From Heterodontus francisci (Eukaryota), in NCBI RefSeq assembly GCF_036365525.1, contig NC_090387.1:76383300-76447299 (forward strand): 64,000 bases of DNA. Direction: 5' to 3'. Made by a program: the position numbers and the translations under genes. Shown one piece after another: positions 1 to 64,000 of the stretch (positions are counted from its first letter, which is position 1; the number at the start of each line of letters is the position of its first letter). The notes under the pieces are model-generated. The model saw only the letters and a program-made list of their open reading frames with translations. It was not told the origin of the DNA and ran no database searches.

Positions 1-242
1 CCAAGACAGATGAAATTTTGGACCGATACGCATGTGGTTCTGTGTTACAGTTTTATTCCCAAACAATATACTTGATTCATAAAAATATAGAGTCATAGAG
101 TTGTACAGCATAAAAGCAGGCCCTTCGTCTCACCGCGTCCATGCCGACCATAATGCCTATCTATACTAATCCCACCTGCCTGCATTAATTCCATATCCTT
201 CTATCCATTGTTCATTCAACTACCTGGTGGAGGCGGGGAGGA

Positions 243-612
243 GGTCTCATAGAAACCTATAAAATTCGAACAGGACTTGACAGGGTAGATGCAGGAAGGA
301 TGTTCCCGATGGTGGGGGAGTCCAGAACCAGGGGTCATAGTCTAAGGATACGGGCTAAACCTTTCAAAACTGAGATGAGGAGAAATTACTTCACCCAGAG
401 AGTGGTGAGCCTGTGGAATTCGAAACTACAGAAAGCAGTTGAGGCGAAAACATTGCATGTTTTCAAGAAGGAGTTAGATATAGCTCTTGGGTTTAAAGGG
501 ATCAAAGGAAATGGGGGGAAAGTGGGAACTGGTCACTGAGTTGGATGATCAACCATGAATGGCGGAGCAGGATCGCAGGGCCGAATGGCCTACTCCTGCT
601 CCTATTTTTTAT
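243..612 (+). mobile_element. CR1 LINE 3' end
   Basis: MFPMVGESRTRGHSLRI...FTQRVVSLWN ORF2 C-terminus plus the CR1 3' UTR hairpin gggccgaatggcctactcctgctcct. Confidence 0.9.
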
Positions 613-3600
613 GCTTTTGAGAGGAACAAAGTCCCATCAGCAAAACAAATACAATTACATAAACGCGCCTGGGGAATAAAGGCCACCTTCAAAATAAAAG
701 CAGGTTAATTACAGAGTTAAGCTTTCCCTACACTATCCCCCATCAAACAAAACAGAAGAGGAAAAAAAGGCACAGGGATAGGTGGGACCGTTGTCGGAGA
801 GAGAGTGGATGCCTGTCTGTGATTGGTCACTGTCTGAGACATACAGCGGACTGTCTGGGTGGGGTGAGCACTGATTAGCAGTTCGTGGGGCAGACACGCT
901 GGAATCGGTCGCCCTTGCTGTTTTTGCCCTTTACGTAAGTGGGCGGGAATGGGAGCGAGGAGCATTGAACCATAAATGGTGAACCATGAGCCGGGAGCCC
1001 TAACCCCGAGGAGAAGCGTGAACTATGAATGGGGAGTGGCAAACAATGTGTGGGGACCCGTGAACCATGAGCAGGGAATGTTGAGCGGCGAGCCCTGAGC
1101 CAGCAGTGACAAATTATGAGTGGCAAACAAATATTGGGTAGCGGGACACCATGAGACACAGAGAAGGAGCAGGGGCAGAGAGAGAGGGGAGATACAGAGA
1201 GGCGGAGAGAGACAGAGAGAGGGAGACACAGGGAGCAGGTGGTGGGCTGGTGGTACAGAGACGCACAGAGTGCATATTAGTTAAATAACTTTTGTTTTTA
1301 CGCAACGGAGTAAGACAATTAGTCTGAACAAATCTTTTCCTCATGTTAGCTAATTTTTTTCACATTTCGCCATTGTCCTTCATTTGGAGATTGTAAGAAT
1401 TAAAGGGCAATCATGTTCGAATGATAAGTATTTTATTTATTTATATTTTTCGATGCGGATTTCTAAAGTGATGGGAAATATTTAAATACATGACTGTGTC
1501 AGATGAAAGGTTACAACTCGGTTCCTAACTCGTCGGCATTGCCTGTACAAACTCAGAACGGTGAGCGCAGCAGCAGCAACAGCAGCAGTCTGTGATCGCG
1601 AGTGCATTCATTCAGCTGGGTAAAAGGATGCTGACTATAATAGAGTGAGCTTGCAGCTCAAGCTGCATACGATTTAAACTGAAATAATGACTGTAATACA
1701 GTGGTAGCACTCTCCCCGTGAGCCTCACTCCAGAGACTTCAACACATAATCTCGGCTGACATTCTAATGCCGAACTGAAGTAGTGCTGCACACTCTGCAG
1801 TGTTCCATTTCAGATGATCCATTAAAACATGACTCCTTCGTCCCTCGGTGGTGGATGTAAATGATCCCTCCAACTGGAAGAGGAACAGGGAGTTCTTAGT
1901 TTCCTATCTCATCTGATATCACTAAACAAAAATTGATTATCACATCGCGTTTTATGCGACCGTGGTGGGCATACACTGTTGTTCAATTCCTGCAACAGTG
2001 ACTACACTTCAAAAAATACTTCTTTGGCTGTAAAACGGTTTGGCAGGGTGGGGGATGGGGCGGGGTGAAGGGTGGGTGGGGGGGGGGGGGGGGGTGGTGG
2101 GTGGCGGTGGAGGATGGGTCCTAAAATCATGAAAGGCGCTATGCACAAATGTATTTTTTTCTTCAAATGATGCCTTTTCATCTTCCAGATGCGATGGGTA
2201 TTTTTCAATGATGTTGATGTGGAACACAAATACCGCCATCTTAACTATAGCTGCCATTCGTGAAAAGTTGGGCAATTTGCTGACTGTGAAGGATTATATC
2301 GAACCTATCTATAATAAGCAGCACAAATACTGAATTACTGAATTATTTTTGGGTGAGAGAAATGATTGGGGGGTTATAAGGGATAGAGCGGAATTTTATG
2401 GAAACTTTGGGACAGACTCAACATTCACTTCCTTTCCTCTGCATTGATATGTTTTTAAAGCCACTGAAGACTACTACAGTGAGTTACTCATTTTAACACA
2501 ATCTGAGACAGACAATCAATTAAAATGAAGAAATACACAATTAACTAACAGGATATGCAATTCAATCATAAATAACGCGGTTTGCCTTTAATTTCAATGT
2601 AAGTAATTCTTTTGATAGTTTCGGGATGATATTGCCCCAATAAAGCCACTCCTGAGCAGTTTTATTCCAAAGTAGCTCTCAATTCCGGGAGGTGATTTTT
2701 TTTACCTAGAGATAATAAACCATAGGTCTCTCTGTCTCTTCAGGTGGACATAAAAAGATCCCATGCCACACAGAGTTCACCTGCTGCTCTGAACAACATT
2801 GTTCCCTCAACCAGCATTACTATCTGCAGGTTATCTGGTCTTTTATCTCATTGCTATTTGTGTGACCTTTCAGTTTGCTAATTGCCCGTCTTTCCCTCTA
2901 CATTACAACAGTGACAATACTTCAAAAGTAAAACATTTGGAACATCTCGTTGTGAAAATCGCTTTACATATACTGTTTATCTTTTTTATATTACTGTTAG
3001 TGGGATCTTGCTGTGTGCAAATTTGCTTCTAGTTTTAATTATTTCAAAAGCAATGAGTATAAGGCAGTTTGGGACAGTTCATAAGCGAGATAATGAGGTG
3101 CTATAAATGAATGCAAGTCAGTCTTTCTCATCATAGTGGCTCTCGGAAATCCTGCCAATTTGGTGGGAATTTGGAATTTGCCAGGCATTCTGGAAGTTAG
3201 AGAATTAAATATTAAACATATTATTTGGATGGGTGAGTCACAGGGTCATCGTTAGTGCTACAGGATTAAGCTGCAAAGTTATTTTCCACGGAAAACTATT
3301 ACCACTTCACAATGTAAATCTAGAGCCAGGACTCCACAGGAATCCAGAACAATGGGTGGGAGTTCCACTTCTGGGTCTTGAGTTCCAGGCGATTTGACAT
3401 CACTACCCTTTACACAGCATCTCAAGTCGGTGGCAGCCAGCAATGGTACATGAGGACATCGGTAGTGGCCCGTTGTTTGCCTTCTTTTTACAGAAAATAA
3501 CGAAGAGAAAAGGAGAGATACGTACATTATAGCACGATCCCACATCATATTGCTGGTGCTCTGGCCAATATTCAGCCCACAACCAACTTCACTAAAACAA

Positions 3601-4669
3601 GTTGTTTGGTCATTAAAACGTTGCTGGTCGTGGAACATTGCTGTGCGCAATATGGCTGCCATGTTTCCTACATGACAACAGTGGCAACACCTCAGAAGTA
3701 CTTAATTGGCTGTAAAACGAATTGGGACTGAAATGTGCTTTACCAATACAAGTTCGTTTTTTCCTTTCGCCAATTTTACTAGTGCTATTTTGTTTTTATA
3801 ACAAACAAGGCCATCTATCCATTCAGATATATAATCTAATATACTGGATGACATTATGCATAATGAGATGTTTGTGAACGATAACGTTATTCTCCATTAC
3901 AGCTGAAAATGAGCGTCAATTTTGCCAAATGATTGCTCCCTTGATGTAACCTATTTCATGTTGAGAGTGTGGCATACGGAGAGAGCTTTCTCCGGAACTT
4001 ATCGATTTTATAGTGATTACCGCTAGAAATCATAAATGGTTCACTCTATGGCGTTCTCACAGAAAGAGCTCCATATCTCTGAAGTTCATTACATTTAACA
4101 TTGACATTTAGCTGATATCTTGATAATTGCTTGGCATTTCAGTTGTCAGAATCAGCATGCCGGGGAATCGCTAAACACAGACATTGCAGAACAACTGCAG
4201 AAATGTTTGGTTGCGAGATTTCAAATACATTTCTTAAATCATATTTATTTTGAACGTCGAACCAGAGAACGCTAGCACTGTGCAACTTGCATGACCTGAG
4301 ACGGGCGCAGCTACTAACCACAAAGTGTTTCCATTATGCCACTAGCCGAATCACCTTGCAGTTCTTTTCTCCCAGTGATAGCAATTTCGCATTAGCTCAA
4401 ACTACGATTGCACTTTGTGGTAAATGATTAGCTAAATAAAGAAATGAGCTTCAAGATGAGATCCATTTTTTATAGAAAAGTTGCAAAAGTTCACACTTGA
4501 GCAATTGCAATCGCATATTACAAATAGAAATCTAAAATAGATGCCCTTGTGGCGAAACCTCTTCATCAGAATGACAAATAGAAGCATTTAAAAAGGAGCA
4601 GAAGAGATGGAAAGTGGCGGCAAACCCACACACAAAGATACCTACAGACACACAAACAGAAACCACACA

Positions 4670-5960
4670 AGTCGTATTTGTCCAGCGCCTTCAACGTAGT
4701 TATATTAAAAAGCGCTTCATAGGGAAAATTAGCAAACACATTTTAACACTGAACACCGTAAGTTCCTGGTGATCAACAACTTCTAAAGGAGGAAGGAGTG
4801 GCAGAGATATTCCGGGTTGGAATTCCAGAGCTTAGGGTCGAAGCAACTGAAGACACGGCCACCAATGGCGGAGCGATAAAAATTGGGGATGGACAAGAAG
4901 CCAGAATTCGAGGAGGGCCAAGGCCATGGAGACATTTGAAAAGAAAGATGATAATTTTAAACTAAAGGCGTTGCAGGATCCGGAGTCAGTGCAGGTCAAC
5001 GAGCATGCGGAATGAATGCTGCTTGGCGTGAGTTATACATGCACACATATACATAGACACATAAGCACACACAATCACACATGCACACGCATTCAGATAT
5101 ACACACAGACGCACACATACACATACAAACTCATACTTATACCCATGAAAAAAGTCTTGTATTTATATAGCACCTTTAATGATCCAGGAAGTCCCAAAGT
5201 ACTTTTCAGCCAATGAAGTGTAGTCACTGCTGTAATGCAAGAATACACACACACACACGCCCATACACACCCACATACACCAAAACATGCACACACATGC
5301 ATATACATGCACTTCTAAGCACACATACAAACGCACACAGATAGGAGAATGGTGAAGTGTTTAAATAGAAAACGGGATCATTTTCCTTCCTCGCTTACAC
5401 AATATATTTATTTTCCCTTCACTCTTCCCTTCATTCCATTCCCATCTTATCGGCTACACCCTGTTTGAATATGTCCAATCAGATTTCCACCCAACAACAG
5501 GTCCGAAACAGCCCGACTCAAATTCGCAAATCTTTTTTGTGATGGCGACCCCCTATCCACTTCATTACAAAGACTGCCTTCTTCTACCTGTCTTCACCCC
5601 ACCTCAGCTCTCTGCAGCAGAAACAGTTATCGATGCCTTCTGAGCTTCATTGCTGATCAATGGAAGCTAATGGAAATAAAAATCCGAAGAAACATAGAAC
5701 AGGCTGCTGACCCATTTACACTAATGCGGACAGTCATGATCTACCCAATTACACAAATGTACTCCTAGCTGATCCCCTAACTCCCACTAACCTCCAATTT
5801 GCATAAACTTTAGTTCATCCAAAACACTGCTGCCCATATCCTATCCCATACCAGGTTCTGCTCACCCATCATCCCTAACCTGGCTGACCGACATTGGTTT
5901 CTCAAATTTAAGATTCTGACCCTCATTTAAATTCTTTCATGGCTCTGTCCTTCTCTATCT
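4670..5960. mobile_element. L2-like LINE remnants (about 4670-5010 minus, 5450-5960 plus) around a CA-rich tract
   Basis: IQNTAAHIL..T...SPIIP.LA..HW-type L2 C-terminal remnant; a similar fragment lies at 20945-21160. Confidence 0.5.
5035..5340. repeat. Degenerate (CA)n microsatellite region
   Basis: CA/TA-rich runs interrupted by a SINE tail fragment. Confidence 0.85.
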
Positions 5961-5964
5961 AGAG

Positions 5965-6560
5965 CCACTGAACCATAGACAGATTACGGCACAGAAAGAG
6001 GCCATTCAGCCCATCGTCTCCGCGCCGGCTGAAAAAACTAGCCACCCAATCTAATCCCAGCTTCCATCACCTGGTCCGCAGCCTTGCAAGTTATAACACT
6101 TGTGGTGCATGTCTAGGTACCCTTTATATAAGCTGAGCGTTTCTGCCTCCACCACCGTTTCTGGCAGTGAATTCAAGACACCCACCAGCCTCTAGGTGAA
6201 AAGGTTTTCCCTCATGTCCCCTCTAATCCTTCTACTAATCACCTTAAATCTGTGACCCCTGTTAATTGACCCTCTGCCAGGGGAAACAGGTCCTTCCTGT
6301 CTACTCTATCTAGGCCCCTCATAATTTTGTACACCTCAATTAAGTCACCCCCTCAGCCTCCTCTGTTCTAAGAAAACAACTCTAGCCTATCCAATCTTTC
6401 CTCATAGCTGCAACTTTCAAGCCCTGGCAACATTCTTGTAGATCTCTTCTGTACTCTCTACAGAGCAATTATGCCCTTCCTGTAATGTGGTCACCAGAAC
6501 TGTATGCAATACTCCAGCTGTGGCCTAACCAGCATTTTATACAGTTCCAGCATTACATCT
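5965..6560 (-). mobile_element. CR1 LINE 3' fragment
   Basis: Reverse-strand CR1 3' UTR and ORF2 (LEYCIQFWxPHY...RGDLIEVYKIMRG). Confidence 0.85.
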
Positions 6561-6984
6561 CAGCAACTGCTCCAGCCAACAGCTCCCCTATCTCTCCACC
6601 ATTCTCCTAACTGTGTAATGTAGTACATTTCCCGTTTCTTTTCCCACCGTGCACTAAAATTCTCTCTCTAAACATCTCTGCTTCTGCATTCTCTCTCTAT
6701 TTTGATTGTCGTTTAATCCTACCTCTTCGATCAAACCTTTGCTTTCTCCTTCCTAATATACCTTTCTTTCACTGGATGTATTTCTATTTTTGGTTAGGCC
6801 TTTGGAAAACACTTTTGGAAGTCTTTCTACTTTAATGACTTTATATAAATATCACTTGTTGCTTGTGTCTTCCTCTTTATTTTTCCAGTTCTGATGAAGA
6901 GTTAAGACCAAACTATTAACTTATCTGTTCTCTTGGGACAAGTTGATCGACTCATTGAATATTTCCAACATGTTCTATTTTACA

Positions 6985-7830
6985 TTACATAGAATTACAT
7001 GGAGACCATTCGCCCCAACTGGTCTATGCTGCTATTTATGCCCTCGGGGGCGTATTGCCACTCCTTTTCATCTATCCTTATCAGCAAATCCTTTTATTTC
7101 ATTTCCCTTCATATACATATCAAGCTCCACCTTTAAATACATCTATGCCATTCACCTCAACTACTAAATTTTCCACTCATTCGGTAAAAGTTTCTCCTGA
7201 ATTCCTTCTTGGATTTATTTATGATTATCTTATATGTCTGCCGTCTAGTTCTGGACTCCCTCACAAGTTGAAACATTTTTTCTTGGTCTACCCTATCAAA
7301 CACTTTCATTATTTCAAAGACCTCGATCAGGTCCCCCCTCAGCTTTCCATTTTCTAGAGAAAGGAACCTCAGACTTTTCACCCTTTCCTGATAAGTGTAT
7401 CATCTTAGTTCTGGTATTATTCTTGTGGATAGTTTTTGCACGTTTTTCAGTGCCTGTATATCCTATTTTTTAATATGGAAACTGGAAATGTGCACAGTGC
7501 TTCAAGTATGGTCTAATCAAGATTCAATGCAAGTTTAACATAACTTTGCTGCTTTTTAATTCTATCCCTTCAGAAATTAACCCCAATTTTTGGCTTACTT
7601 TTTAATGGCCTTATTAATCTGCATTATCTGCTTTTAGTGATTAATGGATTTGTGCCCCTAAATAATTTCCCCCCTCTACCCCATTTAGACTCTTATTATC
7701 CAAGAAGTATGTGGCCTCCTTACACTTCCTACTAAAATGCACCACCTCACACTTATCTGTATTGAAATTCAATTGCTAATTACATACCCACTCACCAATT
7801 ATTTTACTGTCTTCTTGAATTTTGCCGCAT
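6985..7830 (-). mobile_element. CR1 LINE 3' fragment
   Basis: LRGDLIEVFEIMKVFDRVDQEKMF in ORF 7157-7381; counterpart at 36110-37270. Confidence 0.8.
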
Positions 7831-8475
7831 TCTTTCTCAGTATTAATCATAGAGCTCATTTTGGTGTCATCACAAATTCTGGTTGTGCTACTGACTTCTG
7901 GGCTCTGGCTTCAGATTTCCAGCAGTTTGTTTTCTTTTTTGCGTGGTAAAGATGCTGAGGCGCTGCAAGACCAGGCTGGCAAAGGCCTGCTGTGTTTCTG
8001 TGAAGCCTCAAGAGGCACCCTTGCTCTTTTCATCAGGTCAACCCTGCAACAGGGTGACATCAATTTAGAATTAAATCCAGGCCATTCAGGAATGAAACCA
8101 GGAAACACCTTTTCTCACAAAGACTCATAGAAATCTGGAACCCTCTTCCCAAAAGGCAGTGAATGCTTGGACAATTGGAGTTTTCACGACTCAGCTAGTA
8201 GATTTATATTATTAACGGTATCAAGGGATACAGAAGGAAGGCAGGTAAATGGAGTTGAGGTGCAGATTAGCCATGATCTAAATAAATGACTGACCAGGGT
8301 CCAGAAGCTGAATGTCTATTCCTGTTCTTATGGCATGGCTACAGAAACAATTTAAAACCCTTCCACCCCGTTAATGCCAATGTTCCAAAGAAAAAATGTA
8401 AAGTTTTTACAGGTCTCTCACAGATGTTACATGGGAGAACGGCAGACCCCTGATCGAATTATTGGCTGTACATCT

Positions 8476-9316
8476 TGTTATGATCCTGTAGTTTTTTTCC
8501 CATTAAGAATGTGGTGTGCCGTTAAGGCTGGAAAAGGAGCCATTTTGCTTTAAGGCAACAAGCCCAGAAGCTGAGTCAAAAATGAATTCTCCTTGCCCAG
8601 GGATACAGCCATTCGGAGATGATGATTCAAAGAGTTCTTTCTGTTTGCCCGGGATAGAGCCATTCAGACTGAGCGTTGAGAGATACATTGTTGCCGGGTG
8701 ACGTTTGAAACTAATTGAAATGTTGCCTTTTGAGAGACAGTTCATAGACACAGACAGACAGCTGGCCCAGCAGGAACAGAAGAGATCTCTGATAGTTTAA
8801 ACTGAAGGAGGGAAGTTGGAGTGTGACAATCTTTTATCCATCATATTTTCTGAAGCCAAATTGATTTATTAAAAAGTGTTTGAAAGTTGTTAATTGTTGG
8901 AATCTATCGTGGGAGAAGCAAAGCATCACTTACTGCTGAATTAGACTGCGGACTGTTCTACTGTTGAAGAACCTTTTCTCCCTCCATTGAACGGCTTTGA
9001 GGACTTCAGGCAACCTTGGCAAAATCCACATTGGAAGATTTCACTTCAGAAGGAGCGTAAATATGCAAGGACCATGTTTTATATTTTAAATGTTGTTTAT
9101 ATCTTAGTAGTGTTTTAGAATTTAGTATTCCTCACTAAACAGTTAATTTGTTGATTTAAAGACACCTGGTTTAGCTAGCCTCAATCGGGGGTTAATAGAT
9201 GGTACCATTTGGCTGGGTCTTTAATTTGGAAAGTTTAAAGTGATATGTTAGGTGATCTGTGGAGGATTGAGATTGAATTAACAGCGCGTTTCTCCCATCA
9301 GCGGTCACTCGTAACA
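8476..9316. mobile_element. Solo LTR (same family)
   Basis: TGTTATGA...GTAACA termini, similar to 59091-60069; TSD not preserved. Confidence 0.72.
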
Positions 9317-10311
9317 TATGAATATCTGTAGAACTGATTAACAGTGCTGCAGAATAAACTAGGGTTTGAATTTTCTTGCGCGAACCGCAGCGGTAAATGT
9401 GTGAATCCGTGGAGAAATGTTATTGATGGCGTTTCGTCTGCTCTTCCAGGGTTTCCGTCAATATTTTGCCAAAGTTATTGCGGAAAATCGGTAGAAACCT
9501 CCGCAGAAAATCCACCCAGTTAATTTAACGTATTTACTATCCAATGGCGGCATTGGTCGCATTGCATAAACTCCTGGCATCCGTCTTATTCATCAGCCAT
9601 GTCTACAAATGCAATGGAATTCATATCCAGTTGAGAAAGCGCACTTTTTCTTTCAAATAGCTTTCGATGAATTGAACTATGAAAGTGTTTGGGCAACATC
9701 ATCAGACAATTGATGAGAAACCATTGCATTCATTTTAGTGAGAGTGTTGCATTGAGCACAGCCCGGATCATAGAGCGACTGTCTGCCGATGTCCTCAGTG
9801 TGCAAATTGCATTCTGGAATCGGAAGGTGTGTGCGTGAGGGGTCAGGGTTGCTGCTCGACATCCCAGCATTTAATATGTATCTTTGTGCACTGGTATAAT
9901 TGTGCAGATGAGGAGGGTCATTAAAGAAGTCCTCAGAGGAGGTTTCAAGGAAATCATTGATCCGAGCCCCAAAGCAAGAGTCATTGATCCGGTCCTTAGA
10001 AGAGATCCACTGATCAGGTAACGGAGGTAGTCACTGATCAGATCCCCCCATAAAGGGGTAATTAAACTCCTAAAGGAGATTTAATCATCAACCCCTTTGA
10101 GAAGAGTCATTGACCAAATCTCGAGAGGACAGTGCCCAGAAAATATGTTACTTCTATCACTCAAACAAGTACCCCAGGGCAGCGAATGCTAACAAAAAAA
10201 GTAAAGGAAGCATGGGGCAATGGCATAATATGGGCGATATTGAATTGGCCGTCCCTATACACCATCCCGATTTTTATTTACTTCAATGGAAAGGAAAATC
10301 AGGCGTGGCTA

Positions 10312-10621
10312 ATTCAGTATCAACCAGTTCACAGCATCGTCCAATATTAGAATTACTTCCATGGACTCTAAAGACATCTGGATTTTAACTGGAAACAATT
10401 TCATTTCCCATAATCTTGAAGTCTGTTCCTTCTGTTTGTATCATGATTGAGTCTATTCAATAAAAGATTTTCAGTGCAATGTATACTAAGCAAAGGGATT
10501 ATTTGAGTGCTTGGCAAGATTATGGGAAATGAAATTGTTTCCAGTTAAAATCCAGATGTCTTTAGAGTCCATGGAAATAATTCTAATATTGGACGATGCT
10601 GTGAACTGGTTGATACTGAAT
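10312..10621. repeat. Inverted repeat, 107-bp arms (10312-10418 and 10515-10621) with a 96-bp spacer
   Basis: Arms are reverse complements with one mismatch seen; the structure is absent from copy 2. Confidence 0.95.
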
Positions 10622-10626
10622 CAATC

Positions 10627-10764
10627 AGCTGGCACATGACATGATGGGTTGGATTTTCCACATGCTTCAATAAAAAGCTGGCACATGACATGATGGGTTG
10701 GATTTTCCACATGCTTCAATAAAAAGCTGGCACATGACATGATGGGTTGGATTTTCCACATGCT
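10627..10764 (+). repeat. 49-bp tandem repeat, about 2.8 copies
   Basis: agctggcacatgacatgatgggttggattttccacatgcttcaataaaa starts at 10627, 10676 and 10725; single copy in duplicate 2. Confidence 0.95.
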
Positions 10765-11384
10765 GCCCAGACAGTTAAATATAACAACGGCTGATTCGTA
10801 TTACCAGTTTAGCCCTGAGTGGCTAATTGAAAATCTATCTCACATCCTCCATGATGAAGTTAATACCCTCAATATCGAGTACAATGCAAGCAAACACAAC
10901 TGGGCTCAAGTTTTCTTGCATCTAAAATCTTCATTAGAAATTTATGTTATTTTGAACAGGCCATAGCTTATTCACAGTAAACGCATTGAAACCTTTTTCT
11001 TTGAGGAGAACATGGGTAGATGTGCGATAGTGAAATAAAGCTGATAACAAGGCAGCAGTCCGTGTTACAGTTCACCGAGTATTTATTGCCATTGATTTCA
11101 ATATGGAGAGATATCGATCAGACTGCCTACTCGCTATCGCCGTTTTAAAAGATCTACCCCGGTATTCCTTGCTTTTATTAATTCAATCACAACTGATATC
11201 CCGGTTGAATGCTATCGTTATTAAATGTTTATTTCTGTGATTTTAAGCAGAAGCTCGGCTCCCAAAGTTTGCAAAAAATGTAAATGTTGCGATAAAATCA
11301 AATTTGCTCTAGTATATGTAATACAGCCCGTGGAGGCTGACAGTATAACTATTTTATTTAGTTACCCGATGCTACAGGAAACAT

Positions 11385-11577
11385 GGGGCTAGATCTTGCC
11401 TTTTTACGACAGGGTAAAATGGATGATAGTGAGTCGGCAGCCCGTGTTACATCTCTCCCCATTTTTATTCCCATTGATCTGTACCCCCATTGAAATAAAA
11501 CTCAGGACAGATGTAAAAGGTGATGCCAACGCACTATCATCCATTTTACGCTATCGCACAAAGTAAAAATCTACCCC
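11385..11577. mobile_element. Palindromic MITE-like element
   Basis: ggggctagat...atctacccc termini and a long internal inverted repeat (gtaaaatggatgatagtg / cactatcatccattttac). Related copies near 11015-11160, 16900-17030, 19920-20055, 40725-40917 and 52245-52390. Confidence 0.65.
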
Positions 11578-12811
11578 ACATCGTACGTCGGGCCTTGAAT
11601 ATCAAAATCCGTACAGAAAACCAGTCTTACAATTTTCTTGGAGACAATGTAATCTTCCGCACAGTTTGTCATATTCCAGTCAGTTGTTTCCTGCGTGAGC
11701 TGCTATAGAAGCACATCACTCGGTATTGGTGAAATGAAAAACAAAATACTGCAGAAGTTGGAAATCTGAAATAATAACAGAAATACTCATCAGGTCAGGC
11801 AACATCTGAGGAGGGAGATACTGGCGGTTGATTGAATTACTGATTACGTTGATCAATTACTACTTGCTCCCAGCCCCACCAATCTTCTCCGTCCTTTCTC
11901 AAATGTGCCGATCAGCTTCGCTTCAATGTCCGTAGCACACTTTCTGAGATCTTGCCCAAGTGGAAAACTTGCAAGGGCAAGTCTAGACGGGAAGGGGTAT
12001 AAAGTGCAAAAGAGGCGAGAGCGAATTATTTTTGAATTCTGCCTGATTTGCTTTTCCACCATGAAAATAACAAATCGGACAGAACGAAAAACGGGCCGCC
12101 TATTCGCGATGGCCCGAATCATGCTGCTGTCCCTATGTTAGGAGGATTTCAGACTCAAGAGAGGGGGACATCACAGCCAAACATATTTTAAACTCCACAC
12201 ATGAAATCTTTCCGAAGGAATCACTGATCGGAATCGAGCTTTTGACCTCGCTGATTCCATCCTTCCTGGTCAAGAACTACGGAATAGGAATCCACTAGCC
12301 CTCCACCTGAAAAATTATCTCATTAAGCATGGCCCTGGGATGGAATCTGAGACCTTCCTACTCTGTGCCTACTGCCTTTGACAACAGGGCTATTGGTTAT
12401 TGGTTATGTTTAACCAGAAACAGATTGGGAAATGCATTTGTTTCAACCTTTAACCAGGTTGCCCCCTGGATCATCAGCGCAAATCATTTTGCCGCTAAGC
12501 ACGGTTAAATCAGACTCCAATCCAACTTTCAAGTTATCAATAAGCAAACATCTGGTAGATTGATTCTATTGATCTTTGCGGACACCTTTTCTGGGCACCC
12601 TGGCCTAAACGTAAAATCTGGTTCTGAATATTTTACTGATTTGCTCAATATGGATTGAGCAAGCTGAACAGTCTGGATAACACACAGTGCGGAGGGAGGT
12701 ATCTGCTCTCGCTTGGTGTAGCCAAATCACGAACACTATTTAACAAAAATGTATTTACAATATCACCAAACAAACATCAGAACAATTTTTCCTCATTTGA
12801 ACCAATATGAG

Positions 12812-13255
12812 TGCCAGGCGTGGTTCAATTGATAGTGCTCTGTTTCTATGGTCGATGGTTGTGAATTCAGATCACGCTCCAGGACTAGAATACACAAATC
12901 TACGCTGACACTCCATGCAGTAGTGAGGGCTGCTGCACTGTGTGAGGTGCCGTCTTTCAGATGAAATATTAAACGGAGGCCCTTCTGCTCTCTTAGGTGG
13001 ATGTAACAGATCCCATGGTACAATTTGGGAGAAGAGCAGGGGAGTAATCCCTGGTGTCCTGGCCAATATTTATCCCACCAAACTGATTGCCTCGTCATTA
13101 TCACATTGCTGTTGGTGGGATCTTGCTGCGCGAAAATTGGTTGCCGACTTTCCTACATTACAAAAGTAACTACACTTTAAATGTACTTCATTGGCTGTAA
13201 AGGGCCTTAAAAGTCTCGTGGTTGTGAAAGGCACGATATAAATGTCAATTCTTCA
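12812..13255 (+). mobile_element. DeuSINE (SacSINE1-like)
   Basis: tRNA-like head, Deu-type core gatcccatgg...gaagagcaggggag..ccctggtgtcctggccaatattta, and an aaaggc.ctatataaatg-type tail. Related copies near 1700-2160, 2740-3120, 3540-3750, 32300-32730, 42165-42600, 50420-50860 and 54590-54960 (-). Confidence 0.7.
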
Positions 13256-13662
13256 CAAAATTGTTTTGAAACAATAATTGGTCCTATCACCATGCGGTTG
13301 ACTATTACTCCCGTTAAATAACTGGGGAAAATTACCTCTGGTTGCTTTTTTGAGTGAAATCTTAAACGGCTTCTTTTAAAGCACTTCCACTATTTTCCTC
13401 GAACATGGAAATCCTCCAAACAACTTCGCTACAGAAGAGATCAGAGTCCTTTGTGAGGAGATATAAAGGACAAAACGTTGGAACAGCTATTGCCTCAAAT
13501 AATATGTGATTACTTACAATGTGTAAATTGTGGACAAATGTCCATCTTCAAAGAACATTCATTATCATCTCCTAACGGTTAACGCGACCTTATTTACTGG
13601 TTTACAATAATGATTTGATCTGTAAAGCGGCGATGCACCCTGGTATTAAACGTAATTCCCAC

Positions 13663-13768
13663 CTTTGACAGTTAAATTAATTCCTAACGATGACTGTCAG
13701 CACCATTGCCATCAATACACCCACTGACCGCCGGGACAACAAAAAAAGGGTAGCGACGTTAGCAGCAC
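13663..13768 (-). pseudogene. IgSF pseudogene B', TM exon (copy 1)
   Basis: GAANVATLFLLSRRSVGVLMAMVLTVIVRN*; the acceptor is mutated ag to cg relative to copy 2. Confidence 0.6.
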
Positions 13769-14077
13769 CGACAAACACAGATTAACGGAGATTTAAGATC
13801 GACGAGCATTAATATCAATGAAACCAGCAAGAAACCCCAGGAATACACGAAGTCAGAACGAATCGTGTAAAGGCCATTTAATATAAATACAAATAATGTT
13901 TTAAAAAATATTCAAATAAAATGGCAACAAAAAAAAGGTTCACAATCTGACCAATAAATCCTCAACGTAATAAACGAATACATTAACAACAAATGCTAAC
14001 ACGTGTTCACAAACGTGTGCTGGTATTAAGAAAAACGATAAACGAGCGAACGTTTCTGAAAAATGAATTGACGATAC

Positions 14078-14375
14078 CTTCAAAGTTGTAATTGACATTG
14101 GCTGGAGTCTGAAGAGAGACATGAGACACTTGGCAGCTGCATGTCGCGCCACTGTGGGATGGCGCCGTATCTTTTAAAATTCTGCAAATCTCATACAGTC
14201 CCACTCTGGTTTGCTGTTTAGTAGTATTGATCCCGGTTACACTTTTAATATTTTTCTTATCCCAAGTCACATTGAGATCCTCAGGGTAAAACTTAGCTGT
14301 TTTACAGGAGAATCAGAGAAGTGGATGGACGGAATTCAGACTCAACTAAGTCGATCCTCAGAGGAGTGAGCGGAA
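14078..14375 (-). pseudogene. IgSF pseudogene B', C1 exon with 2-nt frameshift (duplicate copy 1)
   Basis: Acceptor cttttccacccaag|TT and donor GAAG|gtatcg, 298 nt (not a multiple of 3). VPLTPLRIDLVESEFRPSTSLILL / CKTAKFYPEDLNVTW...CSCQVSHVSLQTPANVNYNFE; a TG is missing at CTG(TG)TAAA. Confidence 0.9.
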
Positions 14376-14704
14376 CTTGGGTGGAAAAGAAAATTAGTTT
14401 ATGTTGAATAATTTAGTCTATAATTTAGAACACGAGTTTAGGACGGGTCCCTTTAACATCGTGTTTCATTGGAACATTTTTAATTCTTCCTTTCCAAATA
14501 TTATTAAACATGAAGCTAGAAATTGCATGGAATCCGTAACGAAGAAAGGAGAAATTGCAGTATTCGGAAGACTCCTTGAGCCATCGATCGTAGAAGGAGG
14601 TCATAGGTACATCGTGCCTTTGTCGGCTCTTTGAAAGAGTTATGCAATTAATCCCACTTCCTGCTCTTTCTCTATAGCCTATTTCCTATTCAAGTACATA
14701 TCCT

Positions 14705-15425
14705 GATTCTGGCACGGTTCCATTAGATTGGAAAATAGCAATTTATTCAAAAAGCGAGGCAAATAGAAAGCATGAAACGACGGGCCAGTTAGCTTAACAT
14801 CAGTCCTCGGGAAAATGTCAGATGCTATTATTAAAGACGTTATAGTAGGGCACATAGAAAAAAATCAAGGTAATCAGGCAGAGTCAACATGGTTTTGTGA
14901 AAGAGAAGTAATTTTTAACCAATTTATTGGAGTTCTTTGAAGAACTAACATGTGCTGCAGATAAAGGTGGATGTACTGAACTTATTTTCCAAAAGGCATT
15001 TGATAAGGTGCCACATCAAAGGTTATTGCGGTAAATAAAGGCTGATGGTGGAGGGAATAATATACTGGCATGGATCGAAGATTGGTGAGGTAACAGGAAA
15101 CAAAGAGTAGGCAGTAATCGGTCATTTCTGGTCAGCAAGATGCAACTAGCGATGTGCCACAGGATCGGTGCTGGGCCTCAACTTTTTGCAATTTATATAA
15201 ATGACTTGATGAAGGGACCAAAGGTATGGTTGCAAAATTTGCTGATGACACAAAGATAGATAGGAAAGTAAGTCATGAAGTGGTATAAGGTGGCGACAAG
15301 TGGATAGGTTACGTGATCGGGCAAAGGTCTGGCAAATGGAGCATAATGTGGGAAAATGTGAAACTGTCCATTTTAGCAGGAAGAATAAAAAAGAAGCTTT
15401 TATCTAAATGGTGAGAGATTGCAGA
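14705..15425 (+). mobile_element. CR1 RT fragment truncated at the duplication breakpoint
   Basis: FQKAFDKVPHQRLL, VPQGSVLG and KFADDTK motifs. Confidence 0.85.
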
Positions 15426-15909
15426 AGTTGGATGATTGGCACTTTCTTAGACTTCAAGGGATTCCTTTTGATTTGACCATGCAAGCTTAATTTTAAGAGC
15501 CATCACAAGTTACCAGGGCAATTTTTTGATTGCCATTGGTTGATATTGCGGCATAAACATCTCACATGTTTGAAATCCAGAACATACGGACCCGAGTACA
15601 TTTTCAACATACCGCCCGCGTAAATCTGGCTTTGCAAACCCTGCTCTCGACTGGTTCTAAAATAGGCCGACGACCAATTCCGCCAGTATATTGCCTCATT
15701 GTTGAAGGTGAAAATCAATACTTCCCCCACCCCTCCCGAAACACACACACACACACACACACGAGATGCGTGTGATGTTCCAGAACGTTACTCCGTAGTC
15801 TAGCTTCAATAAATAAAAACAATTATAGAAACACATTTAATGGTGTATAATCGAATACCCTGGAGCGACACCCATAAATACCCCACTTCTTCGGACTGTG
15901 TTTAGATTC

Positions 15910-16032
15910 TCAGCTTCTCTCTTTCGTTATCACGTTTACTTCAGCATACACTGCGCTCTTGTCTTGTTTAGGTTTTGATGTTTTCTTGGAATCAGCGTAA
16001 GTCAACTTGTTATCACCGCCTCTTTGTTTAGT
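15910..16032 (-). CDS. IgSF receptor gene A, terminal cytoplasmic exon with two tyrosine motifs
   Basis: Acceptor attacttttgcag|ACT, phase 0; TKQRGGDNKLTYADSKKTSKPKQDKSAVYAEVNVITKERS then TGA (15910-15912). LTYADS and AVYAEV are ITIM/ITSM-like. Confidence 0.8.
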   Translation of the reverse strand, partial: TKQRGGDNKLTYADSKKTSKPKQDKSAVYAEVNVITKERS

Positions 16033-17729
16033 CTGCAAAAGTAATATTTCGTATCACCCGTTAGTCTGTTGCCCACTCATTGCTTGAGGTAATCGAGGTT
16101 TGAAAAAGGCCGTAGTGAAATTTCTTCTCATCAATTACCAACTTCAGATTGTAACCGGATTTTGTACTGGTTTATTTCTCTCCGGTTTCTCCCCTCTCTG
16201 CAAACGATTCCTGTTGCGTCACAATTTCAGGCCCTCCCCTAAATCTTATTGGTATTCCCCTTTAACCTTCATATAAAATTAGTTCTGATGTAAAAGGTCA
16301 CAGACCTGTAACGTTATCTCTGTTTCTCTCTCCATAGGTGTTGCCAAATCTGATGAGTATTTCCAACACTTCCTGTGTTTTTTTCCAGATTTCCAGCATC
16401 CGCAGTATTTTGCTTTTATAAAATTAGTTCTCCTGCTGATGCAGCCCATATAAGGGAGCAGGTTGATACTTCAATTAAAATAGAAACATGAATTTCATAC
16501 TGATCTGTTCATGATATTTGGAATGATGAAATTATAAAGCACCGTTTTTAAGGCCCTGTTGTTTGAGCGTCGACAGCCAATGCGACCTTACCCCAAGGTC
16601 AAATATGATGAACCTTGGCTGAGATCAGCTGACACAACACAGTGGTAGATTAAACCTGGGATCTTTGTAATTCCTGCAGCCCAGTGTCGTAACCTGTCGT
16701 AATATGAGCTGTACCTGGGCATACACCGTACTCTGCTCCTTCTGTCAGTGTTTCGCATTGTTTCTGGTCCTGGTTTCGACTGTTGCGTAGGGCAATTCTT
16801 GTTTCGTCTGTAAAATAGATCTTTGGAAGTCTTACCAGGCAAGTTTCCTATTTTTTAATTTATAATCGTTATTACAGCCAGACACGAAAACGAAATAGGG
16901 CTGATTTTGACTGACTACTGTCGTGTCATACGGATGAAGAGTCCGCAACCCGTTTTACATCTCTCATGATTTCTATTTCCAACCAAGTCAGTGGGAGAGA
17001 TGCCGATTCGCCAGCACTCATTATATGCTGTCCCCTAAAGTCTGTACTACCTCGGTAAATTCTGTATAGCTTGTTAGAGTTGACTCTGTTATCACAGAGT
17101 GTTGATTTTGTGTAGAAATGGTTTGGATATCATTCGCGCGCCAATCGCTCGCCCTACCTGGGGATAGACGGTGTGCTCTATCTCATGTCTACGTTTGGGG
17201 TGTCCTTCGTCATCTCTCATGTTTAGAGTAGCGTAGGCGGCAATTTACTCATTTGATCCTTGTCTAACCTGCCTAAATAAGATATAAAATACTGATAGCC
17301 GAGAGTCTAATACAGCAGCCAGCTATCATTAATTGGAAATGAGTCTGAAAGTGTCAATATGGAGACAGTAACCGATAAAATTAGGGCTTAATTGCATTTT
17401 GTCCACTCTCAATGATTTCATTCAATATCTCATCTATAGGGTGAGTAATAATGTTCCAAATATGAAATCCGGAGAGCTCAAATCTTCTTAATCCTCAGTC
17501 ATCTCAGCCTATTGAAAGATCTTCCAGGCCGAGCCTGAAAATTGTCCTCGCTCCTCTTCCAGCCATTTTCACCCCGAGCAGGAAATCAGCCGCTGAGGCC
17601 CTGGCCATTCACCTCGTCTCCCCGCTGTTGCCCAACCCAGGAGTTCGGGGTGCAGGTCAATTCGGTATCGAGAGCCCTGTCCCAGCTAACACACCAGATT
17701 TGGAGACGGCACCAGGGACGTTCTGAATC

Positions 17730-17880
17730 TAAAAGCAAAATACTGCGGTTGCTGGAAATCTGAAATAAAAACAGCAAATAATGCAAATACTTTGTGGAGA
17801 GAGAAGCAGAGTTAACCTTTCAGGTCTATGACCTCTCATGGAAGGTCACAGGTCTGAAACGTTGGCTCTGTTTCTCTGAC
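17730..17880 (+). repeat. Short interspersed repeat (possibly Penelope-derived)
   Basis: aaaagcaaaatactgcgg.tgctggaaatctgaaataaaaacag...tgtggagagaga recurs at about 11735, 16280 (-), 41065, 46775 (-) and 50950 (-). Confidence 0.6.
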
Positions 17881-18004
17881 CTTCCTAATCTGTCTGGTTG
17901 TCCTACACAATGTCTCAATTAAGCAACTGGGGATCTCCGATTTTTAAAATAATTTGAATTATGAAAGAGGAAGTTGTTATAAGTATATGTACAATAAATA
18001 CAAA

Positions 18005-18595
18005 TATTTATCTTGGCCTTAACATCAAGACATCGTGTACAAAAACAAGGAATTTATGCAAAACCTTTCTAAATCACTGGTGAGGCCTCAATTCCAGGCG
18101 CCACTCTCTAGGAAAGTTGTTAAGGCTTTCGAGAGCATGCAAAGGAGATTTACTGAAATGGTATCAGGGTTGAGCGACTTCATTTACGTTGAGGAAACTA
18201 GAGAATCTACGATCGTCCTCCTTAGAACAGAGAACGTTATGGGGAGATTTAATAGAGGTGTTCAAAATTATGAGAGGTTTTGGTAGAGTAAATAAGGAGA
18301 AATTGATTTCACTGGTGGTTGGGTTGGTATCCAGGGGACAGATATTTAAAATAATTGACAAATAATCAGGGAAGACAAGGATATTTTTAATGCAGCCGCT
18401 GTTGTGATCTGGAATGCACTGCCTGAAAGGGTGGTGGAAGCAGATTCAATAGAAACTTTCGAAAAGGATATATACTTGCAATGAAAAAAAAAATGTAAGG
18501 TGAAGAGTCGTCGAGTGGGACGAATTGGATAGTTATTTCAAAGAACCGGCACAGGCACCCTGGCCTCCTTCCTTGCTGTAGGATTCTATGATTCT
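18005..18595 (+). mobile_element. CR1 LINE 3' fragment (old)
   Basis: YKNKEFMQNLSKSLVRPQ...MQRRFTEMV with an (attctatg)n-type tail. Confidence 0.75.
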
Positions 18596-18668
18596 ATTAA
18601 ATTACATTATTATCTTCCAGACTATACACCCGCCTCTTTTTGGAAGATGAAAAACATTGCCACCTTAC

Positions 18669-18712
18669 CGGCTCTTCAGCCTGACTCGCCTCCTCAGAAT
18701 TATTCTTATTGC
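18669..18712 (-). CDS. IgSF receptor gene A, first cytoplasmic exon
   Basis: Acceptor tctctttccctcag|GC and donor CCG|gtaagg, 44 nt, phase 1/0, compatible with both neighbours; encodes GNKNNSEEASQAEEP. Confidence 0.75.
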
Positions 18713-18952
18713 CTGAGGGAAAGAGACGTCCACAATCAATAGCTTAATCAGTGTATAAGCAAAACAACTTCATACTTACGATGATAAACACAGGTACTGT
18801 GTAAAGTAAGGAAACTTGAAGGTACAGATCTCTCCGAAGACGTTAAGCAGTATCAGGCAATACAATGCAGCATGCTGTGCATTACCTTCTCCTACCCCGC
18901 AGTGGCGTTGGACCTAACCGAGTAGACATTGCCTTTATGCGATAGTGCAAAA

Positions 18953-19913
18953 CAAGGCTGTCCAACCTTTTCGCGTGACGCGGGGGGTGGGGGGGGGGGG
19001 GGGGGGGGGCGGGGGGTGGGGGGGGTGGTGGCGGGGGATGCGGGGAAGGTGGCACAATACAATTTGTCTGACATAGGGCTGGTGAGACAATTTCGGAAAG
19101 ATAAAGGCATTAAAAACATCTTACCATTAAAACAACAAATGTGCAATTTTGAGAGGACGCTTTAAATAAGATTAATTTATTAACTTCTTTTCTTACCACT
19201 ATGTTAGACACTGATTTATTGAGATACCTAACTTATTTTTTTGCTTGCCCAAGTAGTCAATATTTGCTTGCACACCTGTTGTAGTGATGTGAAGTATTCT
19301 GGATAGATGTCTATCTGTCAGTAATGATCTTGATCACTCTCCCTCTCTATCCCTGTCTCTCTCTCCCTGTGTTATCCTGCTCTGTGTTGTTCCCCACCCC
19401 CGTGTTGTCCTTGCTGTCTGTGTCCCCCTCACTGTCCCTCTCTCTCTTTGTCACCTCTCCTTCCCCTTTTCTCTCTCACAGTTACAGAGAGTGGGAAAGC
19501 TCAGCAGAGCAACTTGTGGTTGGTCAACTTTTAAAAAAATCTCAAGCTTGTTTCACAGTTGACAGGTGCTGGGAGCTGGAACAGCTGTTTCCGAGCTTCG
19601 GACGAATTTAGGGTTTTCCGGTGGGTGCCGACCTTTTTTTATAAAGCGCGCCGGAAAACGCTAAATCAGTCCGAAGTTCGAAAACTGCTGTTCCGCCTGT
19701 CAGCACCTGTCAGCTGTGAAACCGACGCTACTTTTTTGTCAAAAAGCCGGTCTGGAAGAAGAAGCCAATGAGAAATTGCTCATCTCCGAAATTACCAGTC
19801 ACGGACACCTTGCGAGGATGAGGAACGGCCCGGTACAGTTTCCATCCGTGGGCGGGAAGGAAACCTTTGGCAGGCCGGATCCTGGCTCACGGGCGGTATG
19901 TTGGATAACCATG
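18953..19913. mobile_element. Non-autonomous hAT (Charlie-like) DNA transposon in an intron of gene A
   Basis: Imperfect TIRs caaggctgtccaac / gttggataaccatg; 8-bp TSD gtgcaaaa / gtgtaaaa; Charlie-type subterminal ggccggat..ggc.c.cgggc motif. Confidence 0.8.
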
Positions 19914-20397
19914 GTGTAAAATATATAATAGAGTTGGCAGACCATTTTACACCTCGAAATTACAATGCAAATAAAATTCGAACGACGTGTAAAATAGGTT
20001 GCCCCTGCCAATTCGATATCATCCATTTTACAGTATCGCAGAAAGCCAAAATCTACTTTAAGCGTTGACACTTCAAGATCTGGACCCGCAATGATAGCAA
20101 AAAAAAAATGCAAAACGGTAAGGATTCGGGGTGTTGCAAAATAGAAATGAAAAAAGTCAAATGAATAGTTGGAATAGGAAGGTGAAATAATTGCATTTCA
20201 AAATCCAGTATACATGGTCATATTCAACTACCAATGATAGAAAGCTCCAGTGTTATCAACTTCATTCTTTAAAGATGCAGTAAGGTGCTCTTTATTCTTC
20301 TACAATGAATGACGTTTCACCTTCCCTTTCTGTATTGTAAAAATACAACTGGGCCTTTGAAAATAAAAGTATTCGGCGGAATAAGAAATATTCTTAC

Positions 20398-20502
20398 CAT
20401 CTGATGCCTTTAATTTGAGTCTGGTCAAAGTTGTTATTAATAGTAAAATTGCCAGTATGCCCCCTGCACGCCCAAAAATCGGCAGAAATTTATAATCAGC
20501 AC
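20398..20502 (-). CDS. IgSF receptor gene A, transmembrane exon
   Basis: Acceptor aatcctgcag|GT and donor GATG|gtaaga, 105 nt, phase 1/1. GADYKFLPIFGRAGGILAILLLITTLTRLKLKASD is a hydrophobic helix followed by basic stop-transfer residues. Confidence 0.85.
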
Positions 20503-21532
20503 CTGCAGGATTAACAGATAATTGAAATAAGAAACCGTAGAGCACAGTGACATATATACACCGAGAATCGTGGGTGAGGCACGAGAGGACGAGTCGCAAA
20601 GGTGTCTCTCGGGATAACGGCGTCTTCTGTCAGTGGGGCTAAACCCCTATTATTTCTAAGGGCAGTATATTATAATATGTACCAAACAATGGCAACTGTA
20701 ATCCAGTAATGCAATTCATGGAGAAAGTAAATCCTTTCCATAAAGGCACAGGAAGCTTCTCTATGCACGTGAGGGGTTTTTTTTAAGAGTAAAGGGAGTT
20801 ATACTTTTTTTTTTACCTCGCAGTGCGACACCACACTGATCCGCAACGGCTGCAAAGGTGGCAAAGTCTTCCATTCTTGATCGCTGACATGCCTCAGCAG
20901 TGTTATTAGAGCATACCTACTGCAACTTTTAGTAGGTAACAAGTAACTTGCATTTATACAGCGCCTTTAACATAGCAAAACGTCAAAAGGCACTTCACAG
21001 AGAATCACCAAACAAAGTTTTAAACCGAGCCACATAAGGGGATATGAGGACATGTGGAGACAGAGTTCAAGGAGCGTCTTAAAGGAGAGCGAAATGGAGA
21101 GCCGGAGAGGTCGGGAATCTTAAAGGTTAGGGTGTAGACAACTGATGGCACGGTGCGCAGAGATAAAATGAATATAATGATATTTCCATCTATTCAATTT
21201 AAATTCACGGGATGTAAAGTGACTCTGGTAGAACCGATCCATTTTATGTGTAGTTTCATTTTATTTGGCTAGAATTTGACGAGGAATAATCTTTCAAGTT
21301 TGGAGCAGTTGCACATCAACCTTCCGTTTCAGATTGCTTCAGGGAAATACTCTCCTTCCTTCACCTACTTGAATATTTTATTTCGTATCCAATAATGTGG
21401 CATTGAGGGTAAATACAGTTCACATTCACTCCGTATCCTCGAGTTTGAACAGTGTTCCAGCTACATGTCTAATCAGTAATTACAGATTGAAGTAATTATT
21501 ACGCTTTGCGCTGCATATGTTTTCAAACCTAC

Positions 21533-21829
21533 CTCGATTGGCGGTGTAGCTGACATTGGCAGGTACCAGAAGAGAGACATGAGATGCCAGACAGGTGTAA
21601 ACGACTTTATTCGGGGCAGGTTGTACTTCTTCCAAAAAACTGCAAACATCATAAAGTCCCTCCGCGTTCCTGCTTTTCACAGTTTCGTTTCCGCTCAGAA
21701 TTTCGACACCATCTCTTAACCAGGAAATTTCTAAATGCTCCGGGTAAAAGGAAGCCGTTTTACACACGAGTTTCAGAGGAGTCGCTGAAATTCCTTCAAC
21801 AGGAACTATTTTCAGGGGGGTCGGGGGAA
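21533..21829 (-). CDS. IgSF receptor gene A, C1-set Ig domain exon
   Basis: Acceptor ttttcttctctgttaaag|TT and donor CGAG|gtaggt, 297 nt, phase 1/1. VPPTPLKI...LVCKTASFYPEHLEISWLRDG...GLYDVCS...YTCLASHVSL matches the C1 motifs CxxxxFYP..I.W and YxCxxxHxS. Confidence 0.93.
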
Positions 21830-22206
21830 CTTTAACAGAGAAGAAAAAAATTGTTTTAATTTAGAAGAACACATTCTCATTTTCTACCCTTCTTATGCTG
21901 TCACCCCGCAACGGTTACAATAGTTATCGGTGCTATCGTTCTTTAAACTTTATGTTTGCACTTATTTGATAAATTGTTGTGCCGCACACAGCAAAAAGAC
22001 GGGATGTATTGCAAACGATGCATAAAGAGGATGACTCTCCAAGGGCTGGTTACAATCAGGGAAGCAGACGCCGCTGCTCTGAATGGAAGTATCAGATCCT
22101 GGCGTGGGATTGGGGTTAGCAGTAATGATCCCAAGTGAGATTCCTGTCGGAATATATCGGAGTGAGCGCAAACTAGTTCACACGAACAGCGGAATCGTCT
22201 CTCCTT

Positions 22207-22471
22207 ATTTTTATTTATTTATTTATTTATTTATTTTACTTTTTATTTAGCGATACAGCACTGAAACAGGCCCTTCGGCCCACCGAATCTGTGCCGGTCA
22301 ACAACCACCCATTTATACTAACTCCAGTAATCTCATATTCCCTACCACCTACCTAAACTAGGGGAAATTTACAATGGCCAATTTACCTATCACCTGCAAG
22401 TCTTTGGGCTGTGGGAGGAAACTGGAGCACCCGGCGAAAACCCACGTGATCACAGGGAGAACTTGCAAACT
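22207..22471 (-). mobile_element. HE1-like V-SINE, 5'-truncated, with (TAAA)n tail
   Basis: Reverse complement of the 3' two-thirds of the 43036 element. Confidence 0.85.
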
Positions 22472-24324
22472 GTAAGATTCATTGCTGTATTAAACATTTC
22501 GTGTGTCTATTTCAAAGCTGGTCGTTTTTCGAATATTTCATATATTTCAAAACATATTTTCTTTTAGCACATAATATTGGGAAGATGATATGTGGAATCA
22601 AAATATCTCTGATGTCGGTATTGAATCCCGACAGGATGTTGTCATATGTATAGATTGGAATCCGTGTATTACAACATTTCAGCGTCTGTGCTGAAGATTT
22701 CAGATCGTGCAGCTTTCACCTAAGGAACTTTCTCTAGAGGGTGAACCGAGGGCTGAAACATTTTTCACCGCATGAAAGGGTTGTATTGGTAATTATATAT
22801 TAATGTGTAGAACATAACATCCATACAGAAGAGGGAAACAGAATGGGAAATCCTAACTCAAAGTGAAGGTATTATATAATTCCAGGGTTTCCGCCTTTCT
22901 CCAAGTTCATTCGTTCTGCTTAACACGTTTTGCCTGGAGAAGATTCTGCTGTTAACAGTCCTACATTTACCATTTACTAATTTACGAACCTGTGTCCGCT
23001 CGATATACAGTCACTGTTTAGCTGGAAGGACAGGCCCTTTATTCGTTTTGCATTGTTTTGCCAATTTATTACAATCTCCTTAATATATTTTTCTTTACAC
23101 ATTTACTTTTCCGATGTTGTAGCAATAGCAAATTATTAAATTAGGGGCATTATAACCTGCAAAATTACATTTGCCTTTATTCCCAACAAAGGCTCAGAAT
23201 TCCTCCATTCTTTTATCATGGATCTGCTTTACAGATAATATGCAATGCAGTAGAATTTCAGTGGAGAAGGAGGGCGGTGTTCTTTTGATCTATTGCCGTA
23301 ATTTCCGTGTGGGATTTGGGGAGAGCAAATGGAAATCATGAATTACAAAGACGGGAGACCAGGCGTTTAGACAAATGTTTCGTGATATCATTCCAGTATC
23401 TGAGGGGTTGAGACTGGAAAAAAGAAAGTCTAATTGGCGTACGACAGAGGTTCAAATATGGGCATTGTGTACCTTTACTATTTTGCAAGCTGGAGGACTT
23501 GGGGTGGAATCCAGTATTCAGGGCAAGATCAACACCTCCTTCTGACTGGGTTGTAGGATTCATTTGTAAAAGGTGTTTGGTATCTCAAACAAGTTATCAC
23601 TCGACACAAGTGCACAGCATAAATTGCGGACATAGGAACAGGAGTAGGCAATTCAGTCCCTCGAGCTTGCTGTGCCACTCATTTAGATTATAGTTGATTA
23701 ACACATTAACTCCATTTTCCTGACATAATTCTTTTCCCTTGCTACCCATACCAAACAAAAACCTATCCACATCAAATATCGGAGAAGTCGGTAAAGAAAT
23801 ATTAGATCGGCAGTTTTGAGCAGTGAAAAGGTCTCTGGTGCGAGAAATATTCACGGCGGTAGCAGGAATGTTTTCACTTGAGTTTGTAACGAGTCACCTT
23901 TTTGGGGCGGATTAGATGGTCTTTAATGTTGTATAGAAGACTTGACCTAGCAGGTGTTAAAATTGTTCCCATTGTTGCACATTGGTACCGTTATTTTGGT
24001 GAGAAGGAACCTGGCTATCTTATCCTATTGATTAATTTCAAACTAAGGTTTGAATTTTTTTTCCATTATCTTGGCTTAATAACAATTGTACCTGCACCAA
24101 AAGCACTTTGGAATGTTATGAGGACAATGAGCAGGTGAAATTGGTCTCTCGGCAGTAGCGAAAAACTGGCGATCGCGAATCAGCGGTTTGCACACCGGGG
24201 TCAATGGAAAAGAAAATCCCGTGATATGTAAAACGAATTTGTTGGCAGCCAGTCTTCGTCCAGTGAAATTACATATATTGCACACAGCTGAAAAAGTCCC
24301 ACTCCCTGGTACAATGACACTTAC

Positions 24325-24627
24325 CGTACACAGTAAGCTGCGAACCACTTCCATCTCCAATGGATCCGTTAGATTTTACATGACAGTAATACATTCCGGA
24401 GTCTGCAACACTCGCATTCAGAACATCAAATGAACTACTTCCTTTTTTTACATTAAATCGCTTTCTGCTGTCTGGCTCCAGAAACGATCCCTCGCCGCGT
24501 TTCCACCAATAAACATCGAGATTATATTGAAATAGCGGAAATGTACAGAACATGGAAACATTCCCACCTCTGGCAACCTTCAAGAATTTCAGAAACTGTT
24601 CCACTTTGTTCAAAGTTACTTCAGTGG
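24325..24627 (-). CDS. IgSF receptor gene A, V-type Ig domain exon with germline-joined J-like G strand
   Basis: Acceptor ttttctaatag|CC and donor TACG|gtaagt, 303 nt, phase 1/1. Translates ATEVTLNKVEQ...MFCTF...VYWWKRG...DSGMYYC...GDGSGSQLTVY with the canonical V-set Cys, Trp and DxGxYxC. The ORF extends upstream to an in-frame ATG at 24670. Confidence 0.93.
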
Positions 24628-24704
24628 CTATTAGAAAATAAACAAGAACGGTGGTAACAGTTGTACACATCAGATAAACGTCCCAAAATGCATCACTCCG
24701 CACT

Positions 24705-25148
24705 TGGATGCGTTAAATTCCATTTGTCAATCCCTTGCCCACTTTCTCTGTTGATCTATATCCTGTTGTAACCTTAGACAACCTTCTTCACTTTCCACTG
24801 TACCACCAATTTTGATGTCGCCTGCAAACTTACTAATCATGCCCCTTACATTCACATCCAAGTCCTTAATATATATGACAAACAACAAAGGGCCTAGCAC
24901 CGATCCCTGCGGCACACCACTGGTCACCAGCCTCCCCAATCTGAAAAACAACCCTCCACTACCACCCTCTGCCTCCTATCACCAAGCCAATTTTGTATCC
25001 AATTGGCTAGTTCACCATGGAGCCTATGCGTTTGAACCTTCTGGACCAGTCTACCATGTGGGACCTTGTCAAAGGCCTTGCTAAAATACATGTAGACAAC
25101 ATCCATCGCCCTGCCCTCATCAATCCTCTTGGTCACCTCCTCGAAAAA
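24705..25148 (-). mobile_element. CR1 RT fragment immediately upstream of the V exon
   Basis: FSKAFDKVPHGRL, TSGVPQGSVLGPLLFVIYI and SKFAGD motifs. Confidence 0.9.
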
Positions 25149-25259
25149 GTAAATTTGCAAAAATACATTGCAAAACATTTCGAAACAGTTCAAATTTCAC
25201 GTTTCAGGAAGTACAATTGAGATCAGATTTATTCGATACAGAAAACATGAAGTGCCTCA

Positions 25260-25730
25260 CAATTCATCCCATTCCATTTTAAGTGCAATGTACATTGGCA
25301 TTACATAGCAAAAACATTTTGTTGCATACAGCCCGATGGGTTTTACTCAGGTTCCAGACCCTCAATATGCTATGGTGGGAATACCTTACACAGTGGCTTT
25401 TCCCCATTGAGCCTTAGTGGGGCTGCCCCAAGCTTTACTGCATCCCTCAGCACGTGGCTCTGGACCTTGGAATGTGCCAGTCAGCAACACTCGGTGCTGG
25501 AAAACTCTTTACTCTGGGAGACCAGCAGGTTTCGGGTTGACCAATGTGCGTCCTTCACACAGTTGATGGTCCTCCAGTAACAGGTGATGTTTATCTCAGT
25601 GTGCGTCCCTGGGAAAGCCCAAAGAGCACAGAGTCCTGTGTTACAGAGCTGCTCAGGATGAACCTCAATAAAAACCGTTGCATTTCTTTCCAGACCTGTT
25701 TTGTAAAGTCCAGTAAGCGTGAAATGCAAC
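25260..25730 (-). mobile_element. Tx1-like (L1 group) LINE 3' fragment
   Basis: VWKEMQ..LLRFILSSSVTQDSVLFG / FPGTHTEINITCYWRTINCVKDAHWSTRNLLV is typical of a Tx1 ORF2 C-terminus. Confidence 0.65.
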
Positions 25731-26039
25731 AGGGAATATTCACGATGAGTGCAGATGGAACTGCGAGGAGAAACTGACTAGAATGACCACATTTAACTGA
25801 TGGTAAAGAAAAAGGAGATATCAATGGAAGTGAGGCCCATCATTCACAGCTTGTTGTAGGTTCCAGTTTCCAAATCTGCTCCGTGTCGAGTGAGTTGATC
25901 TGAAGCGGGAGGTGAAAATCATTCAGGAGTCTTGTTTCTAACTGCCGAACAGTTGAGTTGTATGAACCTTTGTAGTAGCAGGACGGGGCTAGGCTGTAAC
26001 TCACTTCTACCCCAAATCTCAGATCCTCTGATTCTTTTG

Positions 26040-27620
26040 CCAATCACCTTAATTTTTGGCCCTCTGGTTACCGACCCTTCTGCCACTGTGAACAGTTTCT
26101 ACTTATTTGTGCTATCAAAACTGTTCATAATTTTGAACTCCACTATCAAATCTCTTAACTTTCTTGACTCTAAGGAGAACAACCCGAGCTTCTCTAGTCT
26201 TTCCACATACCTGATGTCCCTCAATCCTGGTACCGTTCTAGCAAATCATTTCTGCATATCCTCTAACTCATTGACAATCTTCTCAAATTGTGCTTCACAG
26301 ATTGGAAAATAACACTCCAGTTGAGGCCTAACTAGTGCATTATCAAGGTTTAGTATAACTTCCTTTCCTTGCATGCTATGTCTCTTTTAATAAACCCTGT
26401 GTTTTTAACAGCCTTCTCATTTGTCCTGCCACCTTCAAACAATTGTACATACAACCCTAGATCTTTACTTACATTGAAATCTCCTTTCTCTTTGCAGTCA
26501 GTAAAATGGAAGTAATTCTCCTCATAGTTCCATCTTTAGGTAGGGTTGGAATGATAGCAGGCCTCTATAGTGAACATAAAAGTCGGTGTCCTAACATCTA
26601 AACCAATTAGGGGCAGAGTGCTGAAAGTTATTCTATTAAACTGCATTCAGTGTTGTGGTTTGGTAACGTATGAATATGAATTCACTATAACTGTGAGCTG
26701 TATAATAATGTAATAAAGCAGATATTACTCCTACTTGCTCCAGTCTGTTGGGAGAGAGAAAACTGGTGGCAGCAGCTTGACCGATGAAGATTGATTGCTG
26801 ACCTCAATTGTCTTCTCTCATTGAAATCCAACAATTGGCCTGCTTTTTGCTCTTAATTATGAATACGAACATACAAGCATATGAATTAGGAGCAGGAGTA
26901 GACCATTCAGCCCTTCAAGCCTGTTCTGCCAATTGATAAGTTCATGGCTGATCTGATTCTGGTATCAACTCTACTTTCTTGTTTCCCCACGATACCCTTT
27001 GACTCCCTTGTCAATCAAGAATTTATCTAACTTAGCCTTAAATTATTCAATTACCCTGCATCCACAGCTCTCGAGGCAGAGAATTCCACAGATGAATGAC
27101 CCTCGGAGAGAAAACAATTCACATCTCCGTCTTAAATTGGAGACCTCTTACTTTTAAATTATTCCCCCTAGTTCTGATCTCTCCGACAAGGGGAAACATC
27201 CTCTCAGCATCCACCCTGTCAAGTTCTCTCAGGATTTTATATGTTTCAATAACATCACCTCTCATTCTTCTAAACCCTAATGTATAAAGGCCCAACCTGT
27301 CCAACCTTTTCTCATAAGATAACCCCTTTATCCCGGAATCAGTCGAATGAGCCTTCTCTCAACTGCTTTCAGTGCAATTATATCCTTTCTTAAATAAGGA
27401 GACCAAAACTGAATACAGTCCTCCAGATGTGGTCTCAGCATCACCCTGTATGACTGTAGCAAAACCTTCCTACTTTTACACTCAATCAATATTGCAATAA
27501 ATGAGAATTTGCCTTCCTAATCACTTGCTGTACATGCATACGAACATTTTGCGATTCATGTGCCAGGTCACCCTCCGTACCATAGAGTTCTGCAATCTCT
27601 CGCCATTTAAAAATATACTG
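26040..27620 (-). mobile_element. CR1 fragments (about 26040-26470 and 26860-27620)
   Basis: RMRGDVIETYKILRELDRVDAERMFP and a CR1 3' UTR on the minus strand. Confidence 0.8.
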
Positions 27621-28577
27621 CTGTCATTCCCGTAGAGATTTGTCATGAAGAACTCCGAGGGCCATTGCTGGAGCAGGGGCGAAGCTACACAGCACCAGCC
27701 TGAGTAGTTTGTGATGGTTCTCGTGATTGCTACTGAAATTCTGAAGGGAAGAACAAAGCTGCATTTCATTTTCCATTAGGAAAGCTTGTAGTGGGTTACT
27801 AAACAGAGAAGAGCACAAGTATAGGCCAGGGGTCAAGAATATCTCTTACAACAGAAAATTTGGATGAATTAAAATAAAATCCTGAACGTTGGAAGTATGA
27901 AATTAAATCTAAAATATTGGAAATACATTAATGACCTCCCAGCATCTGTCGAAAAAGCCATGAGTCACAACAGTGTTGCCAACTGTAGTTTGATGCTTTT
28001 CTGGTGATTCGATCATTTGACATTGCTCATGTGATGTCTAATCACATAGAAACAAGAGTCAGCTATGTAGCTGTTCCAGCATGTTCTGCCATTTAATGAG
28101 ATTATGTCTGATCTGTAACCTAACACATTATTCCTGATGTTTTATCGCGTGACACTGGCCCACTGTTTGTCGATGTTATTGCTTTTACATTAGTTGATCT
28201 TCTTACTATCACCAAGCTTTATAGTGAGATGGATAATGTAAATCATAATCAAAGAAAGAACGCACAAGAATAGAAATATTTAAGAGTAAAGAATTTTAAA
28301 ATAAAAGCTGCTCCTTTGATGTTTCTACTGTGTCAACCACATAAAAAAATTGAAATAAATACTGCTGACTCAACAATAACATCATTAATATAAGTAACGT
28401 CTAATTAAATTTCTCATACAATTTTATGATGTTTTACAACACGTAGCAAGTTATAACAGCAATAAATAATACAAAAGCTAATTTAATTCACTAACTCCCA
28501 CACCCCACTGCTAAGGCCTAGCTTCAGGGAGCAGAGGCTCAGTTCTCAGTTCAAAAACACTCAGGTAGCTTGACACT

Positions 28578-28990
28578 ATCCTGGACCAAGCAGCTCTCTT
28601 GATCGGCACCCCATCGAACACCTTAAACATTCACTCCCTCCACCACCATGCACAGTGGCAGCAGTTTGTACCATATACAAAATGCACTGCAGCAATTCAC
28701 CACACCTCCTGCAATAGCACCTTCCAAATTCACGACCTCTATCACCTCGAAGGACAAGGACAGCAGACCCATGGGGACACCACCACCTGCAAGTTCCCCT
28801 CCTAGCCACAAACCATCCTGACTTGGAAATGTATTGCTGTTCCTTCACTATTGATGGGTCTAAATCTTGGAATTCCCTCCCAAGCAGCACTGTGGTCCAC
28901 CTGGACCTTAGCGATTCAAAAAGGCAGCACACCACCACCTTCTCAAGAGCAAGTAGAGATGGGCAACAAGTGACACCGACATCCCATGAA
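28578..28990 (+). mobile_element. CR1-group LINE 3' fragment (distinct family)
   Basis: DQAALLIGTPSNTLNIHSLHH...CSFTIDGSKSWNSLPSS ORF2 C-terminal motifs. Confidence 0.65.
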
Positions 28991-29060
28991 ACGAATAGAA
29001 AAAAGCGCCAAAGTTCCCTGACTCCCGAAAACAAAACATCAGCACATATCACAGACGGCC

Positions 29061-29490
29061 ATGAACTCTCCCTCCTGCCGAAGTGTGCTGCTGTTTTTCT
29101 TTCTCCCTCCCCTAGTTTGTGTTTCCGTCTCTCCTCTTTGCACAGACCACCATTTCCACAAGTGGCAATTAAATGTTATTTCCAAATAACGGGGGGACCA
29201 ATCAACAGTGCATCAAGCACAGTTTCACCCATGTCACCTGCAACAGCGCTCGGGTGATCAATCGCCCATTCCGGTGGTTCACATCGAAAGCGGAGGATTC
29301 GGCACCCTACCTCATAGTCTTGCCCAGAGCTGTACAACATACAGCCCTCAAGTCAGAATCCGGCCGGCTGAACATTTCCATCCAGCCGGCCCAGCATCTG
29401 TGACTGACAACGGGCTGCGCATGGCTCGCCTGCATGCCAGGCGCAGGCGGAGGCCAGTTGGCTCCACAGAGGCTGGAGTGCATCATCAAT
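29061..29490 (+). pseudogene. Possible degenerate Ig V-domain relic
   Basis: Across two frames: signal-like MNSPSCRSVLLFFFLPPLVCVS, then HVTC...PFRWFTSKAEDSAPYLIV...GRLNISIQPA / PASVTDNGL / CAW. Contains stops and frameshifts. Confidence 0.35.
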
Positions 29491-29559
29491 GCCGACAATG
29501 CTATTTTAATTTGAGTTTTTGTTTATTCATCTGCATTTAAAAAACTTATTTTATAAAAT

Positions 29560-30552
29560 GCATATAAAGGGGGCCTGATGTGCTTTATTTCGACTTTCAG
29601 AAGGCTTTCGACAAAGTTACACAGAAGTGATTAGCATGTAAAATTAAAGCTCATGGGAGTGGGGGTAGTATATGGCGATGGATAGAATTGATAATTGGTT
29701 TGCAGCCAGTAATTGAGTGGGCACATATATGGCAGATGCAGTATAATGTGGATAAATGTGAGGTTATTCACTTTGGTAGCAAAGAAGGAAGGCAGATTAT
29801 TATCTGAAGGGCTATAAATTGAGAGAGGGGAATGTGCAACGAGACCTGGGTGTTTTCGTCGACAAGGCGCTGCTGGTAAGCATGCAGGTGTAACAGGCGG
29901 TAAAAAAGGCAAATGGTATGTTGGCCTTCATGGTGAGAGGATTCGAAGCAGGGATGTCTTTCTGCATTTATACAGGGGCTTGGTGAGGCCACAACTGGAA
30001 TATTGTGTGCAGTTTTGGTCTCCTTATCTGAGGAAGGATGTTCTTGCTATAGAGGGAGTGCAGCGAAGGTATACCAGACTGATTCCTGGGATGGCGGGAC
30101 TGACGTATGAGGACAGATTGAGTTGGTTAGGATTATATCCGCTGGAGTTCAGAAGAGTGAGAGGGGATCTCATAGAAACCTATAACATTCTAAGAGGACT
30201 TGACAGGGTAGATGCAGGAAGGATGTTCCCGATGGTGGGGGAGTCCAGAACCAGGAGTCATAGTCTAAGGATACGGGATAAACCTTTCAGGACTGAGATG
30301 AGGAGAAAATACTTCACCCAGAGAGCGGTGGGCCTGTGGAATTCGTTACCACAGAAAGCAGTTGAGGCCAAAACAATGCATGTTTTCAAGAAGGAGTTAG
30401 ATATAGCTCTTGGGGTGAAAGGGATGAAAGGATATGGGGGGGAAAGGGGAGCAGGTTACTGAGTTTGATGATCAGCCATGATCATACTGAAAGGCAGAGC
30501 AGGCTCGAAGGGCCGAATGGTCTACTGCTGCTCCTATTTTTATGCATCTATG
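29560..30552 (+). mobile_element. CR1 LINE 3' part with internal deletion
   Basis: ORF 29980-30462 VRPQLEYCVQFWSPYLRKD..., 3' hairpin. Confidence 0.92.
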
Positions 30553-31029
30553 AGGAACAAAGTTCCCATCAACAAAAAAAAAAATATATATATATAAACG
30601 GGGCTGGGGTATAATGGTCACCTTTAAAAAACGGGTTAATTACAGAGTAAAGCTTCCCTTACACTGTCCCCATCAAACAAAACAGAAGAGGAAAAAAGGC
30701 GCAGGGGTAGGTGGGACCGGTGTCGGAGGGATGGTGGATGCCTGTCAGTGATTGTTCACTGTCTGCGACTGACAGCGGACTGCCTGGGTGGAGTGAGCAC
30801 CGATTGGCACTTCGCGGTGCAGACACGCTGGAATCGGCCGCCCCTGCTGTTTTTGCCCTTTAAGGAAGTGGGGGGGGGGGGGAATGGGAGCGAGGAGCAT
30901 TGAACCATAAGTGGCAAACCATGAATGGACACCCGGGGACCATGAGCAGGGAATGGGGAGCGGCGAGCCATGAGCGGGCAGTGACAAATTATGAGTGGCA
31001 AACAAATATTGGGAAGCGGGTCACCATGT

Positions 31030-31260
31030 GACACAGAGAAGGAACAGGGACAGAGAGGGGTGAGACAGAGAGGCGGAGAGAGACACACAGAGAGAGGGAG
31101 AGACAGGGAGCGGGGGAGAGAGACACGCAAAGGGAGTGCGGTGAGAGAGAAACAGAAAGAGGACGGGGAGAGAGACACAGAGATGAAGAGGGAGAGTGAC
31201 AGAGAGAAGGAGAGTCGCAGAGAAGGGGGAAGAGACAGACACGGAGAGGGGAGAGTGGGG
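31030..31260. repeat. GA-rich low-complexity tract
   Basis: Degenerate (GA)n; shorter in copy 1 at 1150-1270. Confidence 0.85.
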
Positions 31261-31552
31261 ACATCCATCTGGAATGCGTCCCATTGCTACACCAAGTGTG
31301 TGGGCAAAGATTGACTACTAAATCAAGCAAAAACAATGCCAGGTATGTCAATAAATCGGTGTTCAACATAGTGACGAGAAAGTAAATCAATAAATTAGTC
31401 TCATCATTTAAAGCTTTTTCACAAAAATGCATAGTAATCCATAGTAAGACAAATATTTAATGCCTCTATCATTTCGAAATTTTCTCAGTGGCATCCTATA
31501 TAGGAATAAAATTGTAATGTGGCCTACCACGCGAAAAGGTTGGACACCTCCG
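31255..31552 (-). mobile_element. Terminal fragment of the same hAT family, opposite orientation
   Basis: Reverse-complement similarity to 18953-19310, ending cacgcgaaaaggttggacacctccg. Confidence 0.7.
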
Positions 31553-34500
31553 GTCCAGCCGGGGCTAGCCTTGTCGTGAGGAGAGAGCCATCGTGGGATT
31601 GGCCAAAACAAAGAATGACTGACCCGGAGAGAATCAGCCAGATATTTTTCTCTTTGTGTCAGTTTTATCGAATTAAGGTCACGATATTTTTCGGAAGGTA
31701 AACCAGAAAGGGTTATGGTGTACAAAGCTGGCGTGAACGTTTTTATGCATTCTGTAAGTTGTAGTTTTGCGATTTGGTGCAAGTGGCAATGTAGAGAAGA
31801 TCTATGATTTGGGGTCAAGGTGCACTTGTAAGACTACAATTAAATCATTTAAGGTAGCGTCGCATGCATATTACTTAAATAACTTTTGTGTTTACACAAC
31901 GGAGTAAGGCAATTAGTCTGAACAAAACTTTTCCTCATGTAAGCTAATTTTTTCCACATTTCACCATTGCCCTTCATTTGGAGATAGTAAGAATTTCCGT
32001 CAGTGATAGGACAATCCTGTTAGAATGATAAGTATTTTATTCATGTATATTTTTCGATGCCGATTTCTGAAATGATGGGAAATATTTAAGCACAAGACTG
32101 TGCCAGATGAAAGGTTACAACTCGGTTTCCTGACTCGTCGGCATCGCCTGTACAAACTCAGAACGGGGAGCGCAGCAGCAACAACAGCAGCATTCTTTGA
32201 TCGCGAGTGCATTCATTCAGCTGGGTAAAAGGATGCTGACTATGAAAGAGAGCTTGCAGCTCAAGCTGCATGCAGTTTAGATTGAAATAATGACTGGAAT
32301 ACAATGGTAAATCTCTGCTCGTGAGTCTCACTCCAGAGACTTCAACACATAATCTAGACTGACAATCTAATGCCGTACTGAAGTATTGCTGCACACTCTG
32401 TAGTGTCCCATTTCAGATCATCCATTAAAACATGACTCCTTCCCTCGCAGGTGGATGTAAATGATCCTTCCAGACAACCGGAAGGGGAACAGGGAGTTCT
32501 TAGTTTCCTAGCCATTATATATTTCTCATCTAATATCACTAAACAAAAATTCACTATCACTTCGCGTTTTGTGCGAACCTGCTGGGCATAAACTGGTGTT
32601 CAATTCCTACAACAGTGACTGCACTTCAAAACATACTTCTTTGGCTGTACAACGGTTTGGCGGGGGGTGGGGGGGAGGGGCGGAGGGTCCTAACATCATG
32701 AAAGGTGCTATGTAAAAATGCTTTCTTTTCTTCAAATTATGCCTTTTCACCTTCCAGATACAATGGGTATTTTTCAATGATGTTGATATGCAACACAAAT
32801 ACCGCCATCTTAACTGTAGCTGCCATTCGTGTAAGGTTGGGCAATTTGCTGACTGTGAAGGATTAGATCGAACCTACTTATAAGAAGCACCACAGATACT
32901 GAATTACTGAATTATTTTTAGGTGAGAGAAATGCTTGGGGGTTATATGGGATAGAGCGGGATTTTATGGAAACTTTGGGACAGACTCAACATTCACTTCC
33001 TTTCCTCTGCGTTGCTATGTTTTAATTCACTGAAGACTCCTACAGTGAGTTACTCATTTTAATACAATCTGAGACAAACAATTTAAAATGAAGAAATACA
33101 CAATTAACTAACAAGATACGCAAATCAATCATAAATAAAAAGTGTTGCCTAATTTTAATGTAAGTAATTATTTTGATAGTTTAGGGGTGATATTGCCGCA
33201 AAATGAAGCCACTGCTGAGCAGTTTTATTCCAAAGTAGCTCTCAATTCCGGGAGGTGATTTTATTTTTACCAAGAGATAATAAACTATGGGTCTCACTGA
33301 CTGTTTAGGTGGACATAAAAGATCCCATGCCACAAAGACTTCACCTGCTGTTCTGACCAACATTGTTCCCTCAACCAGCATTACTATCTGCAGGTTATCT
33401 GGTCTTTTATCTCATTGCTATTTGTGTGACCTTTCAGTTTGCTAATTGCCCGTCTTTCCCTCTACATTACAACAGTGACAACACTTCAAAAGTAAAACAT
33501 TTGGAACATTTCGTTGTGAAATTCGCTTTACATATACTGTTTATCTATTTTCTACTGCTCTTAGTGGGATCTTGCTGTGTGCAAATTTGCTTCTATTTTT
33601 GCCTATTTCAAAATCAATGAGTATGAGGCAGTTTGGTACATTTCATAAGCGAGATAATGAGGTGCTATAAATGAATGCAAGTCGTTCTTTTCTCTCATCA
33701 TAGTGGTTCCCGGAAATCCTGCCAATTTGGTGGGAATTTGGAATTTACCAGGCATTCTGGAAGTTAGAGAATTAAATATTATGCATATTATTAAGATGGG
33801 TGAGTCACAGGGCCATCGTTAGTGTTACAGGATTAAGCTGCAAAGTTATTTTCCATGGAAAACTATTTCCACTTCACAATGTAAATCTGGAGACAGGGCT
33901 CCACAGGAATCCAGAACAATGGGTGGGAGTTCCACTTCTGGGTCTTGAGTTCCAGGCGATTTGACATCACTACCCTTTACACAGCATCTCAAGTACTGTG
34001 GCAGCCAGCAATAGTACATGAGGACATCGGTAGTAGCCCGTTGTTTGCCTTCTTTTTACAGAAAATAACTAAGTGAAAAGGAGAGATACGTACATTATAG
34101 CACGATCCCGCGTCATATTGATGGTGCTCTGGCCAATATGCACCCATCAACCAACTTCACTAAAACAAGTTATTTGGTTATTATAATGTTGCTGGTCGTG
34201 GAACATTGCTGTGCGCAATATGGCTGCCACGATTCCTACATGACAACAGTGGCAACACCTCGGAAGTACTTAATTGGCTGCAAAGCGAATTGGGACTGAA
34301 ATGTGCTTTACCAATACAAGTTCTTATTTTTCTTTCGCTAATTTTACTAGTGTTATTTTGTTTTTATAACAAACAAGGCCATCTATCCATTCAGATATAT
34401 AATCTAATATACATAATGAGATGTTTGTGAACGATAACGTTATTCTCCATTACGGCTGAAAATGAGAGTCAATTTTGCCAAATGATCGCTCCCTTTAAGT

Positions 34501-35189
34501 AACTTATTTCATGTTGAGAGTGTGGTAAATGGGGAGCGATTTCTCCAGACCTTATCGATGTTATAGAGATTACCGCCAGAAATTATAAATGGTTCACTCT
34601 ACGGCGTTCTCACCGAAAGAGCTCCATATCTCTGAAGTTAATTACATTTAACATTGACATTTAGCTGATATCTTGATAATTGTGTAACATTTCAGTTGTG
34701 AGAATCAGCATGCCGGGGAATCGCTAAACACAGACATTGCAGAACAACTGCAGATATGTTTGCTTGCGAAATTTCAAATACATTTCTTTAATTATACTTC
34801 TTTTGTACGTCGAACCTGATAACGCAAGCACTGTGCAACTTGCATGACCTGAGACGGGTGCAGCCACTAACCACAAAGCGTTTCCATTATGCCACTAGCA
34901 GAATCGCCTTGCAGTTCTATTCTCCCAGTGATAGCAATTTCGCATTAGCTCAAACTACGATTACACTTTGTGGTAAATGATTAGGTAAATAAACAAATGG
35001 CCTTCAAGATGAGATCTATTTTTTATAGAAAAGTTGCAAAAGTTCACACTTTAGCAACTGCAATCGCGTATTACAAATAGAAATCTAAAATAGATGCCTC
35101 GGTGGTGAAAACTCTTCATCAGAATGTGGCAGATAGGAAGCACTGAAAAAGAAGCATTTGTATCGCGCCTTCAACCTAGTAATTTTAAC

Positions 35190-35685
35190 CAGCACCTGGT
35201 TCGTAGCCTTGCAAGTTACAACACTTGTGGTGCATGTCCAGTTACCTTTTATATGAGTTGAGGGTTTCTGCCTCCACCACCGTTTCTGGCAGTGAATTCA
35301 AGACACCACCAGCCTCTGAGTGAAAAGGTTTTCCCTCATGCCCCCTCTAATCCTTCTCCTAATCACCTTAAATCTGTGCTCCCTGTTAATTGACCACTCT
35401 GCGAGGGGAAACAGCTCCTTCCTGTCTACTCTATCTAGGCCCCTCATAATTTTGTACACCTCAATTAAGTCACTCACTCAGCCTCCTCTGTTCTAAGGAA
35501 AACAACTCTAGCCTATCCAATCTTTCCTCATAGCTGCAATTTTCAAGCCCTGGCAACATTCTTGTAGATCTCTTTTGTACTCTCGACTGCAATTATGCCC
35601 TTCCTGTAATGTGGTCACCAGAACTGGATGCAATACTCCAGCTGTGGCCTAACCAGCATTGTATACAGTTCCAGCATTACATCTC
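35190..35685 (-). mobile_element. CR1 fragment (duplicate of 6065-6560)
   Basis: Direct similarity to copy 1. Confidence 0.8.
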
Positions 35686-36550
35686 AGCAACTGCTCCAGC
35701 CAACAGCTCCCCCATTTCTCCACCATTTTCCTAACTGTGGAATATAGGACATTTCCTGTTTATTTGCCCATCGTGCACTAAACTTCGCTCTCTAAACATC
35801 TCTGCTTCTGCATTCTCTCTCTATTGAGATTGTCGTTTAAACCTACCTCTTCGATTAAACCTTTGCTTTCTCCTTCCTAATACATCTTTCCTTCACTGAA
35901 TGTATTTCTATTTTTGGTTAGGCCTTTGGAATACACTTTCGGAGGTCTTTTGACTTTAATGGCTTTATATAAATATCACTTGTCATTTGTGTCTTCCTCT
36001 TTATTTTTCCAGTTCTGATGAAGGGTTATGATCAAACTATTAACTTATCGGTTCTCTTGGGAGAAGTTGATCGGCTCACTGAATATTTCCAACATGTTCT
36101 ATTTTACATTACATAGAATTACATGGAGACCATTCACCCCAACTGGTCTATGCTAGTATTTATGCCCTGAGGAGCGTCTTCCCACTCCTTTTCATCTATC
36201 CTTATCAGCAAATCCTTTATTTAGGTTTCCTTCATATACATATCAGGCTCCTCCTTTAAATACATCTATGCCATTCACCTCAACTACTCAATTTTCTACT
36301 CATTCGGTAAAAGCTTCTCCTGAAATCCCTCTTGGATTTACTTATGACTATCTTATATGTCTGCTGTCTAGTTCTGGACTCCCTTACAAGTTGAAACATT
36401 TTCTCTTTGTCTACCCTATCAAACACGTTCAAAATTTCAAAGACCTCGATCAGGTCCCCCCTCAGCTTTCCCTTTTCGAAAGAAAGGAACCTCAGATTGT
36501 TCACCCTTTCCTGATAAGTCTATATTCTTAGTTCTGGGGTTATTCTTGCG

Positions 36551-36863
36551 ACGGCACAGTGGCCTCACAGCTCCAGCAACCCGGCTTCGGTTCTGGGTAC
36601 TGCCTGTGTGGAGTTTGAAAGTTCTCCCTGTGACCGCGTGGGTTTCCGCCGGGTGCTCCGGTTTCCTCTCTCAGCCAAAGCCTTGCAGGTTGATAGATAA
36701 ATTGGCCATTGTAAATTGCCCCTAGTGTAGGTAGGAGAATTGTGGGGATGTGGTAGGGAATATGGGATTAATGTAGGATTAGTATAAATGGGTAGTTGAT
36801 GGTCGGCACCGACTCGGTGGGCCAAAAGGCCTGTTTCAGTGCTGTATCGCTCTCTGACTCTAT
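36551..36863 (+). mobile_element. HE1-like V-SINE, copy-2-specific insertion
   Basis: Same structure; absent at the corresponding site near 7425 in copy 1. Confidence 0.85.
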
Positions 36864-37910
36864 GATAGGTTTTGCACGTTTTCCAGTGCCTGGATATCTT
36901 TTTTTTAAAAGGTGGACACTAGAAAGGTGCACAGTGCTTCAAATGTGGTCTAATCGAGATTCAATGCAAGTTTAACATAACTTTGTTGCTTTTTAAGTCT
37001 ATGCCTTTAGAAATTAACCCCAATTTTTGGCTTACTTTTTCTGCCCTTATTAATCTGCATTATCTACTTTTAGTGATTCATGGATTTGAGCCCCTAAATT
37101 CTTTCCCCCCTCTACCCCATTTAGACTCTTATTATCCAAGCAATATGTGGCCTCCTTACCCTTCCTACGAAAATGCACCACCTAACACTTATCTGTATTG
37201 AAATTCAATTGCTAATTACATACCCAGTCAGCAAGTTTATTACTGTCTTCTTGTATTTTGCTACATTCTTTCTCAGTATTAATCATCGAGCTCATTTTGG
37301 TGTCACCACAAATTTTGGTTGTGCTACTGATTTCTGGGCTTTGGCTTCAGATTTCCAGCAGTTTGTTTTCTTTTTTGCGTGGTCAAGATGCTGAGGCGGT
37401 GCAAGACCAGGCTGGCTCAGGCCTGCAGTGTTTCGGTGAAACCTAAAGAGGCACCCTTGCTCTTTTCAGCAGGTCAACCCTGCAACAGGGTGACATCAAT
37501 TTAAAATTAAATCCAGACCATTCAGGAATGAAACCAGGAAACATCTTTTCTCACAAAGACTCATAGAAATCTGGAACTCTCTTCCCAAAAGGCAGTGAAT
37601 GCTTGGACAATTGGAGTTTTCACGACTCATCTGGTAGATTTATACTGTTATCGGTATCAAGGGATACAGAAGGAAGGCAGGTAAATGGAGTTGAGGTGCA
37701 GATCAGCCATGATCTAATTAAATGACTGACCAGGGTCCAGAAGCTGAATGTCTATTCCTGTTCTTATGGCATGGCTACAGAAACAATTTAAAACCCTTCC
37801 ACCCCGTTAATGCCAATGTTCCAAAGTAAAAATGTAAAGTTTTCACAGGTCTCTCACAGATGTTACATGGGAAAACGGCAGACCCCGATCGAATTATTGG
37901 CTGTACATCT

Positions 37911-38793
37911 TGTTATGATTCTGTAGTTGTTTTCAGGAAGAATCTGGTGTGCCATTAAGGCTGGAAAAGGAGCCTTACTGCTTTAAGGCAGCAAGCCCAG
38001 AAGCTGAGTCAAAGAATGAATTCTCCTTGCCCAGGGAAACAGCCATTCGGCGACGATGATTCAAAGAGTTCTTTCTGTTTGCCCGGGATAGAGCCTTTTA
38101 GACTGAGCTTTGAGAGATACATTGTTGCCGGGTGACGTTTGAAACTAATTGAAAAGTTGGCTTTTGAGAGACATTTAAGAGACACAGACAGACAGCTTTC
38201 CCAGCAGGAACAGAACAGAGATCTCTGATAGTTTAAACTGAAGGAGGGAAGTTGGACTGTGACAATCTTGTATCTTTCAAAACTTCTGAAGCCAAATTGA
38301 TACATTAAAAAGTGTTTGAAAGTTGTTAATTGTTGAAATCTATGGGGGAGAAGCAAAGCATCACTTACTGCTGAATTAGACTGCGGACTGTTCTACTGTT
38401 GAAGAACCCTTTCCCCCCCGCCATTGAACGGCTTTGAGGACTTCAAACAACCTTGGCAAAATCCACATTGGAAGATTTCACTTCAGAAGGAGCGTAAATA
38501 TGCAAGGATCCTGTTTTATATTTTAAATGTTGTTTATATCTTAGTAGTGTTTTAGAATTTAGTATTCCTCATTAAAGAGTTAATTTGTTGATTTAAAGGC
38601 ACCTGGTTTAGATAGCCTCCATCGGGGGTTAATAGATGGTACAATTTGGCTGGGGCTTTAATTTTCAAAATTTAAAGTGATATGTTAGGTGATCTGTGGA
38701 GGATTGAGATTGACTTAACAGCGCGTTTCTAACACTACAATCAGAATCATATATTTGGAATGGGGGCTTTGACTGGAGCGGTCAGTTGGAACA
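37911..38793. mobile_element. Solo LTR (duplicate of 8476-9316)
   Basis: TGTTATGA...GGAACA at the corresponding position in copy 2. Confidence 0.72.
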
Positions 38794-39165
38794 TATGAAT
38801 ATCTGTAGAACTGATTAACAGTGCTGCAGTTTAAACTAGGGTTTGAATTTTCTTTTGAATGCTGAGCGCGAACCGCAGCGGTAAATCTGTGAATCTCTGG
38901 AGAAATGCTTTTGATGGCGTTTAGCCTGCTCCTCCAGGGTTTCCGTCAATATTTGCCAAAGTTATTGCGGGAAATCGATAGAAATCTCCGCAGAAAATCC
39001 AACCAGTCAATTTAACGTCATTACTATCGAATGGCGGCATTGGTCGCATTGCATAAACTCCTGGCATCCGTCTTATTCATCAGCCATGTCTACAAATGCA
39101 ATGGAATTCATATCCAGTTGAGAAAGCGCATTTTTTAAATTTCAAATAGCTTTCGATTTATTGAA

Positions 39166-42100
39166 TTATGAAAGTGTTTGGGCAACATTATCAGACAATT
39201 GATGAGAAACCATTGCATTCATTTTAGTGAGAGTGGTGCATTGAGCACATCTCGGATCACAGAGCGACTGTCTGCCGATGTCCTCAGTGTGCAGCTTGCA
39301 TTCTGGAATGGGGAGGTGTGTGCGTGAGGGGTCAGGGTTACTGCTCCACATCCCAGCATTTAATATGTATCTTTATGCACTGGTATAATTGCGCAGATGA
39401 GGAGGACCAGTAGGATAAGTTCAACACTCCTTGGAAAAGGCGGGTCATTAAAGAAGTCCTCAGAGGAGGTTCCAAGGAAATCATTGATCCGAGCCCCAAA
39501 GAAAGACTCATTGATCCAGTCCTTAGACGAGATCCACTGATCAGGTAACGGAGGAAGTCACTAATCAGATCCCCCCATAAAGGGGGAATTAAACTCCTAA
39601 AGGAGATTTATTCATCAACGCCTTTGAGAAGAGTCATTGACCAAGTCTCGAGAGGACAGTGCCCAGAAAATATGTTACTTCTATCGCTCAAACAAGTACC
39701 CCAGGGCAGAGAATACTAACAAAAAAAGTAAAGGAAGCATGGGGCAATGGCATAATATGGGCGATATTGAATTGGCCGTCCCGATACACCATCCCGATTT
39801 TTATTTATTTCAATGGAAAGGAAAATCAGGCGCGTCGAATTCAGTATCAACTGGTTCACAGCATCGTCCAAAGTTAGAATTACTTCCATAGACTCTAAAG
39901 ACCGTTGGATTTTAACTGGAAACAATTTCATTTCCCATAATCTTGCCGCTGATACCAAGGAATTAAATAATCCCTTTGCTTAATATACATTGCACTGAAA
40001 ATCTTTTATTGAATAGACGCAATCATGATACAAACAGAAGGAACAGATTTCAATAAAAAGCTGGCACATGACATGATGGATTGGATTTTCCACATGCTGC
40101 CCAGACGGTTTATATAACAACGGCTGATTCGTAATGCCAGTTTAGCCCTGAGTGGCTAATTGAAAATCGATCTCACATCCTCCATGATAAAGTCAATACC
40201 CTCAATATAATGTACAATGCAAGTATTAATTTAAACACAACTGGGCTCAAGTTTTCTTGCATCTAAAATCTTCATTAGAAATTTATGTTGTTTTGAACAG
40301 GCCAAAGCTTATTCACAGTAAACGCATTGAAACCTTTTCCTTTGAGGAGAACATGAGTCGATGTGCGATCGTGAAAAACAGCTGATAACAAGGTAGCAGC
40401 CCGTGTTACAGTTCACCGAATATTTATTGCCATTGATTTCAATAGGGAGAGATGTCGATCAGACTGCCAACTCGCTATCACCCTTTTAAAAGATCTACCC
40501 CGGTATTCCTTGTTTTTATTAATTCAATCACAACTGATATCCAGGTTGAATGCCATCGTTATTAAATGTTTATTTCTGTGATTTTAAGCAGAAGCTCAGC
40601 TCCCAAAGTTTGCAAAAAATGTAAATGTTACGATAAAATCAAAATTGTAATATTTGTAATGCAGCCCGTGGAAGCTGACAGTACAACAATTTTATCTAGT
40701 TACCCACAGCCACAGGAAACATGGGGCTAGATCTTGCCTTTTTACGAAAGGGCAAAATGGATGATAGTGAGTCTGCAGCCCGTTTTACATTGCTCCCCAT
40801 TTTTATTCCCATTGACCTGTACCCCCATTGAAATAAAACTCAGGAGAGATGTAAAAGGTGATGCCAACGCACTATCATCCATTTTACGCTATCGCACAAA
40901 GTAAAAAATCTACCCCCATCGTACGTCGGTAATCAAAACCCGTACAGAAAATCAGTCTTACAATTTTCTTGGAGACAATGAAATCTTCCGCACAGTTTGT
41001 CATATTCCAGTCAGTTGTTTCCTGCGTAAGCTGCTATCGAAGCACATCACTCGGTACTGGCGAAAGAAAAACAAAATACTGCAGAAGTTGGAAATCTGAA
41101 ACAATTACATAAAGCGCTTGAAATACTCAGAAGGTCAGGCAACATCTGTGGAGGGAGTTACTGGCGCTTGATTGAATTACTCATAACATTGATCAATTAC
41201 TACTTGCTCCCAGCCCCACCAATCTTCCCCGTCCTTTCCCAAATGTACCGATAAGCGTCAATTCAATGTCCGCAGTACACTCTCTGAGATCTTGCCCAAG
41301 TGGAAAACTTGCAAGGGCAAGTCTGGACAGGAAGGGGTATAAAGTTCAAAAGAGGCGAGAGCGAATCATTTTTGAATTCTACCTGATTCGCTTTTCCACA
41401 ATGAATATAACAAATCGGACAGAACTAAAAACGGGCCACCGATTCGCGATGGCCCGAATCATGTTGCTGTCCCTGTGTTCGGAGGATTTCAGACTCAAGA
41501 GAGGGGTACATCACAGCCAAACATATTTTACACTCCACACATGAAATCTTTCCGAAGGAATCACTGGATAGGGATCGAGCTTTTGACCTAGCTGATTCCA
41601 TCCTTCCTCGTCAAGAACGACCGAATAGGAATCTACTCCCTCCCCACCTGCAAAATTATCTCATTAAACATGGTCCTGGGATGGAATCTGAGACCTTCCT
41701 ACTCTGTGCCTACTGCCTTTGACAACAGGGCTATCGGGTATACGCTGTGTCTAACCAGAAACAGATTGGGAAATGCATTTGTTTGAACCTTTAACCAGGT
41801 TATCCCCTGTCGAATAATAGGATCATCAGCGCAATTCATTTTGCCGGTAGCACGGTTAAATCAGACTCCAATTCAACTTTCAGGTTATCAATAAACAAAC
41901 ATCTGGTAGATTGATTCTATCGATCTTTGCGGACTCCTTTTCTGGGCACCCAGGCCTAAACGTAAAATCTGGTTCTGAATATTTTACTGAATTGCTCAAT
42001 ATGTATTGACCAAGCTGAACAGTCCGGATAACACACCGTGCGGAGGGAGGTATCTGCTCTCGCTTGGTGTAGCCAAATCACGAACACTATTTAACAAAAA

Positions 42101-43626
42101 ATTATTTACAATATCACCAAACAAGCATCAGAACAATTCTTCCTCATTTGAAGCAATTTGAGTGCTAGGTGTAGCTCAATTGATAGTACTCTGTTTCTGT
42201 GGTCGATGGCTGTAAGTTCAGATCAGGCTCCAGGACTGGAATACACAAATCTAAGCTGACACTCCATGCAGTAGTGAGGGCTGCTGCACTGTGGGAGATG
42301 CCGTCTTTCGGATGAAATATTAAACGGAGGCCCTTCTGCTCTCTCAGGTGGATGTAACAGATCCCATGGTACTATTTTGGAGAAGAGCAGGGGAGTAATC
42401 CCTGGTGTCCTGGCCAATATTTATCCCACCAAACAGATTGCCTCGTCATTATCACATTGCTGTTTGTGGGATCTTGCTGCGCGAAAATTGGTTGCCGCCT
42501 TTCCTACATTACAAAAGTGACTACACTTTCAATGTACGTCATTGGCTGCAGAGGGCCTTAAAAGTCCTGTTGTCGTGAAAGGCACGATATAAATGCCAGT
42601 TCTTCACAAAATTGTTTTGAAACAATAATTGGTCCTCTAACCATGCGGTTGACCATTACTCCCCTTTCAGAGAGGCTGAAGTGTCCCAGATATTTAAGGG
42701 AAAGCTAGATAAACATATGAGGGAGAAAGGAATAGAAGGTTATGCTGATAGGGTTAGATGAAGAGAAGTGGATGGAGGTGTGGAGCACAAACACCAGCAT
42801 AGACCATTTGGTTTGAATGGCCTGCTTCTGTGCTGTACATTCTATGTATCCTGTCATCTATCTAAAATTCCGAAATGAGCTTACACTGAAATCATTTTTT
42901 AAAAACTACAGAAATAAACTGCAAGAAAGTCAAATTAATTTTGTGCCTGGGAAACAGTTTCCAAGGTCAATTAACTTATAGTTAGCAATTTGTTGTTGGG
43001 CTCTGAAGAACATTTAATTCACTTTCAAGTTCTAAGGCACAGTGGCACAGTGGTTAGCACCGCAGCCTCACAGCTCCAGCGACCCGGGTTCAATTCTGGG
43101 GACTGCCTGTGTGGAGTTTGCAAGTTTTCCCTGTATCTGCGTGGGTTTTCTCCGGGTGCTCCGGTTTCCTCCCACAAGCCAAAAGACTTGCAGGTTGGTA
43201 GGTAAGTTGGCCATTATAAATTGCCCCTAAAATAGGTAGGTGGTAGGGAAATATAGGGACAGGTGGGGATGTGGTAGGAATATGGGATTAGTATAAATGG
43301 GTGGTTGATGGTCGGCACAGACTCGGTGGGCCGAAGGGCCTGTTTCAGTGCTGTATCTCTAAACTAAACTTAATAACTGGGGAAAATTTCCTCTGGTTGC
43401 TTTTTCTAGTGAAATCTTAAATGGGTTCTTTTAAAGCACTGCCACTATTTTCCTCGAACATGGAAATCCTCCAAACAACTTCGCTACAGAGGAGATCAGA
43501 GTCCTTTGTGAGGAGATATAAATGACAAAACTTTGGAACAGCTATTGCCTCAAATAATATCCGATTACTTACAATGTGTACATTGTGGGCAAATATCCAT
43601 CTTCAAAGAACATTCATTATCATCTC
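39166..43626 (-). pseudogene. IgSF pseudogene B, candidate cytoplasmic exons (43573-43626, 40962-41033, 39166-39302)
   Basis: AG/GT-bounded phase 1/1 segments of 54 and 72 nt (the second reads AYAGNN*LEYDKLCGRFHCLQEN) and a terminal open segment. All three are also present in copy 1. Confidence 0.4.
43036..43370 (+). mobile_element. HE1-like tRNA-derived V-SINE, full length
   Basis: A box tggcacagtgg, B box ggttcaattc, V-domain gtgtggagtttgca...ggtgctccggtttcctcccaca, and a CR1-derived 3' tail. Confidence 0.88.
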
Positions 43627-43717
43627 CTAACGGTTAACGCGACCTTATTTACTGGTTTACAATAATGATTTGATCTGTAAAATGGCGATGCACCCTGGTA
43701 TTAAACGGAATTCCCAC

Positions 43718-43830
43718 CTTTGACAGTACCCCGCTTAAGTTAATTCCTCACGATGATATCAGCACCATTACCATCAAGACACCCATTAACCGCCGGGACA
43801 ACAAAAAGAGGGTAGCGACGTTAGCAGCAC
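43718..43830 (-). pseudogene. IgSF pseudogene B, TM exon (copy 2)
   Basis: Acceptor ctctgtgtttgtag|GT GCT GCT; GAANVATLFLLSRRLMGVLMVMVL then a frameshift and IVRN*; donor AAAG|gtggga. Same exon start (GT GCT) and similar size as the gene A TM exon. Confidence 0.65.
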
Positions 43831-44139
43831 CTACAAACACAGAGTAACGGAGATATAAGATCGAAGGGCGTTAATGTCAATCAAACCAGCAAGAAACCCC
43901 AGGAATACACGAAATCAGAACTAATCGTGCAAAGGTCATTTAATATAAATACAAATAATGTTTTTAAAAATATTCAAATAAAATGCCAACAAAAAAAAGG
44001 TTCACAATCTGACCAATAAATCCTCAACGTAATAAACGAATGCATTAACATCAAATGCTGACACGTGTTCACAAACGTGTGCTGGTATTAAGAAAAACGA
44101 TAAACGAGCGAACGTTTCTGAAAAATAAATTGACGATAC

Positions 44140-44336
44140 CTTCAAAGTTGTAATTGACATCGGCTGGAGTCTGAAGAGAGACATGAGACACTTGGCAGCT
44201 GTATGTAGAGCCACTGTGGGATGGTGCCGTATCTTTTAAAATTCTGGAACTCTCATGCAGTTTGCTGTTTAGTAGTATTGACCCCGGTTCCAATTTTTGC
44301 ATTATTCTTATACCAAGTCACATTGAGATCTTCAGG
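44140..44336 (-). pseudogene. IgSF pseudogene B, 5'-truncated C1 exon (duplicate copy 2)
   Basis: PEDLNVTW...DTAPSHSGSTYSCQVSHVSLQTPADVNYNFEG|gtatcg. The 5' part and acceptor were removed by a ~610 bp deletion relative to copy 1. Confidence 0.85.
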
Positions 44337-46700
44337 TGAAAGAGAAGTCATGTTTAAACAATTTATTGGAGTTCTTTGAAGAATTAACATGTGCTGCAGA
44401 TAAAGGTGGATGTACTGAACTTATTTTCCAAAAGGCATTTGATAAGGAGCCACATCAAAGGTTATTGTGGTAAATAAAGCCTGATGGTGGAGGGAATAAC
44501 ATATTGGCATGGATCGAAGATTGGTGTGCGAACAGGAAAAAGAGAATAGGCAGAAATCGGTCATTTTCTGGTTAGCAAGATGTAACTAGCGGTGTGCCAC
44601 AGGATCAGTGCTGGGGCCTCAACCAATGCAATTTATATAAATGACTTGGATGAAGGGACCAAAGGTATGGTTGCAAAATTTTCTGATGACACAAAGATAG
44701 ATAGGAAAGTAAGTCATGAAGTGGTATAAGGTGGCGACAAATGGATAGGTTACATGATTGGGCAAAGGTCTGGCAAATGGAGCATGATGTGGGAAAATGT
44801 GAAACTGTCCATTTTAGCAGGAAGAGTAAAAAAGAAGCATATTATCTAAATGGTAAGAGATTGCAGAACTCTGAGATGCAGAGGGATCTGGGTGTCCTAG
44901 TGTATGAATCACAAAAGGTTAGCATGCAGGTTCAACAAGTAATTGGGAAAGCCAATAGCATGTTATTGTTTATTGCGAGGGAATTGAATACAAAAGTAGG
45001 GAGGCTCTGCTTCAGTTTTACAGGGATTTGGTGAAACCACATCTGGAGTACTGTCTACAGTATTGGTCTCCTTAATTAAGGAAGGATGTAAATGTTTTGG
45101 AAACAGTTCAGAGAAGGTTTGCTAGACTAATACCTGGAATGGGCGGCTTGTCTTATGAGGAAAGATTGGACAGGCTAGGCTTGTCTCCGCTGTAGTTGAG
45201 GAGAGGTGAGCTGGCAAGATGGATACAGAACTGGCTTGGTCATAGAAGAAAGAGGGTATCAGTGGCTGGGTGTTTTTCTGAATGGAGGGATGTGACTAGT
45301 GGTGTTCCGCAGGGATCAGTGCTGGGTCCTTTGCTGTTTGTAGTATATATAAATGATTTGGAGGAAAATGTAGCTGGTCTGATTAGTAAGTTTCTGGACG
45401 ACACAAAGGTTGGTGGAGTTGCGGATAATGATGAGGATTGTCAAAGGATACAGCAGGATATAGATCGGTTGGAGACTTGGGGTAGAAATGTCAGCTGAAG
45501 TTTAATCTGGTCAAATGTGAGGTAATGCATTTTGGAAGGTCTAATGCAAGTGGGAGGTATACAGTAAATGGCAGAACCCTTAGGAGTATTGACGGGCAGA
45601 GAGATCTGGGCGTACAGGTCCACAGGTCACTGAAAGTGGCAACGCAGGTGGATAAGGTAGTCAAGAAGGCATACGGCATGCTTGCCTTCATCGGTTGGGG
45701 CATAGAGTATAAAAATTGGCAAGTCATGTTGCAGCTGTACAGAACCTTAGTTAGGCCACACTTAGAATATTGCGTGCAATTTTGGTCGCCACACTACCAG
45801 CAGGATGTGGAGGCTTTGGAGAGGGTACAGAGTAAGATTACCAGGAGGTTGCCTGATCTGGAGGGCATTAGCTATGAGGAGAGGTTGGATAAACTCGGAT
45901 TGTTTTCACTGGAACTACGGAGGTGGAGGGGCGACATGATAGAGGTTTACAAAGTTATGAGCGGCATGGACAGAGTGGATAGTCAGAAGCTTTTTCCCAG
46001 GGTGGAAGAGTCAGTTACTAGGGGACATAGGTTTAATGTGCGAGGGGCCAAGTTTAGAGGGGATGTGCGAGGCAATTTTTTTACACAGAGGGTGGTGAGT
46101 GCCTGGAACTTGCTGCTGGGGGAGGTGGTGGAAGCAGATACGATAGCAACGTTTAAGAGACATCTTGACAAATACATGAATAGGAAGGGAATAGAGGGAT
46201 ATGGGTCCCGGAAGTGCAGAAGGTGTTAGTTTAGGCAGGCATCAAGATCGGCGCAGGCTTGGAGGGCCGAATGACCTGTTCCTGTGCTGTAGTGTTCTTA
46301 GTTCTTTGTTCTTTGAGAGTAAGAGGCGACTTGACTAAAACGTATAAGATCTTGAGGACTCTTGACAGGGTGAATGTGGAAAGGATGTTTCCCGTTGTGG
46401 GAAAATCTAGAATTAGGGGTCACTGTTTAAAAGTAAGGGATCATTCATTTAAGACAGAGATGAGGAGAATTTCTTTCTCTGAGGGTCATGAACTCTCTTT
46501 CTCAAAAGGCAGTGGAATAAGAGACTTTAAATATTTTAAGGCAGAGGTAGGTAGATTCTTGATAAGCAAGGGGGTTAAAGGTTATCGGGGGTGTAGAGTC
46601 GAGGTTACAATCTAATCAGCCATGATCTTATTGAATGGCGCAGCAGGCTTGAGGGGTCGATTGGCCTACTCATGCTGCTAATTCGTATATTCGTATGTAT
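44337..46700 (+). mobile_element. CR1 LINE with a younger CR1 nested at 45201-46312
   Basis: The host ORF2 is interrupted and resumes at RVRGDLTKTYKIL. The insert has its own RT region, 3' UTR and (ttctttg)n-like tail, flanked by a ttgag TSD. Confidence 0.9.
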
Positions 46701-47895
46701 GTTCTATACCCAATTCCCTCTTGCAAATTTCTATTGAATCTGCTTGCTTCCAGATCGTGATTTCCAGATCACAGCAGTTCTGATGAAAGGTCACAGATCT
46801 GCAACGTTAACTCTGCTTCTCTCTCCACAGATGGTGCCAAACCTGCTGAGTATTTCCATCACTTTTTGTTTTTTATTTCAGATTTCCAGCATTTGCAGTA
46901 TATTGCTTTTATTATCCAGATCACAGCAGCCTGCCATGTAAAACAATTTCTCCTCCCCTCCCCTCTTGTTCTTTTGCCAATTATCTTAAATCTGGGTCCT
47001 CTAGTTATCAAATCATAGTTATCTGGTTGTAGATTCATGTGTCTTTGCAGCGCAGGAATCCATTTGGCTCAGTGTGCTGGTGTCGGCTCTGAAAGAGCAA
47101 TCCAGTTAGTCTCATTGACATATTCATACTCCCTTCAGCCCTTTAGGTATTCCCATCAGAACAGTTAAGCTGCTTATTTCTGTTTGAAACATTCCATTCG
47201 TTTCCAAACATCAATTCCCGATGATCCGCCGTAACCTCAGTGGAAGAGCTGCGGGATCTGAAGAAACAGGAAATTCCCGAGGGTTTTCAGAGAATCCCCA
47301 TGTCATGTTGAGAGTAACCTTTGACCGCTTTGCGCATGACATAGTAAACATATTCACAAAGGTTTCTTCCAATAAAGTTGTATTGAGCAATCCAAAGTTC
47401 CTCCACAGTAGAAATTCCCTCTTTGCCATTTCCAGCAAAATTGTAGGAGTTTTTTGAAGAAATATTTGGCCAGAGACAAGAGGAAATCTTCCATCCAGAA
47501 ATCAGCCCATAATTAGCACACATCGGAAACCGGGCTAGAGTCAGTCGGCGGTCTCTCTTACATATAACCTATTTTTATTCCCATTGAAGTTGGAACTACC
47601 AGCTTGCTATCAATTGTTCTACATTATCTACACATTGCCGCTGCAGGGGGGAGGTTTCATCCCTTGCACTATGTAAGGAAATTGTTAATCTTTAAACAAA
47701 AACTGATTACATTGCACAAAACATACGCAGAAAAGCTTCCCTTAAATCGACAATCTCAGCTCTCGAGTCGCTTGATGCTGACAGTGGATATAAAAACCTG
47801 GGCCGGTGTCCCATTCCCGCACGCTTTTCTACCTCTTTGGCACTTTACCTGTTGCATAACTGACACTTGGAACACCATCATCACCGGCGACTTAC

Positions 47896-48223
47896 CGGCC
47901 ACAAGGAGCTCTGAGCCGGTTCCATTCCCAAACAGTCCTCTCCGACAGTACACGGAGCAGGAATAGCGGCCAGAATCTTTGAAGCTTACACTCAAGAGAT
48001 GGATGGAGGCTCCTCCTTTTTTTCAGATGTTTATACTGTCTCTTGCAGGCTTCTCCGTCGTCCAAGAACTCGTCATCACCATGTCGCCATCAGTGAAGCT
48101 TTACATCTGATTCCTCTTAAAAGACGGAGAATGTGCAGTAGAAGATGACGTTTGCTCCTCTGAGCGCAACTTTGTGTGGAGAAATGTGGCCGAATGTGGA
48201 TTCCTCAACAATTATCAGAAACC
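47896..48223 (-). pseudogene. IgSF pseudogene B, V(J) exon
   Basis: GFLIIVEES...RGANVIFYCTFSVF*EESDVKLH*WRHG...KK(+1 frameshift in A7)GGASIHLLSVSFKDSGRYSC...FGNGTGSELLVA|gtaagt. Two stops, one frameshift, and an acceptor reading ttg instead of tag. Clearly paralogous to the V exon at 24325-24627. Confidence 0.9.
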
Positions 48224-48389
48224 CAATGGAAACATAAAAATAAACATCTCATTGTACGGATCAATGAAGATAGAAACAAGATAAAAAGCATAATGAAATT
48301 TAACAACGATAAACCGAGAATGGCGATAAATTCACCGATCAAATAATATCACTCTCCAAACATTGTTCTTATCTCTTTCTTGTAAATAC

Positions 48390-48429
48390 CGGTGTGTGTA
48401 CTCCCCAGGATCAGTATACATGGAAGCAT
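48390..48429 (-). pseudogene. Candidate leader exon of IgSF pseudogene B
   Basis: ATG CTT CCA TGT ATA CTG ATC CTG GGG AGT ACA CAC ACC G|gtattt = MLPCILILGSTHT, phase 1, about 170 bp upstream of the pseudo-V exon and in frame with it. Confidence 0.5.
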
Positions 48430-49609
48430 TTCGTACAATGGAAGTTGAATGAATGCAAGTAAATAAGGGACCTCTCATATTTTGGAGTGAGTGGGTTTGA
48501 AGCAGACCAGACGAGAAATATATAAGAGGTGGCAACATCACGTGTACAGTAATGGTTTCAATAAACCTGTGCATTTCCTTTAATACAGAAGCCTTGGATG
48601 ACAACGGCGGCCGAACCCGAAATCCTAATCTCTAGCCTCGATCCCTAACATTAGGCTCGATCAATCTACCCTCTCACCATAAACTATGATGCTAACCCTA
48701 TTCCTTATATCTAAACTGTCCGGTGTCTTTCGCGCCATGCATGGCCGGGTACTCGCCATTAATACAGGTTGGCTGAGGTCAACGGCAATTGTGTCGTGAT
48801 CATCGACAGAGGTCTGCTACTTTATCAACAGTTAATTCTTAAATGGATATTGGTGGAGGTCTGCGCAGGCATAGCATTTTGGGATACCGTATATGAGTAC
48901 TTTGAGACATGATATGTAGCGAGTGTCGCATGGTTGGGAGCAATTTCGACCTTTGGTTCCCAAACTCTCCACCACTGGAGTTTTCCTCCTGTCATTTCTG
49001 GGTCTGTTGTAGACTAATTAATGGAAATCGTTTGCTCTGATTAGTCAACAACCTTATTATCGTGTGGCCCCCCCAGGATGGTAGAATGGGAACTAGATGG
49101 ATAGCTAAAACCTGAAAACCCTCTTCTCCTACGTGAAGTGTTCGCTAGTGACATTAAGTCCAGATGAAACACGCTTGTTGGCTCTGTGCCACTGTTGGCA
49201 GATTCCAGTTTCATATTGGTACTTGAAACCTAGCTGCTCCATTTGTCTCACCATTGATGATTGTTACTTCTAAATGCAAACTGACAATGATAGGTCCTCA
49301 GTTCAGACCTTCACATTCTGGTTAAGTTGCTGTTAGGATCTGGTTTCAGCAGAGCCACAAGAATCAGTTTAACTAAAAATATCGAGTTTAAATTAAATGC
49401 AAAACTGTTATCAGGAGGGAGACTGGGGAAATGCAATGAGATAGAAAATTGTAGATTTATTGTTGATACTTGAGAACTCTTAATTGTAGGATGCAATTCT
49501 CCTTTGCCAAGTGAAAGTAATTTTGTCAGTTTCATTCAGAAATGTTGCAGGGCTGACTCTGGTGGGAAATAGGAATGTTGCTCATAAACGATGTTCCATT
49601 AACTTTAGA

Positions 49610-50343
49610 GCGAAGATCAAAGTACAGAAAGTCCTCACCAGGGAACTCCTCTTTGCTGACCATGCTGCATTAACATCCCACACAGAAGCGTTTCTGCAGA
49701 GACTCATCGACAGGATTGCGGCTGGCTGCCACGAATTTGGCCTAACCATCAGCCTCAAGAAAACGAACATTATGGGACAGGACGTCAGAAATGCTCCATC
49801 CATCAATCTGGCGACAATGCTCTGGATGTGGTTCAAGAGTTCACGTACCCAAGCTCAACTATCACCAGTAACCTGTCTCTCCATGCAGAAATCAACAAGC
49901 GCATGGGAAAGAGCCGCATTGAAGATGGCAGGATCCCCAAGGACGCACTGCACAGCGAGCTCGTCACTGGTATCAGACCCACCGGCCCTCCGTATCTCCG
50001 CTTTAAAGATGTCTGCAAACGCGACATGAAGTCCTGTGACTTTGACCACAAGTCGTGGGAGTCAGTTGCCAGTGATCGCCAGAGCTGGCGGACAGCCGTA
50101 AAGGCGGGGCTAAAGAGTGGAGAGTCCAAGAGACTTAGTAATTGGCAGGAAAAAAGACAGAATTGCAAGGAGAGAGCCAAATGTGTAACAGCGCCGACAA
50201 CCAATTTTATCTGCAGCGCCTGTGGAAGAGTCTGTTACTCTAGAATTGGCCTTTATAGCCACTCCGGGCGCTGCTCCGCAAACCACTGACCACCTCTATG
50301 CGCTTACCCATTGTCTCTCGAGACAAGGGGGCCCAAAGAAGAA
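49610..50343 (+). mobile_element. RTE-clade LINE, 5'-truncated with internal deletion
   Basis: RT motif LLFADHAAL, GLTISLKKT, DGRIPKDAL, C-terminal zinc finger CSACGRVCYSRIGLYSHSGRC, (GAA)n tail, and a 13-bp TSD cattaa[c/g]tttaga. Confidence 0.85.
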
Positions 50344-51479
50344 CATTAAGTTTAGAACTGTGACACTTTGATGGATCAGATTTGCGGAAGATTTACTTTG
50401 CCTCGAACTGGCGCATATGCATGTCAGCTGTGGCTCAGCTGGTAGCATTCTTATCTCTGAATTGTACAGTTCCCCGTTCACGTCCTATTTTAGGGTTTAA
50501 GTATAGTAATCAAGGCTGATACCGCAGGGCAGCACTGAAGAAACACTGCACTGTTTGGGGTGCGAGGATAAACTGAAGTCTCATGTGCTCAGGTGGATAC
50601 CAAAATAAGTTCCATAGCACTGCTTTGAAGATTAGTAATGTTCCCAGTGTTGTGGTAAGTCTTCATCCTTTAATCAACATCTCAAAAAACAGGTTATCTC
50701 ATCATTATCACATTGCAGTTTGTCGGACTTTGCCGTGTGTGCACAGACTGTTGTAATTCCAGCATTACAACAGTGACTGCACTTCAAAAAGTATTGGTTG
50801 TATTGGTCTATGAAATGTCCAGTGGTCATGAAAGGTGCTATATTAATGCATTTTTTTATCTTTTACATGACCTACCAGCGGTTATGAGGCATTTTACAGT
50901 GAGCGTCTTTGTTTGAGTTTTGTATTTGAGTTCAGAGTATTCAGAACCCATGATGAAAAGTGATCGACTTGAAACGTTAACTCTGCATCTCTCTCCACAG
51001 ATGCTGCCAGACCTGCTGAGTATTTCCAGCACTTTCTGTTATTACTGCTTAAAACCTATCTCTTTGACCAAATTGATGGTCACCTATCCTGTTATCTCCT
51101 ATGTGGCTTGGTGTCACAATCACTTGAGAACACTTCTGTGATGAGCCTTGGACTATTTTGCTTAGTTAAAGACACTATTTAAATGCGAGTTGTTGTTGCC
51201 AATATGCATAAAAATACATTCGAATTAGTCACGTTATTTAAAAACAGCTGCCACTTCTAAGCAGCTGATTCGTTGGCTATTTAATATATTCAATACGAAT
51301 TCTTTATATATTGTAATTAACCTCCTCTGTCATTGTGTACTAATGGTATGGACTCTGGGGCACATTTGTGATGTTTGTCTTGTCGCCTGATATCCCCTCA
51401 ATTCCGCTTCTCAGGTACTCCATAGAAGAGAATTAAATATATTCTGAGGTCAATCTGAGTTTAACTGCTGCTTGATGAG

Positions 51480-52190
51480 AAGAACAAAGAACAAAGAACA
51501 AAGAAAATTACAGCACAGGAACAGGCCCCTCGGCCCTCCAAGCCTGCGCCGATCCAGATCCTCTATCTAAACATGTCGCCTATTTTCTATGGGTCTGTAT
51601 CTCTTTGCTTGCTGCCCATTCATGCATCTGTCTAGATATATCTTAAAAGACGCTATCGGGCCCGCGTCTACCACCTCCGCTGGCAACGCGTTCCAGGCAC
51701 CCACCACCCTCTGCGTAAAGAACTTTCCACGCATATGCCCCCTAAACCTTTCCCCTCTCACTTTGTAATTGAATCCCCCACTCTGGGAAAAAGCTTCTAG
51801 CTATCCACCCTGTCTATACCTCTCATGATTTTGTACACCTCAATCAGGTCCCCCCTCAACCTCCATCTTTCTAATGAAAATAATCCTAATCTGCTCAACC
51901 TCACTTCATAGCTAGCGCCCTCCATACCAGGCAACATCCTGGTGAACCTCCTCTGCACCCTCTCCAAAGCATCGACATCCTTTTGGTAATGTGGCGACCA
52001 GAACTGCACGCAGTATTCCAAATGTGGCCGAACCAAAGTCTTATACAACTGTAACATGACCTGCCAACCCTTGTACTCAATACCCCGTCCGATGAAGGAA
52101 AGCATGCCGTATGCCTTCTTGACCACTCTATTGACCTGCGTTGCCACCTTCAGGGAACAATGGACCTGAACACCCAAATCTCTCTGACAG
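51480..52190 (-). mobile_element. CR1 LINE 3' end with (agaacaa)n tail
   Basis: ORFs 51797-52207 and 51567-51761; same tail type as the nested 45201-46312 element. Confidence 0.92.
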
Positions 52191-52537
52191 TGCACATTGT
52201 CAATCATTTGTAAGTTTATAGCTTTAGGTCAAAAGCACAGCATAGAGTGAAATTCAACTTTCGGGCAGGTGCAATACGGGTGATAGTAGATCAATTGCCT
52301 GTTATACCCCCTGCTCAAAATCAGGTGGGATGTGAAATATGTGGATGGATCATCAACTGCCGCCTCTTTTGCACCTAGCTGAAGTTTACTTTCATCATTT
52401 CCCATGACATTCTTGAGCTATTTTGTATAACTTTAACACTTTTATATCTTTTGCATGATAGATCCTCTCAATGCTTCAACATTTGCCGGAGTACAAGGAA
52501 TGTCAGCATCCTTAAAGGTTTTACCCTTGGTCAGCAT

Positions 52538-53935
52538 AATAAGAATATAGGTATAGGAGCAGGAATAGGCCATAGAGCCCCTCGAACCTGCTCTGCAATT
52601 CAACAATATCTTCTACATCAATTGCACTTTCCTGCCCTGTCCCTTTGATTCCCTTTGTGCCCCAAAACTTATCAATATCAGCCTTGAATATACTCAGTGA
52701 CTGAGCATCGAGAGCCCTCTGGGGTAGAGGATTCCAAAGATTCACAACCCTTTGAGCGAAGAAATTTCTCATCCCATTCCTAAGTGACTGTCCCCTTATC
52801 GTGAGACAATGACCTGGAGTTCTAAATTCTCCAGTCAGGAGAAACAGCCTCTCTGCATCTACCTTATCACTTCACCGCCTCTAACAATTTTATTAGTTTC
52901 AGTTAGTCCACCTCTCATTCTTCTGAACTCCAGAGAATATAGACGCATAGAAACATAGAAAATAAGAGCAGGAGTAGGCCATTCGGCCCTGCGAACCTAC
53001 TCCGCTAATCATTATGATCATGGCTGATCATCCAACTCAGTAACCTGTTCCCACTTCCCTCGCATATCATTTGATCCCTTTCACTCCAAGAGCGATATCT
53101 AACCCCGTCTTGAAAACATACAATGTTTTGGCCTTAACTGCTTTCTGTGGTAGCTAATTCCACAGGCTCACCACTCTCTGGTGAAGAAATGTCTCCTCAT
53201 CTCAGTCCTGATAGGTTTACCCCGTATCCTTGGACTATGACCCCTGGTTCTGGACTCCACCACCATTCGGGAACATCCTTTCTGTACCTACCCTGTCAAG
53301 TCCTGTTAGAATTTTAGAGGTTTCTTTGAGACCACCACCCCCCGCCCCCCGCTCCCCACCCCCCACTCACTCTTCTGAACTCCAGTGAATATAATCCGAA
53401 GCGACTCAATCTCTCCTCACAGCCTTCTCATCCCAGGAATCAATCTACTGAACCTTCATTACACTCCCGCTAAGACAAGTATATTCTTCCTTAGGTAAGG
53501 AGAGCAAAACTGTACACAGTACTCCAGGTGCGGTCTCACCAAAGCCCAATATAATTATATAAAACATCGTACTTTTATATTCCAATTCCCTTGCAATAAG
53601 TGCGAGCATACAATTTGCTTTCTACATTGCTTGTAATACCTGCATCTTAACTTTCTGTGATTCATGTACAAAAACATCTCAATCGCTTTGAATATCAACG
53701 TTTACCAGTTTCTCACCTTTTAAAAAATATTCTGCCTTTCTATTCTCCGTACCAAAGTCGATACTTTAGTATACTCCATCTGCCATGTTCCTGCCCAATC
53801 AATTAACAGGTCCATATCTTTTTGCAGCCTCTTTTCACTGTCTTCACAGCTTACTGTCCCGCCTAGAGTTTTATCATAAAGAAAATTAGATGCATTACAT
53901 TCAGTCCCCTCATCTAAGTAACTAATATAGATTGC
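52538..53935 (-). mobile_element. Stacked or nested CR1 fragments
   Basis: Two CR1 3' UTRs (about 52540 and 52950, catagaaa tail) with ORF2 remnants. Confidence 0.8.
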
Positions 53936-54371
53936 AGGATGTCATTTCCCCATATGATGATAAGATGCTTGTGGAAAAAATTGCCTGGCTGCTATTTTGA
54001 CTCTCGGTGTTATCCTCTATTTTAATACAGTTTAGTGCAATTTCACCCATTAAGTGCTGAGCAGAATTATTTTGTTGAGAAAAATTCTGCTATTCCTACT
54101 ATCCATAAAATGGTACTTAACATCTTGATGAGATTTTTGGCACAAACCAGACTGAGATGACTGATTGTATAACAGCAGCTTATGCTGACTTAGTTTTGGC
54201 ATTATTTGAAGTGAATTTTTATCCAGTAGTGTTGGAGGGTATTAGTTCAAGTATCCCCTTGCATAATCAATGGGTAATATAGCTGAACACTCCTGAAATA
54301 GCCTCTGTGAGGAACCTTTTACTGAGAGAAATATCGTGCCTAACCTGTAAGTGTATATATTCTGTTCTTAA

Positions 54372-54479
<108 letters not shown>

Positions 54480-56799
54480 TAAGACAGACAGACTGTGTGT
54501 GCATATGCCTGGACATGTGCTTGCATTCACACAAGCTCTGAAATACTTTAAATAAAGGCACTCTTAAGATGAAGACTGCATTGAGAAAGAAGAGCTTGTA
54601 TTAATGTCGTACTACTCACTTCCTTTGGACTTCTGAAAACACTTCACAGCGAATTAATACTGTATAATGTGAGCAAGCGCAACAGTCAATTTGTACACAG
54701 CACAAAAAATGAGCAGCAATGAGATAAATGTGTTTGTGTCATTGGTTGAGAGATAAATATTGACCACAACCATGGAAGTTCCTTGCTATTCATCAATTAA
54801 TGCCACGTGACCTTATGATCAGACAGACAGCGCCTCGGTCAATGTCTTATCTGAAAGGTTGCATTGCTGACAGTGCAGCATTACCTCAGTGCTGCATTAA
54901 AGTCAGCGCAAGTTATATGCGTAAGTTACTTGGCAAAGAGCTTGAACTGCCTGACTGAGGCATGAGTGGTGCCATAGCTGATGTCTGAATGAACAAAGTC
55001 TGCCTGAAGACGTCCCCCTTCTCCCTCGCCAAAAACAAAACAGTTGCCAGTTGACCCAGCATGTTCTAAGTGATGGTAACTATCTGAAATCATCGAATTG
55101 AGTATTTATGATGTGGGGGATACATTGCTGTTGTATTAATGATCCACAAGTTTTATTCTGGTATTTTTCTGAGCTGTCATACTAGTGGAACTCTACTTTC
55201 ATTTATTTAAAAAAATCTTGAAATAGTTTTTATCTTTCCGTACAAGCTTTGGCCATAAATATCCCTTACTTCAGGTTTCATTTAACAGAGACTCCCTGAC
55301 ACTTCCCTTAAGTGGCTAACTTATGATGCGCGTGACTGTCCGAAGGCTGACTTGCGGAACAAAATAGCCAAGCCCAATCTTGTTCCCTTTTGTCATGCAC
55401 ACGCATTTTTCATAAAGATCATTGGGTTAGAAGTGATGGAATCCTGATTCTTTCTCCTGTCCCCTTCCTATTCCAGGGAGTCTGCCTTAGCTGGGGTCAT
55501 ACAACTCAACCCTGATTGAATGTAGGATTTTCCAGTTTTTTTGTGTTTGAAGGATGAATGCTCTACTTGGGTTTCAGAACATTGTGTAACTGAGCCCAAA
55601 CCTGTCTTCTTTCAAGATCCACCTATGGCGACCTTCTAACAGGAATTGTGGGCCATTGATGATAATTGAGCTTCTTCTTTAGCTTGGGGGCACTAAGGTT
55701 AGTTTTGCCATTCCCACCCCACCCCTTCTCCCTCTCCCTCAGCCACCTCCAGTTTAGGTCACTAACTGCACAATCTGTTAATCTAACTGTCTGGCTGGCG
55801 AGTTAGTTAGGCTCAATTATAGATTATCCTCAATCTTAATGGACACGCATCGTATGACATGTGCAGTTTTTTTTCAGCACACTACTTCAGCTGAACCTTG
55901 AGCCCTTTCAGTTGCTGGAGGTGTAAGCTGATGACACTTGGTGAATGACTGACAGGACCAGTAGTCTATATTCTTAGTCAACGAGATTTGAGGTTGAAGA
56001 AAGGAACGAACGACTGACGAGGGTGAATTGAAGTGGGTGAATTAAATTCAATTCAAGTGCAGGAAGGGAAATAAAGATTACATTGAGAGAAGCGGCAGAT
56101 ATTATAAATCTAGAATTTGCTACATGCAAGAATGATGCTTAATTTAAATTTTTCCCTTTCAAGGCTGGAGAGATTGATTGCCATTGCATTAACAATTATC
56201 CCATGTTAAAAGAATACTTGAGCTTTTAAGTATGAGCCCTACCTTTCTGCGGAAAGGTTAATGTGCAATTACAGCAAGTTGTGAAAAATAACGTAATGTT
56301 GAGCGTGATCTGGCACGAGTGAAAGGCAAACGTCTCCGCGATCGAAAGTGACCAGTCCGTGTCCCTTTGCCTTTAATTTTCTGGCAGATTTGTGCATTAA
56401 GATAATAAGGTTTGATAGGATAGACATAAAGACGTTATTTCCACTGAGTGGGGATGGAAATCTCGGGCCGACTTTAAATGATACTCAATATAGAATCTGG
56501 GGGAAACATCTTTACCCAGAAAATTGTTAGAATGTGGAACCCTACCACAAGGAATGGTTAAGGCAAATAACACACATGCATTTAAGGGGAAGCTAGATAA
56601 ACATGAGGGAAAAATGAATAGAGGCTTTTGGCATAATTTTGGACAGAGTGGCGGGAGGGAGGTTTGTGTGGAGCATAAATGCCAGTATGAACCAGTTGTT
56701 TAAAGTAGCCTGTTTCTGTGCTGCACATTCGATGTAAGAAAGGCATTTTGTTGTGAACCTACTGTTTTCCTGCAAGATTTGGGTTGCTGTCTTTGCTAG

Positions 56800-57012
<213 letters not shown>

Positions 57013-57394
57013 TAATTCGGTAACACATGCACATGCTACTGGTTCATTGAGACCTCCAGATTGTTGAAAACTTAATGGTTTGGTAGAGGAATTAGCACTG
57101 ATTTTATTTTTATATGGATTGGGAAGGTCAAAAACAGCGTCGTATGGAAATGGGCTTAACAGGCCTGTGGATAATAAATGTGCCAGTCATGAATCTGATC
57201 CCTACTGACGTGTGTTGATCCTAATGTTCGCCTATCTTGCTCATTAAAAGTAAGACTTGCGGAGGGTGTAGTGAAGGCTTACCTGGAAAATTGAGCAATG
57301 TTGCAGTTTTGTCTCTTTGAAATCTTTTCCTTGTTTCTGGCTGAACAGTTTTCTTGGGCAAACTGAAAACATTCTTTATTCTTTGCCCTACTTG

Positions 57395-58030
57395 GATTAG
57401 TAACAGGAGTCGGCCATGCAGCCGCTTGAGCCAGTTCTGTCATTGTAATATAATGGCTGATCTACAACTTAACTCCACATGTCTGCCTTTGCTCTATATC
57501 CCATAATGCCTTTGGTTAACAAAAGTCTTATCAGTCTCAGAGCCTAAATGTAACAATTGATCTAGCATCAATTGCTGTTTACAGGAGAGAGTTCCAAACA
57601 CTTTTTTGTGTGTGCGCAAGTGTTGCCTAACTTCATTCCTGAAACGCATGCTTCTAATTTATAGACTATGCCCCCTTGTCCAGGACTCCACAACCGGCGG
57701 AAATAGTTTTTCTCTGAGCTCTTTGCTACACTCATCTCGCAAAATTTGATCAAATCACCCTTTAATGGTCTAAATTTCAGGAATACAAACCTATTTTGTG
57801 GAATTTAGCCCGTAGAATGTTTTGTGAAATCAGTGTCGCACTCCCTCCAAGGTCATTATATCCTTCCTGAGGGGAGCTGATCAGCACTGCTCACAGTACT
57901 CCGTGTGTGGTCTATCCAGGTCTTTATATGGTTGCAGCATAACTTCTGCTCCCTTGTTTTTCCAGTTGTGTAGATATAAAGACCACTATCCCATTTGCCT
58001 TTTCGAATATTTTCTGTACCTGTTCATGAA
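57395..58030 (-). mobile_element. CR1 fragment (old)
   Basis: CR1 3' UTR and ORF2 remnant on the minus strand. Confidence 0.7.
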
Positions 58031-59090
58031 GTATTAACCGACATATTGTCTCGACAGTAAGAATTAAATCTGATTCTAGTAACTTACTTAGAGAATATAA
58101 AGAGTGCTTGTGTCAATCCCCTGAGGACAGAATATATCCTGCCAGATTATTTTTATAAATTGCTGTTCTGAGTTTATTTGCAAGTCAGATTTCCATAAAT
58201 CAAGGTACATGGGCAATGTAGATAACAAAGGTGAAGATGCCATTTTCAGAAAGCTGTCTGCACAGCAGCTTGTGACCATTTCTTTGGGTGAATTGATGGA
58301 GCCTTCTTTTCTTGGTTTGCAGTCTGCAGTCTTTACTGATATAATGGCATGCTTGGAATGAGATCTTTAGCTTCCAGGCTCTGAGCTAAAGACATCAGAA
58401 CTTAAGCTAGCAGTCCGCAATGGAATACTTATTCAGTGATCTAGCCTTTGATTGAAAGGTAATTTTTGAAGTGGTAAAGTAACAAGCAAGTGAGCTATTA
58501 AGTCTTTGGATCTTTGCAGCTGATGTCTTGAGCAGTTCTTTTTGGCAATTTTTACCCCACCTGCTTGTTTTCTTTTATGGATCACAGAAGTTGGTCAATG
58601 CATAACATGTTTTAAGTTGATGTCCCGGGCATTAAAGTTTCCTAATCACATTTCTTGGTTCATGGGATGTGCATCTCTTCCATTTCTATCTTAATGACTG
58701 GTTGGTTCCATTTTGACCTGATGACTTGAAATTATGCTGGAAAATAGATAGACATTCTGATTTGGGATAGTCACTTCCCCCGTACATCACCCAGACACTT
58801 CCTGTGGACACATGCATCAAAATTTGCTGAAGCAGGGCATCTTGTGGCCTGCCTGCTTAGTGAAACCTTTTCATGTACACTTCAGTTGATTTTTGTGCCT
58901 GGTAATTGGAGGTATGAGCTGATAACAGAACAAGGGCAACTTGGTTTCTGATACTTTGGCGAACAACAGGGCCAAGTGTATCTTAACCAATGAGTTGGAA
59001 GGATTGAGAAAGAGAAATGACTGAAAAAGGGGGTAAATTAGAGTGAGTGAATTCAGTGTCAAATCAGAAAGGTAAAGAAAGATTAGATTG

Positions 59091-60069
59091 TGTCATGATT
59101 CTGTAGTTTTTTTTCCAGGAACATGCAGTTTGCCTTTAAGGCTTGCAAAAGATCAGTATTGCTTTAAGAAATAGCAGGCCTCAGGAGTTATAGGAAGGTG
59201 CATCTTCATTGCCTTAGAAACAGCCATTTGGAGACAGTGATTCCAAGCGTGCAGTCTTATTACCATAGATACAGCTACTGGGAGTGAGTATTAAGCGATA
59301 TATTTGTTATAATTCAATTTTGAACTGCCTTTTTAGTTGAAGACAGTTTGTTCTAACAGAACACAGACACAGAGGACACACAGACAGATAGCTGTGGTGT
59401 TTAGCATCTGCAAAAGAGCTCTCAACCATTTAAATTGAAGTAATAGGATTTTAGTCTGTTTATTATTATTTCTCAAAATTCTAAAAAATGACAAGCTAAA
59501 ACAGAGATCGCTGGTAATTAAAATGAAGGAAGGGAAGTTAGACTGTGACAATCTTTTATCCCTCAAAAACTCTGAAGTCAGATTGATTCTACTGAAAGTG
59601 TTTGCAATCGTTAATTTTTGAATTTCGCTGGAGAAGGAAAGCATCACCTACTGCTGGAGTTAGACTACGGACTGTTCTACTGTGGAACAACTTTCTCCCC
59701 CCATCGGACAGCTGTGAGGACTTCAAGCAACATTCTGTGAGGACTTCAAGCAACACTGGACTGTAAATTTGCAAAGACTTTAAATTTTTTCTATATTAAA
59801 TGTTGTTTATATATTCATAGCATTTAAGAAGTTAGTTCTTCTAATTAAAGAGTTAATTTATTGAATAAAGACACCTGGTTTGGTTAGCCTCATTCGGGGG
59901 TTAATAGATGGTTCAATTTGGCTGGGTCTTTCTTTAATTTGTAAAGTTTTCAATGATATGTTAGGCGATCTGAGGAGTGACAGGATTGAATTAACAGTGC
60001 ATTGGTCCCACTACAATCAGAATCATATATTTTGATTGGGGGCTTTGACAGGAGCGATCGGTCATAACA
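59091..60069. mobile_element. Solo LTR in the last NUDT21-pseudogene intron
   Basis: TGTCATGA...TCATAACA termini with a 4-bp TSD attg/attg; homologous to 8476-9316 and 37911-38793; internal 23-bp tandem duplication at 59712-59757. Confidence 0.8.
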
Positions 60070-63000
60070 ATTGAAAGACAAGAAAATGGAAAACAAAATA
60101 AAATGACATAAAATCTTCCATTCAATACCTGAAGGAACAAAACTCCATGTCTTTAATTACTTTCTAGGCTAAAGGTTGATTGGCAGTCATTCAAAATTAT
60201 CACATCATTAAAAGAGTACTTGCATTAGTAACAATTACCAGACTTAACTTCTTGTGCTGAGTTTAATGAGCAATTAATATGCAAATGCAGCAACTTCATG
60301 AAACCAGAGACGAGGGTTCCCTGAAGCTCGTCAAGGAGTGGTGCAAATTGTCCAGTGACTTACAGGAATTCACAATTCAAGTAATATTTTCCTCGCCACA
60401 AATTTCTAAGCAATTTTCATACTAATGTTGTGTGTCAGTCGCACTGTTTTTTTCAATAAATTCTAGCCCAATAAAGAATTGAATATTTTTCATAAGCTTT
60501 AGAGGTGAAGACCTCCAGAAAAGGTTCCATGTCTACACCATTCTTTTTGTTTTATGATTTGTTTTGCTGTGGTTTTTAATTTGCTTTGTGCCAGGAATAA
60601 GTTGCCTTTTAAAACCATTTCTAGGAGCAAAGTTCAACTCTCTCTAGAGGGTTCCAATTCAAGTCAGGTTGGCTGCTTCAGTACATACAATTGTGCAACC
60701 TCAAGCCTGAGACCCAACTCATCTAATGCCGTTTGTTTTTTTAATTAAAAAAAGAATTTTATCCTTTTTGATACTCTTCGGTTTAATTGCATTGTTCATG
60801 TTTAATATTTTTGACATATTGCAATGAATGCTCACTTTTCAGTGCACTAAAATTCTCTAGCATTTTAAAATTCAGTTGAATTTTATTTATAATTGAAGTT
60901 TATGGACGTGTCAGATGCAAGATGATGGTGGCCAAATGGGTCCAGTTTCCATGGGTCCAGTTTCCCTGAGCATCTTCAAGCATGGCTTCCATCAGCCACA
61001 GACTTTAATCACTTCATCAGTTCTTCAAACCAAACCCAGTGGCATTTTGCAGCATATGCCATGACTTTGTTGATGCTCAATTGGGATTAAACTCAACTAG
61101 ACACCAACGATGAAGCCAAGGAACTGAACTGGCGTTTTTTAAAAACATGCTTCTTTCCGCTCGTGTGTAATTGTTTGCATTTTCGACATTATTAAATAGT
61201 CAAAGAAACCTTTATTTCCTGAGGGTTTTAATTTGTGCATTTTGTTTCACCCTGTTCATTTTGAGTTCAAATTTGTAATTGGATTTAGCAGTTAAAACCT
61301 AGTTGGACTGTCAAAAATTCACTCGTCCAATTCTGCTGCTTTAGTTTGTATGGTAGAAACATGACGTTTTTAATCTCGTCTTTTGTGGCAGTAGTTTTCT
61401 CCTCCAACTCAAGCCGCATACAGGTTTGGTCTGCTTTATGATCTGATCTTGAACTCTGACCCTAGGTTTATACTTTTGGTTGAGATGTTAACTCTTTCCT
61501 GTTTTAATGAAAATACTCATACTTTCTTTTAGCTGTATCATACACACTATGGCAGAGGTGTGCAAATGATCTGACTGCAGTTAGTTTATGGGCCTGTCCA
61601 ATTTGCTGCAGTATCTGCTGGGTGTTAAATAGATTTTGTGTGTAATCTAATCTTCATAAAATTGAAATGTTCAGAATAAGTGAAACCGCAGTAAATGTCA
61701 TTTTGCAGGCAGTCATAAGGCTGTATACAAATCTGCATGAAGTTGTTAGAATATATTTAAGTATCCGGTGGGGAGGCGGGCAGAGGGGTGGAGGAGGGGG
61801 GCAGCGCGAGGGGGGAGGGTGAAAATTCTTGAAGCCACAATGAAAAAAATCAATTTGAACTGCACTAGGATTAAGCTGGGTTCTGAAAATCTTTCACTTG
61901 ATGAGTGTAGCTTGGTCTTGAAAGGTAGTGAACAGCCAATGGGACCAGGTTAATGTCCTCAGTTGGTAATGGGTCTATCGTCCATTTTAACGTCAACCTT
62001 TAGTTCTAATTCTGAAGTTCTTCTGATTTTGGATTTTGTTTTTAAATATTTACACTGAAAATTGCAACATGGAAGGATTAAATATTTATTTCACACTATC
62101 TCAATGACTTGAAAATGACTTGAGTTCTCAGCAAGAGCCACGTGATCATTAAGAATATGGAAATGTTGGGATCATTGTAGTGTTGCACTTCATTGTACCA
62201 GTAGTTTGTGTTAGAACGTTACCTGTGGCAGATGCTGTGATATAGGTTTTAGAAGTGCTGTCACTTGGATTGTTGTGGGCATGTATAATTCATACTGGTT
62301 GTGTGCTGCATGCAATTATACAGTAATATATTTCCTTCCAAAGCCAGTCGATGCCTGGAGAGAGCTGTATAAACCGTCAAGTCGGGAGGTGAGAATGGGT
62401 CTGTCACTGCTGAGTGGTGAGAAAATGAGCTTGCATTGCCTAAGTAGTTCAAAGCATTTGGCTTAAATGGGGTGTCCCTGGAATTCAATGGTCTCTCACT
62501 GTAACCTTGGCAACCCATGAGATATGATAAATGGTTCTTTACACTCTATGGTACAAAAATGCTTGATAGCCTTGTGCTTCCACTACATTGCACCAAACTA
62601 TAGACCATTGATATGAATACTCTAACAGCTGACATGTTTATGTAAATGTTGGTCAGACTTTATATCCTATTCATGTAGTAAAGCTGAGCATTTTCTTCCA
62701 AATGCGTTGAAAAACCTCTGATTAAACCCCTCTATTGTTCATGGGGGCATTAAAACCTGGGCATAGATCTTGCGACTTTTTTCCTTCTGAGCATTTGTGT
62801 TCCTGAAAGTACCTTTCTAGACATAGTCGTGCTAACCTGGAAATAAACTGATTTACAATGGTGGAACCATGGGTCTACGTTCGAATTCTGTTAGAGCCAT
62901 TTATCGATCTACAGCTTATGTTTAAACTTTGCTGGGTTCAGCCAGTTGGCACATTTTGCCACACCAGAATGAAAGCTGCTCCATCTTGGACCACAGCCCG

Positions 63001-63156
63001 AGTGCATGTTAGCTGTGCTGTCTCTTTGACGCTGTTGGATCTATAGGGTTCGACTCCAATTGAGCTGTGTTTCTCCTGGAGTGACGACAAACAAGTTGTT
63101 TCTGTGTTTCAAGAGTTGCTGTCTGTACTGTATTCAACTCACCAGCTTGAGTAATA

Positions 63157-64000
63157 AACATAGGAACATAGGAAGATAGGAACAGGATTGGGCCATTCAG
63201 CCCCTCGAGCCTGTCCCGCCATTCAATGAGATCATGGCTGATCCGTGGCCTAACTCCATATACCTTCCTTTGGCCCATATTCCTTAATATCTTTGCTTAA
63301 CAAAAATCTATCTATCTCAGATTTAAAATTAACAACTGTTCTAGCTTCAACTGCTGTTTGTGGGAGAGAGTTTAAAACCTCTACCACTCTTTGCGTGAAG
63401 TAGTGCTTCCTAACATCTCTCCTGAACGGCCTGCTCCTAGTTTTTGGACTATGCCCACTAGTTTTTGGATTTCCAACCAGTGGAAATAGTCTTTTCCTGT
63501 TAATATCTTGGACCTCAATCAGATCACCCCTTAACCTTCTAAATTCTAGTGAAAACAGTCCTAAGTTGTGTAATCTCTCCTTGTAACTTAACCCCTGTAG
63601 TCATTCTTGTAAACATACGTTGCACTCCCTCCAAGGCCAATATATCCTTCCAAAGGTGTGGTGCCCAGAACTACTCACAGTATTCCAAGTGGGGTCTAAC
63701 CAGGGTTTTGTACAGCTGCAGGATAACCTCTCTGTCTTTCTACTTCAATCCTCTAGATATAAAGGCTAGCATTCCATTAACCTTTTTGATTATTTTCTGC
63801 ACTTGCTCGTGGCATTTTAAAGATCTATGCACCTGAACCCCCAAGTCTCTTTGGACATCCAGTGTATTTAACCTCTTCCCATTTAGAAAGTACCTTGCTC
63901 TATCCTTTTTTGATCCAAAATGGATAACCTCACACTTGCCCACATTGAAATCCATCTGCCACTGTTTTGCCCACTCACCGAGTGGGTCAATGTCTCTTTG
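63157..64000 (-). mobile_element. CR1 LINE 3' end running off the window
   Basis: FNVGKCEVIHFG...QRDLGVQVHRSLK with an (aacatagg)n tail. Confidence 0.9.

Follow-up and report, generated by a model that had tools for sequence, protein, structure and literature searches.

A V(J)-C1 receptor gene copy of a cartilaginous-fish family in the horn shark is probably decaying rather than hidden and intact

Members of the SIRP family of mammals (SIRPalpha/SHPS-1, SIRPbeta and SIRPgamma) have a V domain that does not rearrange and ends in a J-like G strand, then one or more C1-set domains (V-C1-C1 in SIRPalpha) and a single transmembrane (TM) segment; inhibitory forms with ITIMs are paired with activating forms that have a basic TM residue and a short tail. 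The repeated xTYAxLxL ... xEYAx[IV] modules in the tails of the family described here have a layout that resembles the SIRPalpha tail. PRARP has the architecture V-C2-TM, and NKp30 has a V domain only. Both are TM proteins whose V domain is of the VJ type and does not rearrange, and both have been grouped with SIRP as joined-VJ members of the IgSF (PMC11599192). The V-C1 topology of SIRP has already been discussed as related to antigen receptors (PMC2785349). In elasmobranchs, two non-rearranging Ig-like proteins have been described (PDB 9dmx): UrIg, which is secreted and consists of VJ and three C1-type domains, and UrIg2, which consists of VJ and 9-11 C domains (PMC12227049).

The window analysed here is a stretch of 64,000 nucleotides from the horn shark Heterodontus francisci (NC_090387.1, positions 76,383,300 to 76,447,299). 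An earlier note had placed a minus-strand gene of this window in a cartilaginous-fish V(J)-C1-TM family with a tyrosine-motif tail, and this membership is borne out. An HMMER search gave 604 matches, the top single-domain ones being V-C1-TM proteins of 200-420 aa; 180 matches had E<=1e-10, and every match looked up came from a shark, ray or chimaera. Judged from sequence, the V-C1 receptor family is real, large and, within the searches made, confined to Chondrichthyes. Homologs have a separate leader exon and then seven coding exons. After the leader come the V exon, which includes the J motif, a single C1-set exon and the TM exon; three to four short cytoplasmic exons of phase 0 then follow, with the ITIM/ITSM-type tyrosine motifs VAYxxLNL, TVYAQ, LTYAALxL and xxYAE[VI]. 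The exon order and phases of the window copy match those of chondrichthyan models named 'tyrosine-protein phosphatase non-receptor type substrate 1-like' or 'signal-regulatory protein beta-1-like', and the J motif, VPPTPLKI linker, TM motif and tail modules are common to all. The models compared were XP_067906043 (P0152) and a 'tapasin-related protein-like' model (P0163) from H. francisci, XP_038662024 from S. canicula and XP_042196416 from C. milii. Within the accessible literature we found no paper describing the family, and its RefSeq paralogs carry the automatic names SIRPalpha-like, SIRPbeta-like, NCR3LG1-like and tapasin-related-like. The family is already annotated, and the earlier reading of the window copy as a 'hidden' or novel gene is not supported. 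Close kinship to a characterised gene, which the note itself had held against novelty, exists to automatically annotated genes, but not to characterised ones.

The closest proteins to the window copy are horn-shark models with SIRPalpha-like NCBI names. Seven family models of H. francisci turned up in the public collection, none of them identical to the window copy (best 87-91%), which thus has no protein model of its own among them. In both domain trees the copy falls within the horn-shark clade, its V and C1 domains each being sister to P0163 (support 100/98 and 95/92). Outside the family and apart from Ig and UrIg, the best match of the family profile is SIRPalpha (2wng_A, 5.5e-27, V and C1 in one stretch). 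However, the chondrichthyan family has one C1 domain and not two, as the earlier note had correctly observed for this gene and as is the norm in the family, and against SIRP its ectodomain scores no higher than against lambda-type Ig chains. Ranked by summed score, UrIg2 heads the PDB matches of the C1 exon, its total coming from three weak C-domain matches; for the family profile it ranks second. The family shares single-exon VJ, C1-set domains and a cartilaginous-fish host with UrIg and UrIg2, but differs in having one C1 domain, a TM segment and an ITIM-type tail. With Ig light chains and TCR it shares the V-J-C1 order and a canonical J, and the profile spans the whole lambda-type V-C1 (85-92 bits); unlike them, it is a germline multigene family with V and J contiguous in one exon, no need of rearrangement and its own TM segment and tyrosine-motif tail. 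The second domain of the window copy is of the C1 set (Pfam C1-set 3e-9 versus C2-set_2 0.016), which separates it from PRARP as well as from NKp30.

The earlier five-exon model comprised minus-strand exons at 24670/24627-24325 (V), 21829-21533 (C1), 20502-20398 (TM), 18712-18669 and 16032-15910, and our reading of the sequence agrees with it: the lengths 346+297+105+44+123 add up to 915 nt, or 304 aa plus a stop from ATG 24670, with canonical AG acceptors and GT donors throughout and phases 1/1/1/0. A V domain with a J-like end followed by a C1 domain is likewise confirmed. The V(J) exon (24325..24627, 303 nt, phase 1 in and phase 1 out; acceptor AG 24629-24628, donor GT 24324-24323; Pfam V-set 6.4e-10) encodes (A)TEVTLNKVEQF...YYCHVKSNGSIGDGSGSQLTVY, which closes with a J-like motif of the form GxGxxLxV, already joined in the germline. 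It is 87% identical to P0152 and P0163 from residue 19 onward and retains 20 of 21 family-conserved columns. The C1-set exon (21533..21829, 297 nt, phase 1-1) encodes (V)PPTPLKIVPVEGISATPLKLVCKTASFYPEHLEISWLRDG...VYTCLASHVSLLVPANVSYTANR and contains the C1 hallmarks FYP, a spacing of 13 residues from Cys-B to Trp-C, and YTCLASH. Its identity to P0163 is 89-91%, and the sole change among its 25 conserved columns is Ser to Cys in YDVCSF. Homology to annotated shark proteins (tblastn with P0152, 1.6e-54 for V and 1.1e-46 for C1) places the observation far beyond chance. The stalk and TM exon (20398..20502, 105 nt, phase 1-1) encodes (G)ADYKFLPIFGRAGGILAILLLITTLTRLKLKASD, with an Arg codon, CGT, at 20470-20468 in a column that is Cys in 14 of 21 aligned homologs (IFGCAGG). 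The first cytoplasmic exon (18669..18712, 44 nt, phase 1 to 0) encodes (G)NKNNSEEASQAEEP and aligns with GSKKDSAEAGQAEEQ of P0152. Neither stops nor frameshifts occur in the ectodomain and TM exons, which retain 45 of 48 family-conserved columns and in this are no worse than annotated members.

The sequence does not bear out the note's reading of this structure as the open one of the gene. The proposed start codon, ATG 24670-24668, lies upstream of the conserved phase-1 acceptor, and the 'signal peptide' MCTTVTTVLVYFLI that it begins (24628..24670) corresponds to the terminal part of the paralogs' leader intron, with its polypyrimidine tract and AG. The homolog alignment begins at 24628, corresponding to residue 19 of P0152; residues 1-18, the leader exon, have no tblastn match in the window. 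The leader exon of the family (MSVRASVQYMALLGMVWP) was not found anywhere in the window, the best leader-like match having a chance-level score; this absence covers the 39 kb inside the window, and a leader further upstream would fall outside. Absence of the leader within 39 kb and absence from the protein set are both negative evidence. Upstream on the same strand there is a truncated LINE reverse-transcriptase fragment (24730..25193; Pfam RVT_1 2.5e-6 and 8.6e-4, both under the gathering score), whose reading extends as far as about 24680 and so comes within some 50 nt of the V acceptor. The LINE lacks its 3' part, suggesting that a deletion had its breakpoint on the gene's 5' side.

In the tail, exon-by-exon alignment with P0152 places two further cytoplasmic exons between the fourth and fifth exons of the earlier model. 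The second cytoplasmic exon (17158..17268, 111 nt, phase 0-0; tblastn with P0152 2.3e-14, 76% identity) reads VRQGSNE, a stop and IAAYATLNMRDDEGHPKRRHEIEHTVYPQ, where TAA 17247-17245 replaces a Gln of the homologs. The third (16715..16807, 93 nt, phase 0-0; tblastn with P0152 3.5e-11, 90% identity with P0163) reads TKQELPYATVETRTRNNAKH, a stop and QKEQSTVYAQ, where TGA 16747-16745 replaces an Arg. Since the AG and GT sites of both stop-bearing exons are intact, both should be spliced in, and the earlier frame was open because both were skipped. The last coding exon (15910..16032; stop TGA 15912-15910; possible polyadenylation signal ATTAAA at 15836..15841, about 70 nt past the stop, by motif match only) encodes TKQRGGDNKLTYA/DSKKTSKPKQDKSAVYAEVNVITKERS. 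It has a 15-nt deletion with its junction at 15994/15993, which takes out ALQLA of the family ITIM LTYAALQL and abolishes the Y+3 Leu, while YAEV is kept. The tyrosine-motif tail is a trait of the family, as noted earlier, but is damaged in the window copy.

We consider the window copy a pseudogene, inactivated recently and now decaying, with a probability of about 0.6, and the 304-aa frame a join of exons that happen to be stop-free. The V, C1, TM and first cytoplasmic exons are undamaged. The leader exon is missing, presumably along with the promoter, and the V exon borders the truncated LINE. Nonsense codons interrupt both middle cytoplasmic exons despite intact splice sites, the last-exon ITIM has been deleted, and Arg has taken the place of the common TM Cys. 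These features set the copy apart from the annotated chondrichthyan models; with its leader exon and the majority of its inhibitory motifs lost, it is probably dying or converted rather than a hidden intact gene. Several points count against decay: the conserved, stop-free ectodomain and TM region, the position of the tail lesions, the negative character of the two absences mentioned above, and an exon join in H. francisci P0164 (isoform X3) that makes an exon-skipped in-frame mRNA possible.

All three tail lesions fall within the last 327 of about 1076 coding nt (post-hoc p ~0.03; p ~0.08 for just the two that follow the first stop). Such clustering is as compatible with selection on a truncated product as with recent death. 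The copy might be a working activating-type (SIRPbeta-like) member with V, C1 and TM, in which the membrane span has an Arg close to its outer end and the tail of ~31 aa is free of tyrosine, a reading we regard as possible but rather unlikely. The TAA at 17247-17245 would end the protein 7 residues past the first cytoplasmic exon, the Arg would pair with an acidic ITAM adaptor of FcR-gamma or DAP12 type, and the downstream ITIM exons would be freely decaying relics, as in activating KIRs. The Arg shares its alignment column with the Arg of catshark P0167 (IIGRVGG), whose tail also stops just past the first cytoplasmic exon (ending EEPVG, against EEPVRQGSNE in the window copy), and an outer-TM Arg with a short tail is also found in P0116, P0123, P0088, P0061 and P0054. 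The lesions all begin with the first stop or follow it, and there is no damage to the conserved V, C1 and TM exons. However, neither a leader exon nor a promoter region was found in the window, and no protein model of the copy is known from those found. In addition, with splice sites intact, a stop two introns upstream of the last exon makes the transcript a target of nonsense-mediated decay unless polyadenylation occurs early, and Cys to Arg is a single T-to-C change that could be neutral drift.

It is quite improbable that the 304-aa receptor is made as first modelled, from ATG 24670 with both stop-bearing exons skipped, an Arg in the TM segment and a tail with LTYADS and AVYAEV. Its five exons share one frame and have canonical sites, the frame survives the skipping of two exons that are both phase 0-0, and P0164 joins the first to the last cytoplasmic exon likewise. 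The sequence MCTTVTTVLVYFLIA has sufficient hydrophobicity for a short signal peptide, but ATG 24670 lies within the homolog of the paralogs' leader intron, whose tail the P0164 model reads as VIFLYLMYATVT, and the hydrophobicity is that of a translated polypyrimidine tract. Good splice sites also persist on the skipped exons, and the remaining tail has an ITIM without Y+3 Leu and a YAEV with Ala at position -2.

A relic of the pre-RAG antigen-receptor ancestor, in a lineage apart from SIRPs and nearer Ig/TCR than any known non-rearranging gene, is very improbable: lambda-type Ig chains and UrIg2 score about level with SIRPalpha (98 bits including the extra C1), the best single-domain V matches in PDB are TCR alpha and shark VNAR, and the J motif is canonical, but profile scores cannot order such old splits, the paired xxYAxLxL ... 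xEYAx[IV] tail modules are SIRPalpha-like, and a damaged copy has no bearing on the ancestor question. The note's likening of the architecture to that of the antigen-receptor ancestor follows an idea already established for V-C1 SIRPs (PMC2785349), and the role of ancestor candidate is currently given to UrIg and UrIg2 on linkage evidence (PMC12227049).

The surroundings of the decaying copy contain further family remains. Downstream of the gene, within copy 1 of a segmental duplication, there is an orphan C1 exon relic of a paralog (14088..14306, minus strand; tblastn 7e-19, 41% identity) with a stop just before FSCKT, which is a duplicate of 44150-44404. The latter is the stop-bearing C1 exon of a dead paralog (43718..48429, minus strand), whose V exon (47900-48221) has the J motif FGNGTGSELLV and several stops. 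These two dead relics, together with the 15-kb duplication in the window (copies 80-93% identical), provide a context of turnover. The window copy is one member of a cartilaginous-fish multigene family of non-rearranging receptors and the sister of the P0163 gene, probably within a tandem cluster under birth-and-death turnover. By analogy with SIRPalpha, the V domain of intact members would bind ligand, and these members, once tyrosine-phosphorylated, would recruit SH2 phosphatases and so damp the cell.

The gene under study lies on the minus strand. Its exon boundaries were checked by reading the minus-strand DNA and translating each exon singly; the findings below come from exons taken one at a time or from database proteins. 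The V exon runs from 24670 (the ATG) or 24627 (the conserved acceptor) to 24325 (346 or 303 nt) and encodes a V domain with a terminal J motif. It is followed by a C1 exon at 21829-21533 (297 nt) encoding a C1-set domain, a TM exon at 20502-20398 (105 nt) encoding the stalk and membrane span, a short cytoplasmic exon at 18712-18669 (44 nt), and a last coding exon at 16032-15910 (123 nt including the stop). All five exons show AG acceptors after pyrimidine tracts and GT donors, with compatible phases 1, 1, 1, 0, and their sum from ATG 24670 is 915 nt, or 304 codons plus a stop. The arithmetic of the earlier note, which had joined five phase-compatible minus-strand exons into a 304-residue frame with a stop, is right, as both boundaries and lengths are confirmed in the DNA.

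The V domain with a J-like end and the C1 domain that had been read from the sequence alone are also upheld, since Pfam assigns the first exon to V-set (6.4e-10) and the second to C1-set (3e-9), and the germline-joined J motif IGDGSGSQLTV is present. The 3' end of the V exon (24627-24325) reads ...YYCHVKSNGSIGDGSGSQLTVY, and its J motif matches G-x-G-[TS]-x-L-x-V. A single exon, closed by a splice donor, carries the V framework, the CDR3-like stretch and the J motif without interruption. The linker (V)PPTPLKIVPV... precedes the C1 domain, in which 24 of 25 family-conserved columns are kept. The hallmarks that Hatherley et al. (PMC2785349) list for C1 domains are present in the C1 exon, namely FYP, exactly 13 residues from the B-strand Cys to the C-strand Trp, and YTCLASH. 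At the level of sequence comparison, the folds are settled by Pfam, these C1 hallmarks and PDB profile matches. There is a single C1 exon, and the TM exon follows 1 kb downstream. We note that the V-C1 intron contains a dispersed repeat (22242-22471), for which a self-comparison of the window shows two counterparts of ~82% identity (43115-43368 and 36612-36851). A long C-rich low-complexity tract on the minus strand (18955-19045), with C runs that translate to poly-Pro, lies in the intron that separates the TM exon from the first cytoplasmic exon.

When the C1 exon was used as an HMMER query against 1.84 billion representatives, 604 matches passed E<=1e-3, of which 180 also passed E<=1e-10. 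The top single-domain matches measure 200-420 aa and consist of a leader, V, C1, TM and a tyrosine-rich tail. The sources we looked up were cartilaginous fish in every case, including sharks (Heterodontus francisci, Scyliorhinus, Heptranchias, Mustelus, Chiloscyllium and Hemiscyllium), rays and skates (Mobula, Narcine, Hypanus, Pristis, Amblyraja, Leucoraja and Hemitrygon) and the chimaera Callorhinchus. The automatic NCBI names of these proteins are inconsistent. The SIRPalpha/SHPS-1 name (SIRPalpha-like) is the commonest; some members are instead called "signal-regulatory protein beta-1-like", "NCR3 ligand 1-like", "tapasin-related protein-like", "immunoglobulin lambda-1 light chain-like" and "T cell receptor beta chain-like". 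Conserved ectodomain blocks in 23 aligned members are the J motif GNGTGSxLxV, the linker VPPTPLKI, and CKTAAFYPE...W and YTCLVSH in C1. Further conserved blocks are GCAGGG in the TM and VAYxxLNL, ERTVYAQTKQ, LTYAALDL and TEYAEI in the tail.

The closest proteins are horn-shark models located on one 99.65-Mb chromosome. P0163, a horn-shark model named 'tapasin-related protein-like', is 87% identical to the window gene in V and 89-91% in C1, and P0152 (H. francisci XP_067906043) is 87% identical in V and 79% in C1. In maximum-likelihood trees built per domain, the window exon is sister to P0163 (support 100/98 for V and 95/92 for C1) within a horn-shark-only clade. On this evidence the DNA of the window itself almost certainly derives from the horn shark. 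The assignment to a cartilaginous-fish V-C1 family therefore stands, with 180 HMMER matches at E<=1e-10 that are chondrichthyan wherever looked up and with the nesting in the domain trees. None of the seven H. francisci models found is identical to the window copy, and thus no protein model of it was identified among them.

Several further features were observed among the family members. P0001 and P0161, from ENA contigs of 1090 and 860 bp, contain a genomic read-through ORF whose V exon is 70% identical to the window V, with the same IGDGSGSQLTV and similar residues at the start of the intron (VCGKYHC vs VYGKCHC); the sequence is probably from another shark. In P0162, an isoform X2 of H. francisci, C1 is spliced straight to the first cytoplasmic exon and the TM exon is skipped, which predicts a soluble form. 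P0166 from H. francisci, P0168 and P0169 have a different C-terminal exon, GK[ED]RL.ISA.... From these gene models, membrane and secreted variants of the family seem to be made by exon choice. A third TM type carries Arg towards its outer end and Asp towards its inner end (R...GIIVDHV) and goes with a short tail; it is found in P0006, P0153, P0168, P0029, P0043, P0049, P0076, P0142, P0169 and P0177. By analogy, its two charged residues recall TCR-type assembly with signalling partners.

By layout, SIRPs are the closest named kind: like the chondrichthyan family, they have a VJ-type V domain, C1 domains and an ITIM tail, and they occur in paired forms, inhibitory and activating. Outside Ig and UrIg, the family profile matches SIRPalpha (2wng_A) best (5.5e-27), with V and C1 in one stretch. 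The SIRPalpha score is 97.9 bits, to which a second stretch over the extra C1 contributes, while lambda-type chains score 85-92 and UrIg2 scores 117.9 over three stretches. As lambda-type chains are close to SIRPalpha and UrIg2 is higher, the ectodomain alone cannot order the relations among SIRP, Ig and UrIg2. Within the family, the paired forms are long-tailed members with a GCAGG-type TM and ITIMs vs short-tailed members with a TM Arg. In mammalian SIRPs, the inhibitory form is marked by an ITIM tail and the activating form by a basic TM residue and a short tail (PMC12975943). Mammalian SIRPs have one V and two C1 domains, whereas nearly all members of the chondrichthyan family, and the window copy, have one C1. 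P0008 from Amblyraja radiata is V-C1-C1, its C1 exon having been duplicated in tandem with near-identical sequence; this recent duplication is an independent re-creation of the SIRPalpha-like three-domain layout.

Other known systems differ in architecture. V and J are separate and flanked by recombination signals in IgL and TCR, whereas they share one exon in the window gene. PRARP is V-C2-TM. B7-type V domains are not known to have a canonical J motif. The canonical J motif of the family argues against an identity with B7-H6/NCR3LG1, which pairs with NKp30 and to which the link is by the automatic names of some members only. UrIg contains VJ and three C domains and UrIg2 contains VJ and nine to eleven (PMC12227049), whereas the window gene has one C1 and then the TM. 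Membership in UrIg, suggested by the top PDB match of the C1 exon (UrIg2), was rejected because that score adds up three C domains and the domain layout is not the same. A relationship between V-C1 SIRPs and the antigen-receptor precursor is already an established suggestion (PMC2785349).

The full-length paralog P0152 (380 aa) was aligned to the window exon by exon. Two further cytoplasmic exons of the family sit between the 44-nt and 123-nt exons, both with intact AG and GT and each with one in-frame stop. The first (17268-17158, minus strand) reads VRQGSNE-stop-IAAYATLNMRDDEGHPKRRHEIEHTVYPQ, with the stop TAA at 17247-17245 in place of Gln in the paralogs. The second (16807-16715, minus strand) reads TKQELPYATVETRTRNNAKH-stop-QKEQSTVYAQ, with the stop TGA at 16747-16745 in place of Arg. 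The last exon is 15 nt short, changing LTYAALQLADSKK to LTYADSKK; as translated, this loss destroys the canonical ITIM (LTYAALQL in the family) and AVYAEV is the sole remaining motif. No lesion is found in the V, C1, TM and first tail exons, which keep 45 of 48 family-conserved columns, and annotated members have 0-10 of the same columns changed. The TM contains an Arg (CGT, 20470-20468) at a position where 14 of 21 aligned homologs have Cys. All three lesions fall within the last 327 of ~1076 coding nt (post-hoc p ~0.03; counting just the two that follow the first stop gives ~0.08).

At the 5' end, the P0152 alignment begins at residue 19, and the leader exon MSVRASVQYMALLGMVWP (residues 1-18) has no match in the window. 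Ungapped BLOSUM62 scans of the window, with three leaders on both strands and eight leaders on the minus strand, gave chance-level scores only; the leader exon could lie outside the window. One leader candidate, MSVSLVAHLYLLL at 28982, was ruled out as it has no donor site. The phase-1 acceptor AG is present at 24629-24628, and ATG 24670 is upstream of it. Judging from the paralogs, the 'signal peptide' MCTTVTTVLVYFLI read from ATG 24670 is the translated polypyrimidine tract of their leader intron, and the same intron-tail stretch appears as VIFLYLMYATVT in P0164, a horn-shark paralog model (isoform X3). A LINE reverse-transcriptase fragment at 24730-25193, on the same strand as the gene, extends to about 24680 and is interrupted in mid-domain, which suggests a deletion that removed the 5' end of the gene.

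The claim that the gene is open is thus not supported for this copy, given the stops in 17268-17158 and 16807-16715, the leader exon not found in the window and the 15-nt ITIM deletion. An intact, hidden and ancestor-like gene likewise finds no support here; the copy is damaged and belongs to a known kind. We note that an 'open' frame assembled from stop-free exons can conceal conserved but broken exons. As the leader was not found, two nonsense codons lie behind good splice sites, the ITIM is hit by a deletion and no protein model was found, we consider the window gene to be a decaying copy, with a probability of about 0.6. The lesion-free V, C1, TM and first tail exons and the confinement of the lesions to the tail argue against a long-dead gene.

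It is also conceivable, though rather unlikely, that the copy is or was an activating-type receptor whose stranded ITIM exons are decaying. In its tail-confined lesions, its TM Arg and the site of its first stop, the copy agrees with a short-tail class that recurs within the family. The catshark member P0167 has an Arg in the same TM column (IIGRVGG), and its tail ends in ...EEPVG and a stop, vs ...EEPVRQGSNE and a stop in the window copy. In several other members, Arg at the outer end of the TM goes together with a tail of 5-37 aa, and in paired-receptor families this combination is the classical mark of the activating partner, as in SIRPbeta (PMC12975943). However, the leader exon was not found in the window and nonsense-mediated decay is expected. 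The five-exon product of the earlier note, made as an exon-skipped mRNA, is quite improbable: both skipped exons are phase 0-0 and the paralog isoform P0164 joins the same two cytoplasmic exons, but the product needs a start codon within intron-derived sequence.

The genes that flank the locus are beyond the window. Elsewhere in the window, an orphan C1 exon with a stop, a relic of the family, is located at 14088-14306 on the minus strand. A dead paralog occupies 43718-48429 on the same strand; its V exon (47900-48221) keeps a J motif, FGNGTGSELLV, and is interrupted by several in-frame stops, its C1 exon (44150-44404) also contains stops, and a plus-strand LINE ORF of 234 aa (45525-46229) lies between the two. 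A ~15-kb segmental duplication flanks the gene on both sides (235-15426 vs 30161-44868), in colinear pieces on the same strand with 80-93% identity. Each duplication copy has a dead family C1 exon at its high-coordinate end, and both break off inside a LINE (14897-15426 vs 44336-44868); the end at 15426 is about 500 nt away from the last exon of the gene. The C1 relic, the dead paralog and the duplication together point to a tandem cluster in birth-and-death turnover.

With less confidence, we suggest that the copy may record an inhibitory-to-activating switch in a paired-receptor family, through a T-to-C Arg, a tail-cutting stop and ITIM exons rotting downstream; at present this is unlikely. 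A single T-to-C change would have given Arg at a TM position that is also Arg in the short-tailed catshark member. A nonsense codon just past the first cytoplasmic exon would have ended the tail almost where the tail of that member ends, and the stranded ITIM exons would then decay downstream of it.

The locus itself contributes little, since the copy is damaged and the same genome has better, intact members at other places. It is useful as a data point on birth-and-death turnover, and possibly on the origin of activating partners from inhibitory ones. In a literature search, we found no description of a shark SIRP-like or chondrichthyan family of this kind within the papers within reach, and the family so far has only automatic names that do not agree with one another (SIRPalpha-like, NCR3LG1-like, tapasin-related-like, Ig lambda-like and TCR beta-like). 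The current debate on Ig/TCR origin centres on the non-rearranging VJ-C1 genes of cartilaginous fish (UrIg and UrIg2, 2023-2025), and a large membrane-bound VJ-C1 family that spans sharks, rays and chimaeras and pairs inhibitory with activating forms merits a proper description. If the switch proposed here is true, the family would be older than any other known SIRP-like system and, among membrane-anchored VJ-C1 proteins, the closest relative of antigen receptors.
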